Origin: Candidatus Versatilivorator sp.
GTDB taxonomy: Bacteria; Acidobacteriota; Terriglobia; Versatilivoradales; Versatilivoraceae
NCBI GenBank assembly: GCA_965207735.1
Contig: OZ242296.1
Coordinates: forward strand, 3,904,001-3,968,000
Reading direction: 5' to 3'
DNA: 64,000 nucleotides
Shown: positions 1 through 64,000 of the stretch, one piece after another
How the letters are laid out: every line of letters starts with the position of its first letter
Position numbering within the stretch: the stretch's first letter is position 1
Notes under the pieces: generated by a model
Seen by the model: only the letters and a program-made list of their open reading frames with translations
The model's database searches: none
Told to the model about the DNA's origin: nothing
Translations under genes and position numbers: made by a program

Positions 1-353
1 CTCGGGCCGCTACCGCCAGGCCCTGGATTTTCTGGCGGGTGGCCGAACAGTTGGGGTTTGACCATCCCAGGGGAAGGGAGGGGCAGCAGGCTCCCCGGAC
101 CGCGGAGGAGGAAGGCCGGGAATACCAGCGTGCCCTTTCGTTTTTCTGCGATCGGCTGGAAGCCGGGTTCGCGCCGGCCGAGCAATTGCCTCGCCTGCGG
201 CTGTTTCTGGCTTGGGGACACAAGTGGGTCCATTTCGGGCATTACCTTTCCACCCAGGTGAACCGCTGCCGCGACCTGAAGTCGGCGCGCCGGGTGATTG
301 ACGATTTTTTTGACACCCCCAAGCCGATGAAAGGCCGCACTCGACTCCAGTAG
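1..353 (+). CDS. tRNA-dihydrouridine synthase family protein, C-terminal part (runs off the window)
   Basis: Frame from position 3 reads RAATARPWIFWRVAEQ, resembling the GRxAxxxPWIF motif of Dus enzymes; stop at 351-353. Confidence 0.6.
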   Translation, partial: RAATARPWIFWRVAEQLGFDHPRGREGQQAPRTAEEEGREYQRALSFFCDRLEAGFAPAEQLPRLRLFLAWGHKWVHFGHYLSTQVNRCRDLKSARRVIDDFFDTPKPMKGRTRLQ

Positions 354-370
354 CCCTTCGGCGGCCGTTC

Positions 371-546
371 CTCAGGCCAAGGGCGGCCCCGGCCCTGGTG
401 GACGGATCGTTTGAGGATGAAATAGTCGGGAATCGACAATCCGTTCGTGACCTTGGTATCCCTTCGCGGTTGACCTCAACGCCTTGGTGGCCCTTCGTTG
501 ATCTTCGTGTCTCTTCGTGGATTACTCTTTTTCTCTTGTTTCGAAT
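371..546 (+). repeat. Degenerate copy of the ~183 bp non-coding unit that shares ends with the IS110 element
   Basis: Aligns by eye with 13728-13925 (CGGATC..TGAAA, GACCTTGGTATCCC, CTTCGTG triplet, T-tract, TTGTTTC). Confidence 0.75.
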
Positions 547-557
547 AGGGCAGGACC

Positions 558-1289
558 ATGTTGAGGGAGATACGGACAGCCGTGGCGCTGCTGAAATGGC
601 GCAAGGTCGGGGTCAGGCTCGGTGATTGTCCCTTGTGCGGCCGGACGGGGTTTATCAAGCTGGATGACTACGAGATGGCCGTCCGCTGTCTCAGGTGCCG
701 CTCCAGCGCGGCCACTCTCAGCTTTGTGAGCGTGCTGAAGGGCGTCCTCCCCGACCTGTCCCGCCGGCATGTGTACGAGTTGTCCTCAAGAGGCCCCCTG
801 GTGGGCTATCTTCGCGGGCGTGCCGGCAAGCTGACGCTTTCGGAGTATTTCGATGACGTGCCGCCCGGGCAATACAAGGCAGGGGTTCAATGTCAGGATG
901 TGCAACAACTGACCTATCCCGACGGCTGCTTCGACGTCTGCACCTCGACCGAAGTCTTCGAGCACGTTCCCTGCGACCTGGAGGGCTTTCGAGAGCTGCA
1001 CCGGGTGCTCAGGCCGGACGGGGTCCTCCTGTTCACCGTTCCCATGGACGGCGGTGAGAAGACGGTGGAGAGAGTCCGGCTGGTCAATGGTGGGCTGGAG
1101 CACCTGCTGCCACCGGAATATCATGGGGACCGCATTCGGGGTTCCGGGGCCGTTCTCTGCTTTCGCAACTATGGGACCGATATTCTGGATCGGCTGGGCG
1201 CGGCCGGCTTCAGCCGGCGTCGGCTGGTCCGGGGCGAGGATGTGACCGGCTGGGGTTTCGATCGACAGGTCGTGGTGGCTCGCAAGTAG
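558..1289 (+). CDS. Class I SAM-dependent methyltransferase-domain protein with N-terminal Cys pairs
   Basis: CPLC/CLRC pairs; FDVCTSTEVFEHV and RVLRPDGVLLFTVP motifs. Confidence 0.75.
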   Translation: MLREIRTAVALLKWRKVGVRLGDCPLCGRTGFIKLDDYEMAVRCLRCRSSAATLSFVSVLKGVLPDLSRRHVYELSSRGPLVGYLRGRAGKLTLSEYFDDVPPGQYKAGVQCQDVQQLTYPDGCFDVCTSTEVFEHVPCDLEGFRELHRVLRPDGVLLFTVPMDGGEKTVERVRLVNGGLEHLLPPEYHGDRIRGSGAVLCFRNYGTDILDRLGAAGFSRRRLVRGEDVTGWGFDRQVVVARK

Positions 1290-1342
1290 GCAGCCGGTAT
1301 GACCGAGAAGCCCCAATTTCTTTAATCCCGAGGGTCGCCTGA

Positions 1343-2572
1343 GTGGCCGTTTCCGCCGGCATGCAATGGTTCAAGAGCCATCTTGACCCCATCGTCTTCG
1401 GATTGACGACCCTGGCGGTCGCCTTGCCGGTGATCAGCATTGCGGTATCTCAGATCTTCCTGGGGCTGGCCATTCTGGGCTTCCTGCTGGACTGCCTCCT
1501 GAATCGCCGCAAGCGCGTCCATTTCCCTCCCATCAAACTGCCCCTGCTGCTCTTTGTCGGGACCACCATGGCGTCCTGGGCAGTCTCCCCTGAACCCGAA
1601 ATCGGCTTGCCTCCCATTTACAAGTTCTGGCTGTTTGCCATCCTCTTGCTGGTGGCCAATTATTTCTCCGGAACCAGGGCGCGCCTGGCCTTCCATGCAC
1701 TGTTCGCCACGGGTCTGGTGGCGGCCGGTTTTGCGCTGGCTCAATACGTGGCGCCTTCCCTGGGGAGTGTCCACGGCCGGTTGACCGGCTTCATGGGCCA
1801 TTGGATGACCTTGAGCGGGGGCCTGATGCTGGTGTTCCTGGCCATGCTCGGCTACCTGCTCTTCTCCGCCCCCAGGCGCCGAACGCTCTGGATGCTGGCC
1901 GTCTGCTTCCTGGGTGTGACCCTGCTGCTGACCCTGACCCGAAGTGTCTGGATCGCCAGTCTGGCCGGACTGCTGGTGGCCGCCTGGCTGAGGTTCCCCA
2001 CTCTGAAAACGGTGCTCGTCAGCAGCGCCGGCATCCTGATACTGGTGGTGTGCCTGCCCGATTCCCTTCAGCAGCGGCTGGCCAGCATCTGGGACCCGGC
2101 GCACCCGTCCAACGCCGCCCGCCTGGAGATCTGGAAGACGGGTGCGCAGATGGTGCAGGCCAACCCCTGGTTCGGGGTGGGTCCCCAGCGAGTCTCCGAA
2201 GTCTTCTTCGACTATCATCCCGACCCGGGAGCCCGTCACCGCGGGGGCTTCTTCTGGATCCACATGCACAACAACCTGCTTCAGTTCGCGGCCGAGCGAG
2301 GCGTTCCTTGTGCCCTTGCCTGGCTCTGGCTCATCCTCCGCATGGGGTGGGACCACTGGCGAGGCTTCAGGCGGGCCAGTCTTCCGTCCCTGGAAAAATC
2401 CGTTTATGCCGGGGGATTGCTCGGCCTGCTGGGGCTCTTCCTGGCCGGGCTGTTCGAGTTCAATTTCGGAGACTCCGAAGTATTGATGGTCTTTCTGTTC
2501 CTGGTGTCGGCCCCCTATGCCTTGGGCTCAACCACGCGGGACGCGCTCGGGGACCCCGAACCGGCCGTGTGA
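1343..2572 (+). CDS. O-antigen ligase family membrane protein
   Basis: Many TM segments; LTLTRSVW, ARLEIW, PWFGVG, HMHNNLLQ motifs. Confidence 0.85.
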   Translation: MAVSAGMQWFKSHLDPIVFGLTTLAVALPVISIAVSQIFLGLAILGFLLDCLLNRRKRVHFPPIKLPLLLFVGTTMASWAVSPEPEIGLPPIYKFWLFAILLLVANYFSGTRARLAFHALFATGLVAAGFALAQYVAPSLGSVHGRLTGFMGHWMTLSGGLMLVFLAMLGYLLFSAPRRRTLWMLAVCFLGVTLLLTLTRSVWIASLAGLLVAAWLRFPTLKTVLVSSAGILILVVCLPDSLQQRLASIWDPAHPSNAARLEIWKTGAQMVQANPWFGVGPQRVSEVFFDYHPDPGARHRGGFFWIHMHNNLLQFAAERGVPCALAWLWLILRMGWDHWRGFRRASLPSLEKSVYAGGLLGLLGLFLAGLFEFNFGDSEVLMVFLFLVSAPYALGSTTRDALGDPEPAV

Positions 2573-2575
2573 AAA

Positions 2576-2691
2576 GGGGACGTTGTTGAATTACTGGAAT
2601 TACTTGTAGAGAGCGCATAGGAGACGTCATTGAATCAAAGCAATTCAGCAGCAGCTGATTGAAGTAATTCCAGTAATTCAACAACGTCCCC
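2576..2691. mobile_element. 116 bp MITE-like element, copy 1
   Basis: Perfect 30 bp terminal inverted repeat GGGGACGTTGTTGAATTACTGGAATTACTT; second copy at 32658-32773. Confidence 0.8.
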
Positions 2692-2913
2692 AGCGCTGTG
2701 CGCGAAGCGCACCGGCTTGCAGAGGAGTCGGGGCGCGCCTCGTCGGACAAGGAGGTCCATTTCTCTTAGTGTTCCTTGGAGCGAGTGCTACTGTACAATA
2801 CGGTGGCGCCCACTGAAGACAAGCCGGTATCTTTTCTCTCCTCGGGCGGCGGCGGAGAGGGAAGAGCGACAGGCTCCCCGTTCGTGGGTCAGGACTGAAC
2901 CCCGGAACCAGCC

Positions 2914-4086
2914 ATGGCTGAGATCACCATGCCGAAACTCAGTGACACCATGGAAGACGGCGTGGTGTTGCGTTGGCTCAAGAGTATCGGAGAGACGGTG
3001 GCCAAGGGAGAGGTGGTGGCGGAGATCGAGACCGACAAGGCCACAATGGAGATGGAGTCCCGGGAGGACGGCGTTCTGTCGGAAATTTACGTTGAGGAGG
3101 GCCAAAGGGCTTCCGTCGGTCAACCTATGGCTGCAATCGATGCCGGAGGCCAGTCGTCGCGATCGGCTGAGGTAGCCGCGGAAGTTGCGTCTCCCGAGAT
3201 ACCCGCGAGGACCACCGGCGGAGCGGCTCCCTCAGGGAGGGTCAAGGCCTCGCCCCGGGCTCGAAAAGCCGCCGAGGAGATGAATCTGGACTTGGCCGGC
3301 GTGGAGGGTTCCGGACCCTCGGGCCGCGTTCTCTATCGAGACGTTCTGGCTGCCGGCAGCGCCGGAGCATCCTCGGACCACCCCCCCGCGGCCGGAAGCC
3401 ACCGGGTTCCGCTGAGTTCCATGCGGCAGCTCATCGCTGAACGCATGGTGGAGAGTAAGACCCGGATTCCCCATTTCTATCTGCAGGTGGAGATCGATGC
3501 CGAACCCCTGCTGGAGTTGCAGGGCCAGGTCAACTCCGCCTTGGAGGAGTGGGGCGGAAGCAGGCTGAGCCTCAATGACATGGTGTTGAAGGCGGCGGCC
3601 GTGGCCCTGACCCGGGTGCCTCAGCTCAATGCTTCCTTCACGCCGGAGGGCATTGTTCGCCATGATCAGGTGGACCTGGAGTTTGCGGTCAGCCTGGAGG
3701 AGGGGTTGTTGACGCCGGTGATCCGAAGCGCCGAATCCAAGAGCCTGCGACAGATCAGCCGGGAGGCGAAGGATCTGATTGAAAGAGCGCGCAGTCAGCG
3801 GTTGAACCCCGATGAGTATCGCGGCGGCACCTTTACCGTTTCCAACCTGGGCGCCCGGGGCATTGACAGCTTCCAGGCCATCATCGATCCCCCCCAGGCA
3901 GCCATTCTGGGAGTGGGCGCCATCGTCAAGAAGCCGGTGGTCGACAAGGACGATCGCATTCGGCCGGGTCATCGGCTCAACCTGACCTTGAGTTGCGATC
4001 ACCGGGTGGTCGACGGCGCCGTGGCGGCCGAATTTCTTGGCCGGATTCGGAGGCTGCTCCAGCAACCGGCGTTGCTGCTGTTGTAG
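2914..4086 (+). CDS. pdhC: Dihydrolipoamide acyltransferase (E2) of a 2-oxoacid dehydrogenase complex
   Basis: Lipoyl domain ETDKA, E3-binding ASPRARK, catalytic DHRVVDG. Confidence 0.9.
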   Translation: MAEITMPKLSDTMEDGVVLRWLKSIGETVAKGEVVAEIETDKATMEMESREDGVLSEIYVEEGQRASVGQPMAAIDAGGQSSRSAEVAAEVASPEIPARTTGGAAPSGRVKASPRARKAAEEMNLDLAGVEGSGPSGRVLYRDVLAAGSAGASSDHPPAAGSHRVPLSSMRQLIAERMVESKTRIPHFYLQVEIDAEPLLELQGQVNSALEEWGGSRLSLNDMVLKAAAVALTRVPQLNASFTPEGIVRHDQVDLEFAVSLEEGLLTPVIRSAESKSLRQISREAKDLIERARSQRLNPDEYRGGTFTVSNLGARGIDSFQAIIDPPQAAILGVGAIVKKPVVDKDDRIRPGHRLNLTLSCDHRVVDGAVAAEFLGRIRRLLQQPALLLL

Positions 4087-4229
4087 CCCGCGGTCGAGCC
4101 GCCCGGCCAAGACCTCCGTGGCGGGAGCCGCCCCCGCGGGCAATTGCGATCGGGTCCGGCTAAAGTTCCCGGAGTGTCTTCCCTCAACCGAAGCCATCCA
4201 TAGGGTTCATCGATCTCGAGAGACTCACG

Positions 4230-5609
4230 ATGCCTGAGAGCTACGACCTGGTGGTGATTGGAGGTGGCCCCGCGGGATACGTGGGCGCCATTCGGGCGGC
4301 GCAGTTGGGCAAGAGGGTGGCTTGCGTCGAGATGGACCGGGCCGGGGGGACCTGCCTGAACTGGGGATGCATTCCCAGCAAGTCGCTGCTGCGGAACGCC
4401 GAGCTCTATCGGCTTCTGAAAAACCGGGCCGGGGACTTTGGCCTGAAGTTCGAGGGATTGTCCTTCGAGTGGTCCGGGATCATGGGAAGAAGCCGAAAGG
4501 TGGCCGATCAGCTTGCCGGAGGCGTCGCTTTCCTGTTCCGGAAAAACCGGGTCGACTACCTGGTGGGCAAGGCAGAGCTGGCCGAGCCGGGTCTGGTCAC
4601 CGCGGAACTCTCCGACGGCTCCAGGCGTCGCCTGGAGGCTGCTTGCGTCCTGGTCAGCACCGGGGTTCGCCCCCGCTCCCTGCCGGGTCTGCCCTTCGAT
4701 GGAAAGAGGGTCATCGGAAGCAAGGAGGCCTTGGCGTTGAACGCGCCTCCGGCATCCATGGTGATCATTGGGGCCGGGGCCATCGGGGTGGAGTTCGCTT
4801 ACTTCTACAACGCCTTCGGCACCCGTGTCACCTTGCTGGAAATGATGCCGCGTGTGCTTCCGGTCGAAGACGAGGAAGTGTCCCTAGCCCTGGCCCGGTC
4901 CTTCAGCCGGCAGGGCATCGAGGTTCACACCTCCACCCGGGTGGAAGAGGGGGTGGCGACTCAATACGGTGTTCAGGTGAGCTTCGGTGGTGAAACTACC
5001 GGCAGAGTGGAGGCTGAGGCGGTACTGGTGGCCGTGGGGGTGGATGCGCTTCTGCCACCCGGGCTGGAACTCGAAACCGATCGGGGCTATATCAAGGTGG
5101 ATCGCAACTATCGGACCTCGGTAGAGGGCGTCTATGCCGCCGGGGATGTGATTGGGCCGCCCTGGTTGGCTCATGTGGCCAGCTACCAGGCCGTTCAGGC
5201 CGTCGAGGGTCTTTTCGGGAAAGGGAAGCCCAGGCCGCTCCCCCATTATCCGAGCTGCACCTACTGCAACCCTCAGGTCGCCAGCGTCGGGCTCACCGAA
5301 CGGGCCGCCAGGGAATCGGGCCAGTCCTACCGCGTCGGCCGATACCCCTTCAGGGCCAATGGCAAGGCCCTGGCGGTTGGGGAGAGCGAGGGGTTTGTGA
5401 AGCTGATTTTCGGCAAAGCTGACGGGGAACTATTGGGGGCTCACCTGATCGGCTCCGAGGCCACCGAGCTGATCGGACAGCTTGGGTTGGCCATGACGCT
5501 GGGAGCCACCTTCGAAGACCTCGAGGCCACCATCCAGGCCCATCCCACGCTGGGTGAAGCCGTTCATGAAGCCGGCGCGGCCGCCTTTGGCCGGGCTATC
5601 CACCTCTGA
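4230..5609 (+). CDS. lpdA: Dihydrolipoamide dehydrogenase (E3)
   Basis: GGGPAGY, GGTCLNWGCIPSK, GAGAIG, HPTLGE. Confidence 0.95.
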   Translation: MPESYDLVVIGGGPAGYVGAIRAAQLGKRVACVEMDRAGGTCLNWGCIPSKSLLRNAELYRLLKNRAGDFGLKFEGLSFEWSGIMGRSRKVADQLAGGVAFLFRKNRVDYLVGKAELAEPGLVTAELSDGSRRRLEAACVLVSTGVRPRSLPGLPFDGKRVIGSKEALALNAPPASMVIIGAGAIGVEFAYFYNAFGTRVTLLEMMPRVLPVEDEEVSLALARSFSRQGIEVHTSTRVEEGVATQYGVQVSFGGETTGRVEAEAVLVAVGVDALLPPGLELETDRGYIKVDRNYRTSVEGVYAAGDVIGPPWLAHVASYQAVQAVEGLFGKGKPRPLPHYPSCTYCNPQVASVGLTERAARESGQSYRVGRYPFRANGKALAVGESEGFVKLIFGKADGELLGAHLIGSEATELIGQLGLAMTLGATFEDLEATIQAHPTLGEAVHEAGAAAFGRAIHL

Positions 5610-5639
5610 CAATTGCAGTTCCAAACGAGGTCTCCATCC

Positions 5640-7055
5640 GTGAGCCATCCTCTTCCTGAGTACTTTCGCCCCCTGGGGGATACCGATATCCGGTGTCATC
5701 CTCTGGGATTCGGCTGCTATCGCATCGCCGAGGGGGTCGCAGAACACGAAGCCGCGCTTCGGGAGTACCTGGGGCGGGGAGGGAACCTGATCGACACCAG
5801 CGCCAACTACACCGACGGCCGGTCGGAATCGCTGGTGGGCAAGGTTCTTTCCGGGAACGGGGCTTCCGGGGCGGTGGTGGTCACCAAGGCCGGCTACATT
5901 CAGGGTCAGAACATGACCCTGGCCCAACAGCACTCCTTCCCGGAGGTGGTGGAGTACGGCGAGGGGATCTGGCACTGCATCCACCCCCGGTTCCTGGAGA
6001 CCCAGCTCAGGGCTTCCTGCCGGCGTCTGAAGCGGGATCGGGTGGACGTGTTTCTGCTGCACAATCCGGAATACTTTCTCAGCCACCAGGCCCACGACCA
6101 CACGCCGACACCTCAGGACCACCAGGAGTTCTACCGCCGCATCGGACAGGCCTTCGATTATCTCGAGGACCAGGCCAGGGAGGGTCGCATAGGCTGGTAC
6201 GGAATCAGTTCCAACCACTACGGCCTGTCCGCCGCGGATCCAACCATGACCAGCGTCCAGCGGTGCCTCCGCCAGGCGGAAGGGATTTCCTCCGGCCATC
6301 GCTTCCGAGTGGTCCAGCTACCGCTCAACCCCTACGAGAGCGGCGGTGCCCTGGAGCCTAACAACGACGGCCTGACCGCCCTCGAATTCTGCCGGCGGGA
6401 AGGACTGGGGGTGCTCATCAATCGCCCCCTCAACGCCTTCTCCGAGAACCGGATGTTTCGGCTTTCCGATTTCCCCGGGCAGGGTCAGGCGGCGGGCGGC
6501 CCGAAGGGTCTCGAACTGCTGGTCGGCCCGTTGCGCCAGTTGGAGCAGTCGTTGGCCGACCGACTGAAGGTTCCCTTGCTTGGCGGCCCCGACTATGGCG
6601 TGGCCGGATTGATCCTCCGGATCGCTCCCCAGGTGCGCGCCGCCTCAGACTGGGACTGGGTGGTGGAGAGATATGTGGCTCCTCCCCTTCAGCAGTGGAT
6701 CCAGGATTGCCAAAAAGCTTGTCAGGGCGAGGCCTTTTGGGAAGAGTGGCGGGAGCGGTACTTTCAGGCCATTCGAACCCTACTGGAAGATCTGGAGCAC
6801 TTTACGCTGTCTCAGCAGCAGGAAGAGTCCGACCGGGTCCGGAGCCTGCTGGAGGCGTGCGGGTATCCGAGGACCCGGGCTTCGCTGAGTCAGATAGCCA
6901 TGAGCCTCCTGCTGAATCTCGAGGGGGTCTCCTGCGTCCTCAATGGAATGCGGCGGGTAACCTATGTGCAGGATGCGATGGGGGCCGTTGGACTGCCTCC
7001 GGTGGACGCTCTCTCCATTCTGCAGGAGTTCTCACGGAAGGGGTTGGCGAAGTAA
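5640..7055 (+). CDS. Aldo/keto reductase family protein with C-terminal extension
   Basis: LGFGCYRI, IDTSANYTDGRSE, VVVTKAG, LLHNPE; GTG start after GAGGT. Confidence 0.8.
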   Translation: MSHPLPEYFRPLGDTDIRCHPLGFGCYRIAEGVAEHEAALREYLGRGGNLIDTSANYTDGRSESLVGKVLSGNGASGAVVVTKAGYIQGQNMTLAQQHSFPEVVEYGEGIWHCIHPRFLETQLRASCRRLKRDRVDVFLLHNPEYFLSHQAHDHTPTPQDHQEFYRRIGQAFDYLEDQAREGRIGWYGISSNHYGLSAADPTMTSVQRCLRQAEGISSGHRFRVVQLPLNPYESGGALEPNNDGLTALEFCRREGLGVLINRPLNAFSENRMFRLSDFPGQGQAAGGPKGLELLVGPLRQLEQSLADRLKVPLLGGPDYGVAGLILRIAPQVRAASDWDWVVERYVAPPLQQWIQDCQKACQGEAFWEEWRERYFQAIRTLLEDLEHFTLSQQQEESDRVRSLLEACGYPRTRASLSQIAMSLLLNLEGVSCVLNGMRRVTYVQDAMGAVGLPPVDALSILQEFSRKGLAK

Positions 7056-7069
7056 GCCGAGGTGTGACC

Positions 7070-9061
7070 ATGATTTGTGGGATTCAAGCCACTACCGCCA
7101 TGCTGTTGCAGAGCCCTCTTTCAATCCTGGCGCGGCACGGATTCAGGTCTGGACGGCTGCCATTGGCGGCGGCGCTCCTGCTCCCGGCCGCGAACGGCCT
7201 CTGCCAGAATCCGCCCCCGGCCCAATCTCCCTCCCTTCAGCCCGATCCGATCGTGGTCACGGTCTCGGCCAAGGCCATTCCGCTCTCGGCCAGTTCGGCC
7301 TCGGTGACCATCCTCACCAGAGAGTTCGTGGAAAACAGCCGGGCCGAAAGCATGGCCGACCTGCTGCGCCAGGTCCCGTTTCTCTATCTGTCTCAGACCG
7401 GGGGGCGGGGCGGGTTGACGACGATTTCCCTGCGGGGAGGCGAAGCCAACTTCACCCTGGTCATGATCGACGGGGTTCCGGTGAACGATCCCACCAACCT
7501 GCTCGGGGGCGCGGTCGACTTCTCAACCCTGAGCACGGACAACGTCGAGCAAATCGAGATCGTTCGTGGGCCGATATCCTCTCTGTACGGGTCGGAGGGG
7601 ATCGGCGGAGTCATCAACATCCTTACCCGAGGCGGAGGGGACGTTCCCCACTTCTCCGTGGAAGGGGCGCTGGGCAATTTCGGCTCCGGTCGAGCCGGAT
7701 TTCAGTCCGGAGGCAAGTTGGGTGGGATCGACTGGTCCCTGTCCGGATCCTACTTCGACATCGACGAGCAGATCGAAAACGATGACTTTTCGGTGGGGAC
7801 GTTCTCATTCAAGTCGGCGCTTCCCTTGGGAGACGGCAAGGCGCTGCAGTTCGCCACCCGCTACCAGGACAGCCGCTCCAAGGGATTCCCGGAAAACGGC
7901 GGCGGCCCCGGGTTCTCCATCCTGCGGGATCCCAAGGTTGCCGACGTCGAGCAACTGACCCTGCGAATGGGGTACCAGCAGCAGGTCTCCCCGGGGTGGC
8001 TCTACGGCTTCGACTTCGACCTGTTCTCCCGCCAACAGGACGATACGGCTCCAGCGGTCCTGGACGGATTGCCCCCATCCCCCCGTGCCCTTCCCCCGCT
8101 GAGCAGCCAAACCGGTTTCCACCGGTTGCGGGTGGGTTTCACGACTCAACTGGACCTGACTCCGGAACTGTCGCTCAACCTGGGGGCCCGGGTCAGAAAC
8201 GAAGATGGGTCCAACGACACTCTGATTGCCGGCATTTTCCCCAGTGTCTTCGACCTGGAGCGCCAAACTCTGGCCGGCACCGGAGAAATCCTCTATCGAG
8301 CCGGCCGGCTCACCCTGAGCTTCGGCGGCCGGGTGGACGGCGCCGAAGGCTTCGACGCCGTGTTCTCTCCCAGAGCAGGCGCGGTGGTTTCCCTGGGAGA
8401 GCGGACCCGCTTGAAAACCAGCTGGGGAGACGGGTTCAAGTTGCCCTCCTTCTACGCCCTGGCGGAACCGAATATCGGCAATCCCGAGCTTCAGCCGGAG
8501 AGGAGCCGCGGTTTTGACCTCGGCTTCGAGCACACTCTGCAGGTGTCTCGATTGCATCTGTCCGGAGCCGTCTTCCACAACTCGTTCAGAGACCTGGTCG
8601 ACTTCAGTCCCCAGTTGTTCCAGCTCGTCAACCGAAGCCGGGCCACCACCCGAGGAGTGGAATTCGGAGCCGCCCTGCCACTGAATGGAAAGGGGCGGTT
8701 GGGAGGCCACCTGCAGTTCCTGGACTGGGAGTTGCAAGGAACCACTGAACCTCTGAGGGACCGCCCTCGCTGGAGGGGAGGCTCCTATGTGGACTGGGAA
8801 CTCCACCCCCGAGCTCGCTTGCGATGGGATATCCTCTGGGTGGGCGAGCGCTTCGATTTCCAGCTTCCCATTCCGGACATGGAAACCGTGGGGGGGTACT
8901 CCACCTCCAGCGTGGTTTTCGGCTACCAGCTTCCCCACGGACTGGAGGCTTTCGGGCGGGTCGACAACGTCTTCGACAGCAGCTACCACGAGTTCATAGG
9001 ATTCCCGCATCCGGGCATTTACGCCCGGGCCGGACTTCGCCTCCGGGTGCTCGGCCGATGA
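7070..9061 (+). CDS. TonB-dependent outer membrane receptor (BtuB-like)
   Basis: IVVTVSA TonB box; plug motifs LVMIDGVP and IEIVRGPISSLYGSEGIGGVINI; NPELQPERS; start uncertain. Confidence 0.88.
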   Translation: MICGIQATTAMLLQSPLSILARHGFRSGRLPLAAALLLPAANGLCQNPPPAQSPSLQPDPIVVTVSAKAIPLSASSASVTILTREFVENSRAESMADLLRQVPFLYLSQTGGRGGLTTISLRGGEANFTLVMIDGVPVNDPTNLLGGAVDFSTLSTDNVEQIEIVRGPISSLYGSEGIGGVINILTRGGGDVPHFSVEGALGNFGSGRAGFQSGGKLGGIDWSLSGSYFDIDEQIENDDFSVGTFSFKSALPLGDGKALQFATRYQDSRSKGFPENGGGPGFSILRDPKVADVEQLTLRMGYQQQVSPGWLYGFDFDLFSRQQDDTAPAVLDGLPPSPRALPPLSSQTGFHRLRVGFTTQLDLTPELSLNLGARVRNEDGSNDTLIAGIFPSVFDLERQTLAGTGEILYRAGRLTLSFGGRVDGAEGFDAVFSPRAGAVVSLGERTRLKTSWGDGFKLPSFYALAEPNIGNPELQPERSRGFDLGFEHTLQVSRLHLSGAVFHNSFRDLVDFSPQLFQLVNRSRATTRGVEFGAALPLNGKGRLGGHLQFLDWELQGTTEPLRDRPRWRGGSYVDWELHPRARLRWDILWVGERFDFQLPIPDMETVGGYSTSSVVFGYQLPHGLEAFGRVDNVFDSSYHEFIGFPHPGIYARAGLRLRVLGR

Positions 9062-9085
9062 TGCTCGGATTCCTATTGATGGAGA

Positions 9086-9145
9086 GAGCCTTTTGCAAAA
9101 AATCCGCAAGTAGGGGCGCTGAGCGACGAATCTTGCAAAAGGCTC
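9086..9145. mobile_element. 60 bp miniature element with the ends of the IS at 38196-39682; possible bidirectional terminator
   Basis: GAGCCTTTTGCAA ... TTGCAAAAGGCTC between convergent genes, overlapping the purA stop codon. Confidence 0.7.
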
Positions 9146-10445
9146 AGAGAGTCCTGGCAGTCCAGGAATCGGGGAGGACGATGGTGTGTTCCCGATCGGG
9201 ACCTGTCGAGATGAAGGAGCATTCCGTCTGGGTGATGTCTGACAAAATTTTCAGATAGTCTCTTGCCTTCACCGGCAACTCGTCGTAGTCCCGCATGCCT
9301 GCCGTCGGACTTTGCCAGCCGGGGACCGACTTGTAGATCGGTTTGACGGCTTCCAGGACCTTGATCTCCGGCGGAAATTCCTTGAGTCGGCAGCCCCGGT
9401 AGTCATATCCCGTACAGACCAGTATCTGTTCGAATTCGTCCAGGACATCCAGCTTGGTGATGACGATGGCCTGCAGGTTGTTCAGGACGGCCGCATAGAA
9501 GGTCGCAACCCCATCGAACCATCCGCAGCGGCGGGGTCGGCCCGTAGAGGCTCCGAATTCGGCTCCCCGTCTTCGGATTTCGTCTCCGATGGTACCGTTG
9601 GCTTCGGTGGGGAAGGGGCCCCCGCCGACTCGGGTGGTGTAGGCCTTGGCAATTCCGATCACTCCCGTAATCCAGGAGGGGGCTACCCCGGATCCCACAC
9701 AAGCCGCCCCGGCAGTGGCATTCGAAGAGGTGACATAGGGGTAGGTTCCGTGGTCGACGTCGAGGAGCGTCCCCTGGGCGCCTTCGAACAACACCCGTTT
9801 GCCGCGCCGGATATGATCGTTCAGGAAAAAGGCCGTATCCACCACGAATTCCTTCAGCCGTTGACCATATTGCAGGTACTCCTCGTAGATCTTCCCGGCA
9901 TCCAGGGGGGGACCTCCATACAGGGATTGAATCAGGCAGTTCTTCTCTCGGGTAAGCTCGAAGATCGTCTCCCTCAGAGTCTCCGCATCGAAGAGATCGA
10001 CCACTCTCAAGCCCCGCCGGCCCGATTTGTCTTCGTAGGCGGGTCCGATCCCCCGGGAGGTGGTCCCGATCTTCTTGGCCCCCCGGGCCTCCTCGGCGGC
10101 CTGCTCGACGGCACGGTGATAGGGCAGGATCAAGTGGGCGCGGTTACTGACGAAGAGGTTTCCCCGGACCTGGATGCCGGCTTGCTCCAGCATGTCGAGC
10201 TCTTCAAAAAAGGCCTTGGGGTCGAGGACGACGCCCGGTCCGATGACGCACAGCCGGCCCCCGTGAAGAATTCCCGAGGGAATCAGGTGCAGGATGAACT
10301 GCTTGCCGTTGATGGTCACGGTGTGACCGGCATTGTGTCCCCCCTGGTACCTGGCGACGATGTCGAATTTCTCGGTCAGCAGGTCGACGATCTTCCCCTT
10401 GCCCTCATCTCCCCACTGGGCGCCGATAATGATGATGTTGGCCAT
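9144..10445 (-). CDS. purA: Adenylosuccinate synthetase
   Basis: GAQWGDEGKGK, GGHNAGHT, EGAQG, TGRPRRCGW. Confidence 0.98.
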   Translation of the reverse strand: MANIIIIGAQWGDEGKGKIVDLLTEKFDIVARYQGGHNAGHTVTINGKQFILHLIPSGILHGGRLCVIGPGVVLDPKAFFEELDMLEQAGIQVRGNLFVSNRAHLILPYHRAVEQAAEEARGAKKIGTTSRGIGPAYEDKSGRRGLRVVDLFDAETLRETIFELTREKNCLIQSLYGGPPLDAGKIYEEYLQYGQRLKEFVVDTAFFLNDHIRRGKRVLFEGAQGTLLDVDHGTYPYVTSSNATAGAACVGSGVAPSWITGVIGIAKAYTTRVGGGPFPTEANGTIGDEIRRRGAEFGASTGRPRRCGWFDGVATFYAAVLNNLQAIVITKLDVLDEFEQILVCTGYDYRGCRLKEFPPEIKVLEAVKPIYKSVPGWQSPTAGMRDYDELPVKARDYLKILSDITQTECSFISTGPDREHTIVLPDSWTARTL

Positions 10446-10565
10446 TGCCTCTGTCCGTTTGAATAGCGGCTCCAGGCAAATTCTCCGGCAGCCGCTTCAG
10501 GATTCCCCCGGTCCGTTTCGGCGGGGCGGGAAAGCGGTCCGGAACTACCGAACCGGTCCTTCCCG

Positions 10566-12014
10566 TTATTGTCTCCCCTGGTCCCGCGTGGCGATCAGGG
10601 AGCGATACAGTTCCAGGTAGCTGCGCGCGGCAGCCTCCCAGGAAAAATCCATTCCCATGCAGTTGTCTGCCAGGTCTCTCCAGCGTTGGGGCGAACGATA
10701 GACTTGCAGGGCCCGACGCATCGCCTGCAGCAACTCGCCGGAATCATAGTTGCTGAACTTGAATCCGTTGCCGCTGCCGTCCTCCCGATAATCCTCGATG
10801 GTGTCATCGAGACCGCCGGTGGCTCTCACCACTGGAACGGTGCCGTATTTCAACGAGTAAATCTGATTGAGCCCGCAGGGTTCGTAGCGGGAAGGCATGA
10901 GAAAGAGATCGGCCCCCGCCTCGACCTTATGGGCCAAGGCGTCATGATACATAATTTTGACGGAGACATAGTTGGGGAATTTCCGTTGGAGGCCCCGAAA
11001 GAAGCGGGCGTATCGCTCTTCGCCCGTACCCAGCACCACCAGGGAAAAGCCCTCGGCGATGAATTTCGGGGCGGCATGGGGAAGCAGGTCGAACCCCTTC
11101 TGACCGGTCAGGCGGGAAACGATCCCGACCAGGGGACGGCGGTCATCCCGGGGCAGGCCGTAAGTCGCCAGCAGATCCCGTTTGCAGGCCTGTTTGCCTT
11201 CCAGGGAATGGACCGAATAGTTGGAAGCCAGGTGGGGATCGGTTGCGGGGTTCCATTGATCGTAGTCGGCGCCGTTCAAGATTCCGGTCAGCTCCCCGGC
11301 TCTTGTCCGTAGCACACCGTCCAGACCCGCTCCATATTCCGGGGTGAGAATCTCGCGGCTGTATTTCTTGCTGACCGTGTTGATCTTGTCGGCAAAGACC
11401 AGTCCCGCTTTCAGGAAGTTCAGTTTTCCCGACAGCTCGAGCTCCGCGGGGTTCAACCGAGGGTTGGACAGGGAGACCCTGCGCAGCGTCGACCTCGGGA
11501 ACCTTCCCTGATAGGCCAGATTGTGGATGGTCAGGAGCGTGCGGGTGCGGCGAAAAAAGGAATCGGCAGCATAGATCGTTTTCAGATAGGCCGGGATGAG
11601 GGCGGTGTGCCAGTCGTGGCAATGAATCACGTCGGGCGGGGTAGGGGAGCGTTTGGCAAGCTCCAGAGCAGCCAGGGAAAGCAGAGCAAAGCGTTCGGCA
11701 TTGTCCGGATGTTCCCGTTGGCCCGCCAGGTACAAGCCGTCTCGATCATAATATGGCGGGTAGTCGATGAAGAAAAATCTGACTTGACGGCGGGTGACTG
11801 TATAGACGGGACAGAACCTCAGCCGGTCTCCCAGGGGAACCGTGAGGCTGGCAATGCGCCGCCGCCCGGCTTCGATCCCTCGATAGCGGGGCAGGACCAC
11901 CGAAACCTCCTGACCGAGCTGCCGGAGCCGCTTGGGCAGGGCGCCCAGAACATCGCCCAACCCCCCGGTCTTGGCCCAGGGGACCACCTCTGAAGCGACG
12001 AACACAATGCGCAT
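10566..12014 (-). CDS. glgA: Glycogen synthase
   Basis: MRIVFVASE, KTGGLGDV, HCHDWH, MPSRYEPCGLNQ; start trimmed from the longer ORF. Confidence 0.95.
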   Translation of the reverse strand: MRIVFVASEVVPWAKTGGLGDVLGALPKRLRQLGQEVSVVLPRYRGIEAGRRRIASLTVPLGDRLRFCPVYTVTRRQVRFFFIDYPPYYDRDGLYLAGQREHPDNAERFALLSLAALELAKRSPTPPDVIHCHDWHTALIPAYLKTIYAADSFFRRTRTLLTIHNLAYQGRFPRSTLRRVSLSNPRLNPAELELSGKLNFLKAGLVFADKINTVSKKYSREILTPEYGAGLDGVLRTRAGELTGILNGADYDQWNPATDPHLASNYSVHSLEGKQACKRDLLATYGLPRDDRRPLVGIVSRLTGQKGFDLLPHAAPKFIAEGFSLVVLGTGEERYARFFRGLQRKFPNYVSVKIMYHDALAHKVEAGADLFLMPSRYEPCGLNQIYSLKYGTVPVVRATGGLDDTIEDYREDGSGNGFKFSNYDSGELLQAMRRALQVYRSPQRWRDLADNCMGMDFSWEAAARSYLELYRSLIATRDQGRQ

Positions 12015-12164
12015 GGCGCCCTTTCTTGATCCATCCGACTCTACCGGGTTAAGCTCACCTGAGACAAACGGCTGTGAACCGTCCGCTTGGCTGTCCGACC
12101 GGTGGGCCGGGAAGACAGGAGCCGGATAGAACAAACAGTTCAGACTACTAGGTCTCAACCATCG

Positions 12165-12998
12165 ATGCAACAGCAAGCCGTGCGGGCCAAAAAGAGGCTG
12201 GGACAACACTTCCTGCGCCACCCTTCCCTGGCCAGGAAGATCGTGGTTGGCCTGGGTATGGAAGAGGGCGACACTGTCCTGGAGATCGGGTGCGGTACCG
12301 GCGCCTTGACCGGGAACCTGGTTGGACTGGGCTGCCACTATATCGGGGTAGAGGTGGATGCCGTTCTCTGTTCGCAATTGCGGCGGCGATTCGGCGGTCC
12401 CGGGATCGAATTCCTCAATCGCGACATCCTGACCCTGCACCTGGGCGAGCTTCGCAAGCGCCATGCCAACGGGAGTTTCAAAGTCGTGGGAAACCTCCCT
12501 TACGCCATTTCGTCCCCGATACTGCAGCATATCGCCCGCCACGCCGGTGTCATCGACCTGGCTGTGGTCATGTTGCAAGCCGAGGTAGCCGATCGTCTGG
12601 CGGCCAGCCCCGGCGGACGGGACTATGGAGTGCTGTCTCTGATCGTCCAGTACCATTTCCGTCCCGTGCCGCTTTTTTTAGTTCCACCGCAGGCTTTCAA
12701 GCCCAAACCCAAAGTGGACTCCAAGGTGGTACGTCTGGTTCCCCGGTCCCACCGCCCCTTGAGGCCCGCGGAGGAGAGCCTTTTCTTCGGATTCGTCAAG
12801 CAGGCATTCTCCCAGAGGCGAAAGACTTTCAGGAATTGCCTCGGTGAGGTCCAGCCGGAAGCCTGGGCGCGGATGGACGAAACCTTGCGGGAACTCGGCT
12901 ATCCCGAAACGGTTCGCGCAGAGAAGATTTCCCTGGCCCACTTCCTGCAACTCTTTGGCTCGTTCCGGGGGAGCAGCCGACCCTTGGATTTCCAGTGA
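12165..12998 (+). CDS. rsmA: 16S rRNA adenine dimethyltransferase
   Basis: KKRLGQHFL, VLEIGCGTG, VVGNLPY, QRRKT. Confidence 0.95.
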   Translation: MQQQAVRAKKRLGQHFLRHPSLARKIVVGLGMEEGDTVLEIGCGTGALTGNLVGLGCHYIGVEVDAVLCSQLRRRFGGPGIEFLNRDILTLHLGELRKRHANGSFKVVGNLPYAISSPILQHIARHAGVIDLAVVMLQAEVADRLAASPGGRDYGVLSLIVQYHFRPVPLFLVPPQAFKPKPKVDSKVVRLVPRSHRPLRPAEESLFFGFVKQAFSQRRKTFRNCLGEVQPEAWARMDETLRELGYPETVRAEKISLAHFLQLFGSFRGSSRPLDFQ

Positions 12999-13225
12999 AT
13001 GGTATCTCCGGGCCGAACGGGTGCGATTGGCCAGCTCTTCGAACCCTGACGAGACCGGCCCCGGCGTGCGGGTCATTCCGAGGGGAAACAGCCAGCCGTA
13101 TTCGTTTTGGAAATGAAGACGAACCACGAATGAACGCGAATATACACGAATACGGGTGGAGCTCCTTCAATGACGAGCAGCGCCCGAATGCTTCTGCATT
13201 ATTGTGACGTTGGTGTCACGACGTC

Positions 13226-13543
13226 ATGGGAGGAAGCCCACCCGGGAGCGCGGGCGTCCCGCCCGCACAAATCCTGGTATAGCCTCACCCATCTCCTCGA
13301 CCGGGATCGAACGGCAACGGCGCAGGACTCTGCTTCGGCCGGGCCCATGCGATTTCCACCGGCAGGGGGGCGGACTGCCGCATCTCAGGGAAACTGAGCG
13401 GCAACCCAAGGGACAGGATTAATAGGAGCAGAGGCCGCTGCACGGGACGCTGACTGGGAATCGGGGCGTTGGGCACAGCCAAGGCCCGCCACGGGGAAGA
13501 TCAATCGAGAAGGACAATAAATTGAACATGGATGCACAGGATA
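13226..13543 (+). repeat. Non-coding repeat containing a REP-like GC hairpin; inverted copy at 27419-27737
   Basis: GGGAGCGCGGGCGTCCCGCCCGCAC and ~300 bp following align with the reverse complement of 27419-27737. Confidence 0.8.
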
Positions 13544-13973
13544 ACCAGGACGGGACGCTACGCACGAAACGCTGACTCCGGCGATGATCGTGTGCGGATT
13601 TGCGGATGTCCAGGAATACAAGCCGGCCGTCTCCGGAAAAAATCCTGCGCATCCTGTGCATCCAGGTGAACCAAAAATCTACCCGTGCTTGACTTGGAAC
13701 CGGTTTCCAGCCACCCGGCGCAGCGGGTTGTTTCAGACAAGTCCCGCCCCCGCCTTGGTGTGCGGATCATACATAGAGTGAAACAATCGGAAATCGATCA
13801 TCCCTTCGCGACCTTGGTATCCCGTCGCGGCCAACCTCAGCGCCTTAGTGTCCCTTCGTGGTCCTTCGTGCCCCTTCGTGGATAAGTCTTTTTTCTTTTG
13901 TCTATTGTCGGTTGTTTCAGACAAGTCCCGCCCCCGCCCCCCACGACGGGCGGATCATTCGAGGGTGAAACAA

Positions 13974-14170
13974 CGGATCATTGTGAAAGAATAAGCACCT
14001 GGCGAGACTCCGGCAGCTACGCCCCGTTCCAGCATTGGTGCCCCGTGCCCCAAGACAAGTCTGGGTCCGAGCAGGTCATCATTCATTAGTGAGGCTTCCC
14101 GGGAAGCTCTCCTCAAGGCAAGAATCCGAACGACCACGCCAACTCGGGCCGGAGCCCTCGCCCTGGAGGA
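13974..14170 (+). ncRNA. Candidate bridge/seek RNA of the IS110 element
   Basis: Position typical of IS110 guide RNAs; hairpin CTTCCCGGGAAG; contains AGACAAGTC and AGGCAAG, which also occur at the element junctions; boundaries inferred. Confidence 0.5.
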
Positions 14171-14180
14171 GGCCAATCTC

Positions 14181-15587
14181 ATGCAAAAGAGCAGGAAAGT
14201 CAACACGAAGGCGAAGAAGACCCCGAAGAAGAAGCGCAGCCGTTCGACAGCCTTGTCGCGGATCCACCCCGAGGTGGCAGGGATCGACCTGGGGAGTCGG
14301 GAGCACTGGGTGTGCGCTCCGGAGGTGACCCCAGGGAAGCCGAACGTGCGCACCTTCGGCACCACCATGGAGCAGTTGCAGCAACTGGCCGACTGGTTGC
14401 TGGAGCAAGGGGTGGAGTCGGTGGCGATGGAGAGCACCAACGTGTATTGGATTCCCCTCTACGAACTGCTGGAGTCCTGCGGCATCGAGGTCTTGCTGGT
14501 CAACGCCCGGCAGTTGCGCTACGTTCCGGGCCGCAAGACCGACATGCGGGACTGCCAGTGGATCCAGTTGCTGCACAGTTGCGGCTTGCTGCGGGGATCC
14601 TTCCGTCCGCACGAGGCGATCGTCCGGGTTCGGACCCTGCACCGGCAACTGAGCACTCTGGGGGCCGAGAGTACCCGCTTTGTGCAGTGGATGCAGAAGG
14701 CGCTGGATCAGATGAACGTCCAGATCCATCGTGCGGTCACCGATCTGACCGGTCAGACGGGGATGGCGATCGTGCGGGCGATTGTCGACGGCGAACGGGA
14801 CCCGGTCCGTCTGGCGGGTCTGCGGGACCGACGGTGCAAGAAGTCCAGCCGGGAGTTTGCCGAGCACCTCAGAGGCAACTGGCGAGAAGAGCATCTGTTC
14901 AACCTCAAGTCGGCGCTGAAGCTCTACGACATGACTCAACGCGAGATTGCGGCCTATGAGGCCCGCATCCTGGAGGAAATCCAGGCGCTGCAACCGGTGG
15001 AGCGCCACGACCAGCCCGTGCCGAAGCATCCCAATGCGATCAAGGAAAAGGCGATTCGCCGCCGCGGTGGGCACCACCTGCGCACCGAACTGTGGCGCTT
15101 TGCCGGAGTCGATCTGACGCGTATCGACGGCATCGGCACCGAAGCGGCCCTGACCCTGCTGACTGAGGCCGGCCTCGACCTGACGGCCTTCCCCTCGGAG
15201 AAGCACTTTGTATCCTGGCTGCGCCTGGCTCCAAAAACGGCCGTCTCCGCAGGCAAGCCGCTCCACTACAAGAAGGCCAACAGCACCGGGTCTACTCGCG
15301 CCGCCGCCGTCCTGCGCATGGCAGCCGTCTCTCTGAAGCACTCCAAGACCGCTCTGGGGGCCGCCTTCCGTCGCAAGGCCCGCCACAAGGGATGGAGTGT
15401 CGCCGTCTTCTCCATGGCCCGCCGGCTGGCCGTTCTCGTCTACCGCATGCTGCGCTACGGCCAGGACTACATCGACATCGGGGAAGCGTGCTACGAGGAC
15501 CGGTTCCGGCGACGACGCCTCGCGGGCCTCAAAGATGCCGCTAAGTCTCTTGGTTTCAACCTGGTTCCACAAATCGCAGCCGCTTGA
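14181..15587 (+). CDS. IS110 family transposase/recombinase
   Basis: DEDD residues in GIDLG, AMEST, KTDMRD; C-terminal SAGK serine motif; RBS GGAGG. Confidence 0.95.
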   Translation: MQKSRKVNTKAKKTPKKKRSRSTALSRIHPEVAGIDLGSREHWVCAPEVTPGKPNVRTFGTTMEQLQQLADWLLEQGVESVAMESTNVYWIPLYELLESCGIEVLLVNARQLRYVPGRKTDMRDCQWIQLLHSCGLLRGSFRPHEAIVRVRTLHRQLSTLGAESTRFVQWMQKALDQMNVQIHRAVTDLTGQTGMAIVRAIVDGERDPVRLAGLRDRRCKKSSREFAEHLRGNWREEHLFNLKSALKLYDMTQREIAAYEARILEEIQALQPVERHDQPVPKHPNAIKEKAIRRRGGHHLRTELWRFAGVDLTRIDGIGTEAALTLLTEAGLDLTAFPSEKHFVSWLRLAPKTAVSAGKPLHYKKANSTGSTRAAAVLRMAAVSLKHSKTALGAAFRRKARHKGWSVAVFSMARRLAVLVYRMLRYGQDYIDIGEACYEDRFRRRRLAGLKDAAKSLGFNLVPQIAAA

Positions 15588-16090
15588 ACTGCGGGGTTGT
15601 TTCAGGCAAGCGGGGCCCCTTCCCTGTCGGGCAGATCATCCGAGGGTGAAACAATCAGAAATCGACAATCCTTTCGCGACCTTGGTATCCCGTCGCGGCC
15701 AACCTCAGCGCCTTAGTGTCCCTTCGTCGTTCTTCGTGCCCCTTCGTGGATAAGTCTTTTTTCTTTTGTCTTTTTTCGGTTGTTTCAGACAAGCCGAACC
15801 CCCACCCTGGTGTGCGGATCATACATAGAGTGAAACAATCGGAAATCGACCATCCCTTCGCGACCTGGGCATCCCGTCGCGGTTAACCTCAACGCCTTAG
15901 TGGCCCTTCGTCGTCCTTCGTGTCCCTTCGTGGATAGCTCTTTTTCTTTTGTCTTTTTTCGTTTGTTTCAGCCAAGAAAGGGGGCGGGGCGTCTTTGCAT
16001 CCGAACCCCTGCAGGTTATATTACACCTCCCGGTTCAGGGGTCGGACGGTAGTCATTCCATAGGCAGGCTCAAAAACAACGAGGTTAGAG

Positions 16091-17041
16091 GTGTCAGATC
16101 GAGTCGAAAAACTTGTGATTGTGGGTTCGGGTCCCGCGGGGCATACGGCCGCCATCTATTCCGCGCGGGCCGATCTCTCCCCCTTGATGTATGAGGGATT
16201 CATGGCAGGCGGCGTGGCGGCCGGAGGTCAGTTGACCACCACCAACGATGTCGAAAACTATCCGGGCTTCCCCGAGGGTATTAACGGGCCGGAAATGATG
16301 GACCTGTTCCGCCAACAGTCGCTGCGTTTCGGCACCCGTATTCTTACGGAGACGGTGGAGAAGGTGGATCTGGGCCGCCGTCCCTTCCGGGTGATGACTT
16401 CCAGCGGGGAAACCTTGACCGAGACCCTGATTGTGGCCACCGGCGCCACGGCCCGGCGCCTGGGCATCCCCGGAGAGGAACACTACTGGCAGCAGGGCAT
16501 TTCCGCCTGCGCCGTATGTGACGGCGCCCTCCCCATATACCGCAACAAGGTGTTGATGGTCATCGGTGGAGGGGATACCGCGGTAGAGGAGGCCACCCAT
16601 CTGACCAAGTTCGGGACCGAGGTCGTCGTGGTTCATCGCAGGGACACCTTGAGAGCCTCCAAGATCATGCAGCAGCGTCTGCTTTCCCATCCCAAGATCC
16701 GGATGCAATGGAGTGCGGTGGCGGAAGAGGCCCTGGGCGACGATGCGCTCAAGAGCGTTCGCATTCGCAACGTCAAGTCGAATGAAACCAATGTGATAGA
16801 GGCCGAGGGACTCTTTTACGCCATCGGGCACGTTCCCAACACGAGCTTCCTGGACGGACAGCTCGAACTGGACGACACCGGCTACATCGTGACCACCCCG
16901 GGGACCACCCGAACCTCGGTCGAGGGTGTATTTGCCGCCGGCGACGTCCAGGACAAGGTGTGGCGCCAGGCTGTCACAGCGGCCGGAACGGGATGCATGG
17001 CCGCGTTGGAGGCCGAGCGCTTTCTGGTGGAGCAGGCCTGA
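16091..17041 (+). CDS. trxB: Thioredoxin-disulfide reductase
   Basis: GSGPAG, GGQL, CAVCDG, GGGDTA, FAAGDV. Confidence 0.96.
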
Positions 17042-17170
17042 AAAGGACAGATGTACATGACTCTACCAAGCGGTAGAGGAGCGCCCGATAAAACCCTCCG
17101 TAAGTTGACCAGGGCATTGGAGAAGCGGTTGGGTTCCGACTGCCTGAATTAATCCACATTCCTCACCGGC

Positions 17171-17563
17171 TCAGGAAATGACGGCCGTGGCATTGATTTC
17201 GATCAGATAGTCGGGGTGCACCAGGCCCGCCACCTGAACCAGGGTGCTGGCCGGATAGTCGGCGCTCCAGAATTCAGCTCTCACCTCGTGAACGGCCTTC
17301 AGGTGTTCCATGTTCACCAGGAAGACGTTGATACAGGCAATGTCCTCCAGGGTGCCGCCGACAGGTTTCAGGGCGGCCAGGATGTTATGGAGCACCTGCC
17401 GGGTTTGCAGCCGGATGTCCCCTTTCCCTACCAGGCGCCCCTCGGCATCGATAGCTACCTGGCCGGAGATGAAGCACATGCGGCCCTGTCCCGCCAGGAC
17501 TGCGTTGGAAAAGATGCCGAATGGCCGGCAGAGAGTGGGGGGATTATGGACGGTCTTGCCCAT
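17171..17563 (-). CDS. RidA/YjgF family protein
   Basis: FISGQVA, YPASTLVQVAGL, IEINA; RBS AGGAGG before MGKTV. Confidence 0.9.
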   Translation of the reverse strand: MGKTVHNPPTLCRPFGIFSNAVLAGQGRMCFISGQVAIDAEGRLVGKGDIRLQTRQVLHNILAALKPVGGTLEDIACINVFLVNMEHLKAVHEVRAEFWSADYPASTLVQVAGLVHPDYLIEINATAVIS

Positions 17564-17744
17564 GCTTGTTTCCTCCTGTGACAGAGACTGATCGGAAATG
17601 CCGTCGCTGTAGTCGCGAGACCTCAGTCTAACCCAAACGCATCCCGGAAGGCCGGCCGGGGTGTCGTCCGGCCCGTCGAACGCCGCGAACGCCACCCAGA
17701 CCCGACCGCGCGAGCGGTCAGCCACCATTCCTGAAGGGACTTTC

Positions 17745-18536
17745 ATGTTTCCCTACTTTGAAGCTCCAGCCGTCAGACTGGGCCCCTTTACCTTGCACGC
17801 CTTCGGGGTGTTGGTTGCAGCCGCAATCCTGTTGGGCCGCTGGATGCTGGTGCGGCGAGCCAAGAAGAGAGGGCTGGACGAGGACACGACCTCCCGGCTT
17901 GTCCTCTGGATAGTCGCCGGCGGCCTGGCGGGAGCCCATCTGGTTGCCGTGACTCTCTCCGACCCGAGGGATGTATTGCAGGACCCGCTGGTCCTGATTC
18001 GACTGTGGGAGGGGCTGTCTTCGGTAGGTGGGATTGCAGCCGGGATCCTTGCCGGACTTTGGTGGATGCGGCGTTCCGGCTTGAGGCCCGCCGAGGTCCG
18101 GGTTTATCTGGATCAGGTCGCCTTTGTTTTCCCTTTTGCCTGGATCCTGGGGCGGGCCGGTTGTGCCGTGGCCCACGACCATCCGGGAATTCTCACCCAG
18201 GGGTGGTGGGCCGTACAGTATCCGGATGGCCCGCGCTTCGATCTGGGTCTATTGGAATTCTTCTACGCCCTGTTTCTGGCAGGCCTGTTTCAGTGGCTGG
18301 ATCGGCGTCCCAGGCAGGACGGCTTTTTTTTGGGCCTCTTTTTCGTACTCTACGGCCCGGTTCGCTTCTTTCTGGACGAGCTTCGAATCGGTGACGCCCG
18401 GTACCTGGGCTTCACGCCGGCACAGTATGGGTGTGTGGTGGCAGTAATTCTGGGCGTGATGGTCTTATTGAACTTGGGAGAGGGTTCCAGGCGAAAACGT
18501 CGCACATCCTGGAAGCGGAAGCAAGCGGTTGGTTGA
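17745..18536 (+). CDS. Prolipoprotein diacylglyceryl transferase family protein (divergent)
   Basis: LGRAGC, YGPVRFFLDELR, multi-TM; usual HGG and HPxQLYE motifs altered. Confidence 0.75.
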   Translation: MFPYFEAPAVRLGPFTLHAFGVLVAAAILLGRWMLVRRAKKRGLDEDTTSRLVLWIVAGGLAGAHLVAVTLSDPRDVLQDPLVLIRLWEGLSSVGGIAAGILAGLWWMRRSGLRPAEVRVYLDQVAFVFPFAWILGRAGCAVAHDHPGILTQGWWAVQYPDGPRFDLGLLEFFYALFLAGLFQWLDRRPRQDGFFLGLFFVLYGPVRFFLDELRIGDARYLGFTPAQYGCVVAVILGVMVLLNLGEGSRRKRRTSWKRKQAVG

Positions 18537-18565
18537 TCGGCAGGATGGGGCTGCCCGGATCGGCT

Positions 18566-20896
18566 TCACTCCACCCGGGATTCGTCCATCTCGCGGTAGT
18601 AGTCCGGGCGCTTCAGAACCTCTCGCGGCTTGCTGCCGTCGGGTGGGCCCACAATACCGTCGTTTTCCATGATGTCGAGCAGGCGGGCCGCCCGGCCATA
18701 GCCTATGCGCAAACGGCGCTGCAGGGTGGAAGTGGAGGCCTTACCCATTTCCACCACGATGCGGACCGCCTCGTCGTAGAGCTCGTCCGTATCCCGTTCC
18801 ATTTCCTCCGTGTCTGCCTTCTCGGAGCGGTCTTCCACCACCCCTTGATCGTAGACCGGTTGCGCCTGGGACTTGAGGTGCTCCACCACGCGGGCGATCT
18901 CCTCGGTGGTCACCAGGGCGCCGTGGACCCGGGTCATCCTCGAGGTCCCGGGTGGAATGAAGAGCATGTCTCCTTTCCCCAGGAGCTGTTGAGCTCCCAT
19001 CTGGTCCAGAATAGTGCGCGAGTCCACCTTCTGAGCGACACGAAAGGAAATCCGGGAAGGGAAATTGGCCTTGATGATTCCCGTAAGCACGTCCACCGAG
19101 GGGCGCTGGGTGGCCACGATCAGGTGGATCCCCACGGCCCGGGCCATCTGAGCCAGGCGCATGATGGATTCTTCGACGTCCTTTGAGGCCACCATCATCA
19201 AGTCGGCCAGTTCATCGATCACGATGACGATGTAAGGCAGGGGTGTGAGAGGAGCGTTCTGCTCTTCCGAGAACAGCTCCAGATTCCGGGGCTTCCGCAC
19301 AAAGGTGTTGAACTGGTCGATGCTGCGGACGCCCACCGAGGCCAGCAGCTTGTACCGGTTTTCCATCTCCTTGGTCGCCCATTTCAAGGCATTGGAAGCC
19401 CGCTTGGGTTCCACCACCACCGGGGTCAGCAGATTGGGAATGTCCTCGTAGACACCCAGTTCCAGGCGCTTGGGATCCACCATGATCAACTTCACTTCTT
19501 CCGGCGGGGACTTGTAGAGGATGGAAAGGATCATGGCATTGATCCCCACGCTTTTGCCGGCGCCGGTCTGCCCGGCGATGAGCAGGTGAGGCATCTTGGC
19601 CAGATCGGCAACGACGATTTTTCCGACAATGTCCTTGCCCAGAGCGATGGTCAGCCGGGAGGTGGACTTCTTGAATTCAGTGGACTGGATGACCTCGCTG
19701 AGAAGAATCTGCTCCCGATTGGCGTTGGGGACCTCGACTCCAACCGTGGATTTCCCCGGCAATCGATTGATGCGCACCGACTCCGCCTTGAGGGCCAGGC
19801 ACAGGTCGTCCACCAGGTTGGTGATTCGACTGTACTTGACTCCGGCTTCCGGCTTGAATTCGTAGGTGGTGACGACCGGGCCGGGATGAATATGCAAGAC
19901 CTGCCCACCAACGCCGAACTCCCTGCACTTCTCCGTCAATAGGCCGGCACGCTCCAGAAGTTCCTCCTCGCCGACGTCCGCCCGCTCGCCGGGGGCCTGG
20001 AGCAGGGCGATGGAGGGCATGGGGAAGTCGGTCGGGGATGTCCCAGTCGTCCGTCTGGCTTTGGTCTTTCTCTTGGCGGGAAGGGGAGCAGCCTCCTCGG
20101 ATTCCTCTTCGCCATCGAAAAGCGTCGGCGCGGACGGCTCCTCCTCGGCAGCTTCCCACTGCTTTATCTCGGAAACCTTTTGAGTGGTGACCACCTTTCT
20201 TTCCTCGCCCCGCTTCAGTCTGGCCTCCAACCTCTTTTTCTGTCTCTTCTTCTCTGCCGCCTTGCGCCTATTCCGCCATTGGTCCTGCCACCCCCGCAAG
20301 AATTGCAGTCGTCTGTCCAGCCAGTCCAGACAAACTTTGAAGGAGAAACGGGTGGCAACAAAGAGGGAGGCCATGAAAATCATGAAGCCAACGATGCAGG
20401 CGCCGGCCCAATTGAAGCGGACCTGAAACCATTCCGCCAGCAGGTCTCCGACCACCCCTCCGGCCTTGGTGGCGCCGCCGGTGCCGACGACGTCGCCGGC
20501 CTGGAGCGACCACCCCACCGTCACAGGCTGAGGGAACAGCAACGCCAGGAGAAGACATCCGGAGCCGGCCAGGCAAAGCAGGCCCACGACTTTGGTGACT
20601 GGTGTGCCGATGTCCTGAGAACGCAACCATTTCCAGCCGAAAATCGCGAAGGTCACCGGAAAAAGGAATGAGGCGTATCCGAAGAACATCAGCAACAGAT
20701 CGGCCACGACGGACCCGAACTTGCCGATGTAGTTGTGCACCGTATCCTGGCTGAGCAGCTGGCGCGACACGTTGAGGGAAGGGTCCATCGGATGGAAGGA
20801 GACCAGGCTCAACACCAGCAGGAGAGCCAGGCTGAGCAGCATCAGTCCTACGGCTTCGTTGAGACGCGGATGTGCGGTGGGGGCCAGAAAACTCAT
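18566..20896 (-). CDS. ftsK: DNA translocase FtsK
   Basis: N-terminal TM domain, HLLIAGQTGAGKS, IDELADLMM, ATQRPS, gamma domain LQRRLRIGYGRAAR. Confidence 0.96.
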   Translation of the reverse strand: MSFLAPTAHPRLNEAVGLMLLSLALLLVLSLVSFHPMDPSLNVSRQLLSQDTVHNYIGKFGSVVADLLLMFFGYASFLFPVTFAIFGWKWLRSQDIGTPVTKVVGLLCLAGSGCLLLALLFPQPVTVGWSLQAGDVVGTGGATKAGGVVGDLLAEWFQVRFNWAGACIVGFMIFMASLFVATRFSFKVCLDWLDRRLQFLRGWQDQWRNRRKAAEKKRQKKRLEARLKRGEERKVVTTQKVSEIKQWEAAEEEPSAPTLFDGEEESEEAAPLPAKRKTKARRTTGTSPTDFPMPSIALLQAPGERADVGEEELLERAGLLTEKCREFGVGGQVLHIHPGPVVTTYEFKPEAGVKYSRITNLVDDLCLALKAESVRINRLPGKSTVGVEVPNANREQILLSEVIQSTEFKKSTSRLTIALGKDIVGKIVVADLAKMPHLLIAGQTGAGKSVGINAMILSILYKSPPEEVKLIMVDPKRLELGVYEDIPNLLTPVVVEPKRASNALKWATKEMENRYKLLASVGVRSIDQFNTFVRKPRNLELFSEEQNAPLTPLPYIVIVIDELADLMMVASKDVEESIMRLAQMARAVGIHLIVATQRPSVDVLTGIIKANFPSRISFRVAQKVDSRTILDQMGAQQLLGKGDMLFIPPGTSRMTRVHGALVTTEEIARVVEHLKSQAQPVYDQGVVEDRSEKADTEEMERDTDELYDEAVRIVVEMGKASTSTLQRRLRIGYGRAARLLDIMENDGIVGPPDGSKPREVLKRPDYYREMDESRVE

Positions 20897-20898
20897 GC

Positions 20899-21717
20899 CT
20901 ACAGTCCACCCCGTTGGAGGATGATGAGAATCACGATACCCAAAAGGATACGGTAATGGACAAAAACATAAAGCGTTTTTTTCTGAAGGAAACGCATGAA
21001 GATCTTGATGGTGATGTGACCGACGATCAGGGCCGTGAAGAAGCCGGCCAACAGACTGGCGGCCTCGCCCTCGGGAATTCCTAACTGATTGATTTCGAGG
21101 AGCTTCTTCAGGCTGGCTCCCGCAAGGATGGGGATCGCAAGCAGGAAGGAGAATCGGGCGGCCGCCTCCCGCGTCATCCCTCGAAAAAGTCCGGCCGTTA
21201 TGGTGATGCCCGAGCGGGAGGTCCCGGGAATCAGAGCCAGTGCCTGGGCTATCCCCACCCATAGCGCGTCCATCAGGGCAATTTTCTCCACTCCCTTCTT
21301 CAAAGTGGCTCGACGTTCCGCCAGCCAGAGCAGGAGCGCAAAGAAGATCAGCGTCATGGGAATGATGCCGGCACTCCGAAGCTGGGTGGCAACCAGCTCT
21401 TCCGCCAACAACCCGGTAGTGGCGGCGGGAAGGGTTCCCAGGAACAGAAACAGAAGCATGCCGCGCCCTCCGGGCCGCTCGGGGGCGAGGGCTCGCGAGG
21501 GCTGAATGCTCTCCCGAAGGATTCGGAAGCAGTCTCGCCAAAAGCAAGAGAGAATGGCCAGGAGAGTCGCAGCGTGCAGGACGACGTCGAAGGTGAGCCC
21601 CTGGTCGGGCCAACCCGTTATCCAGGGAACCAGAATCAAATGAGCGGAACTGCTGATAGGCAGGAACTCCGTCAGGCCTTGCACGGTTCCCAGGACAATC
21701 GCCTGCCTGATGGTCAT
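20899..21717 (-). CDS. uppP: Undecaprenyl-diphosphate phosphatase
   Basis: VQGLTEFLPISSSAH, PGTSRSG, ARFSFLL. Confidence 0.95.
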   Translation of the reverse strand: MTIRQAIVLGTVQGLTEFLPISSSAHLILVPWITGWPDQGLTFDVVLHAATLLAILSCFWRDCFRILRESIQPSRALAPERPGGRGMLLFLFLGTLPAATTGLLAEELVATQLRSAGIIPMTLIFFALLLWLAERRATLKKGVEKIALMDALWVGIAQALALIPGTSRSGITITAGLFRGMTREAAARFSFLLAIPILAGASLKKLLEINQLGIPEGEAASLLAGFFTALIVGHITIKIFMRFLQKKTLYVFVHYRILLGIVILIILQRGGL

Positions 21718-21769
21718 GGAGTTCTCGCGTGGCTGCGGGCGCCCTCGACCAAAGCCGTCGGGCGACTCG

Positions 21770-23443
21770 TCAAATCTCCAGGATGACCGGCAGCACCAGC
21801 GGCCGCTTGGCCGTCTGCTTGAACAGGAAGCGGCGCAAGTCGGTGCGGATCTTCTCCTTGATGAGGGACCAGTCGGTTCTCTCTTCCACGCTGGAGTCCT
21901 CCAGGGTTTCCAGCACACGGCCGCGGGCTTCTTCCAGGAGAGTGTCGTCTTCGTCCACGAAGACGAAGCCTCGGGTGATGATCTCGGGCTGGGTCTCCAT
22001 CTGGCCGCTGGCCTTGTTGATGGCCAGAATGGGAAGCACAATGCCGTCCTCGGAAAGATGGCGGCGGTCCCTCACCACCACTTCCTCCAGCTCGTCCAGG
22101 CTGCCCTCATCGATAAAGATTCGGCCCACGGGCGCCTTGCCGTTGACCTCGGCCCCCTCCCGGCTCAGTTGAATGCGATCGCCGGTCTCCGCGACCAGCA
22201 CCGTGTCTCCCACCGCGTGCAGGTTTCTGGCCAATTCCGCGTGGCGATGGAGTTGGCGGTATTCTCCATGGATGGGCACGAAATGCCTGGGGCGTACCAG
22301 GTTTAGCAGCAGCTTCAGCTCCTCGGAGCTGGCGTGTCCTGAAACGTGAATGGGAGGCAGGGATCCGTCATCGTAATGGACGGCCGCACCCCTCTTGTAG
22401 AGATGGTTGACCATGCGGGAAATGGTCTTTTCGTTGCCGGGAATGATGCGCGCCGAAATCACCACGGTGTCTTCCCGCCCGATTTTCACGTTCTTGAAGT
22501 TGTCCACGGCCATCTGGGGCAGGGCGGCCAGCGGTTGCCCCTGACAGCCCGTCAGAATCAAGACGACGCGTTCCGGCGGCATTCTCCTGACGTCCTGTAT
22601 CTTGACCAGCAGTCCGTCCGGAATGTTCAGGTAGCCGAGCTGGTGGGCGACCCTGGTCGTCGACAGCATGCTCCGTCCGGCGATGGCCACCTTGCGCCCA
22701 TAGCGCTGGGCCAGGTTGAACACGGTCTGAATGCGATGGATGGAGGAGGTGAAACAGGAAACGATCACCTTGCCCGGAGCGTGGTGAAAGATCTCGTCCA
22801 GCTTTTCGATCACGGCGGTTTCCGAGGGGGTAAATCCCGGCCGATCCACGTTGGTGCTGTCTGAAAACAACGCCAGCACCCCCCGGCTTCCGTACTCGGC
22901 AATTCGGGGCAGGTCGGTGACCCGGCCATCCAGGGGTGAGAGGTCGATCTTGAAATCCCCCGTGTGGAGAATCACTCCCGCCGGGGTGGTGATCGCCAGC
23001 ATGACGGCATCCACAATGCTGTGGGTGACATGGATGAACTCCACCCGGAAGTCTCCCATTTGGTGGGTCTGGCCGGCCTCGACGGTGATGAGCTCGGCCT
23101 GATCCAGCAAATGGTGCTCGGCCAGCTTGGCGGAGGCCAGGCCCAGGGTGTATCCGGTGCCGTATATGGGAACATGGCTCAAGGCGGGGAACACGAAGGG
23201 TAGGGCCCCGATGTGATCCTCGTGGCCGTGGGTCAGCACGATGGCTTGAACCTGGGAGGCATTGTCAATCAGGAAGGAGATGTCGGGGACGATGACGTCG
23301 ATGCCCAGGAGCTCTTCATCGGGAAACATCAAGCCCGAATCCACCACGATCATCTGATCGCCGTAGCGGAACACCATCATGTTCATCCCGAACTCCCCCA
23401 AGCCGCCGAGCGGGATGGCTTCAATAAACTCCTTAGAATTCAC
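21770..23443 (-). CDS. rnj: Ribonuclease J
   Basis: LGGLGEFGMN, THGHEDHIG, HTGDFK, HVSGH, PIHGE. Confidence 0.96.
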   Translation of the reverse strand: MNSKEFIEAIPLGGLGEFGMNMMVFRYGDQMIVVDSGLMFPDEELLGIDVIVPDISFLIDNASQVQAIVLTHGHEDHIGALPFVFPALSHVPIYGTGYTLGLASAKLAEHHLLDQAELITVEAGQTHQMGDFRVEFIHVTHSIVDAVMLAITTPAGVILHTGDFKIDLSPLDGRVTDLPRIAEYGSRGVLALFSDSTNVDRPGFTPSETAVIEKLDEIFHHAPGKVIVSCFTSSIHRIQTVFNLAQRYGRKVAIAGRSMLSTTRVAHQLGYLNIPDGLLVKIQDVRRMPPERVVLILTGCQGQPLAALPQMAVDNFKNVKIGREDTVVISARIIPGNEKTISRMVNHLYKRGAAVHYDDGSLPPIHVSGHASSEELKLLLNLVRPRHFVPIHGEYRQLHRHAELARNLHAVGDTVLVAETGDRIQLSREGAEVNGKAPVGRIFIDEGSLDELEEVVVRDRRHLSEDGIVLPILAINKASGQMETQPEIITRGFVFVDEDDTLLEEARGRVLETLEDSSVEERTDWSLIKEKIRTDLRRFLFKQTAKRPLVLPVILEI

Positions 23444-23508
23444 GCGTTAACCTCCTGTTTGGGTGCCACATCCATTTGCCGGGGGTTTCAATCTGACCTG
23501 AATGCGAG

Positions 23509-25146
23509 CTAGGGGAAGACGGACATGGCCGTTTCCTGGGTGGTCATGAACTCCAGCAACACCGGTACGCCTTCCCGGGTTTTCCGGATTCCTCGCTCAA
23601 GGGCCGGAACAATGGCCTCGGCCTTTTCCACCCGTTCGGAATAGCAGCCCAGAGATCGGGCCATGTCGGCGTAATTGCCGGAAATATCGGTGATGCGGTG
23701 CTTGACGCTGGCCGTGGGATAGAACATCAACTCGGTGGCCATGCAGAAATTGTTGAACAGGATGGAGAGGATGGGGATCTTTTCTCGAACCGCCGTCTCC
23801 AGGTCGGTGCCGGTAAACCCGATGGCGGCGTCTCCCCAGAGGTTGATGCACAGTTTGTCCGGCCGGGCCAGCTTGGCTCCCAGGGCCAGGCCCAATCCGT
23901 AGCCGAGCTGGGTCGACTTGCCCCAGCCTATGTAGGACAGCGGGCTGACGCATTCCCAGAAAGGAGAGAGCTGGTCTCTGGGACCTCCGGAGTCGTGGGT
24001 GATGATGGTTTCGGCAACGTCCACCGTCCGCATCAGGTCCCCGATCACCCGGTAGGGGGTAAAGGGCTGATGGGAGGCGGTCAATTTCGGTCTCCAGACA
24101 GCCATCCATTCCTTCCTGATGGCTTGAATCCGCTGGGCGATTCCCTCGCCCCTCCCTCGCCCCTCTGGATTCAGGCGAGGTCCGATCTTCTCGAGCAAGG
24201 CTTCCAGCACCAGGCGCGCATCCCCGACCAATCCGTGCTCTACGGCAACGTCCTTGTTGATGTCGGCGGAATCCACCGTGGCGTGCAGGATCCGGGCGCT
24301 GCTCGGCATCGACAACCCGAAGGGCGTGGAGGTAAAGCTGCAGCCCACCCCGAAGACGAGGTCGGCCTGGCTGAGGAACTCATGCACCATCCGGGTGGTG
24401 GAACGTCCGCCCGAGCCCAGCGAGAGCGGGTGGTTTTCCGGAAAGGCGCTCTTTCCGCCCAGGCTGGTCGTCACCGGTGCTTCCAGCAGTTCGGCCAATT
24501 CCCGCAAGGCCTGCCAGGCCTTGGCGTAATGGATGCCCTGCCCGGCGTAGATGACAGGCCGTTCCGCCTCGAGCAGCATCTCGACCGCCCGTGTCACCGA
24601 CGGTCCATCCGGACCGTATCGGATCCTTGGCGCCGGCTGGTAGGAGAAAGGCTCGGGGACTTCCTCGGTCAGCAGGTCGGAGGGAAACTCCACCATAACC
24701 GGACGAGGACGTCCGTTCCTGACCTGGGTAAAGGCGCGGCGAAGCGTTGCCGTCAGGTGAGCCGGGAGCGTGACCTGCTCGCAGGACTTGGTCACCTGGC
24801 GGTAGTTGAGCGAGGAGTTGAAGTTGGGCTGCACCTGGGCCCATTCCCGGGAATGCCCCATCGGCAAGACCACGATCGGGGAGGATTCAGCGTAGGCCTG
24901 GGCCACGCCGCCAAAGGCGTTTTCGGCGCCGGGCCCGTTCTGCATGCAGAAGACGCCGATCCGTTCGCCGCTGTGCATCCGGCTGAAGGCATCGGCCATG
25001 TGCAGGCCGGTTCTTTCCTGGCGCACGATGATGGGCCGAATGCCTGCCTTGGATGCCGATTCGATGAGAGGGTTCAGGGGGTAAGCGAAAAGGACATCCA
25101 CTCCCTCCAGAATCAGAATACGGGCGACTGCATCAGCAACGGTCAT
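23509..25146 (-). CDS. Thiamine pyrophosphate-dependent enzyme (acetolactate synthase-like)
   Basis: RQERTGLHMADAF, GPGAEN, GDAAIG..FNN. Confidence 0.85.
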   Translation of the reverse strand: MTVADAVARILILEGVDVLFAYPLNPLIESASKAGIRPIIVRQERTGLHMADAFSRMHSGERIGVFCMQNGPGAENAFGGVAQAYAESSPIVVLPMGHSREWAQVQPNFNSSLNYRQVTKSCEQVTLPAHLTATLRRAFTQVRNGRPRPVMVEFPSDLLTEEVPEPFSYQPAPRIRYGPDGPSVTRAVEMLLEAERPVIYAGQGIHYAKAWQALRELAELLEAPVTTSLGGKSAFPENHPLSLGSGGRSTTRMVHEFLSQADLVFGVGCSFTSTPFGLSMPSSARILHATVDSADINKDVAVEHGLVGDARLVLEALLEKIGPRLNPEGRGRGEGIAQRIQAIRKEWMAVWRPKLTASHQPFTPYRVIGDLMRTVDVAETIITHDSGGPRDQLSPFWECVSPLSYIGWGKSTQLGYGLGLALGAKLARPDKLCINLWGDAAIGFTGTDLETAVREKIPILSILFNNFCMATELMFYPTASVKHRITDISGNYADMARSLGCYSERVEKAEAIVPALERGIRKTREGVPVLLEFMTTQETAMSVFP

Positions 25147-25216
25147 TGAGACACAGTCTAGCACAGGTCCCGAACAATGCCCGCCAACCATCGGCTGCCG
25201 TCCGCGGCGGGCGGCG

Positions 25217-25440
25217 CTTACCTGGAACAGAAGAAAAAGGAGTGATCCACGAAGACACACGAAGGACCACTAAGGCAATGATGTTTATTTGAAACAACGC
25301 CTTGTGCCGGGTGGCGGAACATCCGTTCAAAGTCCAGCATAGTCAGACGGCTAATTTACATGGATGCACAGGATGCACAGGATTTTTTCCGGAGACGGCT
25401 GGCTTGTATTCCTGGAAATCCGTAAATCCTCACTCGATCT
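25217..25440 (-). repeat. Composite non-coding repeat ending in the IS110-type right end
   Basis: 25277-25382 matches 62958-63055 and, inverted, ~13590-13736; 25217-25276 is half of the 183 bp unit. Confidence 0.7.
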
Positions 25441-25485
25441 TTGAGCGAATCTGCTTCCCGTGCGGCGGCCTCTCGTCCTTTTAAT

Positions 25486-27414
25486 CCGAAGTTCCTCCCA
25501 TTTTACACCCAAAAAATCGCCTTAAGCCATTTGTTTTCTTGGGGAAGAGGATTGAGGCGTGTGGAGTGTTGTTCCCATGTATATGATTAGCATTTATCTT
25601 GACATGATAGTTGTATGTGATATCGTAGTCCCATGTACGTCGAAACCGTCCCCAACCGCAACTCTCCCCCTGCCATCCTCCTGCGCGAAGGCCGCCGTGA
25701 GGGTAAAAAGGTCCATAAACGCACCCTGGCCAATCTCTCCCATTGGCCCAAGGACAAGATCGAGCGCCTCCGGCGCGTGCTCAAGAACGAACCCCTGGTC
25801 CATCCCGACCAACTCTTCGCCATCGAACGCTCCCTGCCTCATGGCCACGTCGAGTTGCTGCTGGAAGTGGTGCGGCAGCTGAAGCTGCCGGCGCTGATCG
25901 ATTCCCGACCCTCTCCCCAACGGGACCGGGTCTTGGCCATGATCCTGCAGCGTCTGCTCTATCCGGCCTCCAAGCTGGCCACCACCCGTCTTTGGCACAC
26001 CACCACGTTGGGTGAGGAACTGTCCCTTGAGGACACCGACGAGGACGATCTCTATGAGGCCATGGACTGGTTGCTGGAGCGTCAGGACCGGATTGAGCGC
26101 AAGCTGGCCAAGCGGCACCTGGCGGAAGGGGATGCGGTGCTCTATGACGTCAGCAGCAGTTACTACGAAGGCCAGACCTGCTCGCTGATGCAGTTCGGCC
26201 ACAACCGGGACGGCAGGCGGGACCGGCCCATGGTGGTCTACGGGGTGCTGGCCGACCAGATGGGGCGGCCGCTGTCGGTGCAGGCCTATGCCGGCAACAC
26301 GGGGGATCCGACCACGGTGGGGGATCAGGTGGAGAAGGTGCGGGGTCGGTTTGGTCTGGAGCGGGTGGTGCTGGTGGGGGACCGCGGGCTGCTGACCGAG
26401 ACGCAGATCAGCCATCTGAAGCGTCATCCGGGAGTGGGGTGGGTCTCAGCCCTGCGCCACCACCAGATACGCCGTCTGGTGGAGAGCGAGGCGGTTCAGC
26501 TCTCCCTGTTCGACGAGCGTCATCTGGCCGAAGTCCGCAGCCCGGACTATCCGGGCGAGAGGCTCATCGTCTGCCACAACCCGCTGCTGGCCGAGCATCG
26601 GCGGCGGAAGCGGGAGGCTTTGCTGACAGCCACCGAGGAGGCGCTGGCCGGAATCGCCCGCCAGGTGGCCAGACGGACCCGCACGCCCTTGTCGGCGACC
26701 GAGATCGCCGAGAAAGTCGGCCGGGTCAAGAACCGCTTCCAGGTGGCCAAACACTTCCGGACCCAGATCGCAGACGGGTCCTTCCACTATGAACGGCGCA
26801 CCGACGCCATCATCCGGGAGGCGCAACTGGACGGGTTCTACATGCTGAGGACCAGCGAGCCAGCCGATCGCCTGCCAACAGCCGCGGTGGTGCGCCGCTA
26901 CAAGGACCTGACGCGGGTGGAGCGGGCCTTCCGCTCCCTCAAGACCGTCGACCTGCACATCCGCCCCATCCGTCATCGGGTGGAGAGCCGGGTGCGGGCT
27001 CATCTGTTCCTGTGCCTGCTGGCCTATTACGTTCAGTGGCATCTGCGGCTGGCCCTGGCTCCGTTGCTGTTCGATGACGAGGAGTTGGAAGCGGAACGGG
27101 CACGGCGAGACCCGGTGCTGGCGGCCCAGCCGTCGGACTCCGCCAAACGGAAGAAGAGCAAACGCCTCACCGAGGACGGCTTGCCGCTGCAGAGCCTGGA
27201 GACGTTGATGGCGCAGATGGCGACGCGGGCCCGCCACCAGTGCCGATTGCCCTCCGAACCCGATGGTCCGCGAGTCCAGCGATTGACCGAGCCGACCCCG
27301 CTACAGCAAAGGGCCTTCGAGCTCATCAGGATGTTCCCAGGCAAGACAACCTGAGATTCCTGATTGATGATTGAAGATAAAGGAGTTATCTTGTCGGTGG
27401 GTCAGGAACTTCGG
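25486..27414 (+). mobile_element. IS1634 family element inserted in the composite repeat
   Basis: IR CCGAAGTTCCT/AGGAACTTCGG; 6 bp direct repeat TTTAAT at 25480-25485 and 27415-27420. Confidence 0.85.
25633..27354 (+). CDS. IS1634 family DDE transposase
   Basis: LYDVSSSYYEG, VGDRG, VERAFRSLK, RVRAHLFLCLLAY. Confidence 0.9.
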   Translation: MYVETVPNRNSPPAILLREGRREGKKVHKRTLANLSHWPKDKIERLRRVLKNEPLVHPDQLFAIERSLPHGHVELLLEVVRQLKLPALIDSRPSPQRDRVLAMILQRLLYPASKLATTRLWHTTTLGEELSLEDTDEDDLYEAMDWLLERQDRIERKLAKRHLAEGDAVLYDVSSSYYEGQTCSLMQFGHNRDGRRDRPMVVYGVLADQMGRPLSVQAYAGNTGDPTTVGDQVEKVRGRFGLERVVLVGDRGLLTETQISHLKRHPGVGWVSALRHHQIRRLVESEAVQLSLFDERHLAEVRSPDYPGERLIVCHNPLLAEHRRRKREALLTATEEALAGIARQVARRTRTPLSATEIAEKVGRVKNRFQVAKHFRTQIADGSFHYERRTDAIIREAQLDGFYMLRTSEPADRLPTAAVVRRYKDLTRVERAFRSLKTVDLHIRPIRHRVESRVRAHLFLCLLAYYVQWHLRLALAPLLFDDEELEAERARRDPVLAAQPSDSAKRKKSKRLTEDGLPLQSLETLMAQMATRARHQCRLPSEPDGPRVQRLTEPTPLQQRAFELIRMFPGKTT

Positions 27415-27418
27415 TTTA

Positions 27419-27737
27419 ATCCTGTGCATCCATGTTCAATTTATAGTCCTTCTCGATTGATCTTCCCCGTGGCGGGCCTTGCCTGTGCCCAACGCCCCGA
27501 TTCCCAGTCAGCGTTTGTGCAACGGCCTCTGGTCCTATTAATCCTGTCCCTTGGGTTGCGGCTCAGTTTCCCTTTGATGCGGCAGCCCGCCCTTCCCGCC
27601 GGTGGGAACCGCATAAGCCCGGTCGAAGCAGAGCCTTGGCTCCCTTGCTGCTCGACCCAGGTCGAGGAGATAGGCAAGGCTGTGCCAGGACTTGTGCGGG
27701 CGGGACGCCCGCGCTCCCGGGTGGGCTTCATCCCGTG
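27419..27737 (-). repeat. Second copy of the REP-containing non-coding repeat
   Basis: Reverse complement of 13226-13543. Confidence 0.8.
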
Positions 27738-27832
27738 ACATCCTCGTTCCTTTGGATAGAATGGGGGACGGGTGCACGCCGGCGAACGCACCGGTTCCCG
27801 GCCTGAACGAGCGTACGCGCATCCCGCCCGAA

Positions 27833-29245
27833 ATGTGGGTCAGCCCCCACGGAAATATCTTGAGCAAGACCCCCGATCAAAAAGTGGCGCTGGTCATCGC
27901 TACCCTGGCCGCCTTCTTCATCCCCTTCATGGGCTCCTCGGTGAATATCGCCTTGCCCACCATCGGCGAGCACTTCGGCATGGACGCGGTCTCGCTGAGC
28001 TGGGTAGCCACCTCGTTTCTGCTGGCGGCCGCCATGTTTCTTCTGCCTTGCGGGAGGCTGGCGGATATCTATGGCCGCAAACGCTTCTTTGCCTGGGGAA
28101 TCGCCGTCTACACCCTGGCCTCCTTCCTTTCAGCGGTTGCGCCCTCGGGATTGACGCTGATCCTGTTTCGATGGCTCCAGGGGTTGGGGGGCGCCATGAT
28201 CTTCAGCACCGGAATCGCCATCCTGACCTCCGTCTACCCGCAGGAGGAGAGGGGCAAGGTGTTGGGATTCAGCGTGGGGGCCGTCTACCTGGGGCTGAGC
28301 TTCGGCCCCTCCATCGGGGGGATTCTGACCGAGCAGTTCGGCTGGCGATCGGTGTTTCTGGTGCACGTCCCCATCGGCCTGCTGATAGTGTCCCTGATTG
28401 CAGCCAAGCTCAAGGGGGAGTGGGCCGATGCCCGGGGGGAGAAATTCGACTGGCCGGGCTCTCTGATCTACACCATTTCCCTGTTGGGGGTGGTCTACGG
28501 GCTTTCCCTGCTGCCCCAGGCGCTGGGAGGCTGGCTGGCCCTGGCCGGCGCGGCGGGGCTGGTCCTGTTTGTGGGATGGGAACTGAGGACCGAGAGTCCC
28601 TTGATGAACATCAAGCTGTTCCGGACCAGCACCGTCTTTGCCTACTCCAACCTGGCCGCGTTGATCCACTACAGCGCCACCTTTTCGGTGGGATTTCTGC
28701 TGAGCCTCTACCTCCAGTACATTCAGGGCTACGGGGCTCAGAGCGCCGGCATCGTCCTGATCGCCCAACCGGTGGTGATGGCCGCCTTCTCGCCCTATGC
28801 CGGCAAGCTCTCGGACCGCATCGAGCCCAGGTTGGTGGCCTCGGTCGGAATGGCCTTGACGGCCCTGGGACTGTTCCTGCTGGTCCTGATCGACAGCCGG
28901 ACCGGCGTGGGGATGGTCATTGCCAACCTGATTCTTCTTGGACTCGGGTTCGCGCTGTTTTCCTCGCCCAACACCAATGCCGTCATGAGCTCGGTGGACA
29001 AGAAGTATTTCGGCGTAGCCTCCGGCACCCTGGGGACCATGCGGTTGACCGGCCAGATGCTCAGCATGGGCATCGCCACCCTGATTTTCGCCGTTTATAT
29101 CGGGAGAGTGCAGATCACGCCCGAGCAGTATCCGCTGTTCCTGAAGAGCACCCAGGTGGCCTTCCTGATTTCCGGCGTGCTCTGTGTGTTCGGCATCCTG
29201 GCCTCGCTGGCCCGGGGAAGGTTGCGGGGTGCTGCCCGAGGTTGA
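27833..29245 (+). CDS. MFS transporter, DHA2-like drug/H+ antiporter
   Basis: VNIALP, GRLADIYGRKR motif A, about 14 TM; start uncertain. Confidence 0.88.
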   Translation: MWVSPHGNILSKTPDQKVALVIATLAAFFIPFMGSSVNIALPTIGEHFGMDAVSLSWVATSFLLAAAMFLLPCGRLADIYGRKRFFAWGIAVYTLASFLSAVAPSGLTLILFRWLQGLGGAMIFSTGIAILTSVYPQEERGKVLGFSVGAVYLGLSFGPSIGGILTEQFGWRSVFLVHVPIGLLIVSLIAAKLKGEWADARGEKFDWPGSLIYTISLLGVVYGLSLLPQALGGWLALAGAAGLVLFVGWELRTESPLMNIKLFRTSTVFAYSNLAALIHYSATFSVGFLLSLYLQYIQGYGAQSAGIVLIAQPVVMAAFSPYAGKLSDRIEPRLVASVGMALTALGLFLLVLIDSRTGVGMVIANLILLGLGFALFSSPNTNAVMSSVDKKYFGVASGTLGTMRLTGQMLSMGIATLIFAVYIGRVQITPEQYPLFLKSTQVAFLISGVLCVFGILASLARGRLRGAARG

Positions 29246-29281
29246 GCCTCCAATAGAGGAATCGGTTCACCACAAGGGACT

Positions 29282-29524
29282 ATGAGAACAATCGGCGCCT
29301 CCGCGGCCAGAACCCATTTTTCCGCGCTTCTCGATGAAGTCGCCGGCGGAGAAACCATCATCATCACCAGGCGCGGACGCCCGGTGGCTAGGTTGACACC
29401 GTCGGAAGCGCCCGCCCGTCGAAGCGCTATTGCCGCAGCCGCGACCCTGCGCGACTTGTGCAAACGTGTCGGGCGGGCGACAACCGAAGAGATTCTTCAG
29501 TTGCGAAACGAAGGGCGGCGATGA
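29282..29524 (+). CDS. Phd/YefM family antitoxin, no intact toxin partner
   Basis: ARTHFSALLDEV, IIITRRGRPVARL; overlapping downstream ATG gives only 23 codons. Confidence 0.85.
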   Translation: MRTIGASAARTHFSALLDEVAGGETIIITRRGRPVARLTPSEAPARRSAIAAAATLRDLCKRVGRATTEEILQLRNEGRR

Positions 29525-29589
29525 AGGCCTCGATACCGGATGGTTTCGTCACCAAGTGCTGCAAGACGAGAGACCACTATTTTCGGCCT

Positions 29590-29628
29590 TGACATGTGGA
29601 GAACATGTAAGTAGGTTTTTCACATGTC
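29590..29628. promoter_or_regulatory. Putative RHH operator of the downstream TA pair
   Basis: Three ACATGT palindromes, the outer two forming GACATGTG/CACATGTC. Confidence 0.5.
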
Positions 29629-29854
29629 CAAGATGATTCAGTTGCGGAATGTCCCCGATGACCTTCACCGGGTTCTCAAGTCCCGGGCTGCGTTGGCCGG
29701 AAAATCTCTGTCGGACTATCTGATTGCGGAGATTCGGCGTCATGCCGAACGCCCAACCATGGAGGAACTTCGTCGACGGCTCCTGGCTCGAACCCGGGTA
29801 CATCCAACTGTGCGGCCGGCCCAAATGATCCGGGAAGAACGGGACAGGCGGTGA
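29624..29854 (+). CDS. FitA-like ribbon-helix-helix antitoxin
   Basis: IQLRNVPDDLHRVLKSRAA..SLSDYL; GTGA overlap with PIN gene. Confidence 0.85.
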   Translation: MSKMIQLRNVPDDLHRVLKSRAALAGKSLSDYLIAEIRRHAERPTMEELRRRLLARTRVHPTVRPAQMIREERDRR

Positions 29855-30258
29855 TCGTTGCAGACGCTTCGGCCGTCCTTGAGCTGCTCTTGGGAACAAC
29901 TGCCGCGTTGGATATTCAGAGGCGGCTTCTCGATGGCGAAGAGTCTCTGCATGCGCCCCATCTGATTGATCTCGAGATAGCTCAGGTCCTGCAGCGGTAC
30001 GTACTGATTGGGGAACTGACGTCGCAACGAGGGAAGCAGGCGCTAACCGACTTGGCGGATCTTCCGATTATTCGCTACCCGCATGACTTGTTTCTCTCGC
30101 GCATTTGGGCACTTCGTCACAACGTCACCGCCTACGATGCAGCCTACCTGGCTCTCGCAGAATCGCTTCCGGCGCCATTGATCACCTGTGACGCCCGATT
30201 GGCCGCCACACACGGTCATCGGGCGACCGTTGAGCTCGTCCGGACCGGTCGCGCTTGA
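29851..30258 (+). CDS. vapC: VapC/PIN toxin
   Basis: IVADASA, LIDLE, AYDAAYLALA, LITCD. Confidence 0.9.
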   Translation: MIVADASAVLELLLGTTAALDIQRRLLDGEESLHAPHLIDLEIAQVLQRYVLIGELTSQRGKQALTDLADLPIIRYPHDLFLSRIWALRHNVTAYDAAYLALAESLPAPLITCDARLAATHGHRATVELVRTGRA

Positions 30259-30282
30259 GCATTCACCACTCAACCTCACGGA

Positions 30283-30322
30283 TGGTGTGTTGTCATATTG
30301 GTGTATTGATGCTATGGTGTGT
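30283..30322. promoter_or_regulatory. Putative RHH operator array
   Basis: TGGTGT at 30283, 30299 and 30315 (16 bp period) upstream of an RHH gene. Confidence 0.45.
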
Positions 30323-30347
30323 CAGTTACTGAATCGGAGTCCCTACC

Positions 30348-30593
30348 ATGCCTCGCTTGACCATTAGTCTGCCTGACCGGACACATCGGGCACTGAAGGA
30401 AACTGCGGCCCGACAGAATCGTTCCATGGGTTCAATCATCGAGGAGAGCCTGGAATTGAGAGGTGTACGGCCCTACGACACTGCCAGGGAGATCGTTGCC
30501 AGGGCGCGAGCGAAGTCCGGATTGAGCGCTGACGAGGCAATGGTCCTGGCAGTTGAGGAAACGAGAAGATTTCGCGACGAACCATCGGGCTGA
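30348..30593 (+). CDS. Ribbon-helix-helix (CopG-like) antitoxin
   Basis: RLTISLPDRTHRALKETAA..SMGSIIEE. Confidence 0.75.
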   Translation: MPRLTISLPDRTHRALKETAARQNRSMGSIIEESLELRGVRPYDTAREIVARARAKSGLSADEAMVLAVEETRRFRDEPSG

Positions 30594-30635
30594 TCGGCGC
30601 CAACCGCCAGATCGTGGAGGTGTGGAAGAGAGCCG

Positions 30636-31073
30636 ATGACGCTCCAGCCTTGTATTGTGGATACCAACGTCATCGTCTCGGGCGTGATCGGTGCAGACCC
30701 GCAGAGCCCCCCTGCTCTGATCCTGGAGGCCATGCTTGATGGCACGCTCCTCTATCTGATGTCAGACGCCCTTCTCAACGAGTATTCGTCAGTGTTGCGG
30801 CGCCCGGGTCTCGTCCGACTGCACGGACTGACAGACGACGAAATCGACCGACTCCTTGCCGACCTGGTCGCCAACGCCGTGTGGCGCGAGCCTGTCGCCG
30901 GCGGCAATGCGCCCAGCGCGGGGGACGTCCACCTGTGGGCGTTGCTCGCGACCCATCCGCAGACACAACTGGTCACGGGTGACCGGCTTCTTGTCGAGAA
31001 CCCTCCAACCGGTTCTTCTTTGATCTCCCCCCGCCATTTCGTGGATACGGGTTTTTCCCCGAAGACTACCTGA
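30636..31073 (+). CDS. PIN-domain toxin
   Basis: IVDTNVIVSG, LLNEY, LVTGD. Confidence 0.85.
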   Translation: MTLQPCIVDTNVIVSGVIGADPQSPPALILEAMLDGTLLYLMSDALLNEYSSVLRRPGLVRLHGLTDDEIDRLLADLVANAVWREPVAGGNAPSAGDVHLWALLATHPQTQLVTGDRLLVENPPTGSSLISPRHFVDTGFSPKTT

Positions 31074-31171
31074 ATGGATCGCGACAGATAGATTACTTGG
31101 CAAAGTGCATTGTGGCCTCGTTGTGGGTTGGCACACAACGTAGCGAATGCGCGTCTTGTCTTTAGAATTCG

Positions 31172-31308
31172 TCACAGGTCATTGTGAACCGATACCCTGG
31201 GATTCCCAATTTTCCTGCAAAGGTCACCGGTCGCTTCGGGCCATGAGGGAAACTGAAATGCAAACCCTTGTTCGTCGAGGATAGCAGGGATAACTCGCGG
31301 GCTCTTCC
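31172..31308 (-). pseudogene. Possible C-terminal remnant of a TIGR01777/DUF1731 epimerase gene
   Basis: KSPRVIPAILDEQGFAFQFPSWPEA resembles that family's C-terminus; no upstream part present. Confidence 0.4.
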
Positions 31309-32610
31309 TCAGTACTCCAACCTCGCCGGCGCTCCGCCGTTCTTGCTTGCCCGGATGTCGTAGCAGTTGAGCACGCCCTGGTTGCGGATGTAGAGTCTGC
31401 CGCCGCTCACCACCGGGTGGGCCCAACTGGGCCATCCCTGGTCGGCCACCTCGAAGCGGCCTTTCTCCCGGTACTCTTCGGTCGTAGCTTCGGCCAGGCC
31501 CACCACGTTCTTTTCGCTGAAGAGGTAGAGATGGCCGTCGGCATAGATGACCGATCCCTTGCCCACGCTGCGGTCCTTCCACATCACCTTGCCGGTCTCG
31601 AACTCCATGCAGGTGAGGATGGCGTTGGAGAACCCGTAGAGGTAGCCGTCGACCAGGACCACCCCGCCGTGGTGGTTCATCATTTCGCGGTTGAAGTAGA
31701 CCTCCTCGGCATCCATGGAGCCGTTGTCGGCCTTGAGCTGCAGCAAGGCGCAGCCGGTGCCGTAGGCGGAGCTGTAGAAAGCCCGGTCCCGGTATAGGAC
31801 CGGAGTGGTGACGTTGGCGGTCCGGTTGGCCACCGGCTCATAGCGCCACAACAGGTGCCCGTCATCGGCCCTCAGCCCCACGGCCGCGGCGGCGGTAAAG
31901 GCCAGCAGGGTGCGGATGCCCTGGACTTCAGCCACCACGCAGGAGGAGTAGCCGGCCCGGTCGCTGAGCTCCTTGCTGGTCCAAATGGTTTTTCCGGTAT
32001 TCTTGTCCAGAGCCACCAGGCTGGCCTGATCGCCGCCGGGCATCACGATCAGCCGGTCGCCGTCCACCAGAGGCGACTCGCTGATGAGCCACTTGGGATT
32101 CTCGCCCTTGAAATCCTTGAGGATGTTGCGGTGCCACAAGGTCTTGCCGTCGCCGGCCTGCAGGCAGGCCAGGTCGCCGTTTTCGGTCAGCACGTAAATG
32201 CGGTCCTCGTGGATGGTGGGAGTGCCCCGGGGACCGGGGCCGCGGCCATGGTCCAATCGATCCCCCAGGGACACGGTCCAGAGCGTCCGGCCGCTGCTTT
32301 CCTCGAGACAATACAGGGTGCTGTCGTTTTCGCGGGTGCCCTGGACGAAGATCCGGCCTCCCTGGATGGCCACGCTCCCATAGCCCTCTCCCAGGTCGGA
32401 AGTGGACCAGACCAGAGCGGGGCCGCCGGCCGGCCACTGCCCAAGCAATCCGGTTTCGGTGGAAAGGCCGGTTCTTTCCGGTCCCCGCCACTGGGGCCAC
32501 AGGCCCTCGGGAAAGGAATGGTTCGATTGGGGAAGCTGTACCTGGCTGCAGGAAGCCAAAACAATGACGGTGGCAATCAGTGCTGCGGTCGGGAGCCTCT
32601 TGTGGCTCAT
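31309..32610 (-). CDS. PQQ-like beta-propeller repeat protein (putative lipoprotein), copy 1
   Basis: WPQWRGP, repeated G..LW blades, WAHPVVSGGRLYIR, LASC lipobox-like. Confidence 0.85.
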   Translation of the reverse strand: MSHKRLPTAALIATVIVLASCSQVQLPQSNHSFPEGLWPQWRGPERTGLSTETGLLGQWPAGGPALVWSTSDLGEGYGSVAIQGGRIFVQGTRENDSTLYCLEESSGRTLWTVSLGDRLDHGRGPGPRGTPTIHEDRIYVLTENGDLACLQAGDGKTLWHRNILKDFKGENPKWLISESPLVDGDRLIVMPGGDQASLVALDKNTGKTIWTSKELSDRAGYSSCVVAEVQGIRTLLAFTAAAAVGLRADDGHLLWRYEPVANRTANVTTPVLYRDRAFYSSAYGTGCALLQLKADNGSMDAEEVYFNREMMNHHGGVVLVDGYLYGFSNAILTCMEFETGKVMWKDRSVGKGSVIYADGHLYLFSEKNVVGLAEATTEEYREKGRFEVADQGWPSWAHPVVSGGRLYIRNQGVLNCYDIRASKNGGAPARLEY

Positions 32611-32657
32611 GGCGATTCTCCTTTCGCTCGGGAGGAAGCAGGGGACGGGAGGAAGCA

Positions 32658-32773
32658 GGGGACGTTGTTGAATTACTGGAATAACTTGTAAAGAGCGCGT
32701 AGGTGCCGTTATCGAACAAAGGCAATTCAGGAGCGGCCGATCAAAGTAATTCCAGCAATTCAACAACGTCCCC
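32658..32773. mobile_element. 116 bp MITE-like element, copy 2
   Basis: Same IR and length as 2576-2691; GGGAGGAAGCAGGGGAC is tandemly duplicated at its left end. Confidence 0.8.
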
Positions 32774-32832
32774 AGCGCTGTACGACGATTATTGCAAAAG
32801 GCTCCAAGATGAAAGGGTGAGTAGAATTGGAC

Positions 32833-32875
32833 TTGACAATGTCACATAATTTTATTATATAAATGACATTGGAGG
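32833..32875 (+). promoter_or_regulatory. Sigma70-type promoter with overlapping inverted repeat and RBS
   Basis: TTGACA (32833), 17 bp, TATATA; CAATGTCA-N19-TGACATTG; GGAGG. Confidence 0.7.
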
Positions 32876-32881
32876 ATTCAA

Positions 32882-33451
32882 ATGAGCGACGGGCCACACA
32901 GAAGCCTACCGATGTCGTGGGGCTGGAGGCGGTTCGTGGAGCGCATCTATATCGAAGCGTTCAGTCATGACGAAGAACGCAATGCTCTGGTAACGGCGCT
33001 GGAACAGGATTGGCGCAAAGGGAATATGGAAGGACTAGTCCAGAGAGTTGGTGAGACTCTGCGCGACCGCCAAACCCATTTCTTCTGCGATCAAGGCGCT
33101 GAAAAACTCAAGTTACTTCGAAGAGAAGCAGCTTTGTCCCCACTTCAGTATGCATTTCTCGACTTTTTGGACAACGCTGTGGCCGCAGGGCATTCAGGAG
33201 ATGGTGCAATAATCGAGGCGGCTTATCAGACCCTTTCCGATCTCGCGGCGCGCCGCACACGCCAAGTCGAGGAACACTGTCTACGAAAACTGGGGCAAAG
33301 ACGCGGCACCTATTTCAGACAACGCATCGAAGGCGCAATTAATGAATTGGAAACTGCGGCGCCCGCCCACCGTCTTCTCGGCATCGATCAGAATGAGCCC
33401 CCACTAACGCTTGCAAAGAAGACGGGTCTGGACGACGGAGTGCGCCTCTAA
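32882..33451 (+). CDS. Hypothetical protein, first gene of the QueC-like operon
   Basis: 189 aa, strong RBS, TAATG coupling to the next gene. Confidence 0.8.
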   Translation: MSDGPHRSLPMSWGWRRFVERIYIEAFSHDEERNALVTALEQDWRKGNMEGLVQRVGETLRDRQTHFFCDQGAEKLKLLRREAALSPLQYAFLDFLDNAVAAGHSGDGAIIEAAYQTLSDLAARRTRQVEEHCLRKLGQRRGTYFRQRIEGAINELETAAPAHRLLGIDQNEPPLTLAKKTGLDDGVRL

Positions 33452-34875
33452 TGGAGAATGCAACAGCATTGAACACCACTTTGCCGACACATCGGGTCCA
33501 TGTCGTGGAACAGGGAGCGTCTGCCCGTCGCCATTGGGTCAGCTGCGAGATCGGCGAGAACCTCAAGTTCGACATGGGTGGTCTCCAAAGCTATTGCCTC
33601 GCCAATTGGGATGCACGGGTTTACGACGCGTTTGTCGTTGCTGCGGCGGTGCAGTTTTGCGATCACACGAAGCGTCGACCTTCGGCTGAGTGGGGACGCA
33701 ATTTTGTCTTGCGAATTCCGGTTCATGATCCGGGGCACTGGAAGTCGGCGGATGTCTCGATTCCCCTGCATGACGCCTTGAGGTTGCTCACCTGCGATCA
33801 GTGGCAGATTACCTTCGAGACAAGGAAGACCGCTGCATCGGTTCCCCGCTCCGGTAACTTCAATGTGCCTGACGACACCTCGGTAATCATTCCCTTCAGC
33901 GACGGTCTTGATTCACATGCAGTGGCTGGTCTCATGAAGTTGGAACATGCTTACAACGTGATCCGAGTACGGCTTGGGCAGAAATTGTGGCACGGAAACC
34001 AAAACGGCAGTCGATTGCCGCAATTCACCTCCGTTCCGTACCGTATAGGATATGGCAAGAATCGCGCCGTTGAAATGAGCGGGAGGTCACGTGGTTTCAA
34101 GTTCGCGGTTCTCAGCGGCGTCGCAGCCTATTTGTCGGGAGCCAAAGATGTCTTTATGCCCGAAAGTGGCCAGGGTGCCCTGGGACCGAGTCTTGTTCCG
34201 GTTGGTCAAGAGTACGAAGACTACCGAAATCACCCCTTGTTTACGGATCTAATTGCGACTTTCCTGTCTGCTCTTCTCGGTCATACGGTTCGTTTTGCCT
34301 ATCCCCGTCTCTGGCACACCAAGGCGGAGACCCTTGCCGAATTCGTGGCCAAATGTCCGGAGGACGTACGGAGTTGGGATCAAACCCGGTCCTGCTGGCA
34401 GGGTCAAAGGCATGTGTCGGTGTCCGGAAAGATGCGCCAGTGCGGCACCTGTGCCGCCTGTATGCTCAGGCGCATGAGCGTCCACGCTGCAGGTCTCTCG
34501 GAATGTAAACAATTATATGTCTGGGAGGATCTGACCACGATGCGATATGAAGACGGTGCCGCTCCTACATTTGAAAAAAGAAAGCCGAAAGGCGCCATGT
34601 ATGAGTACGCGATTGCAGGAACGCTTCATCTCGATCATTTGGCAGGTATCCTGCATTCCCGTGCAAACCAGGCCACGCTCTTTCGACAGGTCTTTCTGTT
34701 GAGCAGATCCCTTGGACGTCCTAAAGGGGAAATTCGAGCAAAACTGGAACGGTTGATAAGGAAACACACGGATGAGTGGCAGGGTTTTGTCGAGTCCTTG
34801 GGGTCGGCGTCATTTGTAACTCAGTGGGTTGAAAGGAGAGATAAACATGTCTCGCCCGGAGGTGAATGTCGTTGA
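33451..34875 (+). CDS. QueC-like PP-loop ATPase with N-terminal extension
   Basis: FSDGLDS PP-loop variant, TKAE, SCW..CGTCAAC zinc site; 474 aa, about twice canonical QueC. Confidence 0.85.
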   Translation: MENATALNTTLPTHRVHVVEQGASARRHWVSCEIGENLKFDMGGLQSYCLANWDARVYDAFVVAAAVQFCDHTKRRPSAEWGRNFVLRIPVHDPGHWKSADVSIPLHDALRLLTCDQWQITFETRKTAASVPRSGNFNVPDDTSVIIPFSDGLDSHAVAGLMKLEHAYNVIRVRLGQKLWHGNQNGSRLPQFTSVPYRIGYGKNRAVEMSGRSRGFKFAVLSGVAAYLSGAKDVFMPESGQGALGPSLVPVGQEYEDYRNHPLFTDLIATFLSALLGHTVRFAYPRLWHTKAETLAEFVAKCPEDVRSWDQTRSCWQGQRHVSVSGKMRQCGTCAACMLRRMSVHAAGLSECKQLYVWEDLTTMRYEDGAAPTFEKRKPKGAMYEYAIAGTLHLDHLAGILHSRANQATLFRQVFLLSRSLGRPKGEIRAKLERLIRKHTDEWQGFVESLGSASFVTQWVERRDKHVSPGGECR

Positions 34876-36025
34876 TGTCGGCCGGCGTTTGCGAATCGCG
34901 CGTGAGGCAGCCGGCATGACCCAGGCGCAGGTGGCCGCCAACATCAATGCGGCCCGCACGACGCTGGTTGCCATAGAGAAAGGTCAGCGCACGGTTCGGT
35001 TTGCTGAACTTCGGCCCTTGGCCCGGCTGTACGGCACGTCGGTCAATGCGCTGCTGCGGCGAGAATCCGTATACACCGATCTCGTGCCTCGATTTCGCAA
35101 GCTCCCTGGCAGCGACGACGAGGCGTCCGCCGAGGCGTGCCGGCTGCTGGCAGACCTCGTTCGAGCCGAAGTGGAACTTGAAAACCTTCTCGGGATCACC
35201 CATCCACGAAACTATCCTCAGGAACGAGTGTTGCTGCCCGGGGACGTGCGCACCCAGGCCGAAAATGACGCGACGGAACTTCGGCAGAAACTCGGGCTGG
35301 GATTGGCGCCGGTCCGAGACCTGATGAGTCTGCTGGAACTCGACCTTGGGATTCGCCTTTACGTTCGGCGGCTTGCTCCTCAGGTGTCTGGACTGTTCGC
35401 TTTTGATGAGCAGGTTGGCGCATGCATGCTGCTGAATGCCAGCCATCCGCGCGGACGGAGGATGCAGACCGCGGCGCATGAGCTCGGTCACCTTGTTTCA
35501 AACCGCCGATTCCCGGACGTTCAGTACCGCGATGGAGGTGAGGGCTCACGTGAGGAGAGATACGCGGACGCTTTCGGCCGCGCTTTTCTGACGCCGGCGC
35601 GGACGGTGATGCAGAGATTCAGAGAGGTGACGCAGGGCGCTTTCCAACTGACGCGCCGGCACGTCATTGTGCTCGCTTACACCTTCGGCGTATCGCGTGA
35701 AGCACTGGTTCGGCGGCTTGAAGAACTCAACCTAACGAAAGAGGGCACCTGGGATTGGTTTCAGGCGAACGGTAGCATCACGGACGAACAGGCTCGACAG
35801 GTCCTTGGCGATCTCGAGGGCACGGATAGGGACACAATAGATGCAACGCGGCCCACGACGCTGCGCTTGAGTCTGCTCGCTGCTGAAGCATGGCGGCAAG
35901 AACTGCTCAGCGAGGGACAGCTTGCCCGCCTCTTCCATCTTGACCGTATTCAGTTGCGCGAAATTCTGGATGGAGTGGAAACGGAAGGAGTTGAGGCGGA
36001 TGGTGCGCCAAAACTGCCTGCATGA
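34847..36025 (+). CDS. XRE-HTH plus ImmA/IrrE zinc metallopeptidase
   Basis: LRIAREAAGMTQAQVA HTH; TAAHELGH; EERYADAFGRAFLTP. Confidence 0.9.
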   Translation: MSRPEVNVVDVGRRLRIAREAAGMTQAQVAANINAARTTLVAIEKGQRTVRFAELRPLARLYGTSVNALLRRESVYTDLVPRFRKLPGSDDEASAEACRLLADLVRAEVELENLLGITHPRNYPQERVLLPGDVRTQAENDATELRQKLGLGLAPVRDLMSLLELDLGIRLYVRRLAPQVSGLFAFDEQVGACMLLNASHPRGRRMQTAAHELGHLVSNRRFPDVQYRDGGEGSREERYADAFGRAFLTPARTVMQRFREVTQGAFQLTRRHVIVLAYTFGVSREALVRRLEELNLTKEGTWDWFQANGSITDEQARQVLGDLEGTDRDTIDATRPTTLRLSLLAAEAWRQELLSEGQLARLFHLDRIQLREILDGVETEGVEADGAPKLPA

Positions 36026-36626
36026 TCGGACCGTTCCCGTCATCGCAGACACGAGCGTGGTGATTAATCTGAATGCCACCCAATGTGCCGAAACGATTCT
36101 GGCCGCTTTGCCCAATCCATTTCTCGTTGTGTCGGAAGTGGTGCTGGAGCTTGAGAGCGGCCTGCAAACCGGCCGAAACGACGCTGCCGCGCTCAAGGAA
36201 TGGCGTACTTCGGGGCGAGTGCAAATCGTGACGCTTGGGGACACCGGGGCGCAGCATTTCTTCAACCTCGTTTCCGGCCCCGCCGCTCAAACACTTGATG
36301 ATGGGGAAGCCGCAACCATCGCCCATGCCTTGGAAACCAAACCCCCTGCCATCCCCCTTATAGACGAACGCAAGGCAAACCGCATCTGCGCTGACCGATT
36401 CGCTCACCTTGTAACGGGCAGCACCGTTGATCTCTTGGCTCAAGACGATGTTCAGGCAACACTTGGGACCGCCCGGCTCGCCGATGCGGTTTTCGATGCT
36501 CTACTCGGTGGCCGCATGCGAGTTCTACCGCATCACTTGAACTGGGTCGTCAACTTGATTGGCCCGGAGCGTGCGAGACAGAGTGAGTCTTTGCCGAGAT
36601 CCATTCGTTCCGGTTCACCCAATTGA
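36000..36626 (+). CDS. PIN-like domain protein
   Basis: VIADTSVVINL, LDDGEAATIA, LIDERKA; overlaps the peptidase stop. Confidence 0.75.
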   Translation: MVRQNCLHDRTVPVIADTSVVINLNATQCAETILAALPNPFLVVSEVVLELESGLQTGRNDAAALKEWRTSGRVQIVTLGDTGAQHFFNLVSGPAAQTLDDGEAATIAHALETKPPAIPLIDERKANRICADRFAHLVTGSTVDLLAQDDVQATLGTARLADAVFDALLGGRMRVLPHHLNWVVNLIGPERARQSESLPRSIRSGSPN

Positions 36627-37530
36627 TTAGCCGGACAGCGGTCTTATATTCAATGTGGCCGCCGGATAGATGCAATAAAGAAGAAAGAGAGGAAGAGTGA
36701 CTAAAGACACCGCTCCCATCCGCGGACTCGCTACTGTGGCTCTCCTAAAGACGAATTTCGACAAGGGGAAAGACCATCTTGGGATGTTTCTTCCCTTTAT
36801 CGTCGATTCAGTGGCGAATCTTCCACGTGATGACTTTTCTGTCCATGAATTGAAGGAATGCCTCTATGACAGGCATGGGCTTTCTGTTCCACAAGGAACT
36901 CTTCGAGTTCTGATCACCCGAGCGACAAGGAAGGGGTTTATTCGACGTGAAGAGGGTCGGTACTTTAGGCTAACAAAGGTCCGTAAGGTTCCGGACCTCA
37001 AGCCTCAACAGGACTCAGTAATGCGGGAGCATGAGGAGCTTGCAGAGGCCTTTCGAAGTTACGCAGCATCGTGGAAACTCGATTTGAAGACTCATGCTGA
37101 AGCCCTTTCGCTCCTTATATCATTCCTGGCAGAGAACGAAATGGCGGTACTGCTCCATGATGACTCGACAGGGATTGAGACCATTACCCCGCACAGAACA
37201 CAACGCATTGTTGCGAGATTCTTTCGGAAAACTCTCGGTGACAATTCCCGCTTGACTCGAATTCTGGAACAATTAATTCAAGGCTATGTTCTCCAAAACG
37301 CGCTTCTCTTGAAAGATATTAGTCAGGCAAGCAGGCCATTTCAAAACTTGGAAGTCTTTCTTGATTCGAATTGCGTACTGCGCGCGCTTGGTCTAGAGGG
37401 TGGTCCCAACAAGATAGCCACGCGTGAAGCGCTCTCAATCTTGAAGACAATGCATGCTCGGCTGACAGTCTTTCATTCTACCATCGATGAAATTAGACGA
37501 ATTCTAAGCCTTTACGAGCACAGGATAGGC

Positions 37531-37728
37531 CGAGCAAAATCTGCGGCAGTTGGGAATCGGGCTGAAACAGTTTCCCAAGCGACAGAAGCAGTTTACGCTC
37601 ACTGAACGATCCCTGACTCTAAAACTCAAGAGACCCAATGAATCTGAAACGGAACCTCGAATTGTTCACGACGTCGATTGCATCGCGGCTATTCTTACGT
37701 TCCGAAGGGGAATGGAACCAAGAAGCTA
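37531..37728 (+). repeat. 198 bp non-tandem duplicate of 37833-38030
   Basis: Identical by eye, offset 302 bp; TAGGC at 37526-37530 and 37727-37731. Confidence 0.9.
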
Positions 37729-38195
37729 GGCACGACAGCAGGTCGTAAGAGCCTTCGTCCAGGAGCACTTGCACAGCATTTTTTCACGAATAACTATTCA
37801 CCAGCAGACGTGCGACAGGCGAGCGCTTTAGTCGAGCAAAATCTGCGGCAGTTGGGAATCGGGCTGAAACAGTTTCCCAAGCGACAGAAGCAGTTTACGC
37901 TCACTGAACGATCCCTGACTCTAAAACTCAAGAGACCCAATGAATCTGAAACGGAACCTCGAATTGTTCACGACGTCGATTGCATCGCGGCTATTCTTAC
38001 GTTCCGAAGGGGAATGGAACCAAGAAGCTATGATAATGCAGGTGCTGTTTTCTTAACAACGAACAACAGGCTTGTAGCTACAGTAAGCGAGTGGATGACA
38101 GAGGAAGGAGTCGACGGACTCCCACCGATCGTACACCAAATACGCCTGACTAACTTCGCTTGGCTAAAAAAGCCCGCAGCAGCTATTAAGCTAAA

Positions 38196-39682
38196 GAGCC
38201 TTTTGCAAAATTCGGAATCGGGCATGACATTGGGCTGGCAACAGTGATGTTCCGGCGGTGACTACCCAGCTGCAAAGACCCTTTTGAAGGAAAAAGCCCG
38301 AATCTGATGGCCGGATGGCCAGCGGTCGCCGGACGCAGGCACAGCTTACCCTCTCCCGGCCTTGAGGCGGGCGAACCTGCTGTGCGGTTGGGGGTGGCAA
38401 CCCGGTCTTCAGAGCGTCAGGCGCATCAACTGATCCACCGTCAGGGCCAGAATGCCGAACATCAGGTGGCACCTCACCTTGTCGGGGCCGCGAACCCTCA
38501 CCTGCCTCCCGCCAAACTCCTCCTTGAGCCGTCCGTTGACCCGCTCCACCGTCGAGCGTTCCCGGTAGCGCCGCGCCTCGGGAGTCACTTGGCCGATACA
38601 GCGCCGGGCCAGTGCCTCCCGCTTCCGCTCGGCTTTCAAGGTAGCTCTTCGGCGGGGGTTGACGTCAATAATCGGCACATGCCCCAGCTTCTCACTGAAG
38701 GCCCGGATCTCCGGCGCATCGTAGGCGCTGTCCATCAAGTCGTAGAGACTCTCGACCCGCCTTGCCGTCAGCGTCGCCAGCGGAATGGCTGCCTGAGAGT
38801 CATGCACCGAGGCCGAGGTCAGCAGACAACTGACCGGAATCCCGCCGTCAATGGCGTCGAGGTGTAGCTTGTAGCCGGTCCAGCTCTCCTGATGCCCCTT
38901 GGCGTTGCGCTTGACGCCGATGTCGCAGGCCTTGGGCAACTCCTTCAACATTTCCTCCAGCGTCATCGACCCCTGCCGCTCCAGCCGGCTCAACCGCTTG
39001 GGCCGTCGCTCGCCCTTCGGCGGCCGGCCCCGCCGGCGTTTCCGCTTGGCCTCCGGCGCAGCCTTGGCCGCTGGCTTTTCCCGTCCCGCAATCGCCGTCG
39101 AGTCCCTCGACACATGCCCCGCCAAGTGGCCCTTCAGCGTCTCCTCCAGCAATGCCTCGTGCAAACGCCCCGGCAGGTCGCTCTCAGCGAATTCCGCAAA
39201 GGCCCGCGAGAAGGTCGACTCGCTCGGTACCTCCCACGCCCTCTCCCAGCCGCACAGCCGCCGCAGCCTCCCCTCACTCCTCAGCCGCTCCACCAATCCC
39301 CGCGTGGTCGCCACCTCCAGCATCGACTTCGCCAGATAGGCTCGCGCCAGCACTGCCCGATCCTCCAGCGGCCGGCCACGCCAGCCCCGACTGTAAGGCA
39401 GCAACTCCTCCACCCGCACCAACTCCAATACCTGCACCAGCCGCTGGTAACGCTCTCCCAGAGGCCCCAAAACTTCCTCCAGCAGGGGAAACAGCTCTCG
39501 TTGAAACCGGAACCAGTGTCGTGATAGGGTTTCCCTAAGGGGCAAGTTCCACCTCCGTTCATCATGTGGTTCAGACACCTTCATGATACAACAGACAGTG
39601 GTCTTGCCCCTCCTTCCACCTGCCCTCCTTGATCTTTCCCCACGTGAAAATTCCCGCTATCTGCGAATTTTGCAAAAGGCTC
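38196..39682 (-). mobile_element. IS element (IS5/IS1182-like DDE)
   Basis: 19 bp IR GAGCCTTTTGCAAAATTCG; TAAA direct repeat. Confidence 0.88.
38409..39584 (-). CDS. DDE transposase (IS5/IS1182-like)
   Basis: PSESTFSR, SRDSTAI, GYKLH, MDSAYD, RSTVERVNGRLK. Confidence 0.88.
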   Translation of the reverse strand: MKVSEPHDERRWNLPLRETLSRHWFRFQRELFPLLEEVLGPLGERYQRLVQVLELVRVEELLPYSRGWRGRPLEDRAVLARAYLAKSMLEVATTRGLVERLRSEGRLRRLCGWERAWEVPSESTFSRAFAEFAESDLPGRLHEALLEETLKGHLAGHVSRDSTAIAGREKPAAKAAPEAKRKRRRGRPPKGERRPKRLSRLERQGSMTLEEMLKELPKACDIGVKRNAKGHQESWTGYKLHLDAIDGGIPVSCLLTSASVHDSQAAIPLATLTARRVESLYDLMDSAYDAPEIRAFSEKLGHVPIIDVNPRRRATLKAERKREALARRCIGQVTPEARRYRERSTVERVNGRLKEEFGGRQVRVRGPDKVRCHLMFGILALTVDQLMRLTL

Positions 39683-40425
39683 TAAAGACAAACGAATTGA
39701 TAGCTCTTTGCACAGCTGCGCTTAAACCACGCCGGGAGATCTGGAATAAGTTCACAAGACATCTACAGCAACTACAAGAACAAGATGAAATCACTTCTGA
39801 CGAAGCCGTCGCTATCTTAGCCTCGAGTTACTTGAACAAGTATCTCTCCGATGCTGAAGACGAGGATGAAACAGACACAGGCTCGATCATTGAGATAATT
39901 GACCGGGTGAAAGGGAAATATCGGGCCGATGCTGAAGCCAGGATCCTTGAAGCGAAACGTCAAGCGCATGCAGAGGGCGAGAAATATCGCGCCGATGCGG
40001 AAACCAGAGTCCTTGAAGCGAAACGTCAAGCACATTCAGAAGGTGAGAAATCTCGTCAGCTTGAACTTCAGGTCCAAGGGTTCGTTGGCCGTATAGCGAC
40101 AATGGTTTCCCTGCTCACCATAAGTGTGGTAGGAGTTGCGATCCTAGTAGGTCTAGCCCTCTGCTTGCCGGGACTATTCGACCTATGGCCAGGTCCAAGT
40201 TGGACTGGATGGGTCATGATCGCCGTATTTGGGGTTTTTACGGCATTAAGTTTGTTTCGAGGAACCGCGTTGAAAAATGTATTCCTCAAACTCCAGTCAA
40301 CAATAGCTCAGAGGCTCGCAACGTACATTCACTTGCGGTAATCCTTGGGAAGACGGTTAACGCAAGGCGGCTAGCGTCTACGGGATGCGGAGAGGAATAT
40401 CGTTTTCCGGCGGTCCCCGGTGTCG

Positions 40426-41765
40426 CTAATGGTCCATACAACACGCCTCAACTAAGTTCCCCCGCACTTTGCCGTCTTTGATAAGGCTCGCTTCCAACTG
40501 GTCGCAGATCGCCATTAGCTCATCCAGTTTGGCGATAATGCGGTGTTGCTCGGCGAGGGGTGGAAGAGGAAACACATAGGCTGCGAGGCCCTTGCCGGTG
40601 AAATGTTTGATACCGGTTCCGGTGAAATACTCGGCCAAACGTCCGTCATCGGCACTCGCCCGGAGCGCCCTCACAAAATAATCGCTAGCTACGAGGTTCA
40701 CAAAACGAACACGATGAATCGCTTTCTGAAAGTAGATATCGGTTTCGCGGGTGTCCCACACCGCCGCTCGACCAGGCTCGCCTCCCTCGCATATCAACAC
40801 ATCGCCGAATCGAAGCGCGAACTCTGGAAGCTCCGAATCTTCGAATCGCATCTCCAGCAGGTTGGATAGATCGAAGTCGAACCATCTCACGTTGATGTTG
40901 CGGAGATATTTGTGAGGCGTTCCTTTGTTTTTGGACTTGTCGAGCATCTTACCGAGGCGGGAGTCAGCTACCGCGCCCACCTTCACCCAAGTCCACGATT
41001 CGGGAAGCTCAAATGAGCCAGTGCGTAGAACAGGAATCTTTTTGCGCTTCAGCAATTGCGACGCCGGCTCATCGTTTGGGTCCTGCGGCACCAGTTTGCC
41101 GCGTACAGCCAAGTTAAGGATGGTCTGGCGCAGGGCCTTGATCTGGTCGGGACGGGTGGTGATCGGACCAAGGCTGTTGACGGCAAAGGTGACATCATGC
41201 CGGAATGTCGCCGGGTCGGGGTCAGGTGCGTTGAGGCGAGCGAGGCTTGCCGTCGCCAGCCGATCCCGCGTCGCCTCCCGGTCAGCCCGCGCTGCCTCCA
41301 GCCGGTCGCAGAGCGCCATCAGTTCTTCGACTTTGGCGACGATGCGGTGTTGTTCGGCAAGGGGTGGGAGCATCACCGGAATTTCTAGCGCTTTGGCTTG
41401 GTTAAGCTTTGACCTCGTTGCACCAACCACTCGCCCTGAGTAATCAAAGACATTCAAATAGTGGACCAAGTACGCGTTGGAAACGAGGACACCGCGAAAG
41501 ACATGGGCATGGTTATTCACCCAAGACGTGCCAGCGATCAGATAGGCTTTAGGCCGTAGGGAATCGAAAAAAGGTACGCCGTCTTCGCCGAGTAGTACAA
41601 GCTCCTCATCGAAAATGTATTCGTCGATCCAACCTTGCTGTTGTGTCGCACCAAAGTATGGAAACAGTTGTGAATGGGACTTCCCCGCAATCCTCCGTTT
41701 GCGCTCAGTTCCGTTTACGGGCTTTCGCATGTAGTCCAAACACACAGCAACCAGTCCGAGTCTAG
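40426..41765 (-). pseudogene. hsdS: Type I RM specificity subunit, C-terminal fragment
   Basis: Two PPLAEQHRI repeats, LAVRGKLVPQDPNDEPAS; joins in frame to 45921-46191. Confidence 0.9.
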
Positions 41766-43345
41766 GAGTCTGCGCCGCAGGACGATTTCGGAAAGTTCAA
41801 GAGCGAGAGGCTACTGCGCAAGGCCGGTTCCAAGGAGTGCTTGGGAGCCACTTGGGCGTTGATAGAGTCTCAAGCGTCCTGTGGGCTCCCACAATGGGCG
41901 GTTGAGGACCTCCGTGGCCCTGGGTATTGGGTGGAAATCCCTTGCTTCAGGCCGCCATCAACGCACTCATCCTCTTGATGTTGAGGGCCAGACACACCAA
42001 GTCCCACTCCCCCTGCACTGATTGCAAGCCCCGCAGACTGAACCGTCGGAATCCCAGCCCCTCCTTGATCCACCCATGAGGGGCTTCGGCAATCCACTTC
42101 CTCCGCCGATACTCCACCTGACCGGCTAGGCTGGCCAGCTTCTTCCTCATACGACTCTTGGCCGGATGCTTCCTGGGATCGATCTCTACCGCCCGCTTCC
42201 CCTCGCGCCCCAGCGCAACATAACCGTCCACTCCTCTCTCTTCCAGGGCCTGCAAGTCCTCCTCATTGCAGTAGCCCGCATCCGCCAGCACCTGTTTCGG
42301 TATCTCCTGGAAGCTCTCCTCCACCTCCTCCAGCAACTCCATCATCTGCCCCTGATCGCTCGCCTGCGCCGTTACCTCGGTGGCCACAATGATCTGGTGC
42401 TCTCCGTCCACCGCCACCTGCGCGTTGTAGCATTGCTGGAACCCCTCGGTGGAAGTCTTCATGATCCGGCTTTCCGGATCGGTGAAATTACTCTGCGCCT
42501 TCTCCTCCGGTTCTCCGTAGGCCCGCTTGTAGGGCCGTCGTGCTTTCGGGTTGCGGTCCTGTCCCGGTTTGCGCCCCCGCTCCTCATCGGCCTCCCGCTG
42601 GGCCGCCTCCAGCCGCTGCTTGGCCGCCTCGATCGCCGCCAGCCGGTCCTCCCGCCGCCGCAACTCCTCGGGCAACTCATCCCCACGCCGGTCTTCCCCG
42701 TACCGCTCATCTTCCTCCCGGTCCTCCCGCCGCGCCTTCTTCAACAACTCATGGATCTCTGCCTTCAGTTGCCGCTCCCGCTCCTTCATCCGACCATAGC
42801 TCATCGCCTTGCGCCGGCTCGCGTTCGCCCGCACCTTCGTCCCGTCGATCCCCAATCGCCCCAACCCCACCATCCCCATCTCCCGCGCCAAGCTCACCAC
42901 CTGTACGAACAGCTGCTTGAAGTCCTTCAAATGCCGGCGGCGAAACTCGCACAACGTCCGATGCTGCGGAAAGTTCCCCGCCGCCAGCATCCGAAACGCC
43001 ACGTCTTCCTCCAGCTTCCTCGCGATCTTGCGCGACGAGAACACCCCTGTCGCATAGGCGTAAATCAACACCTTCACCATCATCCGCGGCTCGTAGGGCG
43101 AGTTGCGCCTCCCGTCCTCTTCATAGGGCCGGTAAAACGCTCTCAACTCCAGCCCATCCACCAACTCACTCACCTGATGGGCCAAGTGCCCTTCCGGTAC
43201 CCACTCCCCCAGGTCCGGCGGCAACATCAACAGTTGCTTCGGCTGATACGGGCGAAACCTTGTCCCCATCCACCACCTCCTATGATGTCTCTAAGCCCGT
43301 TATTGTATCATTCAGCCCTGCCCGGGTTTTCTGCGGCGCAGACTC
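41766..43345 (-). mobile_element. IS1182 family element
   Basis: IR GAGTCTGCGCCGCAG; CTAG on both sides. Confidence 0.88.
41947..43269 (-). CDS. IS1182 family transposase
   Basis: YEPRMMVKVLIYAY, IDGTKVRANAS, TDPESRIM, LADAGY. Confidence 0.92.
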   Translation of the reverse strand: MGTRFRPYQPKQLLMLPPDLGEWVPEGHLAHQVSELVDGLELRAFYRPYEEDGRRNSPYEPRMMVKVLIYAYATGVFSSRKIARKLEEDVAFRMLAAGNFPQHRTLCEFRRRHLKDFKQLFVQVVSLAREMGMVGLGRLGIDGTKVRANASRRKAMSYGRMKERERQLKAEIHELLKKARREDREEDERYGEDRRGDELPEELRRREDRLAAIEAAKQRLEAAQREADEERGRKPGQDRNPKARRPYKRAYGEPEEKAQSNFTDPESRIMKTSTEGFQQCYNAQVAVDGEHQIIVATEVTAQASDQGQMMELLEEVEESFQEIPKQVLADAGYCNEEDLQALEERGVDGYVALGREGKRAVEIDPRKHPAKSRMRKKLASLAGQVEYRRRKWIAEAPHGWIKEGLGFRRFSLRGLQSVQGEWDLVCLALNIKRMSALMAA

Positions 43346-43362
43346 CTAGCCCGCATTTCTCA

Positions 43363-44231
43363 GTGCGCCATGGAAAGGCGCCTTCTTCCAACGGGTGCGA
43401 AACCCGTCCAACAACTGTCGCTCCGGTTGGTAGCAGCCAGGGCGGATCATGGAGGTAACGATATGGTCTGAAGCCCTCTGGTGTCAAAGGGCCGCTTAAG
43501 GCGGTTCAGCGAGCATGCGGGCCGGAACGCGAGTGAACGTCGAGCAGGCCTCGAAACGGGCAATGCGGGGGCCGACCCACCTGAGAAATGGGGAAGGCCG
43601 AAGACGGAGGGGGAAGCGAGCGACGCGGGCACCCCTTTGGACCCGCCGGGGTAGTGGCGCTGGCACGCATGGAAGGGGAAGAAGGCAGCAACATGGGAAG
43701 CCCTGTGGGTGGTGAGGCACGCACCGAACCGGAAGCTCGCGAGAGTCAGTCTAGGCCGACAGGGTGGCGGAGAGGCCTGTAGTACCGGAGAAGCCGGGTA
43801 ATACCGGTGGAGGGAAGGGGCCTCAGGTGAGGAGCGGTGACCGAAGGGGGAAGGGTCCCGGGAGTGGCGAAAGCCTGAAACCCCGACCAAAAAAGGGCCG
43901 GAGACTCCGGAAGCATCACATGCAAAAGTGAAAGGGTCGTCGGAGGAGGACGGCGTCGTCAGGGCATCAACAGGCCTGGCGGCAACCCGGGAGCGGAAGT
44001 GGATGGAGTGGGGGACGGGTGCCAATCCCATAGGAGTCGTCCACGGATGCGAGCGGGGACCTGTGTGCGAGACGCATGATCCCACTGGAGAGCCGAGATG
44101 CGGGAAAACCGCACGTCCGGTTCGGAGAGCGGGGACTGGAAACGTGATAAGGGAGCCGGACTGAGGCCCGAAGCGAAAGCGACGGAATAGCCACCGGACC
44201 CTATAGTCAACGCGCCAGTCCTCGACTCTAC
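43363..44231 (+). ncRNA. ORF-less group II intron (869 nt)
   Basis: 5' GTGCG; domain V GAGCCGAGATGCGGGAAAACCGCACGTCCGGTTC near 44090; long domain VI ending CTCGACTCTAC; no RT ORF. Confidence 0.9.
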
Positions 44232-44453
44232 CCAGAGTTCGCACAGGAGCGGTAAAAGGGGCCATGGAGGCATTTGAGGCCGAGTTTAACAACGTTGGTG
44301 GCTGGATCGGTAGGCAAAGGCCAACAGCGGAGGCTTCTGAGGCTCTCCGAGGAACCTCAGGCGGCATTTTCCCTCGAAAACAGCGACACCTCTGCCATCG
44401 GGCCTGGTGGCCGCGTCTTCAAGGGCCAGGAGTGACGGTCGGGTCAGGGCACC

Positions 44454-45821
44454 TCAGGGCGGCAGGTGAGCCCAAGCGATGCGGAACTCCCTCTGGTAAG
44501 GACATCCGGAAGCCATGGCGACCTTGATGCGACGGACCGAGATGGTGACCTGAGCGCCGATCTTGAGCAGTTTGAGTCTGATGGAACCGACGGTGGCCCG
44601 GGCCAGGCAGGTGGATTGCAGCGCCCGCCGGCGCAAGCCCTCCACCAGCACATAGGCGAAAGAGGTCATCAGGAGCCGGAGCTGATTCGCCCGGAAGGAG
44701 TGGGTGGAGGTGCGATCGGCAAACAGGTCGAGTTGCTGCTCCTTGATGCGGTTTTCCATCTCACCGCGGGCACAGTAGATCTTCTCATAGAGGAACTGGG
44801 CGGGGTAGTCCTGGACCGACAGAGAGGTGACGACGAAGCGGGGGTTGGGGCCGCGGGGCAGGACCTCGGCTTTGGCGACCAGGCGGCGCTCGTGGGACCA
44901 GCTCTTGTGAGTGCGGTAGGAGAGGTCGGTGAAGATCCGGGCGGGCTGCTGTTGCTGGTCTGAGAGGGCCTGGGCCTGAGCCAACTCGGGGGCGATGGCG
45001 TCTTGGAGGCGGGAGTTGCGGGCCAGGCCGAAGAGATAGTCGACCTGATGCTGCTCACACCACCCCATCAGCTCCTCACGGGCAAAGCCGGAGTCGGCCC
45101 GCAGCAGGATCTTGACCTGAGGCCAGACACGCCGTAGGCGGGAGACGATGCGCTGGACCTGCTCCAGAGCGCCGGCGGAGGCATCGATGTTGGCGGGTCT
45201 GAGCAGGGCCGAGAGCAGATGGCGGCCCGAGAAGATGTAGAGGGGCAGGTAGCAGTAGCCTCGGTAGTAGCCGTGGAAGAAGCGGTCCTCTTGTTCCCCG
45301 TGGAGGGGATCGTCAGTGGCGTCGAGGTCGAGGATGATCTCATCGGGGGGTTGGGGATGGGCTTGCAGAAACAGTTTCACCAGGAGGGCTTGCAAGGCCT
45401 CGGGGTCGTGGTCAATCTTGTGGTAGCGGGTGGGGCCTTGGGTGGGGGCGTGTTCGAGTCGGTTGAGGGTGCTCTTGCCTGCCAGGGGAGGCGAGTCGCC
45501 ACGACGGCCTTTCTCTGAAAACAAGGCCATGAGGGGATCGTGACGGAGTTGGTCGTGGTCGATGAGATCCTCGTAGCCGAGGGCGATGCCACGGATGCGC
45601 TGAGCGATGAGGGTGCGCAGGCTGTATTGGGTCCGCTTGGGGTCGCGGTGATCGGTGAAACAGTCGGCCACCTGGTCGGAGAGAGATAAGCCCCGATCCA
45701 CCCGGCGCAACAGCAGGGAGCCGGCATCGGAAGTGATGGGACCGCCGTCGAAATCAGCCACCACGCGGCGGCGGCCGTGGGGTTCAAACTCCAGGGGTTT
45801 GGTGTTACACTGTGTCGGCAT
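44454..45821 (-). CDS. IS1380 family transposase
   Basis: FDGGPITSDAG, LDLDATDD, RADSGF, RGEMENRIKE. Confidence 0.93.
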   Translation of the reverse strand: MPTQCNTKPLEFEPHGRRRVVADFDGGPITSDAGSLLLRRVDRGLSLSDQVADCFTDHRDPKRTQYSLRTLIAQRIRGIALGYEDLIDHDQLRHDPLMALFSEKGRRGDSPPLAGKSTLNRLEHAPTQGPTRYHKIDHDPEALQALLVKLFLQAHPQPPDEIILDLDATDDPLHGEQEDRFFHGYYRGYCYLPLYIFSGRHLLSALLRPANIDASAGALEQVQRIVSRLRRVWPQVKILLRADSGFAREELMGWCEQHQVDYLFGLARNSRLQDAIAPELAQAQALSDQQQQPARIFTDLSYRTHKSWSHERRLVAKAEVLPRGPNPRFVVTSLSVQDYPAQFLYEKIYCARGEMENRIKEQQLDLFADRTSTHSFRANQLRLLMTSFAYVLVEGLRRRALQSTCLARATVGSIRLKLLKIGAQVTISVRRIKVAMASGCPYQREFRIAWAHLPP

Positions 45822-45920
45822 CGGTTCTCCTTTAAGAATCTGGTTAACTCCTTAGACAAGAGTATTTTACCAGATTCCGAGAACCGATGCTTCCTACCTC
45901 TGGTGAGAAATGCGGGCTAG

Positions 45921-46191
45921 TTGGGAACCAGCCACTTGGCAGGTCAACCGCTTGCTGTGTTTCCTTAAGCCGGGCCACGGGCTTTTGCTTCCCAATCTCC
46001 CCCGCCTTCACCAACCGCGCTTTCTCTGCCGTGATTCGCTTCAGCAGTTCCGAGGCCGGTTCATCGTTCGGGTCCTGTGGCAGCAGTTTGCCGCGTACCG
46101 CCAGGTCGAGAATGAAGCGGCGCAGGCGATGAACGGATTCGGGAGACTGAATCAGTCGATCGAAATCATCGAAAAGAAAGTCGATACTCAT
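45921..46191 (-). pseudogene. hsdS: Type I RM specificity subunit, N-terminal fragment
   Basis: LRRFILDLAVRGKLLPQDPNDEPAS..LPSGW, cut at CTAG. Confidence 0.88.
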
Positions 46192-46238
46192 CGCTCGGCT
46201 CTGACGAACAGCACGCATCTCGTCAGCAGTCACCTTGT

Positions 46239-46595
46239 TTATTCTTCGGGCGGACCCAGTTCGGCAAGCAGGGTTTGCGCGATTTGGCGCAGTTGCGGCA
46301 GGTGGTTTTTGGCGTCGTCCCATACAGGTTCGGGGTTAACGCTGGAATAGCCGTGGATCAGCAGGTTGCGGAAGTCGATTACCTTGCGTTTCCGAGGCAC
46401 CCGTTCGGCAAGTTCGGGGTTGGATGGGCTCAGAATGTTCAGTGCTTCGCCAATGATTTCGAACTTCCGTTCGACGGCCGCTTGGGTACGGGAATCACTC
46501 GCGTAGGCCGCTTGATCCATACCCTCTGTGAAGCGCTTAATGGCCTCGCCCGCTTGTTCGACGTCCGCCAGCAAGACGCGAGGATCAGGATGCAT
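46239..46595 (-). CDS. HEPN/DUF86 RNase toxin (HepT-like)
   Basis: AVERKFEIIGEA, RNLLIHGY (RxxxxH). Confidence 0.9.
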   Translation of the reverse strand: MHPDPRVLLADVEQAGEAIKRFTEGMDQAAYASDSRTQAAVERKFEIIGEALNILSPSNPELAERVPRKRKVIDFRNLLIHGYSSVNPEPVWDDAKNHLPQLRQIAQTLLAELGPPEE

Positions 46596-46896
46596 AGACA
46601 AGTTCGCGGGATTTGTTGATGGCGGTGCGGAGGTAAAGGCTGTTGATGGCAGCGGTTTCGACGAGGTCGACGCGACGGCCCAGGGCCGTTTTCAAGGCTT
46701 CGGCGAAGTCGAAGAATTGATCGAAGGGCGACAGGTCGCTTTCGGGTTCGAATTCGACCAGGAAATCTGCGTCACTTGTTTGTGGATCGAAGTCCGTGCC
46801 GCGCGCGGCTGAGCCGAAGACTTCGAGGCGCGCCACGTGGTATTGGCGGCAGAGTTCAATCAGCCTGGCCTTTTTGTCGGCGATGGCGGTGTGCAT
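46585..46896 (-). CDS. Minimal nucleotidyltransferase antitoxin (MntA-like)
   Basis: VFGSAARG, SDADFLV, VDLV. Confidence 0.9.
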   Translation of the reverse strand: MHTAIADKKARLIELCRQYHVARLEVFGSAARGTDFDPQTSDADFLVEFEPESDLSPFDQFFDFAEALKTALGRRVDLVETAAINSLYLRTAINKSRELVYAS

Positions 46897-46996
46897 GGCA
46901 AATTCTCAGCGATTGTTCCGGTTGGCGGATAATGGCGGATAACGGTTTGTTTGGCAAGAGCTTCCACCACCCCAGCGGGGCCTCCGACAATGCCGT

Positions 46997-47164
46997 CTAC
47001 AACGGGTCGCGCAGCCTGGCGGCTTCGACCTCGGCGGCAAACGGTCTGGCCAGCAGTTCTTCGTTAGCCGAAAGTCCCCTCGCCGCTTCTTTCAATTCAT
47101 TGAAACGGCGGCGTTCCGGTTCATTATTCATGATGGCGATGAGTGCCGATGTGTCGATCACCAT
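46997..47164 (-). pseudogene. Truncated vapC fused to an hsdM-like C-terminal remnant
   Basis: MVIDTSALIAIMNNEPE then EELLARPFAAEVEAARLRDPL stop; 55 aa. Confidence 0.75.
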
Positions 47165-47418
47165 CAGACCGGAAGACCGCGTTCGTCATAACCGATGATC
47201 TGTTCGGTGCTCCGTCTGTCGCGGCGGGGCAAAGCGGCGCAATGCAGGGCAATGTGGTCCAGCTCATCGGCGAGCCGGATGCCATGCTGGCTCTTTTCCA
47301 CCCTTGCAAGTCTTTCCTGGACGGCCTGCTTGACGGCTTGGGTCAGCGATTCTGCGGTCAGGCTTGCCAGCCGCTTCGCCAAGGCGTGCGTTTCGGAGTC
47401 TTTGGTGATTAACGGCAT
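47164..47418 (-). CDS. VapB-like antitoxin
   Basis: LITKDSETHALAKRLA..SLTQAV..IIGYDERGLP. Confidence 0.85.
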   Translation of the reverse strand: MPLITKDSETHALAKRLASLTAESLTQAVKQAVQERLARVEKSQHGIRLADELDHIALHCAALPRRDRRSTEQIIGYDERGLPV

Positions 47419-47518
47419 CGAAAAATCCTCCATAGCTCGATTTGTGGAGGAGTGAAGGAATAATCAACCAGAGCCCGCAGCAGCGCAAGCCCCGGACGGC
47501 TCAAGGTCAACATCATCC

Positions 47519-47689
47519 CTATTGCAGCGACGCGCTCGCCAGAATCGCTTTCAGTTGCTTGTGTAGACTTGGGCTATAGGTTGTTCGGTATTGGGAGCAA
47601 CGCCACGCGGTCGCCGCGGTCGTCTTCGGATGTGTATGGGATTGATGTCGAGGTTGTAGCTGCGCGGCTTCACCGTCTCAGCAGTCACC
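47519..47689 (-). pseudogene. Decayed duplicate of the hsdM 3' end
   Basis: VKPRSYNLDI / TSEDDRGD / QLKAILA versus HsdM VKARGYNLDI, TSEDDHGD, QLKAILA. Confidence 0.8.
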
Positions 47690-48110
47690 ATACGGCGGCG
47701 TTCGGACGATCTTTCCAGCGCGATGCATCTGCCAGCTCTTGCGCGTGCCGTTGCTGTTCCTCGCGGTCATCGGCTGCGGTTTCGGGCAGGAGGATATCGG
47801 CATGATACGGGTTATCGGGTAACGGGGTAGCAACCACTTCTCGCCTATTCTCCCGGATGCGTTTAGCAATGACGATTGCCCACCCGTAGAAGCTAGCGCC
47901 GCGCCCAACGGCCACGCGCTCTGCGACTTTAACGACCGCGTCCAGCGGCGCAACACTCAGCCTGTCAACGGAAATTTTGGGTTCGCCTAGTTTTTCCAAA
48001 AACACATGTGCCGGGACCCGTGAACGTTTGGCGCGTTTTGCATTCTTGCTTGAAAATACACCGCGTCCGAGTTCCTCTTGGAGGCCAACTTGCTCAAATA
48101 TTTCCGCCAA
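47685..48110 (-). CDS. Hypothetical protein, possible ADP-ribosyltransferase-like toxin
   Basis: LGR..F..ISVDR..NPYHADI pattern; fold inferred. Confidence 0.55.
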   Translation of the reverse strand: MAEIFEQVGLQEELGRGVFSSKNAKRAKRSRVPAHVFLEKLGEPKISVDRLSVAPLDAVVKVAERVAVGRGASFYGWAIVIAKRIRENRREVVATPLPDNPYHADILLPETAADDREEQQRHAQELADASRWKDRPNAAVW

Positions 48111-48112
48111 GT

Positions 48113-48799
48113 TCAGTCGCCCTTTAGTTCAAGTTCCACCAGAGCTTCACGCACAAAACCGTCGGGCAGGGCATCGCCAGAGGAGTACTTGGCCCGGCGA
48201 TGGTTGCCTCTCATATTGACCAGGCAGAGCGCACCACCGTCCGAATCACATAACAACAGCACCGAACTCCCTTGACCATCGGACGCGTCAATGGCGATCT
48301 CACCATCGGGCATGGGATAGACCTCAAAGCGACGTCGCGACAGCCGGTACATTTCCTTCAATAACCGGCTTGCGTTCTTGCAAGCCACATCCGTCGGCGT
48401 TCGAAAGCCTTCTGTACGGGCTTCGTCGGTGACCTCTTCCAAATCACGCAGGGCGTCGGCGAGCCTGACTGGGAAGTCCTCCAAGCCATGGGCGACCAAT
48501 TCGCCTAGGACGTCCCATTCTAATGCGCCAAGCTTCGACCTTCCCTCAAGACTTATCCAGCCAGACAACCCCACCAAAGCTGTTTTACGCTGTGCTTCGG
48601 ATTGTCGAGTGCCGGAGAAGGATGCGCCGATTTCCGTAGAACGCCAACCTGATGAGCCAAGCGGGTCGATTGAGGAGGGCGCCCAAAATAGAGCCTGACG
48701 TTTCGCAATCTCATCGACCCCGACATCCGTCGGAGACGAAATGAACTCAACAAAATCGAACGAATGCGCAGTGTGAGCCAAACCGCCATCGGTAGGCAT
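48113..48799 (-). CDS. Hypothetical protein, possible antitoxin
   Basis: Likely disordered N-half, compact C-domain VYPMPDGEIAID; abuts both neighbours. Confidence 0.6.
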   Translation of the reverse strand: MPTDGGLAHTAHSFDFVEFISSPTDVGVDEIAKRQALFWAPSSIDPLGSSGWRSTEIGASFSGTRQSEAQRKTALVGLSGWISLEGRSKLGALEWDVLGELVAHGLEDFPVRLADALRDLEEVTDEARTEGFRTPTDVACKNASRLLKEMYRLSRRRFEVYPMPDGEIAIDASDGQGSSVLLLCDSDGGALCLVNMRGNHRRAKYSSGDALPDGFVREALVELELKGD

Positions 48800-49492
48800 T
48801 CATTTCTCCTCGTAGAATCTGCCTGTCAACTTCTGAAAATCTTCTAGATCGCTTTTCCATGAATTCAGAACGGATTGTAGGAATTGGATACGTGACGCCG
48901 CATTCGTTTCGGTCAAGTCGCGGTGGACATTGGCTTGAAACAAGATCCCGGCTATTTTTTGATTGTTTTCCGTTCTTTGTGTGCTCATGACATCCAGGGA
49001 AATGACTCTTCCGTGGTAGCGATATATGGCTTTGAGTCGAACATCCGGATTGACGTCCTGGAACGACATCCATGTTCCTCTATTACGCAGCATGTTTACA
49101 ATGACGTTGGGTTCCTGCACAAGCATGCGGCGGAATCCTTTTGGATTGATGCCGATGGCGCTGTAGGGAACGTGCGGGACACACTGAAGATAGCGTTTCG
49201 CAATTCCTGGGGACATCATATTAGCTTTAGTGAGTTCCTTGCTTTGCTGAATCAGCACACGAGCGGGGTCGGACGTCACCGTGATCCCGTTCTTGTAGGC
49301 CACCTGGGAAAAGGCTGGCGTGGAGATCGGAAAATCTTTAACCTCAAAACTAGGATCTACGATCCCGTTGTACTTCAGGAAGTCTGGATTGATGATGGAA
49401 GGGTTGTTGGAATCCGCTACCAAAACAACGGACAATTCAATCAACTCAAGATCGTTTTCCCCTCGCTGACCGGACGGTTGCGCCTGCTCCAT
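48800..49492 (-). CDS. Hypothetical protein, possibly TIGR04255-like
   Basis: SVVLVADSNNPSIINPDFL, AIGIN, FQANVH; RBS GGAGG. Confidence 0.65.
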   Translation of the reverse strand: MEQAQPSGQRGENDLELIELSVVLVADSNNPSIINPDFLKYNGIVDPSFEVKDFPISTPAFSQVAYKNGITVTSDPARVLIQQSKELTKANMMSPGIAKRYLQCVPHVPYSAIGINPKGFRRMLVQEPNVIVNMLRNRGTWMSFQDVNPDVRLKAIYRYHGRVISLDVMSTQRTENNQKIAGILFQANVHRDLTETNAASRIQFLQSVLNSWKSDLEDFQKLTGRFYEEK

Positions 49493-49588
49493 GCTGCGGG
49501 ACCCTCCTCCCTGCAGGACTGTTTTTTCAATCGGAGTATGTAGCCTTTATCCAGAAAACGCAACAACCCGGGTTCTCTCTCTCCACAC

Positions 49589-51046
49589 CTATCTCAGCAG
49601 CGCCTCCGCCAATATCGCTTTCAACTGCTCGCGCAACCTCGCGGCTTCGGCCTCGGCTGCGTTCAGCTTGGCCAGCAGTTCTTGCGGGTCGCCGTGGTCG
49701 TCTTCGGAGGTGTGCGGGTTCTTGATGTCCAGGTTGTAGCCCCGCGCCTTCACCTCGCCAACCGTTACCTTCCAGGCACGGTCCGTTTGCTTGCGATCTT
49801 TGCGCTCCGCTCCGCCCCACCAGTCGATGCAGGGTTGCAGGTGCTCCAGCCGGATGGGCCTGGTCATGGAGTAGGCTTTCTGGCCCTGAGGCACCAGGTG
49901 CTCGTAGAACCAGATGTTCCGGGTGGGTTCGCCCTTCTCGAAGAAGAGTAGATTGGTGCCGATGGAGGCGTAGGGTCTGAAGACCGAGTTGGGCAGGCGG
50001 ACGATGGTGTGCAGGTAACACTCCTCCAGCAGATGCTCCTTAAGCCGTGTCTTGACGCCCTCTCCGAACAGGGTGCCGTCGGGCAGCACCACGGCGGCAC
50101 GCCCGCCGGGCTTCAACAATCGCACGATCAGAGCCAGGAACAAATCGGCGGTCTCCTTGGTTCGGAAGTGCTGGGGGAAATTGCTCTCGATTCCCTCTTC
50201 TTCCTTGCCGCCGAAGGGCGGATTGGTGAGCACGATGTCCACCCGGTCCTTCTGTTCCCAACTGATATAGGGCCGGGCCAGCGTGTTGTCGTGGCGGACG
50301 AAGCTGGGGTCTTCGATGCCGTGCAGCAACATGTTGGTGACACACAGCATGTGGGGGAGCTGCTTTTTCTCTACGGCGCGCAGGGCGGCCTGCATGGTGT
50401 GCTCGTCCTCGGGACGCCTGACGTAGCGGGTGCGCATGTGGCGCAGGGAACAGGTCAGGAACCCTCCGGTGCCGCAGGCCGGGTCGAACAGGGTTTCGCC
50501 GGGCTTGGGGTCGATGCGGTCGGCCATGAAGGCGGTAACGGCTCGCGGGGTGTAGTACTCGCCGGCGTTGCCGGCCGATTGCAGATCGTTGAGGATCTGT
50601 TCGTAGATGTCACCAAAGTGCTGGCGGGCAGTCAGGTCGTTGAAGTCGACGTCGTTGATCTTGTTGACCACTTGGCGCATCAACTGGCCCGACTTCATGT
50701 AGTTGTAGGCATCCTCAAACACATCACGCACGACGCGCCCGCGGTCCCCGGGCTGGCCGCTCGGGCGGAGATTCTTCAGGGCAGGGAACAGGTCGTTATT
50801 GATGAAGTCAAGCAGGGCATCGCCGGTGGAGCCCTCGGGGTCGGCCGCCCAGGTGCGCCACTGGAGGCGCTCGGGAATCGGCGAGGTGTAGTCGGACTGC
50901 ATCAACTCCAGTTCCTGATCCTGATCGTCGATGATCTTGAGAAAGAACATCCAGCACAACTGGCTGATGCGTTGGGCGTCGCCGTCCACGCCGGTATCCA
51001 GGCGCATGATGTTCTGGATGGATTTGACCTGGGTGCGGACGGCCAT
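49589..51046 (-). CDS. hsdM: Type I RM N6-adenine methyltransferase
   Basis: GEYYTP, DPACGTGGFL, NPPFG. Confidence 0.96.
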   Translation of the reverse strand: MAVRTQVKSIQNIMRLDTGVDGDAQRISQLCWMFFLKIIDDQDQELELMQSDYTSPIPERLQWRTWAADPEGSTGDALLDFINNDLFPALKNLRPSGQPGDRGRVVRDVFEDAYNYMKSGQLMRQVVNKINDVDFNDLTARQHFGDIYEQILNDLQSAGNAGEYYTPRAVTAFMADRIDPKPGETLFDPACGTGGFLTCSLRHMRTRYVRRPEDEHTMQAALRAVEKKQLPHMLCVTNMLLHGIEDPSFVRHDNTLARPYISWEQKDRVDIVLTNPPFGGKEEEGIESNFPQHFRTKETADLFLALIVRLLKPGGRAAVVLPDGTLFGEGVKTRLKEHLLEECYLHTIVRLPNSVFRPYASIGTNLLFFEKGEPTRNIWFYEHLVPQGQKAYSMTRPIRLEHLQPCIDWWGGAERKDRKQTDRAWKVTVGEVKARGYNLDIKNPHTSEDDHGDPQELLAKLNAAEAEAARLREQLKAILAEALLR

Positions 51047-51048
51047 GG

Positions 51049-53463
51049 CTACGCGATCTCCCGATAGAGGGCGTCTTGCATTTCGCGGACGGCCTCAACG
51101 AAGCCCTCCCTGCCGCCAAAGGCCTTGAGTAATTGCACCGGGGTGCCGAGTTCCGTTAAAGGCGGGATGCGGAGCACGGTAACGTCGTCCAGGTTGAATA
51201 CGCCCTCGTCGGCGTACTTGGCGAGGAGCGCATCGAGCACGGCTCGGGCCTTGCCGCCGTACTTGTGGAACACGTCTCGCTTCTTGACGTCGGCGGCGCG
51301 CTCGCGCCGGGTCAAGGGCTTGGCGTCGAAGGCCACGTGGCAGATGAGGTCGAAGGGGTCGAGCTCTCTGTTCAGTTCCTTGGTTATCACATCGAGTTCC
51401 AGGCCTTCGGCTGCCAGCTCGTCGATGATGGCTTGCTTGCGATCGGCCGCGTTCCATCGCCTGAGGAAGTCGTCCAGGCTGGCAAAACGTCTCTTGAGGG
51501 CTTTCTTGGTGAAGTCACGCAGGGATTCTGTGATGAGTTTGCCGTACTGGTCCACGTAGGAGACGCGCTCCGCGACTATGGACGCCCGCACGCCGTTGAC
51601 GTAAATCTTGTACCGGCCACCCTTCGGGGGTGGGTCCGGCGTAACATCGCCGTTGGTTTCGTCCTCATCCGATTGTGGCGGGGTATCATCCTCGTCCGGC
51701 GGCGTGACGGGATCGTTCTCGCCGGGCTCGTAAATCTGGACCGGCTCTCCGTCGAACTCCGGATCGGCGAAGTGGTTGGTGACTCCCCGGAAATCTATCA
51801 GCGTGAAGTAGAGTTTGCGGGTGTTCTCGTGCACTCGGGTGCCGCGCCCAAGGATTTGCTTGAACTCGGTCATGGAGCCGCACTCGCGGTCAAGCGCAAT
51901 CAACCGGCAGGTCTGAACATCGACCCCGGTGGAGAGCAGCCGCGAGGTGGTAACCAGCACGGGATACTTGGATTCGGGGTCGATGAAGTTGTCCAGTTGT
52001 GCCTGGCCTTCGGCGTCACTGCCTGTGATGCGCATGACGTAACGGTGATTCCGGTCCACCAGGTCGGAGTTTTCGTTGATGAGCGCCTGCCTCATGCGGG
52101 CGGCGTGTTCCTGGTCCACGCAAAAGACGATCGTCTTCTGGAAGCGATCGCCGCCTTCCTTCAGGTACCGGGTGACCTTGCGGGCCACCAGCTTGGTGCG
52201 TTCGTCCAGAACCAGGGTGCGGTCGAAGTCTTTGCGGTTGTAGAGACGGTCTTCGACCTCGTTGCCGCCCCGGTCGAGTTGCCCTCGCTCGGGGCGATAA
52301 CCTTCCACGTCCCGGTCGATATGGACCTTGATGACCTTGTAGGGCGCCAGGAAACCATCGAGAATGCCCTGTTTCAGGGAATAGGAATAGACCGGCTCTC
52401 CGAAGTAGTGGATGTTGGAAACGTACCGGGTTTCCTTGGGCGTGGCCGTCAGGCCGATCTGGGTGGCGGTGGAAAAGTATTCCAGGATTTCTCGCCAAGC
52501 CGAATCCTCGGCGGCGCTGCCCCGGTGGCACTCGTCGACCACGATCAGGTCGAAGAAGCCCGGGGAGAATTCGCGGAAAATCTTCCGTTGTTCCTCCGGC
52601 CCGGTGATCGCTTGGTAGAGGCTGAGGTAAATCTCGTAGGCGGTGTCGATGCGGCGCTTCTTGCTGATGGCAGTGGCCAGATCCTCAAAGGACCCGTCCG
52701 CGCGTTCGATGGTTTTAGAGTGGGTCGAGAGCTTGGCCATGGCGGGGCCGAAGGGCCGGAAGTCGTTGACCATGGTCTGATTGACCAATACGTTGCGGTC
52801 GGCCAGGAACAGGATGCGCTTTTTGCGGCCCGCCTTCCACAGCCGCCAGATGATCTGGAAGGCGGTGTAGGTCTTGCCTGTTCCCGTGGCCATGACCAGC
52901 AGGACGCGGTCGCGGCCCTTGGCGATGGCCTCGACTGCGGCGTTGATGGCGTTGACCTGATAGTAGCGCGGCGCCTTGCCGCCGCCGTCGTCGAAATAGT
53001 CCTGAAGGACGATCTTCTCGGACTCGGCCGTCAGTCCCTTCCAGGCGCGAAAACGCGACCACAGGTCGCCCGGCGGCGGAAAGGCATCGAGGGCGAGCGT
53101 GGTTTCCTTGGCGGTGGCGCTGGTGCGGTCATGGAACAGGAAGCCGTCGCCATTGGAGGAGAAGACGAAGGGAATGTTCAACGCGTCGGCGTAGTCAAGG
53201 GCCTGCTGGATGCCGTCGCCGATGGAATGGTTGTTGTCCTTGGCTTCGATCAGAGCGATGGGCAGGTTGGACTTGTAGTAGAGAACGTAGTCGGCCCGCT
53301 TGCCTTTACCCCGGCTGACCAGCTTGCCGCGCACTACGATGCGTCCCTTGGTGAAGTGGACTTCCTCGCGGATTTGCGTCATCTCGTCCCAGCCGGCTTT
53401 CCGCAGGGCCGGGGTGATGAACTTGGTGCAGATGTCCCGTTCGCTCAGGCTCTTCTTGTCCAT
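51049..53463 (-). CDS. hsdR: Type I RM restriction subunit
   Basis: ADY..IEAK nuclease motif, MATGTGKT, DECHRG, QILGRGTR. Confidence 0.95.
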   Translation of the reverse strand: MDKKSLSERDICTKFITPALRKAGWDEMTQIREEVHFTKGRIVVRGKLVSRGKGKRADYVLYYKSNLPIALIEAKDNNHSIGDGIQQALDYADALNIPFVFSSNGDGFLFHDRTSATAKETTLALDAFPPPGDLWSRFRAWKGLTAESEKIVLQDYFDDGGGKAPRYYQVNAINAAVEAIAKGRDRVLLVMATGTGKTYTAFQIIWRLWKAGRKKRILFLADRNVLVNQTMVNDFRPFGPAMAKLSTHSKTIERADGSFEDLATAISKKRRIDTAYEIYLSLYQAITGPEEQRKIFREFSPGFFDLIVVDECHRGSAAEDSAWREILEYFSTATQIGLTATPKETRYVSNIHYFGEPVYSYSLKQGILDGFLAPYKVIKVHIDRDVEGYRPERGQLDRGGNEVEDRLYNRKDFDRTLVLDERTKLVARKVTRYLKEGGDRFQKTIVFCVDQEHAARMRQALINENSDLVDRNHRYVMRITGSDAEGQAQLDNFIDPESKYPVLVTTSRLLSTGVDVQTCRLIALDRECGSMTEFKQILGRGTRVHENTRKLYFTLIDFRGVTNHFADPEFDGEPVQIYEPGENDPVTPPDEDDTPPQSDEDETNGDVTPDPPPKGGRYKIYVNGVRASIVAERVSYVDQYGKLITESLRDFTKKALKRRFASLDDFLRRWNAADRKQAIIDELAAEGLELDVITKELNRELDPFDLICHVAFDAKPLTRRERAADVKKRDVFHKYGGKARAVLDALLAKYADEGVFNLDDVTVLRIPPLTELGTPVQLLKAFGGREGFVEAVREMQDALYREIA

Positions 53464-53673
53464 GGCGACTGGTTCGGCAGGAACCCTGGCCTGGCTGGCC
53501 CGGGGGCGGCTGCGAGCTTCCGCGCGATCTTGAGCCTCCATGGGAAGCGCGCGTTTGTGCCGCCAGCGCCATCCCCTCAATCCAACGTTCGTCTTGGGGT
53601 GCTTCCCGTCTTTTCAGTGTCGCTGAATGCGGGAGTCCCGAAGCAGCTTTGATTGCGCAGCCGAAAAGAAACG

Positions 53674-54069
53674 TTAACCGAGTTGCTCCCAGAACGCACG
53701 CGGCGAGACGATTGGAACGGTGACTTCGGCTGCGACTTCAAGCAGGTCACGATCACCAGTGACAAGGAAGTCGGCACGTCCCTCTATCGCGGCCGCAACG
53801 ACCCAACGATCATCCGGGTCGCGCTTCGGCCACACGGCGGGGACGGCGGGCTCAACGACCTCGGCCTGCCTTCGCAGAAAGGACGAAAGCGTCTTGGCCT
53901 GCAGGGGAGGCAAGTGAAGCTTCTGTACGAGGACGCGCTCAAATTCGGCCAGCACGGTCTCGCTCACGACCATCTCGTGTTCCGCCAAAGTGACTCGGAA
54001 GATGTCCTCACAAAGCCCGTGCGTCGCGTATGCCGCGACCAGCACGTTGGTGTCCAGGAACACCCTCAT
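53674..54069 (-). CDS. PIN-domain toxin
   Basis: VFLDTNVLV, RDPDD, LVTGDRDLL. Confidence 0.9.
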   Translation of the reverse strand: MRVFLDTNVLVAAYATHGLCEDIFRVTLAEHEMVVSETVLAEFERVLVQKLHLPPLQAKTLSSFLRRQAEVVEPAVPAVWPKRDPDDRWVVAAAIEGRADFLVTGDRDLLEVAAEVTVPIVSPRAFWEQLG

Positions 54070-54281
54070 GAGACGTTTCGAGAAACGTCTTCATCCGTTA
54101 GCCAACCTTTGGCCTTTGCGAAAGGCGCGACACTCTGACGCAGTTCTTCAAATTGGGCCAAGGCCAGTTGGCGGCGCAAGGCACGGCGAATCAACTCGCT
54201 CTTGGGGCGTCCCGTGCGTTTTGCGAGTTTCGTCAACTCAAGGGCGAGTTCTTCATCCAGGCGAACCGTGATCGTGTTCAT
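54066..54281 (-). CDS. CopG/RHH antitoxin
   Basis: TITVRLDEEL..KSELIRRAL; ATGA overlap with PIN gene. Confidence 0.88.
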   Translation of the reverse strand: MNTITVRLDEELALELTKLAKRTGRPKSELIRRALRRQLALAQFEELRQSVAPFAKAKGWLTDEDVSRNVS

Positions 54282-54398
54282 GGCACCTATTTTGAGACAT
54301 GGATGAGGAGGGAGCAAGCCGTATTCGGAACTTGACCTGGCGCATGATGTCCCGGGTGGATTTGACCAGGATGCGGGCTCCGATCCGCGGGCACCCCC

Positions 54399-55700
54399 TC
54401 AGTATTCCAGGCTCGGCTGCGCCCCGCCGTTCTTGCTTGCCCGGATGTCGTAGCAGTTGAGCACGCCCTGGTTGCGGATGTAGAGTCTGCCGCCGCTCAC
54501 CACCGGGTGGGCCCAACTGGGCCATCCCTGGTCGGCCACCTCGAAGCGGCCTTTCTCCCGGTACTCTTCGGTCGTAGCTTCGGCCAGGCCCACCACGTTC
54601 TTTTCGCTGAAGAGGTAGAGATGGCCGTCGGCATAGATGACCGATCCCTTGCCCACGCTGCGGTCCTTCCACATCACCTTGCCGGTCTCGAACTCCATGC
54701 AGGTGAGGATGGCGTTGGAGAACCCGTAGAGGTAGCCGTCGACCAGGACCACCCCGCCGTGGTGGTTCATCATTTCGCGGTTGAAGTAGACCTCCTCGGC
54801 ATCCATGGAGCCGTTGTCGGCCTTGAGCTGCAGCAAGGCGCAGCCGGTGCCGTAGGCGGAGCTGTAGAAAGCCCGGTCCCGGTATAGGACCGGAGTGGTG
54901 ACGTTGGCGGTCCGGTTGGCCACCGGCTCATAGCGCCACAACAGGTGCCCGTCATCGGCCCTCAGCCCCACGGCCGCGGCGGCGGTAAAGGCCAGCAGGG
55001 TGCGGATGCCCTGGACTTCAGCCACCACGCAGGAGGAGTAGCCGGCCCGGTCGCTGAGCTCCTTGCTGGTCCAAATGGTTTTTCCGGTATTCTTGTCCAG
55101 AGCCACCAGGCTGGCCTGATCGCCGCCGGGCATCACGATCAGCCGGTCGCCGTCCACCAGAGGCGACTCGCTGATGAGCCACTTGGGATTCTCGCCCTTG
55201 AAATCCTTGAGGATGTTGCGGTGCCACAAGGTCTTGCCGTCGCCGGCCTGCAGGCAGGTCAGGTCGCCGTTTTCGGTCAGCACGTAAATGCGGTCCTCGT
55301 GGATGGTGGGAGTCCCCCGGGGACCGGGTCCGCGGCCATGGTCCAATCGATCCCCCAGGGACACGGTCCAGAGCGTCCGGCCGCTGCTTTCCTCGAGACA
55401 ATACAGGGTACTGTCGTTTTCGCGGGTGCCCTGGACGAAGATCCGGCCTCCCTGAATGGCCACGCTCCCATAGCCCTCTCCCAGGTCGGAAGTGGACCAG
55501 ACCAGAGCGGGGCCGCCGGCCGGCCACTGCCCAAGCAATCCGGTTTCGGTGGAAAGGCCGGTTCTTTCCGGTCCCCGCCACTGGGGCCACAGGCCCTCGG
55601 GAAAGGAATGGTTCGATTGGGGAAGCTGTACCTGGCTGCAGGAAGCCAAAACGATGACGGTGGCAATCAGTGCTGCGGTCGGGAGCCTCTTGTGGCTCAT
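54399..55700 (-). CDS. PQQ-like beta-propeller repeat protein, copy 2
   Basis: Near-identical to 31309-32610. Confidence 0.85.
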   Translation of the reverse strand: MSHKRLPTAALIATVIVLASCSQVQLPQSNHSFPEGLWPQWRGPERTGLSTETGLLGQWPAGGPALVWSTSDLGEGYGSVAIQGGRIFVQGTRENDSTLYCLEESSGRTLWTVSLGDRLDHGRGPGPRGTPTIHEDRIYVLTENGDLTCLQAGDGKTLWHRNILKDFKGENPKWLISESPLVDGDRLIVMPGGDQASLVALDKNTGKTIWTSKELSDRAGYSSCVVAEVQGIRTLLAFTAAAAVGLRADDGHLLWRYEPVANRTANVTTPVLYRDRAFYSSAYGTGCALLQLKADNGSMDAEEVYFNREMMNHHGGVVLVDGYLYGFSNAILTCMEFETGKVMWKDRSVGKGSVIYADGHLYLFSEKNVVGLAEATTEEYREKGRFEVADQGWPSWAHPVVSGGRLYIRNQGVLNCYDIRASKNGGAQPSLEY

Positions 55701-56199
55701 GGCGATTCTCCTTTCGCTCAAGATGGCCGCATTGTACACCTTTGCGCCCGGGCTTGGACCCATTCAATTGGGGCCGGCGGACGTCATTGCCGGAAACGCC
55801 CGCCGGCCTCTCGCGAGGCAGGTGCTCTCAGGGATTCGTCATCCCACCTGCCTGCTGCGGGCAGGTGACATTCCTTTTTTGACCTGCACCCGGCGGCCCA
55901 GGCTCTCCTACCTCGGGCCGGCTTATCGTGGTACACTGGCCGGGAGAGCCGTCAACAAAACACCCCCTCACCTGGTCTGATCTCCCTCACAGCAGGTCCG
56001 TCAAAGTGGAAGGAGAATCGGCAATGAGAATCAGCGCGGAGTTGATCGCCATCGGCATTTTGGGCGTATCCCTGGTCAGTTTTGGATGGAAGGTTTCTTC
56101 CGCAAGAGGTGTTTTTCTCCTGGCCGAGTTAATGAGAATGTGAATCGTCCCTCGGCCCCTGCAGGCTTATGGCGAGGCCGGGTTCACGGGGAGGGCCTT

Positions 56200-57885
56200 A
56201 TGAAGTTGGGATTGATTGGCTTGTTGGGCGTCGCTATAGCGTTGGCCGTCGCCTATTTTCCGAAAGAATCGGAAGAACCATTGGAAACTGAAATGAGTTG
56301 GAAGGCTTCAGGTCGGGTCGGGGCGGTGGCGGCCGGCGACAGCCGCGCCGTGGACGCCGGGATCGAAATTCTCCGCGACGGCGGCAACGCCGCCGATGCC
56401 GCGGTGGCCGTCATCCTGGCGCTCAGCGTGACCGATTACGGGCAATATTGCATCGGTGGAGAGGTCCCGTTTCTCATTTACGACACCCGGCGTGAAGCCG
56501 TGGAGGTGCTCTCGGGTCAGGGAGCGGCTCCCAAGCTGGCGACGCTGGAGCATTTCAGCAAGATCGGCGGGATCCCCCAGGGAGGAGACCCCAACAACCT
56601 CCAGTCCGCGGCGGTCCCGGCGGTCATCGACCTGTGCGTGACCGCGTTGGAGCGTTACGGCACCCGAACCTTCGCCCAAGCTGCCCGCCCGGTGCTGGAG
56701 ATCCTGGACGCGGGAGAGGAATCCTGGCACCCGAAGCTGGCCGGAACGCTGCGGCGCCTGATCGAGGCCGAGAACCAGGCCGAGGGTGGACGGATGCAGG
56801 GGCTGCGCGCCGTTTCCGACCGCTTCTACCGGGGAGACATTGCCGAGGAGCTGGACGCCTGGTACCGGAAACATGGCGGACTGCTGCGGAAGGAGGATCT
56901 GGCCGCCCACCGGACCTGGGTGGAGGAGCCGGTCACGGTTGACTATCGCGGCTATACCGTCTGCAAGGCCGGGGTCTGGACCCAGGGCCCCTATCTCTCC
57001 CAAACCCTGCGATTGCTGGAGGGTTACGACCTGCGGCAACTGGGTCACCTTTCCGCCGACTACATTCATGTCGTCACCGAGGCCATGAAGCTGGTCCTGG
57101 CCGACCGTGATCTCTACTACGGAGATCCGCGTTTTGTGGAGGTGCCCCTGGCCAACCTCTTGTCCGACCGGTACACGCTACTGCGCCGTCCGCTGATCGA
57201 CCTCGGGAAGGCCTCGCTCGCGGTCCGTCCGGGAGATCCCCACGGCATGCGCCCGGTCCAGGTGTCTCGCAAGCAGGCTCCGCGGAGTGTTGGACGGTCC
57301 AGCGATACCACCACCTGCGTGGTGGCCGACCGCTGGGGCAACGTGGTGGCGGCCACGCCCAGCGGGTGGGGCAGCCAGGTGGATGAGGGCGGAAGCACCG
57401 GTGTCACCCACGGGACCCGCCTGGTCAGCCTGAACACCTGGGAGGGCCACCCCAACGTGGTGGCTCCCGGCAAACGGCCTCGAATCACCCTGACGCCCAC
57501 CATCGTCCTCAAGCAGGGCAAGCCGGTCATCGCCATCAGCGTGGCCGGGGGCGATCATCAGGACCAGGTGAGCCTGCAACTGCTGCTGGATGCCGTCGAG
57601 TTCGGGATGAAGCCGGCTCAGGCCGTCACCGTCCCCCGTTTCGCCACCGCCCATCACACGGGCTCCTTCAGCCAGCCTCCTCCCCAATTGGGAAGCCTGA
57701 GCCTCTATGAGGGCACCGACAAGGGGGTGGCCGACGAGCTCAAGGGCCGCGGACACAGCCTGCAGTTCGTGGAGCGGGTGGCCAGTCCGGTCATGCTTCA
57801 GGTAGATCCTGAGGATGGAACGGTTCTGGTGGCCGGCGATCCCAAGGCGGGCCGCCACGCCGCGGCGCTAGAGAGTGGAGAGTGA
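56200..57885 (+). CDS. Gamma-glutamyltransferase family protein with N-terminal signal/anchor
   Basis: GGNAADAAVA, FYRG, DTTT nucleophile, PGKRPRITLTP. Confidence 0.88.
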   Translation: MKLGLIGLLGVAIALAVAYFPKESEEPLETEMSWKASGRVGAVAAGDSRAVDAGIEILRDGGNAADAAVAVILALSVTDYGQYCIGGEVPFLIYDTRREAVEVLSGQGAAPKLATLEHFSKIGGIPQGGDPNNLQSAAVPAVIDLCVTALERYGTRTFAQAARPVLEILDAGEESWHPKLAGTLRRLIEAENQAEGGRMQGLRAVSDRFYRGDIAEELDAWYRKHGGLLRKEDLAAHRTWVEEPVTVDYRGYTVCKAGVWTQGPYLSQTLRLLEGYDLRQLGHLSADYIHVVTEAMKLVLADRDLYYGDPRFVEVPLANLLSDRYTLLRRPLIDLGKASLAVRPGDPHGMRPVQVSRKQAPRSVGRSSDTTTCVVADRWGNVVAATPSGWGSQVDEGGSTGVTHGTRLVSLNTWEGHPNVVAPGKRPRITLTPTIVLKQGKPVIAISVAGGDHQDQVSLQLLLDAVEFGMKPAQAVTVPRFATAHHTGSFSQPPPQLGSLSLYEGTDKGVADELKGRGHSLQFVERVASPVMLQVDPEDGTVLVAGDPKAGRHAAALESGE

Positions 57886-57902
57886 AGAGTGGAGAGTGGA
57901 GA

Positions 57903-58373
57903 ATGATGAGTGACCGGTGGAAAGTTGCGAGGCACTTCATGCTCCTTTCAGTGGTCCTTGCGCCGCTGGTTTTGTTCAGCGCAATTCCCTTGCTTGCGGG
58001 TTCCAGGGTGGCTGTCACCGTCAACAAGGTCAGGCCGGGAAAGGGAATGTTGCACATTACGCTGGTCAACAAGGCCCAGTTTCTGATGCGGCGGAAGTTG
58101 AAAAAGCCCTTGATGAAAGGCATCGTCAAGGCGCTGGGCAAGTCGGTTCAGTATGAGTTCAAGGATGTGCCTCCGGGGGATTACGCGGTTCAGGTGTTGC
58201 AGGACTTCGACGGAGACGGTGATATGACCGACAACTGGCTGGGTCTTCCGAAGGAGCCTTGGGGGATGTCCAACAACCCGCCCATCGGGTTGGGCGGTCC
58301 CAAATGGGAACGCGCCAAGTTCACCGTCACCGACGACTCCGAGGTGGTGACGGTCAGCCTCGACTTGAGGTAG
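57903..58373 (+). CDS. DUF2141 family exported protein
   Basis: PGDYAVQVLQD, GLPKEPWGMSNN; start uncertain. Confidence 0.8.
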   Translation: MMSDRWKVARHFMLLSVVLAPLVLFSAIPLLAGSRVAVTVNKVRPGKGMLHITLVNKAQFLMRRKLKKPLMKGIVKALGKSVQYEFKDVPPGDYAVQVLQDFDGDGDMTDNWLGLPKEPWGMSNNPPIGLGGPKWERAKFTVTDDSEVVTVSLDLR

Positions 58374-58405
58374 TTTGAGAAAGCGAGGGCGCAACCCCTC
58401 TGCCA

Positions 58406-59530
58406 TCAGAGGGATCGACCCGGCCCAAAGGGGTTGGGGGCCGCGCTGGGAGACTCTTGCACGACCAGGCTGGCCGCAAGAAGCCCCACCGAGTAGCTGG
58501 TGGTCACGCCGTGCCCCGCCAGGCCCGCCAGCCAGAAGAACCCCTTCACCGACGAGTCCCATCCCACAACGAATCGACCGTCGGGCGCCAGAGTTCTGAG
58601 TCCGGCCCAGGATCGCCGGATGGGAAGATCGGAAAGCCCGGGATAGTGGCGGGTCACTTTGTCGGCCAGCATCTGCAGGGCCGCCGGATCGTCCGCCGCC
58701 GTCCCGGGTTCCTGAGCTTCCTCATCGCAAGGGCAGAGGAGAAGGCCCCCCGATTCGGGGCGAAAGTAGAGTTCCTGGCTGAGGTCCCAGACAATGGGCC
58801 ATCGAGGATCGACCCGGTCAAGCGGCTTGGTCACGAACAGATGGCGGCGATAGGGGACCAGCGGGACCGTGGAGGCGCCGGCCAATTGACCGATCTGTTG
58901 AGCCCAGGCTCCGGCCGCATTGACCACGACATCGGCCGATATTTCTTCGGATTCCGTTTGGACGGCGCAAATCTTGTCCTGGCGGACTACAACCCGGCGC
59001 AGGGCGCTTGAGGTCCTCAACCGGGCACCGGCCGAGGCTGCCGCCTTCAGATAACCGTGCAGCAGGCCGTGGATATCGACCACGCCGTCGGTGGGGCACC
59101 ACAAGCCTCCTTCTGCCGGAGCACCCTCCAGGATCGGCACGGCCTCGACAATGCGTTCGATGGGCCACCACTCCGCCGGCACCCCCCGTTCGCGGCTGCG
59201 GGCGCCGTCCTGCTTCAGCCTGGCTGAATCCTTGGCCGAGGCCAGCAAGAAGGAGCCATTCTGTTCGAAGCGGGTTTCCAGGGGCCAATCCGGGGGCAGG
59301 CGGCGAAGGAAGGCCGCTCCTCCCCGGGCCAGGGCGGCGACGGACTCATGGGGAACCACCTGGCGGACCATGGCCGCGTTTCTTCCGGAGGCGTGCATCC
59401 CGGCAACGTCCTCCTGTTCCAGGATGGTGACCCGATCCATCCCCATGCGGGTCAGATGAAAGGCCGTGGCCGCTCCGGCGAACCCGGCTCCGACCACCAC
59501 GATGGACGGTTGATGATTGCTCGAAATCAT
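58406..59530 (-). CDS. FAD-dependent oxidoreductase (DAO/glycine oxidase family)
   Basis: GAGFAG, SGRNAA, VNAAGAW, WAGLR, GHG. Confidence 0.88.
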   Translation of the reverse strand: MISSNHQPSIVVVGAGFAGAATAFHLTRMGMDRVTILEQEDVAGMHASGRNAAMVRQVVPHESVAALARGGAAFLRRLPPDWPLETRFEQNGSFLLASAKDSARLKQDGARSRERGVPAEWWPIERIVEAVPILEGAPAEGGLWCPTDGVVDIHGLLHGYLKAAASAGARLRTSSALRRVVVRQDKICAVQTESEEISADVVVNAAGAWAQQIGQLAGASTVPLVPYRRHLFVTKPLDRVDPRWPIVWDLSQELYFRPESGGLLLCPCDEEAQEPGTAADDPAALQMLADKVTRHYPGLSDLPIRRSWAGLRTLAPDGRFVVGWDSSVKGFFWLAGLAGHGVTTSYSVGLLAASLVVQESPSAAPNPFGPGRSL

Positions 59531-59673
59531 GATCCGGGGAGAAATCGATGTACGGGAATGGCGTCCCTACCGAGCGGCTGCCAACGACAGGGAAGCGAGT
59601 GTTCCTTGCCGCCGGCCGTCCGCTCTTGAGATAATGCAGCTCCCGCTAACGCGCTTGCGAAAGGAACCCTGCC

Positions 59674-60549
59674 ATGAAATTCGCCATGCACAACTGGATG
59701 CGCCAGGAACCCATTGAAACCACCATTGAACGTCTCCACCGCCTCGGGTATGACGGGATCGAGATCAGCGGAGAACCGACCCAATATGATACAAGCCACG
59801 TCGCCGGATTGCTGGAAAAGTACCGGCTGGCCTGCTGGGGCTCACACAGCATCATGATGCCGGGGCGGGACCTGGTGTCCGAGGAGGCGTCGGTTCGGGA
59901 CGAAACGGTGGAATACATGCAGGCCTGCGTGCGCATGGTTCATGAGCTCGGAGGATCGATTTTCGTGATCTTCCCCAGCGAGTGCAACCGGCTCGCCCGG
60001 GTGGCCAATCCCGACCAGGAGTGGCGCTGGGGGATCGAGGGAGTCCGCCGGATTGCCGAATATGCGGCCGAGCGCGGCATTCGCGTGGGCATCGAAGCCC
60101 TGAACCGGTTCGAGACCCATTTCATCAACCGCCACGATCAAGCCCTGGCCTTGGCCGACGAGGTGGGGCCGGAAGTGGGCGTGGCGCTGGATGCCTTTCA
60201 CATGAACATCGAGGAAGTCGATCCCCTGCAGGCCATACGCAACGTGGGCTCGCGCCTGATCGACTTCCACGTGGCCGATAACAACCGGCGGCCGCCGGGA
60301 CAGGGAAGCTACGACTGGAAAGCGGTGATTCGGACCCTGCGCGAGGTGGGGTACGACGCCTACCTCACCCAGGAGTTTGTCAATCCCATCGATCGAACCC
60401 CCCTTGGAGTCCGGAAGGACACCGGTTCGGGAGAGGTCTCGGCCGATATGCTGAAATTCCTGCAGGACCACGGGTCGGGCGTGCTCAGCGCCGAGGAGTA
60501 CGACGAATCGGTCCGGCAAGGCATTACCTACCTGAAGACGCTCGTGTGA
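59674..60549 (+). CDS. Sugar phosphate isomerase/epimerase (xylose isomerase-like TIM barrel)
   Basis: GYDGIEI, EALNRFE, DAFHMNIEE, HVADNNR. Confidence 0.88.
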   Translation: MKFAMHNWMRQEPIETTIERLHRLGYDGIEISGEPTQYDTSHVAGLLEKYRLACWGSHSIMMPGRDLVSEEASVRDETVEYMQACVRMVHELGGSIFVIFPSECNRLARVANPDQEWRWGIEGVRRIAEYAAERGIRVGIEALNRFETHFINRHDQALALADEVGPEVGVALDAFHMNIEEVDPLQAIRNVGSRLIDFHVADNNRRPPGQGSYDWKAVIRTLREVGYDAYLTQEFVNPIDRTPLGVRKDTGSGEVSADMLKFLQDHGSGVLSAEEYDESVRQGITYLKTLV

Positions 60550-60559
60550 AGACCGCCTG

Positions 60560-60982
60560 TCAGACGTGCAGAACGATCCATTGGCGTTCCACCGTCACCG
60601 GGAAGGTCTCCACCCTGGGCTCATTCTCCATTTGGGACCCTGAACAGGCGGGTTCCACCGTCACCGGATAGACCTTCAGCTTCACACGGTCCGGTTTGAA
60701 GACCGACTTGCCGGTTGTCAAATCGAACTCCCACCCGTGCCAGGGGCAGCGGATGATCCGGCCTTCGAGGCCGTAGCGGAACTCTCCGACCGGGGAGGGC
60801 AGCATGGTGCCGGTCACTTGCCCCAGGCAGAGGGGGCCTCTTTGGTGGGGGCAGAGGTTCAGCAGCGCGTGGTAGCTGCCCCCGACGTTGAAGACGCCGA
60901 TGGAACGGCCGTCGGCATCCACGATCTTTCGCTCTCCCGGCTGCAGCTCCTCGGTGGTGCACACCCTGTACCGCTTAGCCAT
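60560..60982 (-). CDS. Rieske [2Fe-2S] protein
   Basis: CPH and CPWHGW. Confidence 0.92.
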   Translation of the reverse strand: MAKRYRVCTTEELQPGERKIVDADGRSIGVFNVGGSYHALLNLCPHQRGPLCLGQVTGTMLPSPVGEFRYGLEGRIIRCPWHGWEFDLTTGKSVFKPDRVKLKVYPVTVEPACSGSQMENEPRVETFPVTVERQWIVLHV

Positions 60983-62120
60983 TCCTTCGCTCCCCGCCCT
61001 CCGGGGCTTGGATGTCCAGGCCGTAGAGTTCCTGGGCGTTGCGCCAGAAAATGCGTTCTCCCAGCTCTTTCGGGACCTTGGGAAAGGCCGCGAACGGAGA
61101 ATCGAAGTCCCAGTGGGGATAGTCGCTGGCGAACATCAGGACCCGGTCGGCTCGCATCATCTCGAACAGTTCCAGCAACTGTGAAGTCTTGGGTGGCTCT
61201 TCGATGGGCTGGCTGGTAAAGCGCACGTGGTCGAGAATGGTCTCGCTGGGCAGGCGCTTCAACCAGGGGGTTTGAATCCGCAGAGCCTTGTAGTTCTTGT
61301 CGAAGCGCCACATCAAGTGGGGGACCCAGCCGAATCCGCCTTCGATGCAGACGAATTTGAGCTTGGGAAACTTCTCGAATACCCCTTCCGAGACCAGGCT
61401 GACTAGTTGGGCCATGTAGCTCTGACTGATGTTGGTGTGTTTTTCGAAGTAGCTGGACGGGTATCCGGCCGAGCTGGGCGGCCCGGAGATTCCCGATCCC
61501 TCGTGGCCGGGATGTATCGCCACCGGCAGGTTGCATTCCTGGGCGGCCTCGTAGACGGCATGGTAGAAGGGGTTCCCGTAGGGGATGCGCGAGGCCGAGG
61601 TCATGATCGTCTGCTTGATGCGCGGGTGCCCGCCCAGCCGGCGGATTTCCCGGGCCGCCGCGGGCGGGTTCTGAGGCGCAATCACCAGGGAGCCGAACAG
61701 GCGCGGGTCCTCGCCGAGCCAGGCCTCGATCAACCAGTCGTTGTAGGCCCGAGCCATCACCGGGGCATAGTAGTAGTCGGCCGAGGTGCCGATGCCCACG
61801 ATCTCGGCGCCCGTCAGGATGGCGTAGTCGAGGTCGTAGGCGTCCAGCAGTTGCTTGCGCAGCGTCTGGTAGCAGGAGCCGGGAGGCCCGCCCCTGGGGG
61901 GAAAGGCATCGCGCCGCAGTACCCCGATCGGATTGGCGTAACCGGTGCCGGCCGTGTCCGGAATGGGGAATCCGCGCTCGCGCATTCCGGCGGGCAGATA
62001 AGGCTTGAGATCGTCCCAGGAACGGGGCTGGGTGTGAACGTCGGTGTCGATCAGGGGCAGGCGTCGGTCTCGCTTCCTGCCGGCCTTTCTTGTGGGATTG
62101 GCGCTCCCTTGCTGGCCCAT
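60975..62120 (-). CDS. Amidohydrolase 2 family protein
   Basis: IDTDVH, YNDW, IHP, FASDYPHWD; start at MGQQG. Confidence 0.88.
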   Translation of the reverse strand: MGQQGSANPTRKAGRKRDRRLPLIDTDVHTQPRSWDDLKPYLPAGMRERGFPIPDTAGTGYANPIGVLRRDAFPPRGGPPGSCYQTLRKQLLDAYDLDYAILTGAEIVGIGTSADYYYAPVMARAYNDWLIEAWLGEDPRLFGSLVIAPQNPPAAAREIRRLGGHPRIKQTIMTSASRIPYGNPFYHAVYEAAQECNLPVAIHPGHEGSGISGPPSSAGYPSSYFEKHTNISQSYMAQLVSLVSEGVFEKFPKLKFVCIEGGFGWVPHLMWRFDKNYKALRIQTPWLKRLPSETILDHVRFTSQPIEEPPKTSQLLELFEMMRADRVLMFASDYPHWDFDSPFAAFPKVPKELGERIFWRNAQELYGLDIQAPEGGERRNG

Positions 62121-62274
62121 GGTCTCTCCGGCGGTTCTCAAACGATGGGAAGTTTGCAACCCATGGAGCGAACGCTGTCGCTCATGTCCGGTCCCCTCAA
62201 ACTGTACCGTTTCCGGCATTTTCTCCCGATCGGGACCCAAAAGACAACGGGTTCCCGTATCCGGCGGGACTTGC

Positions 62275-63330
62275 CTTGCCTGATACAAAGGAAAAAAGAC
62301 AAAGGGAAAAAGAGCTATCCACGAAGACACACGAAGAACGACGAAGGGCCACTAAGGCGTTGAGGTGAACCGCGACGGGATACCAAGGTCGCGAAAGGAT
62401 TATCGATTTCTGATAGTTTCACTCTCGAATGATCCGCCCGGCAGGGAAGGGGCCGGACTGTTTTGTAATTGATAATCCCCGGGCGAACGCCCGGGCGACC
62501 CATTGAGCCGCGGAGCGGCGGCAGCAGGTAGCCGTGGGCGTAAGCCCATGGAAAGGGGTAGCTCCACGTCGAGCCGCGAAGGCGGCGACAGCAGAGGGCC
62601 GAAAGCGCGAGGCCCCGGAGACCGGCTCTCCTGAGACAAAAGAAAAAGAGGAATCCACGAAGGGCCACGAAGAACGACGAAGGACCACTAAGGCGTTGAG
62701 GTGAACCGCAACGGGATACCAAGGTCGCGAAGGGATAGCCGATTTCTGATTGTTTCACTCTCGAATGATCCGCACACCAGGGAAGGGGCCGGACTTACCT
62801 GAGAATATGCTGCTTTAGCCGGCTTCCTTGAGAGCGGCGAAGCCGCGGCAGCACTTAGCCGTGGGCGTCAGCCCATGGGAAACGTCGCCTATGGGTTCGA
62901 GCCGCGTAGGCGGCGGTAGCAAATGCCGGTGAGCCCAAGTGAAGCACAAGCCGACGCAATGATGTTAATTTGAAACAACGCCTTGTGCCGGGTGGCGGAA
63001 AATCCGTTCAAAGTCCAGCATCGTCAGACGGCTAATTTACATGGATGGACAGGATTATTGGGCGAGAGTTTCCACCGTCTTGAGTTCAACCATCGCCTCT
63101 GTTCCAACACGGATTTCCCAGAACCCGCTCCCGGGCTCTTGGATCACTTCCAACACCCACCCGATCATCAAGCGGGTCTGCTTCTGTGGCACAGCCTCTC
63201 GTGCCGTTTGTCCTGTTTATCCTGTGCATCCATGTTCAATAAGTAGAAAACCGGTCTTGCACGACATGGCCCTTGTTCTCGACAGGCCATGAAGATTCGT
63301 TGTTTCACTCTCGCATGATCCGCACGCGGG
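62275..63330 (-). repeat. Second array of units with IS110-type ends, interleaved with REP-like hairpins
   Basis: Left ends near 62415-62460, 62750-62806, 63299-63325; two 183 bp-type units; AGCCGTGGGCGT(A/C)AGCCCATGG near 62530 and 62857. Confidence 0.75.
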
Positions 63331-63459
63331 GACGGAGAAGCGGCTAACCTCCGTGGCGGGCGCGGAGTTCGTCAAAAGCCTGTCCGATTCCGAGGGAGTC
63401 CGGGTATACTCCGGGACGGAAGGCAGCAACCTGCAACCGTTCAACTGAAAGGGATTTCC

Positions 63460-64000
63460 ATGCGCATACCGGATCTGGTGGCCATCGTCACAGGCGGCGC
63501 CGGGGCTGTCGGCGGCGGCATCTCCCGCTGCCTGGCTCGGGAGGGCGCCCACATCGTGGTCGCCGACATTGCCCTGGAGCCTGCGGAAAAGCGCGCCGAA
63601 GAGATCCGCGGGATGGGGCGGCGGTCTCTGGCGGTCAAGGCCGACATCACCTTGGAAAAGGACTGTCAGGAGCTGGTCCGGGCATCCTTGAAGGAGTTCG
63701 GGCGCATTGACATCCTGGTCAACAACGCCGGCCATTTCGGCGACCGCCTGGGGTTGCCCTTCACCAATCAGACCGAGGAGGAGTGGGACGACAATTACAC
63801 CATTAACGTCAAGGGCCCCTTCTTCCTCTGCAAGGCGGTAGCTCCACACATGATGGAGCGCCGTTCCGGCAAGATCATCAACATCTCCTCGATCGCCGCC
63901 AAGCGCGATCCCCAGATCGTGCCGGCCTACGCCGCCGGCAAGAACGCCCTGCTCACCCTCACCCGCATCGTGGCCAAGGACCTGGCTCCCTACAACATCA
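63460..64000 (+). CDS. SDR family oxidoreductase (runs off the window)
   Basis: TGGAGAVG, LVNNAG, YAAGK. Confidence 0.9.
   Translation, partial: MRIPDLVAIVTGGAGAVGGGISRCLAREGAHIVVADIALEPAEKRAEEIRGMGRRSLAVKADITLEKDCQELVRASLKEFGRIDILVNNAGHFGDRLGLPFTNQTEEEWDDNYTINVKGPFFLCKAVAPHMMERRSGKIINISSIAAKRDPQIVPAYAAGKNALLTLTRIVAKDLAPYNI

Follow-up and report, generated by a model that had tools for sequence, protein, structure and literature searches.

The IS110-family element IS621 encodes a recombinase with a DEDD domain and a Tnp domain bearing a serine and, in its long left end, an RNA in which a target loop precedes a donor loop (PMC11208160, PMC13626964, PDB 8wt6). It inserts without scars at a dinucleotide core, and in either loop the 5′ and 3′ guides pair with opposite strands and both reach up to the core (PMC11208160, PMC13626964). 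Because its target and donor guides differ in these accounts, insertion does not remake the target. Single-stranded circles have been reported for IS621 (10.64898/2026.08.14.744561, 10.64898/2026.08.31.748434). Modular stacking of an IS110 element with MITEs has also been described. ISPpu9 and MITEPpu9 (ssr9) of Pseudomonas putida KT2440 have a 41-nt left box, a 14-nt right box and an AG core in common, join head to tail (B|A′), form modular circles and include tandem ssr9 copies (PMC12288879, PMC8450116), and a 2026 preprint reports expanded loci with non-coding units beside IS110 and donor-end matches at their boundaries (10.64898/2026.08.14.744561).

Here we describe an array in a 64,000-nucleotide stretch of a Candidatus Versatilivorator genome (the window; genome G000), for which an initial annotation had listed a recurring junction of about 60 bp with spacings of about 680, 184, 1685, 183 and 183 bp. 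On the plus strand at 13054..15976, between rsmA and a thioredoxin-reductase-like gene, five units lie head to tail, joined core to core at AG, and measure 688, 184, 1685, 183 and 183 bp, in agreement with those spacings. The junction is not a single site; it is composed of the right end (RE) of one unit, the AG core and the left end (LE) of the next, RE|LE. The 688-bp unit (13054..13741) is non-autonomous and has a degenerate LE, an interior of mosaic make-up in which ends of a GxxExxY-type nuclease gene cassette survive as relics, and an RE. It is followed by a 184-bp unit (13742..13925) of the main ~182-bp family, which has 151 members in the genome. The 1685-bp slot (13926..15610) is, as had been proposed, an IS110 element: it has the AG core on both sides, exists in 10 copies at 97-100% identity, and its 468-aa ORF (14181..15587), with PF01548 and PF02371, encodes the array's sole enzyme. 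Two 183-bp units (15611..15793 and 15794..15976) complete the array, and the terminal one ends in a variant RE (CAGCCAAG) that is common to the orthologous site in genome G002, that of a close relative. The view that the other units combine the same ends with different interiors holds for the ends; the three short units, however, form one interior family (89-96% interior identity) and only the 688-bp unit differs. The same ends were again found elsewhere in the window: in a degenerate unit of this family at 382..546 (plus strand; LE at 382, no RE called), at 62275..63343 on the minus strand, where three LEs (63343, 62793 and 62457) and one RE (62275) are interleaved with Acido-Lenti-1 hairpins, and around 25217-25300 on the minus strand, where an RE-like site missed by the RE pattern was read by eye.

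The recombinase has the DEDD RuvC-like domain and the Tnp domain with catalytic serine of the IS110 family. Residues D36, E84, D121 and S356 are invariant and D124 is present in 10/11 sequences, the protein matches IS621 in a profile comparison (E 2e-11), and the serine region aligns with that of IS621. The element likewise has an AG core at both ends (CT on the other strand), lacks terminal inverted repeats and inserts without scars, with empty sites in G002. Its left end (13926..13974) consists of 8 nt, a hairpin (13934-13953), the sequence ATCATTC (13954-13960), 6 nt and a subterminal repeat, GAAAC(AAC), from 13967; its right end (15595..15610) consists of the subterminal repeat GTTGTTTC and a 7-nt guide site that ends in the AG core. 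A bridge RNA is predicted at 14006..14156, within the 255-bp left end (the right end is 23 bp), and would form a three-way junction with a target loop followed by a donor loop, each with an inner hairpin. In an alignment of this RNA 96.2% of cells are paired and 21 of 32 pairs have changes on both sides; elements that score with the resulting model include plasmid elements of Nostoc and Caballeronia, which are hosts in culture. Folding of the single sequence was uninformative (z +1.9), Rfam gave no match to the predicted RNA, and a pseudoknot was considered and dropped, as a fully nested structure fits. A scan for one promoter type only, the sigma-70 consensus, gave no site in 13880-14200, across the RE-LE junction, where IS621-type systems form a promoter of this kind. 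Elements of the IS1111 group have a long right end with the RNA and subterminal repeats of 7-17 bp; here repeats of 8-9 bp are present but the RNA is in the left end.

Four guide segments can be assigned on the predicted RNA. In the target loop, guide 0 (14026..14033, 5′ side) has weak complementarity to the bases immediately right of the insertion core, and guide 1 (AGACAAG, 14053..14059, 3′ side) has the same sense as the 7 nt of the target that end in AG. In the donor loop, guide 3 (ATCATTC, 14078..14084, 5′ side) has the same sense as the LE site behind the hairpin, and guide 2 (AGGCAAG, 14116..14122, 3′ side) that of the final 7 nt of the RE. As is typical of the family, the guides covary with target and donor DNA. 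Across 47 distinct guide sets, with 41-44 related elements per guide and one poorly aligned element (L123) excluded, guide 1 matched the target at 4.59 of 5 positions (1.72 when permuted; n=41), guide 2 the RE at 4.95 of 5 (2.53; n=44) and guide 3 the LE site at 6.37 of 7 (4.09; n=41), values reached by 0/5000 permutations in each case. In 20 independent tree pairs (L095 left out), changes in the RNA were matched in the DNA at 37/45, 16/16 and 16/21 positions for guides 1, 2 and 3; the final C of the guide-3 site (124/124; 40/40 in the tree-pair set) is partly forced by the site-picking procedure.

The position of the guide-3 site sets this element apart from IS621, in which both donor guides abut the core on opposite strands. 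Here the site has the same strand sense as that of guide 2 and starts +21 to +30 from the core, behind a hairpin of variable length; in addition, the strand convention is opposite and one target guide is weak. The reverse complement of guide 3 did not match LE positions +1..+12 (2.41 versus 2.44 permuted), and a role for guide 3 as the right-target guide was not supported (4.0 versus 3.84 permuted). The literature searched gave no example of a donor guide with this placement: a match to the LE at 21-30 bases from the core, beyond a hairpin that varies in length, with both donor guides matching one strand. On our reading of Table S2 of PMC12288879, the ISPpu9 boxes have the same anatomy: the hairpin is followed by 13 nt, made up of a 7-mer with a final C and 6 further nt, and then by a repeat whose inverted copy lies in the right box; the right box closes with 7 nt that contain AG. 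A DNA stem-loop also helps recognition by the IS110 system of ISPpu10, but the hairpin reported there belongs to the target and lies next to canonical guide sites, whereas the one described here separates the core from the guide site in the donor (10.64898/2026.03.19.712850).

A comparison of the two loops revealed that target guide 1 (of the AGRCAAG type) equals donor guide 2 in sequence and thereby the element's own RE. Since guide 0 is weak, a fresh target is likely to arise with each insertion, as judged from these sequences. Consistent with this idea, every one of the 10 IS copies is directly preceded by an RE-type site, a context found for 218 of 1459 AGRCAAG sites (chance ~6e-9, if the copies are independent), and in four relatives 16/16 copies with a guide of this type are also directly behind an RE. 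At the A/G position, guide 2 tracks the RE in 10/10 copies and guide 1 agrees with its own insertion site in only 7/10; action in trans or wobble would explain the other three. ISPpu9, as described, inserts into REPs and has 8 MITE copies, whereas here the guide spells the element's own RE and there are 229 units of several sizes down to 60 bp (PMC12288879, PMC8450116). Guide identity that regenerates targets was not found in the literature searched. If bridge recombination is viewed as destroying its target, this guide identity would be a natural, guide-encoded exception.

A genome-wide map of the junction, which the initial annotation had called for, yielded 268 RE-like sites at ≤1 mismatch, whereas one 3-mer shuffle gave 3, and an LE follows directly at 127 of the 268 sites; complete junctions at this frequency, the genome-wide spread of units and the target guide's match to the regenerated site differ from what is described for the expanded IS110 loci (10.64898/2026.08.14.744561). 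In addition to the 10 IS110 copies, G000 has 229 closed units with the same ends and no IS110 gene; with nested elements included, closed units span 102,585 bp, ~2% of the genome. They fall into several size classes, and 19 consist of LE and RE only (60-63 bp). Two pairs of 100% identical units have unrelated flanks. With both IS ends, no transposase and many dispersed copies, the units have the properties of IS110-dependent MITEs, and the empty sites and identical dispersed copies suggest that the cognate transposase mobilizes them in trans. No bridge RNA copy was found in G000 outside the 10 IS copies, and the idea of MITEs with an RNA of their own was rejected for this genome.

Not all ends conform to this pattern. 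Within 3.2 kb, 59 of 315 LEs have no RE, and 17 of 140 terminal REs have an additional RCAAG behind them, an exception to the scarless AG-core pattern. The sites at which arrays were founded fit the guide less well: 33 of 124 well-anchored first LEs lack AG, and among founders with AG only 37/91 match 4-5 of 5 guide letters (background 126/5000). Many founders come after other repeat modules. Finally, 118 of 258 LEs carry ATCATAC, which has one mismatch to the resident guide 3 and fits the guide of a sister family. As such LEs are common and no sister-type RNA fitting them was found in G000, part of its unit stock is probably older than the present enzyme.

Unit-number variation, also anticipated, is evident as precise differences between orthologous arrays of G000 and G002. 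Of the 31 rows in this comparison, 9 resemble chance matches within genes, and HMM thresholds affect the unit lists; accordingly, we cite the clean cases alone, in which G002 has the empty or shorter version. These are an empty site, TATCAGGCAAG|TTGAG, versus a 161-bp unit; [181] versus [182,183,IS]; and [387] versus [387,166], where G005 has the IS last before the same flank (L232). These differences between genomes suggest that the units are mobile.

The shared ends, the AG core, the guide identity, the covariation of guides 1-3, the IS copies behind REs and the unit-number differences between genomes lead us to a model that we regard as probably correct: the array is a chain of IS110-ended elements in which the main target guide equals the RE donor guide, so that the IS and gene-less mini-elements were inserted one behind another. 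The recombinase and its RNA would act in trans on units that have neither. The RE would be joined to the LE in a circle or a copied strand, and insertion at AGRCAAG|N would rebuild a donor-type junction on the left and the target on the right. Specificity would be almost one-sided because guide 0 is weak, with an extra preference for the TTGTTTC subterminal repeat. The earlier proposal that an IS110 enzyme stacks non-autonomous units and regenerates its site is supported by the guide identity and by the G002 comparison. A site remade at each insertion would be a ready model for iterative, ordered DNA stacking, and the genome would show that one RNA-guided enzyme can fill it with MITE arrays. 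The sequence of a circle junction is the same as that of an array junction.

An unlikely alternative is that arrays grow by half-match reactions of the donor loop, using an RE match alone or two donor loops and resolved in place or in trans, and that the likeness of target guide and RE is incidental. Half-match insertion and donor-only excision are reported for IS621 (10.64898/2026.08.31.748434), and 468 loci with tandem non-coding units beside IS110 and one-sided donor matches have been reported (10.64898/2026.08.14.744561). Moreover, G005 has a partial IS copy that runs from an internal AG to the RE, and some arrays in G005 and G009 contain runs of like units, which is what in-place duplication would produce. 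However, a sister family that shares the donor guide and the RE 7-mer but has the target guide AGGTCAG lies behind GGTYAG in 9/9 copies and directly behind an RE in 0/9. G008, in which the sister family alone was found, has 20 junctions compared to 78-285 in G000, G002, G004, G005 and G009, although there are only 29 in G013, where both families occur. For distant relatives located behind a foreign RE (L052, L077, L078 and L083), the site follows guide 1 rather than guide 2, and neighboring ~182-bp units are about as unlike as random pairs (0.859 identical, n=25, versus 0.835). We find it still harder to believe that the junction belongs to the host, as a REP-like or cassette-flank repeat that a different enzyme or homologous recombination has spread, and that the IS110 element merely targets this repeat and has copied its halves. 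The mosaic unit interiors, with tblastn matches to relic GxxExxY cassette ends in 15/239 units among mosaics of other repeats, would fit such a repeat, as would the many relatives that target REP-like, heptamer or tRNA-like sites. So would the window locus itself, where G000 and G002 share the variant terminal RE and the preceding unit differs; this is not predicted by insertion at the final AG and points to repeats that have undergone conversion or crossing-over. The junction does contain the ends of the IS, at AG, but the IS itself carries both halves (the LE is identical in 10/10 copies except for a 1-nt indel, the RE except for R), so that in substance the refuting case named in the initial annotation, an IS that merely targets a pre-existing repeat, does not apply. 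In addition, elements whose proteins are as little as 53% identical are still delimited by this end architecture (AG, hairpin and GAAAC at the left, GTTTC and 7 nt at the right), each end covaries with the RNA that the element itself encodes, and empty sites contain neither half. The RE|LE pattern, furthermore, is confined to the genus carrying this IS, in 12/13 other genomes of the genus and 0/17 of other genera; G001 has neither the pattern nor the bridge RNA.

In integrons, a tyrosine integrase works without RNA, the attI platform and its promoter are fixed, and the cassettes bear genes. The present arrays resemble attC arrays in their head-to-tail order, the single orientation within each array and a junction that can be folded as a single strand. 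That they are a true integron analogue, in which units are gene cassettes gathered for the benefit of the host, is nevertheless the least credible of the explanations considered here, and close to dismissible. There is no tyrosine integrase, attI platform or promoter: the 142 separate arrays, 92 of them single units, have no fixed integrase-attI platform. The 64 closed units >250 bp contain no intact passenger gene except transposases and an intron RT, their long ORFs being IS110 or other mobile elements that landed within a unit; the suggestion of passengers in the integron sense is not supported. The long units (1.67, 1.9, 2.1, 2.2 and 2.8 kb), considered as cargo cassettes, proved to be short units that carry an insertion, either another transposase or a group II intron RT; we presume the family names of these insertions from motifs, apart from PF01609, which was found for the like ORF. 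Intact GxxExxY genes were similarly ruled out as passengers, as 0/27 loci in relatives (26 full-length) are enclosed by an LE and an RE. The integron-like behavior proposed initially thus reduces to a likeness of architecture, because the units lack intact passenger genes. Rather than gene cassettes, we take the units to be selfish passengers of the MITE type, in which other mobile elements land.

The displaced, same-strand donor guide predicts a folded, attC-like single-stranded donor, and bears on whether IS110 intermediates are single- or double-stranded. The distance from the core to the guide-3 site varies over 20-29 nt and that from the site to the repeat is 6 in 31/38 elements; the difference in arm length is 2 in 26/38, and the subterminal repeats of 8-9 bp are present and covary. 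A reading of the donor junction in folded, single-stranded form is, on these spacings, a proposition we would neither favor nor disfavor. More speculatively, the donor strand bearing CT would fold with its subterminal repeats paired and the hairpin as a cap, for which we see an even chance, and guides 2 and 3 would pair with opposite arms, one on each side of the core, a detail that may equally prove right or wrong. Speaking against this fold, circle formation in ISPpu9 remained intact when a like hairpin was mutated (PMC12288879). Tentatively, and with slightly more doubt than confidence, we suggest that a large IS110 clade, probably including ISPpu9, reads its donor as a folded single strand, with the guides on the arms of a 15-by-13 bubble in the IS621 duplex register, and that several branches independently aimed the target guide at the IS right end, giving a self-perpetuating array builder with attC-like sites. 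In such a folded strand, the subterminal repeats close the stem and the variable hairpin caps it. A further point against the fold is that the four natural junctions are only slightly better folded than shuffles (z -1.0 to -1.7), with a median of -2.1 for relatives.

The array lies where the initial annotation had placed it, with units of 688, 184, 1685, 183 and 183 bp in the window between rsmA and a thioredoxin-reductase-like gene. The 1685-bp unit (13926-15610, + strand), hereafter the IS, encodes a 468-aa recombinase that has the IS110 domains PF01548 and PF02371 and, in an alignment of relatives, keeps the catalytic positions. Its profile matched IS621 and ISCro4 in the PDB, and its nearest relatives (79-99% identity) come mostly from Terriglobia or Ca. 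Versatilivorator. The source genome holds 10 IS copies, whose left ends (LE) are identical save for one 1-nt indel and whose right end (RE) is always GTTGTTTCAGRCAAG; beyond its final AG the right flanks are unlike one another. The RE-like stretch to the left differs among the 10 copies and is therefore part of the target; since the flanks diverge after AG, the junction is RE|LE with an AG core. In an array of the relative G005 (L147, oriented 2644-3295), a partial copy stands directly behind a full one, starts at an AG within the transposase gene (window 14959-14960) and ends at RE, resembling the 'tnp-B fragment of ISPpu9.

An LE profile located 315 sites in the source genome: 239 are closed by an RE without an intervening LE, another 17 are nested, and for 59 no RE lies within 3.2 kb. 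The closed units comprise 151 of ~182 bp, 19 of 60-63 bp made up solely of LE and RE, the 10 IS copies and others of 300-900 bp or longer; arrays number 142, and 50 of these hold two to seven units. Taken together, this is an IS110 bridge-recombinase system that comes with a very large family of MITEs. The long units are short units that a group II intron or another transposase has interrupted, and inside the units the sequence is a patchwork of other repeats, including relic ends of GxxExxY gene cassettes. An integron-like function was not supported: at none of 27 loci examined across the genus do LE and RE enclose an intact GxxExxY gene. Short units are rare in long ORFs (22 of 175 midpoints, vs 82% of the genome).

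A conserved element of 140-160 nt lies 5' of 54 related transposases (49-97% identity), and in the window is a predicted bridge RNA (14006-14156, +). Its structure, put together from RNAalifold plus inspection by eye, is nested and comprises a closing stem plus target and donor arms, both formed by an internal loop around a hairpin; 96.2% of cells are paired, slid controls gave 37-55%, and 21 of 32 pairs show changes on both sides. The layout is that of IS621 on the opposite strand, AG here being CT there, with the target loop's 5' guide on the core's far side, as PMC11208160 describes for the IS621 convention. The target loop carries guides 0 (14026-14033) and 1 (AGACAAG, 14053-14059), the donor loop guides 3 (ATCATTC, 14078-14084) and 2 (AGGCAAG, 14116-14122). 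For covariation tests, DNA anchors were picked without use of the guides and 5000 permutations were run. Guide 1 scored 4.59 of 5 against the 5 nt 5' of the target AG (permuted 1.72), guide 2 4.95 against RE (permuted 2.53) and guide 3 6.37 of 7 against an LE site (permuted 4.09), each with 0/5000; crossed guide-DNA tests were near background. Across 20 independent tree pairs, RNA changes were matched in the DNA at 37 of 45 for guide 1, 16 of 16 for guide 2 and 16 of 21 for guide 3. Complementarity of guide 0 to the bases immediately right of the core is weak (3.74 vs 3.01, 0/2000), at ~48% for the first two positions.

The RNA model also gave a weak match at window 21795-21928 (+; 21.6 bits, E 0.006), probably by chance. 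A ~350-bp unit in G005 (L236, region of G005:C3:3790703, ~1420-1770) has LE, a full predicted bridge RNA and RE without a transposase; its guide 1 (AGATAAG) fits its own insertion site and its guide 2 (AGGTAAG) its own RE. A similar RNA-bearing unit occurs in G009 (L215), with no right end found at that locus. In cultured hosts, a Caballeronia plasmid (L239) and a Nostoc plasmid (L241) carry tandem wider-clade elements joined RE|LE, with two RNA-model matches each; in L241, guides 1 and 2 fit target and RE by eye.

In the lineage of the source genome's IS, guides 1 and 2 both read AGRCAAG. Because the two are equal and guide 0 is weak, the RE|flank junction made by insertion would again be a target, and the left junction would be a full donor site. 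This is the site-regenerating stacking of the initial annotation, and it is upheld by guide identity and by IS placement: an RE-type site lies immediately left of the IS in 10/10 copies, a context shared by 218 of 1459 AGRCAAG sites in the source genome, and self-type copies in four relatives stand directly behind RE in 16/16. A sister family in the genus, with the same guide 2 and guide 1 AGGTCAG, adjoins GGTYAG repeats in 9/9 copies and directly follows RE in 0/9. Across the clade, RE-like targets number 10/41, on several separate branches by tree position. Stacking by a self-matching guide is, judged from sequence, quite likely. The proposal does not account for everything, as array founders fit guide 1 less well and the terminal RE variant of the window array is common to the relative G002 though the interiors differ. 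Moreover, 118 of 258 LEs fit guide 3 of the sister family better. Other enzymes and repeat-repeat recombination probably contributed too. An extra RCAAG follows 17 of 140 terminal REs in the source genome, vs 0.26 expected (for example window 62275, - strand; genome 4930359 and 2699230); two G002 empty sites point to slippage from one AG of AGRCAAG to the other, 5 nt away.

Comparison with 1.2 Mb of G002 gave 31 comparable unique flanks. Both genomes have an RE-like site at 26, 9 of which look like chance in-gene matches, and G002 has none at 5. The variation in unit number anticipated initially was found between genomes, with three clear-cut cases: a site without a unit, TATCAGGCAAG|TTGAG, where the other genome has a 161-bp unit; 181 vs 182, 183 and IS; and 387 vs 387 and 166, the last unit before the same flank in G005 (L232) being the IS. 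Units appear to move as units. In the gap corresponding to the window array, G009 has ~46 bp and no units, G004 a single RE, and G002 units different from those of the source genome. Because adjacent 182-bp units are scarcely more alike than pairs drawn at random (0.859 vs 0.835 identical) and two pairs of identical units lie in unrelated flanks, the source genome's arrays were mostly put together from dispersed copies; arrays in G005 and G009 also contain runs of like units. Within the genus, 12 of the 13 other genomes carry the junction pattern, at 10-285 matches each, and 0 of 17 genomes from other genera do; the complete genome G001 yielded neither pattern nor RNA.

Guide 3 occupies the slot expected to pair with core-adjacent LE on the strand opposite to guide 2, and no such pairing was found. 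Instead its match is in the sense of guide 2, at a site that directly follows a hairpin. Across 38 relatives the core-to-site distance is 20-29 nt and tracks hairpin length, the site is 6 nt from the subterminal repeat in 31, and the arms from repeats to hairpin typically measure 15 and 13 nt. At junctions of the source genome, hairpin variants place the site at +28 or +29 instead of +24, with a site-to-repeat distance of 6-7 in 122/124. The outer bases of the subterminal repeats are complementary above permutation (1.66 vs 1.03 of 3). If the donor were a folded CT-bearing strand with these repeats paired, guides 2 and 3 would meet opposite arms, one each side of the core, and the last C of guide 3 would face the core in the register that the C following guide 0 occupies.

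We hold this folded single-strand donor tentatively, at close to an even balance. Two reports count for it, one of single-stranded IS621 circles (10.64898/2026.08.31.748434) and one of top-strand insertion by another IS110 (10.1101/2025.10.25.684509). Against it, an ISPpu9 hairpin mutant still made circles, according to PMC12288879; junction folding energies are only modestly better than shuffles, and paired repeats would be just as likely at sites bound by protein. A looped duplex in place of a folded strand, or a second, separate binding step for guide 3, would also fit the covariation. One branch of the clade (L095, L098 and L101) inserts at a site that looks like a tRNA gene's 3' end, and its LE opens with bases identical to those of the target it displaces.

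ISPpu9 and MITEPpu9, modular IS110 units joined at AG (PMC12288879, PMC8450116), are the direct precedent, and on our reading of Table S2 (PMC12288879) their end anatomy is like that found here. Unlike the self-targeting IS, they target REPs, in numbers of 7 and 8. The ISPpu10 stem-loop lies in the target (10.64898/2026.03.19.712850), whereas the hairpin here is in donor LE. A 2026 preprint describes tandem non-coding units at 468 IS110 loci, with donor matches one-sided only and insertion said not to regenerate the target (10.64898/2026.08.14.744561). Neither a target guide identical to the donor guide nor a displaced donor guide was described in the literature searched, which covered few subscription papers; the RNA class could already be in the supplement of 10.64898/2026.10.21.760802 or the figures of PMC11208160.

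A DDE-type transposase element (391-395 aa) lies in eight units of the source genome (107429, 263175, 1687688, 1793514, 3821730, 4451905, 4680810 and 4726720). What we take from motifs in interrupted units to be a group II intron recurs in six (411448, 729140, 1237084, 1406216, 3189460 and 4521617), and in those units that were read the two lie at similar places; the units are landing pads for both. Rfam places a group II intron at window 43389-44231 (+) and Acido-Lenti-1 hairpins at 62506-62551 and 62833-62878 (-), interspersed with LE-bearing units. Window positions 2575-2702 and 32657-32784 hold two copies of a 128-bp element whose inverted arms are perfect over 30 bp; it is not related to the IS110 ends.

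What the first reader, a model, noticed from the sequence alone, without database searches (positions are those of the whole stretch)
32882..36626. Four-gene QueC-like / HTH-peptidase / PIN operon: candidate undescribed defence system
Seen: four overlapping, co-oriented genes behind one promoter in a defence island: 189 aa unknown, 474 aa QueC-like (SDGLDS rather than SGGxDS, zinc cysteines intact), XRE-HTH+HExxH peptidase, PIN-like protein. No queD/queE, TGT/DpdA, QatA ATPase, TatD or CD-NTase is nearby. Established: QueC-family proteins act in QatABCD and type IV CBASS, where they are reported to attach a deazaguanine to a partner protein's N-terminus; HTH-zinc peptidase antitoxins occur in RosmerTA. 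Inference: the small protein (N-terminus MSDGPH, Ser exposed after Met removal) is the modified partner, and this pair gates a peptidase-PIN toxin module. I do not recognise this as a named system.
Basis: partly seen in the sequence, partly recalled or inferred. Interest (0 to 1): 0.85.

Follow-up and report, generated by a model that had tools for sequence, protein, structure and literature searches.

The report
QueC-like defence pair on toxin-antitoxin switch
A widespread four-gene bacterial operon joins a QatC-like enzyme and its predicted small partner to a toxin-antitoxin pair that likely senses single-stranded DNA, cuts itself and switches the operon on; it is likely an undescribed anti-phage system and would give a new handle on what QatC-type enzymes do.

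Summary
The operon is real and conserved: all four genes, in order, in 58 of 80 metagenome loci (the other 22 end too soon) and on 25 plasmids. It has two modules. ORF3-ORF4 resembles VapBC52 (HTH, FR self-cleavage motif, HExxH peptidase, PIN RNase with intact acidic residues). A conserved operator, TTGACA-W-TGTCA plus TGACAT, sits in front (65 of 66 loci). ORF1-ORF2 is a QatBC-like pair: a QatC-clade enzyme and a small helical partner predicted to bind it (0.87 against control 0.14). ORF3-ORF4 survives alone, behind the same operator, after repeated deletion of ORF1-ORF2 (6 of 10 copies in the host genus), so the pair is not an antidote. The enzyme lacks both the deazaguanine pocket (Y-x-D) and QatC's T-x-T; the partner's fixed feature is Asp3-Gly4, while residue 2 is Ser, Thr, Cys, Pro or Arg. 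Best model: an ssDNA-triggered, self-cleaving repressor/antitoxin releases the PIN toxin and induces a Qat-like core of unknown chemistry. Not found described in nine paper searches. Defence is untested.

The parts
32833..32869 (+). Promoter/operator: TTGACA (32833-38, -35-like) forming a palindrome with TGTCA (32840-44), and a third half-site TGACAT (32864-69) just before the RBS GGAGG (32871-75); likely bound by the ORF3 HTH
   Evidence: 65 of 66 distinct upstream regions carry TGACA-N-TGTCA with at most 1 mismatch; 196 half-sites against mean 14 (max 31) in 500 shuffles; position in window; kept in front of most ORF3-ORF4-only loci
32882..33451 (+). ORF1, 189 aa all-helical partner of the QueC-like enzyme; N-terminus M-x-D-G, L9 and W15 fixed; QatB-like in position and predicted binding mode, homology to QatB not shown
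   Evidence: Alignment A1; 967 representatives at 50% identity with E<=0.001; model pLDDT 79; complex score 0.87, best control 0.14; hhalign to QatB E 0.09
33451..34875 (+). ORF2, 474 aa QatC-clade PP-loop ATP pyrophosphatase with SDGLDS loop, four zinc cysteines and a D-Y-R-N-H-P pocket loop in place of QatC's T-R-T-T-H-P
   Evidence: PADLOC QatC E 6.5e-24; NCBIfam QatC 97 bits, cut-off 280; PDB QatC 9vlk E 9e-25; own clade 100/100
34847..36025 (+). ORF3, 392 aa XRE-HTH + IrrE/M78 peptidase + C-terminal helical domain; VapB52-like repressor/antitoxin with F83-R84, H211-E212-x-x-H215 and E237; no cysteine switch
   Evidence: Pfam; best PDB match 9vzy, an entry of the VapBC52 paper, E 4.9e-6; FR and HExxH in 66 of 66; Cys in the switch loop in 3 of 66
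36000..36626 (+). ORF4, 208 aa VapC/PIN-fold protein with intact acidic active-site residues (D17, E50, D100, D101, E103, D122/E123); likely RNase toxin
   Evidence: Alignment A3, 58 sequences; model pLDDT 93.7; top Foldseek rows are VapC/PIN, probability 1.0, E 0.003 or weaker; PADLOC PDC-S70 E 7e-8

Best explanation
This conserved four-gene operon is likely an inducible anti-phage unit in which a VapBC52-like toxin-antitoxin pair (ORF3-ORF4) is predicted to act as sensor and switch, and a QatBC-like pair (ORF1-ORF2) rides along as a second, separable defence core. Inferred steps: ORF3 binds the TGACA/TGTCA operator with its HTH, repressing all four genes, and binds the PIN protein. Single-stranded DNA from phage replication or DNA damage activates its zinc peptidase, which cuts off the HTH at the FR linker. 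That frees the PIN RNase (growth arrest or abortive infection, probably by tRNA cleavage) and raises expression of ORF1-ORF2. ORF2 binds ORF1 through the same loop and C-terminal helices that QatC uses for QatB and carries out an ATP-dependent ligation at ORF1's N-terminal x-Asp-Gly segment, with a substrate other than carboxy-deazaguanine. Shown: gene order, conservation, motifs, the operator motif, survival of ORF3-ORF4 without ORF1-ORF2. Predicted: the ORF1-ORF2 complex and the PIN fold. Inferred by analogy: DNA binding, ssDNA sensing, self-cleavage, toxicity, defence, the chemistry.
For: Order ORF1-2-3-4 in 58 of 80 metagenome loci, with every missing gene off the contig end; 25 of 25 plasmid ORF3 hits above 50% identity lie beside an ORF2 hit. 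ORF2 and ORF3 trees show the same nesting of MPDG, MRDG and MSDG/MTDG groups. FR and HExxH in 66 of 66 ORF3; best PDB match is the VapBC52 entry, with FR aligned; VapB52 self-cleaves on ssDNA and VapC52 cuts tRNA and protects against a phage (PMC13273310). PIN acidic residues invariant. Operator in 65 of 66 loci. ORF3-ORF4 without intact ORF1-ORF2: 6 of 10 copies in the genus, three of them inspected and shown to be internal deletions with two different end points; 10 of 15 other Acidobacteriota genomes. Complex: score 0.87, best of 3 controls 0.14; that mark was reached by 116 of 157 solved and 2 of 215 mismatched pairs; runs agree in at least 66% of contacts; partner pLDDT at least 70; the interface uses ORF2 249-255 and 379-416, the parts QatC uses (PMC13279940). 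QatBC alone protects against some phages (PMC13279940). PADLOC-family genes lie within 4.2 kb in 15 of 21 long loci.
Against: No experiment. The VapB52 match is weak (E 4.9e-6 for the whole sequence; neither stretch passes alone) and the cysteine switch is missing (3 of 66), so ssDNA activation is by analogy only. VapB52 binding to its own promoter is not in the passages read. The complex may pass through likeness to solved QatBC, and ORF1 residues 2-6 are not among the confident contacts. ORF1 shows no significant similarity to QatB. The defence-neighbour count has no background control, and 6 of 21 loci had no hit. ORF1-ORF2 of this lineage was never seen without ORF3-ORF4, a tighter tie than pure cargo needs.
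Confidence: 0.55

Rival explanations
1. One pathway: ORF1-ORF2 is an upstream phage sensor. ORF2 modifies ORF1 on infection, and modified ORF1 then switches on the ORF3 peptidase or frees the PIN toxin; losing the pair leaves a harmless, DNA-damage-only TA module.
For: The pair was never found without ORF3-ORF4; long shared history of ORF2 and ORF3; ORF3 lacks the cysteine switch, so may need another trigger; in Qat the QatB tail binds the nuclease QatD (PMC13639016).
Against: ORF3 keeps FR and HExxH intact in deletion loci, as if still working alone; QatBC can defend without its other genes (PMC13279940); no contact between the two modules was tested.
Confidence: 0.22
2. Not phage defence: ORF3-ORF4 is an addiction or stress TA module that stabilises plasmids and islands, and ORF1-ORF2 is passenger cargo with some other stress function.
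For: Found on 25 plasmids and beside transposases, integrases and conjugation genes; ORF3-ORF4 outlives the cargo; HTH-peptidase/PIN pairs were proposed as TA modules long ago (PMC2701414, PMC5499597).
Against: The nearest characterised relatives of both modules are anti-phage (PMC13279940, PMC13273310); neighbours include R-M, BREX, AbiE, Gabija-type and Shedu genes.
Confidence: 0.13
3. ORF2 attaches carboxy-deazaguanine from the host's queuosine pathway to the free amine of Ser2 of ORF1, as Cap9 does to CdnD.
For: Intact P-loop and zinc site; fixed N-terminal register; the host has a canonical QueC elsewhere, over the cut-off; one study found an NDG peptide on QatB despite its T-x-T pocket (PMC13639016).
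Against: No Y-x-D motif; QatC is inactive on CDG in vitro (PMC13376578, PMC13639016); known acceptors start M-G; related operons start M-R-D-G, where Met would be kept, and M-P-D-G.
Confidence: 0.08
4. ORF1-ORF2 is an antidote that keeps the peptidase-PIN module off.
For: Gene order and tight linkage only.
Against: Repeated clean deletions leave promoter, ORF3 and ORF4 intact in near-complete genomes; the label needs at least 6 changes on the ORF3 tree.
Confidence: 0.02

Closest known systems
QatABCD, core QatBC (PMC13279940, PMC13639016, PMC13376578)
   Same: ORF2 has the QatC architecture (N- and C-terminal extensions, SxGxDS loop, DxW, RxRxxxF, ExG, HP, PxxxxTK, CGxCxxCxxRR); small helical partner encoded just upstream with a fixed N-terminus; predicted interface on the same loop and C-terminal helices.
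   Different: No QatA or QatD; pocket D-Y-R-N-H-P instead of T-R-T-T-H-P; partner 189 aa, M-x-D-G instead of MGTS, no long disordered tail, no detectable homology to QatB; far below the NCBIfam QatC cut-off; separate clade; joined to an HTH-peptidase and PIN.
VapBC52 (Rv2515c-Rv2514c) of Mycobacterium tuberculosis (PMC13273310); the predicted Xre-COG2856/PIN TA class (PMC2701414, PMC5499597)
   Same: HTH - FR linker - HExxH/E peptidase - small C-terminal helical domain of similar length, followed by an overlapping PIN gene with intact acidic residues; occurs as a stand-alone two-gene unit.
   Different: No cysteine switch; PIN about 60 residues longer and not similar in sequence to any PDB chain; a conserved operator is evident here; usually carries the QueC-like pair upstream.
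CapP+CapH regulators of immune operons (10.64898/2026.05.16.725639)
   Same: IrrE-family peptidase and HTH repressor likely control a defence operon in response to ssDNA; PADLOC capP E 1.6e-13 and capH E 1.1e-5 on ORF3.
   Different: Both roles are in one chain, inside the operon, and tied to a PIN toxin; no GAF domain hit.
Type IV CBASS Cap9-CdnD
   Same: QueC-family enzyme beside a partner with a conserved N-terminus.
   Different: Cap9 is a minimal QueC with Y-x-D; needs CD-NTase and TGT-like Cap10; none found here.
RosmerTA
   Same: ORF3 matches RmrA models (best E 4.8e-26).
   Different: No RmrT hit; the toxin is a PIN protein.

Membership tests
QatABCD | QatC-type QueC enzyme with extensions and the cluster-2 motifs | tested here: met
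   Motifs listed in PMC13329287 found in A2; the spacing R-x7-W is x4 here
QatABCD | Score above the curated QatC cut-off | tested here: not met
   NF041925 97 bits against 280
QatABCD | Invariant T-x-T in the substrate loop | tested here: not met
   D257-Y-R259-N-H-P; neither register of the alignment gives T-x-T
QatABCD | QatB with N-terminal MGTS | tested here: not met
   MSDG in 66 of 68; no PADLOC QatB hit
QatABCD | Partner homologous to QatB in fold | tested here: inconclusive
   hhalign E 0.09 with a 15-row QatB alignment; QatB not among listed fold matches
QatABCD | qatA (KAP NTPase) and qatD (TatD) in the operon | tested here: not met
   Flanking genes are the promoter and ORF3-ORF4; no such hits
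QatABCD | 1:1 enzyme-partner complex with the partner N-terminus in the active site | tested here: inconclusive
   Complex predicted, 0.87 against 0.14; residues 2-6 not among confident contacts
Type IV CBASS / canonical QueC | Y-x-D carboxy-deazaguanine pocket | tested here: not met
   TIGR00364 20 bits against 150
Type IV CBASS | CD-NTase and TGT-like Cap10 in the operon | tested here: not met
VapBC52-like HTH-peptidase/PIN TA | HTH + FR linker + HExxH/E peptidase + C-terminal helical domain | tested here: met
   FR 66 of 66, HExxH 66 of 66, E237 66 of 66; alignment to 9vzy
VapBC52-like HTH-peptidase/PIN TA | Adjacent PIN gene with intact acidic residues | tested here: met
VapBC52-like HTH-peptidase/PIN TA | Cysteine switch loop after HExxH | tested here: not met
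   Cys in the loop in 3 of 66; a conserved Glu/Asp224 instead
VapBC52-like HTH-peptidase/PIN TA | ssDNA-triggered self-cleavage, PIN toxicity and neutralisation | not testable with these tools
   Needs biochemistry; the ORF3-ORF4 complex was not modelled (the one complex job went to ORF1-ORF2)
RosmerTA | RmrT toxin beside RmrA | tested here: not met
   No RmrT hit on ORF1, ORF2 or ORF4

The most novel reading that the evidence does not exclude
ORF2 founds a new class of QueC-fold protein ligases that needs no nucleobase: it adenylates the side chain of Asp3 of ORF1 (held by the invariant Arg259) and joins it to an amine, either within ORF1 (lactam or aspartimide at the Asp-Gly) or on another host or phage protein (isopeptide tagging), and this reaction is wired to an ssDNA-sensing self-cleaving toxin-antitoxin switch. 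QatC-like enzymes would then be a family of enzyme-partner pairs with clade-specific N-terminal codes (MGTS, MGH, MGSQ, MxDG) plugged into different defence modules.
Probability: 0.15. Interest if true: 0.9.

Novelty: new variant of a known kind. Interest (0 to 1): 0.68.

Why it matters
What QatC does to QatB, and how that stops phage, is an open question in three 2026 structure papers. This lineage is a natural experiment: enzyme pocket and partner N-terminus have changed together, QatA and QatD are gone, and the pair sits under a readable operator and a likely ssDNA trigger, so it can be induced on demand and the product looked for by mass spectrometry. It also shows a VapBC52-type module acting as the carrier and likely regulator of other defence genes, with natural deletion variants as controls. 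The family is large (967 ORF1 representatives at 50% identity) and no PADLOC model covers ORF1.

Tried and rejected
ORF1 identity: no hit in Pfam, PADLOC or NCBIfam, PDB sequences, Foldseek PDB, VIA-align (64; best Z 7.5, generic helical bundles), viral folds (141) or ESM Atlas (101); none shows a new fold. Profile comparisons of ORF1 with QatB (E 0.09), the MGH partners (E 0.04, N-terminal L9-P10-W15 region only) and the MPDG partners (E 0.006, two rows) were weak. The conserved ORF1 tail GLDDGV is partly the ribosome-binding site of ORF2 (G186 is GGA/GGG in 56 of 65 against 296 of 710 internal Gly codons), so a tail-based chemistry was not pursued. No ORF2 relative found in the phage collection or IMG/VR. 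The sigma-70 scan did not list the promoter; a -10-like YAnnnT at spacer 16-18 was present in 40 of 64 promoters, with no control. Metatranscriptome contigs of close relatives cover about 32890-36626 in four runs of one study, but contigs cannot show transcription, so this is not used. Earlier scan notes had nothing on this system. Rejected: housekeeping QueC (a canonical copy lies elsewhere); RosmerTA; antidote role of ORF1-ORF2.
Full report
OBSERVATION. ORF1 (32882-33451) overlaps ORF2 (33451-34875) by one base; ORF3 likely starts at ATG 34847 and ORF4 at ATG 36000, each overlapping the gene before. The region lies between VapBC-type genes (29282-31073) and a type I R-M locus whose hsdS is broken by IS elements. 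Near-identical loci come from Terriglobia MAGs, one named Candidatus Versatilivorator. Among the 63 window ORFs scanned with Pfam none hit QueD, QueE, TGT, KAP NTPase, TatD or a CD-NTase. A canonical QueC lies elsewhere in the genome.

CONSERVATION. A profile of ORF2 found 496 metagenome stretches, of which the best 80 were kept. ORF1 was found in 77, ORF3 in 76, ORF4 in 59 and all four in 58, always in the same order and strand; every missing gene lies off the contig end. Several loci are near-copies, and six show a break in ORF1 or ORF3 (L043, L055, L056, L061, L076, L077). In PLSDB the 25 ORF2 hits at 34-54% identity are on the same 25 alphaproteobacterial plasmids, at adjacent coordinates, as the 25 ORF3 hits above 50% and 25 of 26 ORF4 hits; six were inspected and show the four genes. 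The ORF1 profile finds 967 representatives at 50% identity. PADLOC-family genes lay within 4.2 kb in 15 of 21 long loci (28 of 108 ORFs), without a background control.

ORF2. It is QatC-like, not QueC: PADLOC QatC E 6.5e-24, PDB QatC E 9e-25, but 97 bits against the NCBIfam cut-off of 280. It keeps the P-loop (SDGLDS), the four zinc cysteines and the QatC motifs listed in PMC13329287. In a 24-row tree the MSDG/MTDG/MRDG enzymes form one clade (100/100), with MPDG enzymes as a weaker sister (89/86), apart from eight canonical QatC rows. The substrate loop reads D257-Y-R259-N-H-P, with D257 and R259 invariant in 118 sequences. HMMER aligns D-x-R to QatC's T-x-T; MAFFT aligns R259 to QatC's conserved Arg with a one-residue gap. 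In neither register is T-x-T or QueC's Y-x-D kept. The Qat papers report that QatC is inactive on CDG in vitro and that its reaction is unresolved; one found a peptide-level NDG signal on QatB but none by intact mass.

ORF1. All-helical, with a low-confidence linker at 171-181, and no family or fold match. With Met removed it was predicted to bind ORF2: score 0.87, best of 3 controls 0.14; the mark was reached by 116 of 157 solved complexes and 2 of 215 mismatched pairs; runs agree in at least 66% of contacts; partner pLDDT at least 70. The interface uses ORF2 residues 249-255 and 379-416, the loop and C-terminal helices that QatC uses for QatB (PMC13279940). Because QatBC is solved, the pass may reflect likeness. 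ORF1 residues 7, 10 and 12 touch confidently; 2-6 are not named, so entry of the N-terminus into the active site is not shown. In loci chosen by ORF2, 66 of 68 distinct ORF1 start MSDG, one MCDG, one MSEG. More distant operons start MTDG (L088-L090), MRDG (L087 and L093, inferred GTG starts in register with W15) and MPDG (L096, L097), and all keep ORF3-ORF4. So Asp3-Gly4 at a fixed distance from the start is the constant, not Ser2; after Arg the Met would be kept (rule as stated in PMC13279940). Homology to QatB is not shown (E 0.09).

ORF3-ORF4. HTH-peptidase/PIN pairs were predicted as TA modules in PMC2701414 and PMC5499597. One is now characterised: VapBC52, where ssDNA makes the antitoxin cut off its own HTH near a conserved FR motif, and the PIN toxin cuts tRNA and protects against phage D29 when overexpressed (PMC13273310). 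ORF3's best PDB match is entry 9vzy of that paper (E 4.9e-6), with FR aligned to FR. FR, HExxH and the third zinc ligand are present in 66 of 66 ORF3 sequences; the cysteine switch is not (3 of 66). ORF4 folds as VapC/PIN (pLDDT 93.7; top rows probability 1.0 though E above 0.001) and keeps its acidic residues in 58 sequences.

Upstream of ORF1 lies TTGACA-W-TGTCA about 48 bases before the start and a third half-site TGACAT about 17 bases before it. 65 of 66 distinct upstream regions have the palindrome with at most one mismatch; half-sites number 196 against a mean of 14 in 500 shuffles (regions were picked by an xDG-type start pattern, 73 before removing duplicates). The left arm is the -35 consensus, but the other two half-sites are not explained by that. 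Binding by the ORF3 HTH is inference.

MODULARITY. In the host genus (14 genomes) there are 10 ORF3 copies in 8 genomes; 4 have a whole ORF2 beside them and 6 do not. Three of the six were inspected: promoter, ORF3 (FR, HELGH) and the start of ORF4 are intact, and ORF1-ORF2 is cut out internally, with two different end points; a fourth is the second copy in L002. In 400 sampled Acidobacteriota genomes, 15 have ORF3: 4 with the whole operon, 1 with ORF2 split by an IS, 10 without an intact pair, of which 6 keep remnants of ORF1 or ORF2. Against a clean story, one of the ten has a PIN match of only 60 residues and one has lost the HExxH pattern. On a 38-row ORF3 tree the label needs at least 6 changes, and ORF3 groups nest like the ORF2 groups. 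So the two modules have travelled together for long, but ORF3-ORF4 is viable alone; the reverse was not seen.

MECHANISM. Most likely (0.55) ORF3 is repressor, antitoxin and ssDNA sensor in one chain; its self-cleavage frees the PIN RNase and induces a QatBC-like core that acts in parallel, as QatBC can without QatA and QatD. The main rival (0.22) makes ORF1-ORF2 an optional upstream trigger. The chemistry of ORF2 is open; acylation of the N-terminal amine with an unknown acid, or activation of Asp3 itself, fit the data better than deazaguanylation.

NOVELTY. It works like QatBC plus VapBC52, but fails the membership tests for QatABCD, type IV CBASS and RosmerTA. Nine searches of the paper library showed no description of the four-gene set; the library lacks most subscription journals, supplements were not read (the neighbourhood tables of PMC13329287 could list this clade), and PADLOC here is the 2023 version. 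Papers as seen: PMC13329287 parts 1-3 of 5; PMC13279940 and PMC13639016 parts 1-3 of 6; PMC13376578 abstract, passages, sections 7 and 11; PMC13273310 abstract, passages, sections 26, 28, 39; PMC2701414 and PMC5499597 passages; 10.64898/2026.05.16.725639 part 1 of 3; the Cap9 preprint 10.1101/2025.04.06.647259 search listing only. The link of Asp-Gly to aspartimide formation is recalled knowledge. Verdict: new variant of known kinds, interest 0.68.

Noticed in passing
L121-L126 (G244, G318, G190, G022, G335, G158); e.g. L099:495-3294: A second unnamed QatC-like system: a 260-aa partner starting MGH (111 of 115; L9-P10-W15 in 106) followed by a 590-700 aa QatC-like enzyme with the TRTTHP pocket and an extra C-terminal region, with no QatA or QatD seen, often next to recombinase-like genes; partner weakly like QatB (E 5e-4)..
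   Followed up: partly
L127:5872-8132 (G239): Another QatC-like enzyme with a 258-aa partner starting MGSQ and a pocket loop STRHAHP, no QatA/QatD seen.
   Followed up: no
L133, L134 (G170, G148): Deletion has fused the first 30 or so codons of ORF1 in frame to ORF3, behind the intact operator.
   Followed up: partly
L033:5158-6324, L052:5143-6252, L064:1903-3015, L074:1138-1929, L078:5154-6278: A Fic-family gene (PADLOC SoFic) lies divergently just upstream of the operon in 5 of 21 long loci, and further off in L006.
   Followed up: no
L085:470-2999 and L120:1882-3601: Ubiquitin-like gene sets (multiubiquitin, E2, ThiF in L085 by annotation; similar-looking ORFs in L120) lie near two distant copies of the operon.
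   Followed up: no
window 36697-40341: A large gene just downstream appears broken into three ORFs (302, 189, 252 aa) by a frame change and an inserted transposase; no family hit; a PIN-like FLDSN motif is visible in the first piece.
   Followed up: no
window 40426-53580: Type I R-M (EcoAI family) on the minus strand, with hsdS in pieces around at least two IS elements.
   Followed up: no
window 32657-32774 and 2575-2692: A roughly 117-bp element with terminal inverted repeats (GGGGACGTT...AACGTCCCC) occurs twice in the window, one copy just upstream of the operon; likely a MITE.
   Followed up: partly
window 31309-32766 and 54399-55763: Two similar PQQ-type beta-propeller genes flank the island on the same strand.
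   Followed up: no
window 29282-31073: A cluster of small TA genes: Phd, two RHH antitoxins and two PIN genes.
   Followed up: no

Follow-up and report, generated by a model that had tools for sequence, protein, structure and literature searches.

The stretch of 64,000 nucleotides analysed here (the window) contains an intron that encodes no RT and lies inside a terminal inverted repeat (IR) of an insertion element, which raises the question of how such an intron reaches its sites and multiplies there. The host is an IS1380-family element, as judged from an intact transposase of 455 aa (44454-45821, minus strand; NF033539 with 410.6 bits at a cut-off of 180), terminal IRs and a short target duplication. 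Its other end carries an IR (45898-45916, minus strand) next to a CTAG duplication (45917-45920), and this IR is, as a preliminary description had stated, an empty copy of the target; it is likely empty because it lies on the strand that the intron disfavours (see below). The occupied IR adjoins an IS1182-family element (41762-43349, minus strand; NF033551 above cut-off), whose flanks show CTAG at both ends. Together the two elements break a type I hsdS gene at a single CTAG, and its 5′ part (45921-46191, minus strand) and 3′ part (40426-41765, minus strand; Methylase_S) add up to one frame of 536 aa. The preliminary description suggested that the intron locks the hsdS knockout. We found no support for this, since IS1182 sits at the same CTAG and breaks hsdS as well, the intron is antisense to the hsdS, IS1380 and IS1182 genes, and the other 27 copies in the genome are located elsewhere; the copy in the hsdS region is one insertion among many. 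Within the 3′ part of hsdS an open frame of 439 aa with a GTG start is kept (40426-41745). An MNT/HepT-like toxin-antitoxin pair is encoded between hsdM and hsdS (46239-46896), and two Acido-Lenti-1 RNA matches were detected at 62506-62878.

The intron comprises 869 nt (43363-44231, plus strand), begins with GTGCG and ends with CTAC. Rfam models confirmed its description as a group II intron (RF02003, the D1-D4 model, with 80.8 bits; RF00029, the D5-D6 model, with 41.2 bits), its ends are identical in 28 genomic copies, and it is collinear with the reference intron Ni.ha.I1. Hallmarks of group II introns are the GUGYG 5′ end, the AY 3′ end, a D5 with catalytic triad and a D6 with bulged A. Specifically, D5 (44090-44123, plus strand) was recognized by Rfam, sequence and fold and has an AGC triad, a 5-nt loop and, in its lower helix, an extra bulged A at 44096, while D6 (44126-44231, plus strand, including the intron 3′ end) has its predicted branch-point A bulged at 44225 in the D5-D6 fold (z = -5.8). 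The extra bulged A of D5 is common to the ORF-less copies of targets A and C and to one of target B (the target families are described below), whereas the ORF-less copies of genomes G004 and G048 lack it, as do the RT introns of the genome that the window comes from. The motif alpha (GTCGCTC, 43417-43423, plus strand) is complementary to alpha′ (GAGCGAC, 43618-43624), which lies in a stem-loop after the EBS1 hairpin, in DId3. A stem-loop alpha′ in DId3 and a 5-nt D5 loop are given as IIE/IIF traits in PMC3753933, and the intron shows both; the IIB-like traits EBS2 and EBS3 are also present, and we describe the intron as class F/g3-like with IIE/IIF-type RNA features. D4 was rightly said to be too short for an RT: it spans about 250 nt (approximately 43830-44085, plus strand), holds frameshifted remnants of the N- and C-termini of an RT, and revealed no conserved sense frame when searched for a passenger peptide.

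The genome (5.26 Mb) encodes 28 full ORF-less copies with identities of at least 99.6%, 22 of them identical. The preliminary description had asked whether other copies share the same IR. All 28 do, with the insertion between IR positions 13 and 14, the exact 13-mer upstream in 27 and a 3′ exon beginning with CC in every case; none occupies an unrelated site. The hosts are 19 MITEs (130-243 bp, with the same IR), six IS1380 elements and three other IR-like ends. Parasitism of the IR is thus borne out, but the emphasis on IS1380 ends has to be shifted, since most hosts are the short MITEs; only 7 of 42 classified IS1380 ends are occupied. Within the genus the IR-intron junction was present in 4 of 14 genomes. 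Three degenerate sites were also seen in the same genome. One MITE end (G000:C1:572744-572986) consists of IR, GTGCGCC and the remaining MITE, and is likely the scar of an intron loss via deletion between GCC microhomologies. A 19-nt stub of the intron 5′ end lies in an IR-like site (G000:C1:331238, minus strand), and an internally deleted intron of 117 nt with both ends kept lies in a C-type palindrome (G000:C1:4261108, minus strand).

The 5′ exon is the outer 13 bp of the IS1380 IR (43350-43362, plus strand) at the 3′ end of the transposase gene, with IBS1 at 43357-43362 and IBS2 at about 43349-43353, and the 3′ exon is the inner part of the IR (44232-44237, plus strand) with C44232 as IBS3. 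The junction reads CCCGCATTTCTCA|CCAGAG, so that the IR is split exactly at 13|14, as first described. For an assessment of how the target is read, D1 was aligned for 77 distinct intron-exon pairs, which form 41 clusters at 97% and come from the window genome and others; tandem copies were left out, as were loci whose 5′ end had not been mapped. EBS1 is TGAGAA in the loop of the distal D1 hairpin (43582-43587, plus strand; intron positions 220-225), within the loop proposed before (43582-43588). It covaries with exon positions -1 to -6, with a mean of 4.48 of 6 Watson-Crick pairs versus 2.22 after permutation (27 distinct segments; p = 0.0002, the permutation p values here and below ignoring relatedness among the introns). 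EBS2 was found elsewhere than first proposed, with a core GGGC at 43558-43561 (intron positions 196-199) plus C43557 (feature 43557-43561, plus strand), opposite exon positions -11 to -14 (-10). It forms 2.21 of 4 pairs versus 1.26 permuted (19 distinct segments; p = 0.0002), or 2.95 versus 1.86 when a register shift of one position is allowed; its partners are the first bases of the IR and, from the CTAG target duplication, the last one, and Ni.ha.I1, read by eye, shows complementarity at the same position. The earlier candidate for EBS2, ATGCGGGC (43515-43522), was rejected. It is identical in 59 of 77 relatives regardless of target, forms 3.00 of 8 pairs versus 3.14 permuted (p = 0.80), and is paired in the fold with CGCATG at 43666-43671 as the 5′ strand of a conserved D1 stem (43514-43522, plus strand). 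Another stretch complementary to the exon, AATGCGGG (43563-43570), was likewise dismissed as a targeting element because in families B and C its counterpart and a strand downstream of it change together, the behaviour expected of a stem. Because EBS2 lies at 43558-43561 (with C43557), the intron reads positions -1 to -6 and about -10 to -14 and not 14 contiguous bases, as had been claimed. EBS3, overlooked in the preliminary description, is G43654 (plus strand; intron position 292), which pairs with +1 in each of the 33 clusters whose 3′ exon is known and is replaced by A where +1 is T.

On the favoured strand of the window genome we looked for a bias of the C199 intron towards G at -14 and saw none (20 of 53 G sites versus 5 of 10 A sites occupied). 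Across genomes an A at -14 occurs with 5 of 5 T199 copies and with 11 of 42 C199 copies (p = 0.003 in a Fisher test on counts made by eye, with all five T199 copies from G011). An IR variant ending in CTCG, with G at -1, is occupied in none of 13 cases, and in none of 8 on the favoured strand (window genome), and is a possible escape variant. Sister introns with EBS1 TGTTAA (L150:9356 in G009; L029-L042) insert at the same position of a related IS1380 end whose IR has diverged (CCCATCTTTAACA), as if the intron tracked the divergence of the IR; the window genome has 24 empty sites of this diverged type.

The distribution of the copies over the two strands is strongly uneven. The origin was placed by dnaA at 3.54 Mb, in agreement with a local minimum of the cumulative GC skew, whose maximum lies at 0.73 Mb. 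On this basis the lagging-template orientation is found for 25 of 29 occupied sites (the 28 ORF-less copies and one A-type RT copy), versus 40 of 116 empty perfect sites (odds ratio 11.9, p = 4.9e-7). Calling the strand from the local skew gave 24 of 29 on the favoured strand (p = 1.9e-6), and an origin at the global skew minimum (4.5 Mb) a weaker bias (23 of 29, p = 5e-5). Four of the 29 insertions are off-strand; of these, one lies close to the terminus and another where the skew is reversed. The GC skew is reversed over G000:C1:4.0-4.5 Mb, which suggests an inversion of this segment. A bias towards the lagging-strand template has been described as a signature of endonuclease-minus introns (PMC4615759). 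The 145 matched sites, filled and empty, offer natural data on occupancy from which the targeting rules of this class may be worked out.

The hosts are also diverse. Both ends are used (four and three for the IS, 12 and seven for the MITEs), 39 of 40 MITE sequences are distinct, and each of two intron SNPs, C806A and C433T, is shared by two different hosts or ends. Double occupancy was not seen in any of 63 paired elements of the window genome; in G011 a 242-bp MITE (L147) shows it, with introns that differ in their EBS2 variant. Since 25 of 29 insertions are on the lagging-strand template in such diverse hosts, the copies appear to have homed independently. Independent retrohoming fits these data, and riding along with the host is not needed, though possible in single cases.

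The preliminary description proposed mobilization in trans and called for a search for RT-encoding relatives; 15 of these, all endonuclease-less, were found in the window genome, which together with the 28 copies in one IR supports a non-autonomous parasite of these ends that is probably moved in trans. The relatives fall into three target families. A single A-type RT intron, with the same EBS1 as the window intron, lies within a diverged IS1380 IR. B-type RT introns (13 copies, one frameshifted) lie in another repeat, whose motif has 169 matches in the genome, nine of them filled by introns; several IS1380 copies are also inserted there. One C-type RT intron lies in a palindrome that also holds an ORF-less copy of 866 nt and the 117-nt remnant. 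The A-type protein, a candidate helper, has 456 aa, matches TIGR04416 above cut-off and shows only the RT and maturase domains in Pfam, with no En domain. Its nearest relatives are from records of Ca. Versatilivorator (Acidobacteriota), and those sequencing runs whose label could be read are sponge metagenomes. The candidate helper RT shares 45% identity with that of Ni.ha.I1 (variety g3), 34% with g2 and 30% with g1; among the four references compared pairwise, variety g3 is thus the nearest, and the RT may be class F/g3-like.

Our analysis also revealed that the ORF-less introns share one type of 3′ half and have three different 5′ targeting halves, one each for targets A, B and C. In the D5-D6 tree the 16 ORF-less-type rows (one of them an interrupted copy), which cover all three targets, fall into one clade (99/97) that is separate from the resident RT introns, and in the D1 tree the ORF-less rows group with those RT introns that share their target. 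Placing all ORF-less D1 sequences in one clade was rejected (p-AU 2.5e-5; 15 rows versus 11, with 7 divergent or interrupted rows left out). Over positions 1-405 the ORF-less copy of target C and the C-type RT intron share 98-99% identity, but over the last 175 they share 70%, and there the ORF-less copy is 98% identical to the window intron; generally, ORF-less introns and resident RT introns share 76-88% over positions 405-470 (D3) and 67-70% over the last 175. In a scan of informative sites, agreement with the RT donor gives way to agreement with the ORF-less lineage at 398-411 in the C copy (54:3, then 4:37), at 394-407 in G008, at 331-343 in G004 and at 456-462 in the window type. For the latter this places a putative crossover between an A-type-RT-like 5′ half and the shared ORF-less 3′ half at 43818-43824 (plus strand; intron positions 427-462 with another outgroup). 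By our reading of the fold the intervals would lie near domain linkers. The ORF-less lineage thus appears to have swapped its targeting 5′ half with RT relatives, and both recombination between DNA copies and template switching by the RT are possible routes. Three B-target ORF-less copies occupy different sites in G004, and a swapped form therefore appears to have spread.

Taken together, we consider it quite likely that the ORF-less intron, with its 28 near-identical copies in an IR common to IS1380 and MITEs, multiplies through separate events of reverse splicing, with the lagging-strand template as target and an RT borrowed from resident relatives, and that its lineage has been retargeted by recombining in their 5′ half. 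The boundaries, the target, the covariation of EBS1, EBS2 and EBS3, the strand bias, the diversity of the hosts and the mosaic pattern are evident from the sequences themselves. From the pattern in the sequences we infer that the intron RNA would splice and then reverse-splice into the IR at 13|14 on the lagging-strand template, that the nascent lagging strand would prime the copying, that a resident RT-encoding relative would supply the RT, and that a new target would be gained when the targeting 5′ half of an RT intron is recombined onto the ORF-less 3′ half.

Several other explanations have to be weighed against this one. The intron might be a passenger that spreads when an IS1380 element or MITE transposes with it lodged in the end, an alternative already considered in the preliminary description. 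Four identical composites of IS1380 and intron, occupied at the same end and each with its own target duplication, are in line with this, as are the one identical pair of intron-bearing MITEs and the outer 13 bp of the IR, which stay intact. ISEcp1, of the IS1380 family, tolerates degenerate right ends, and we counted this for the passenger as well. We nevertheless regard passenger spread as improbable: the IS shows no preferred orientation (by local skew, the G-rich strand carries 10 of 22 left ends) while the intron does, both ends are used, the hosts are mostly distinct, and lineages defined by SNPs cross hosts. Gene conversion between repeats at the DNA level, in place of an RNA route, is less probable still. 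It would account for the over-occupied sites flanked by the left end of IS1182, where upstream homology is long (7 of 7 on the favoured strand versus 18 of 58 elsewhere, p = 7e-4), but the hosts downstream of those seven sites differ, two perfect IS1182-flanked sites on the other strand are empty, and neither strand bias nor EBS covariation is predicted by it. A benefit for the host cell, in which the intron disables IS1380 ends and here fixes the hsdS knockout, seems unlikely, although a little less so than a passenger. The inner IR is indeed displaced by 869 bp, on the favoured strand the intron fills 25 of 65 perfect sites, and control of IS elements has been proposed for RmInt1 in a review (PMC5894124); on the other hand most IS1380 ends are empty, hsdS is broken by IS1182 in any case, and the pattern can be explained without selection on the host.

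The mosaic might also have arisen without any exchange of modules, either by separate ORF deletions in each RT family or by divergence after one deletion as in T. elongatus, and PMC2882425 offers precedent for both routes. Separate deletions do occur in the clade, since the ORF-less introns L071, L112 and L114 (719-723 nt) have unrelated D4 sequences (33-34% identity). For the lineage studied here, separate deletions would predict a D5-D6 like that of the RT parent, where we see the 67-70% given above versus 97-98% among ORF-less copies, divergence after one deletion would predict the single D1 clade that was rejected, and the crossovers fall into different intervals (331-343, 394-411 and 456-462). 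This reading, about as improbable as the passenger, is largely refuted.

The proposed retargeting through exchange of the 5′ half, and the probable homing into IRs with a borrowed RT, can be compared to known systems. RmInt2 of Sinorhizobium meliloti GR4 is a class D intron with its own RT, found in seven copies, all in ISRm17 inverted repeats; it is endonuclease-minus, has a lagging-strand bias and targets both ISRm17 ends, and one target is therefore always on the lagging template (PMC4615759, PMC5894124). Judged from these reports, the window intron resembles it in that all copies lie in IS-type inverted repeats with both ends in use, a lagging-template bias and an endonuclease-minus system, and differs from it in being F/g3-like, ORF-less, present in 28 copies mostly in MITEs, and mosaic. 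By analogy it would work like an ORF-less RmInt2, yet it is not class D, as it encodes no RT and has IIE/IIF RNA traits. The second system is TeI3 of Thermosynechococcus elongatus, for which PMC2882425 reports ORF-less introns mobilized in trans and a family, F4, in an IS200 element. Shared with TeI3 are an ORF deletion that left remnants of the N- and C-termini, numerous near-identical copies that lie at sites matched by the EBS and outnumber resident RT relatives, and insertion in an IS; trans-mobilization was shown there. In TeI3, as described in that paper, each EBS family is a clade of its own after one deletion and the RT has an endonuclease, whereas the D1 and D5-D6 trees conflict here and the candidate helpers lack an endonuclease. 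With Ni.ha.I1 and the former class F, or variety g3 (PMC3552965, PMC3753933), the window intron shares a collinear RNA, the alpha′ stem-loop and the 5-nt D5 loop, and it differs from them, as far as those papers describe them, in the missing ORF, the extra bulged A in D5 and the IR target.

Both an intron that homes into the inverted repeats of an IS (RmInt2) and ORF-less introns that are mobile (TeI3) have thus been published before, and an intron moved in trans that homes into IS ends is the union of two known behaviours. What appears to be new, and is the part worth following, is the mosaic, that is, one ORF-less 3′ half with three targeting 5′ halves that each match the RT intron of the same target (by the AU test above). 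Our search of mostly open-access literature, including parts of PMC2504315 and PMC8643678, found no report of natural chimeric or mosaic group II introns with such a swap; by title or abstract we found no paper on a group II intron homing into IS1380 or its inverted repeats, and for group II introns in MITEs only a plant review. If the mosaic holds, a non-autonomous intron could gain a new specificity in one step by taking D1-D2 of its helper, which would explain how such parasites escape saturation of their targets and would make target choice separable from RT use in the poorly studied F/g3-like class. We lean slightly towards a wider reading, in which a single ORF-less chassis (D4-D6) would persist across the genus as a modular hyperparasite, repeatedly capturing the target-reading 5′ half of a resident autonomous intron, following it onto a new repeat family and multiplying there, a natural retargeting by capture of whole modules. 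IS1380 ends would then be a landing pad common to the intron and IS1182. Eleven of the 13 IS1182 copies in the window genome touch an IS1380 or MITE IR on at least one side, nine of them by the same end, while 96 of 1718 CTAG sites are adjacent to an IR (enrichment p = 2e-9), and by this distribution we take the IS1182 copies to be end-seeking. A search for an outward promoter in IS1182 and IS1380 revealed none; the one sigma70-like site lies within D1 in antisense orientation.

Three RNA libraries, each from a different study (X1, X5 and X7; 24 runs listed), yielded contigs that cover the D4 specific for the ORF-less introns, with strain differences, and also the RT ORF. These contigs stem from related organisms and their depth cannot be ranked, so that the introns may be transcribed there; a splice or lariat joint was sought in them and not seen. 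Finally, related introns also occur in head-to-tail tandem arrays (L056, L057, L066-L068, L071 and L077), and the array at L071 mixes ORF-less copies of 719 nt with RT copies.
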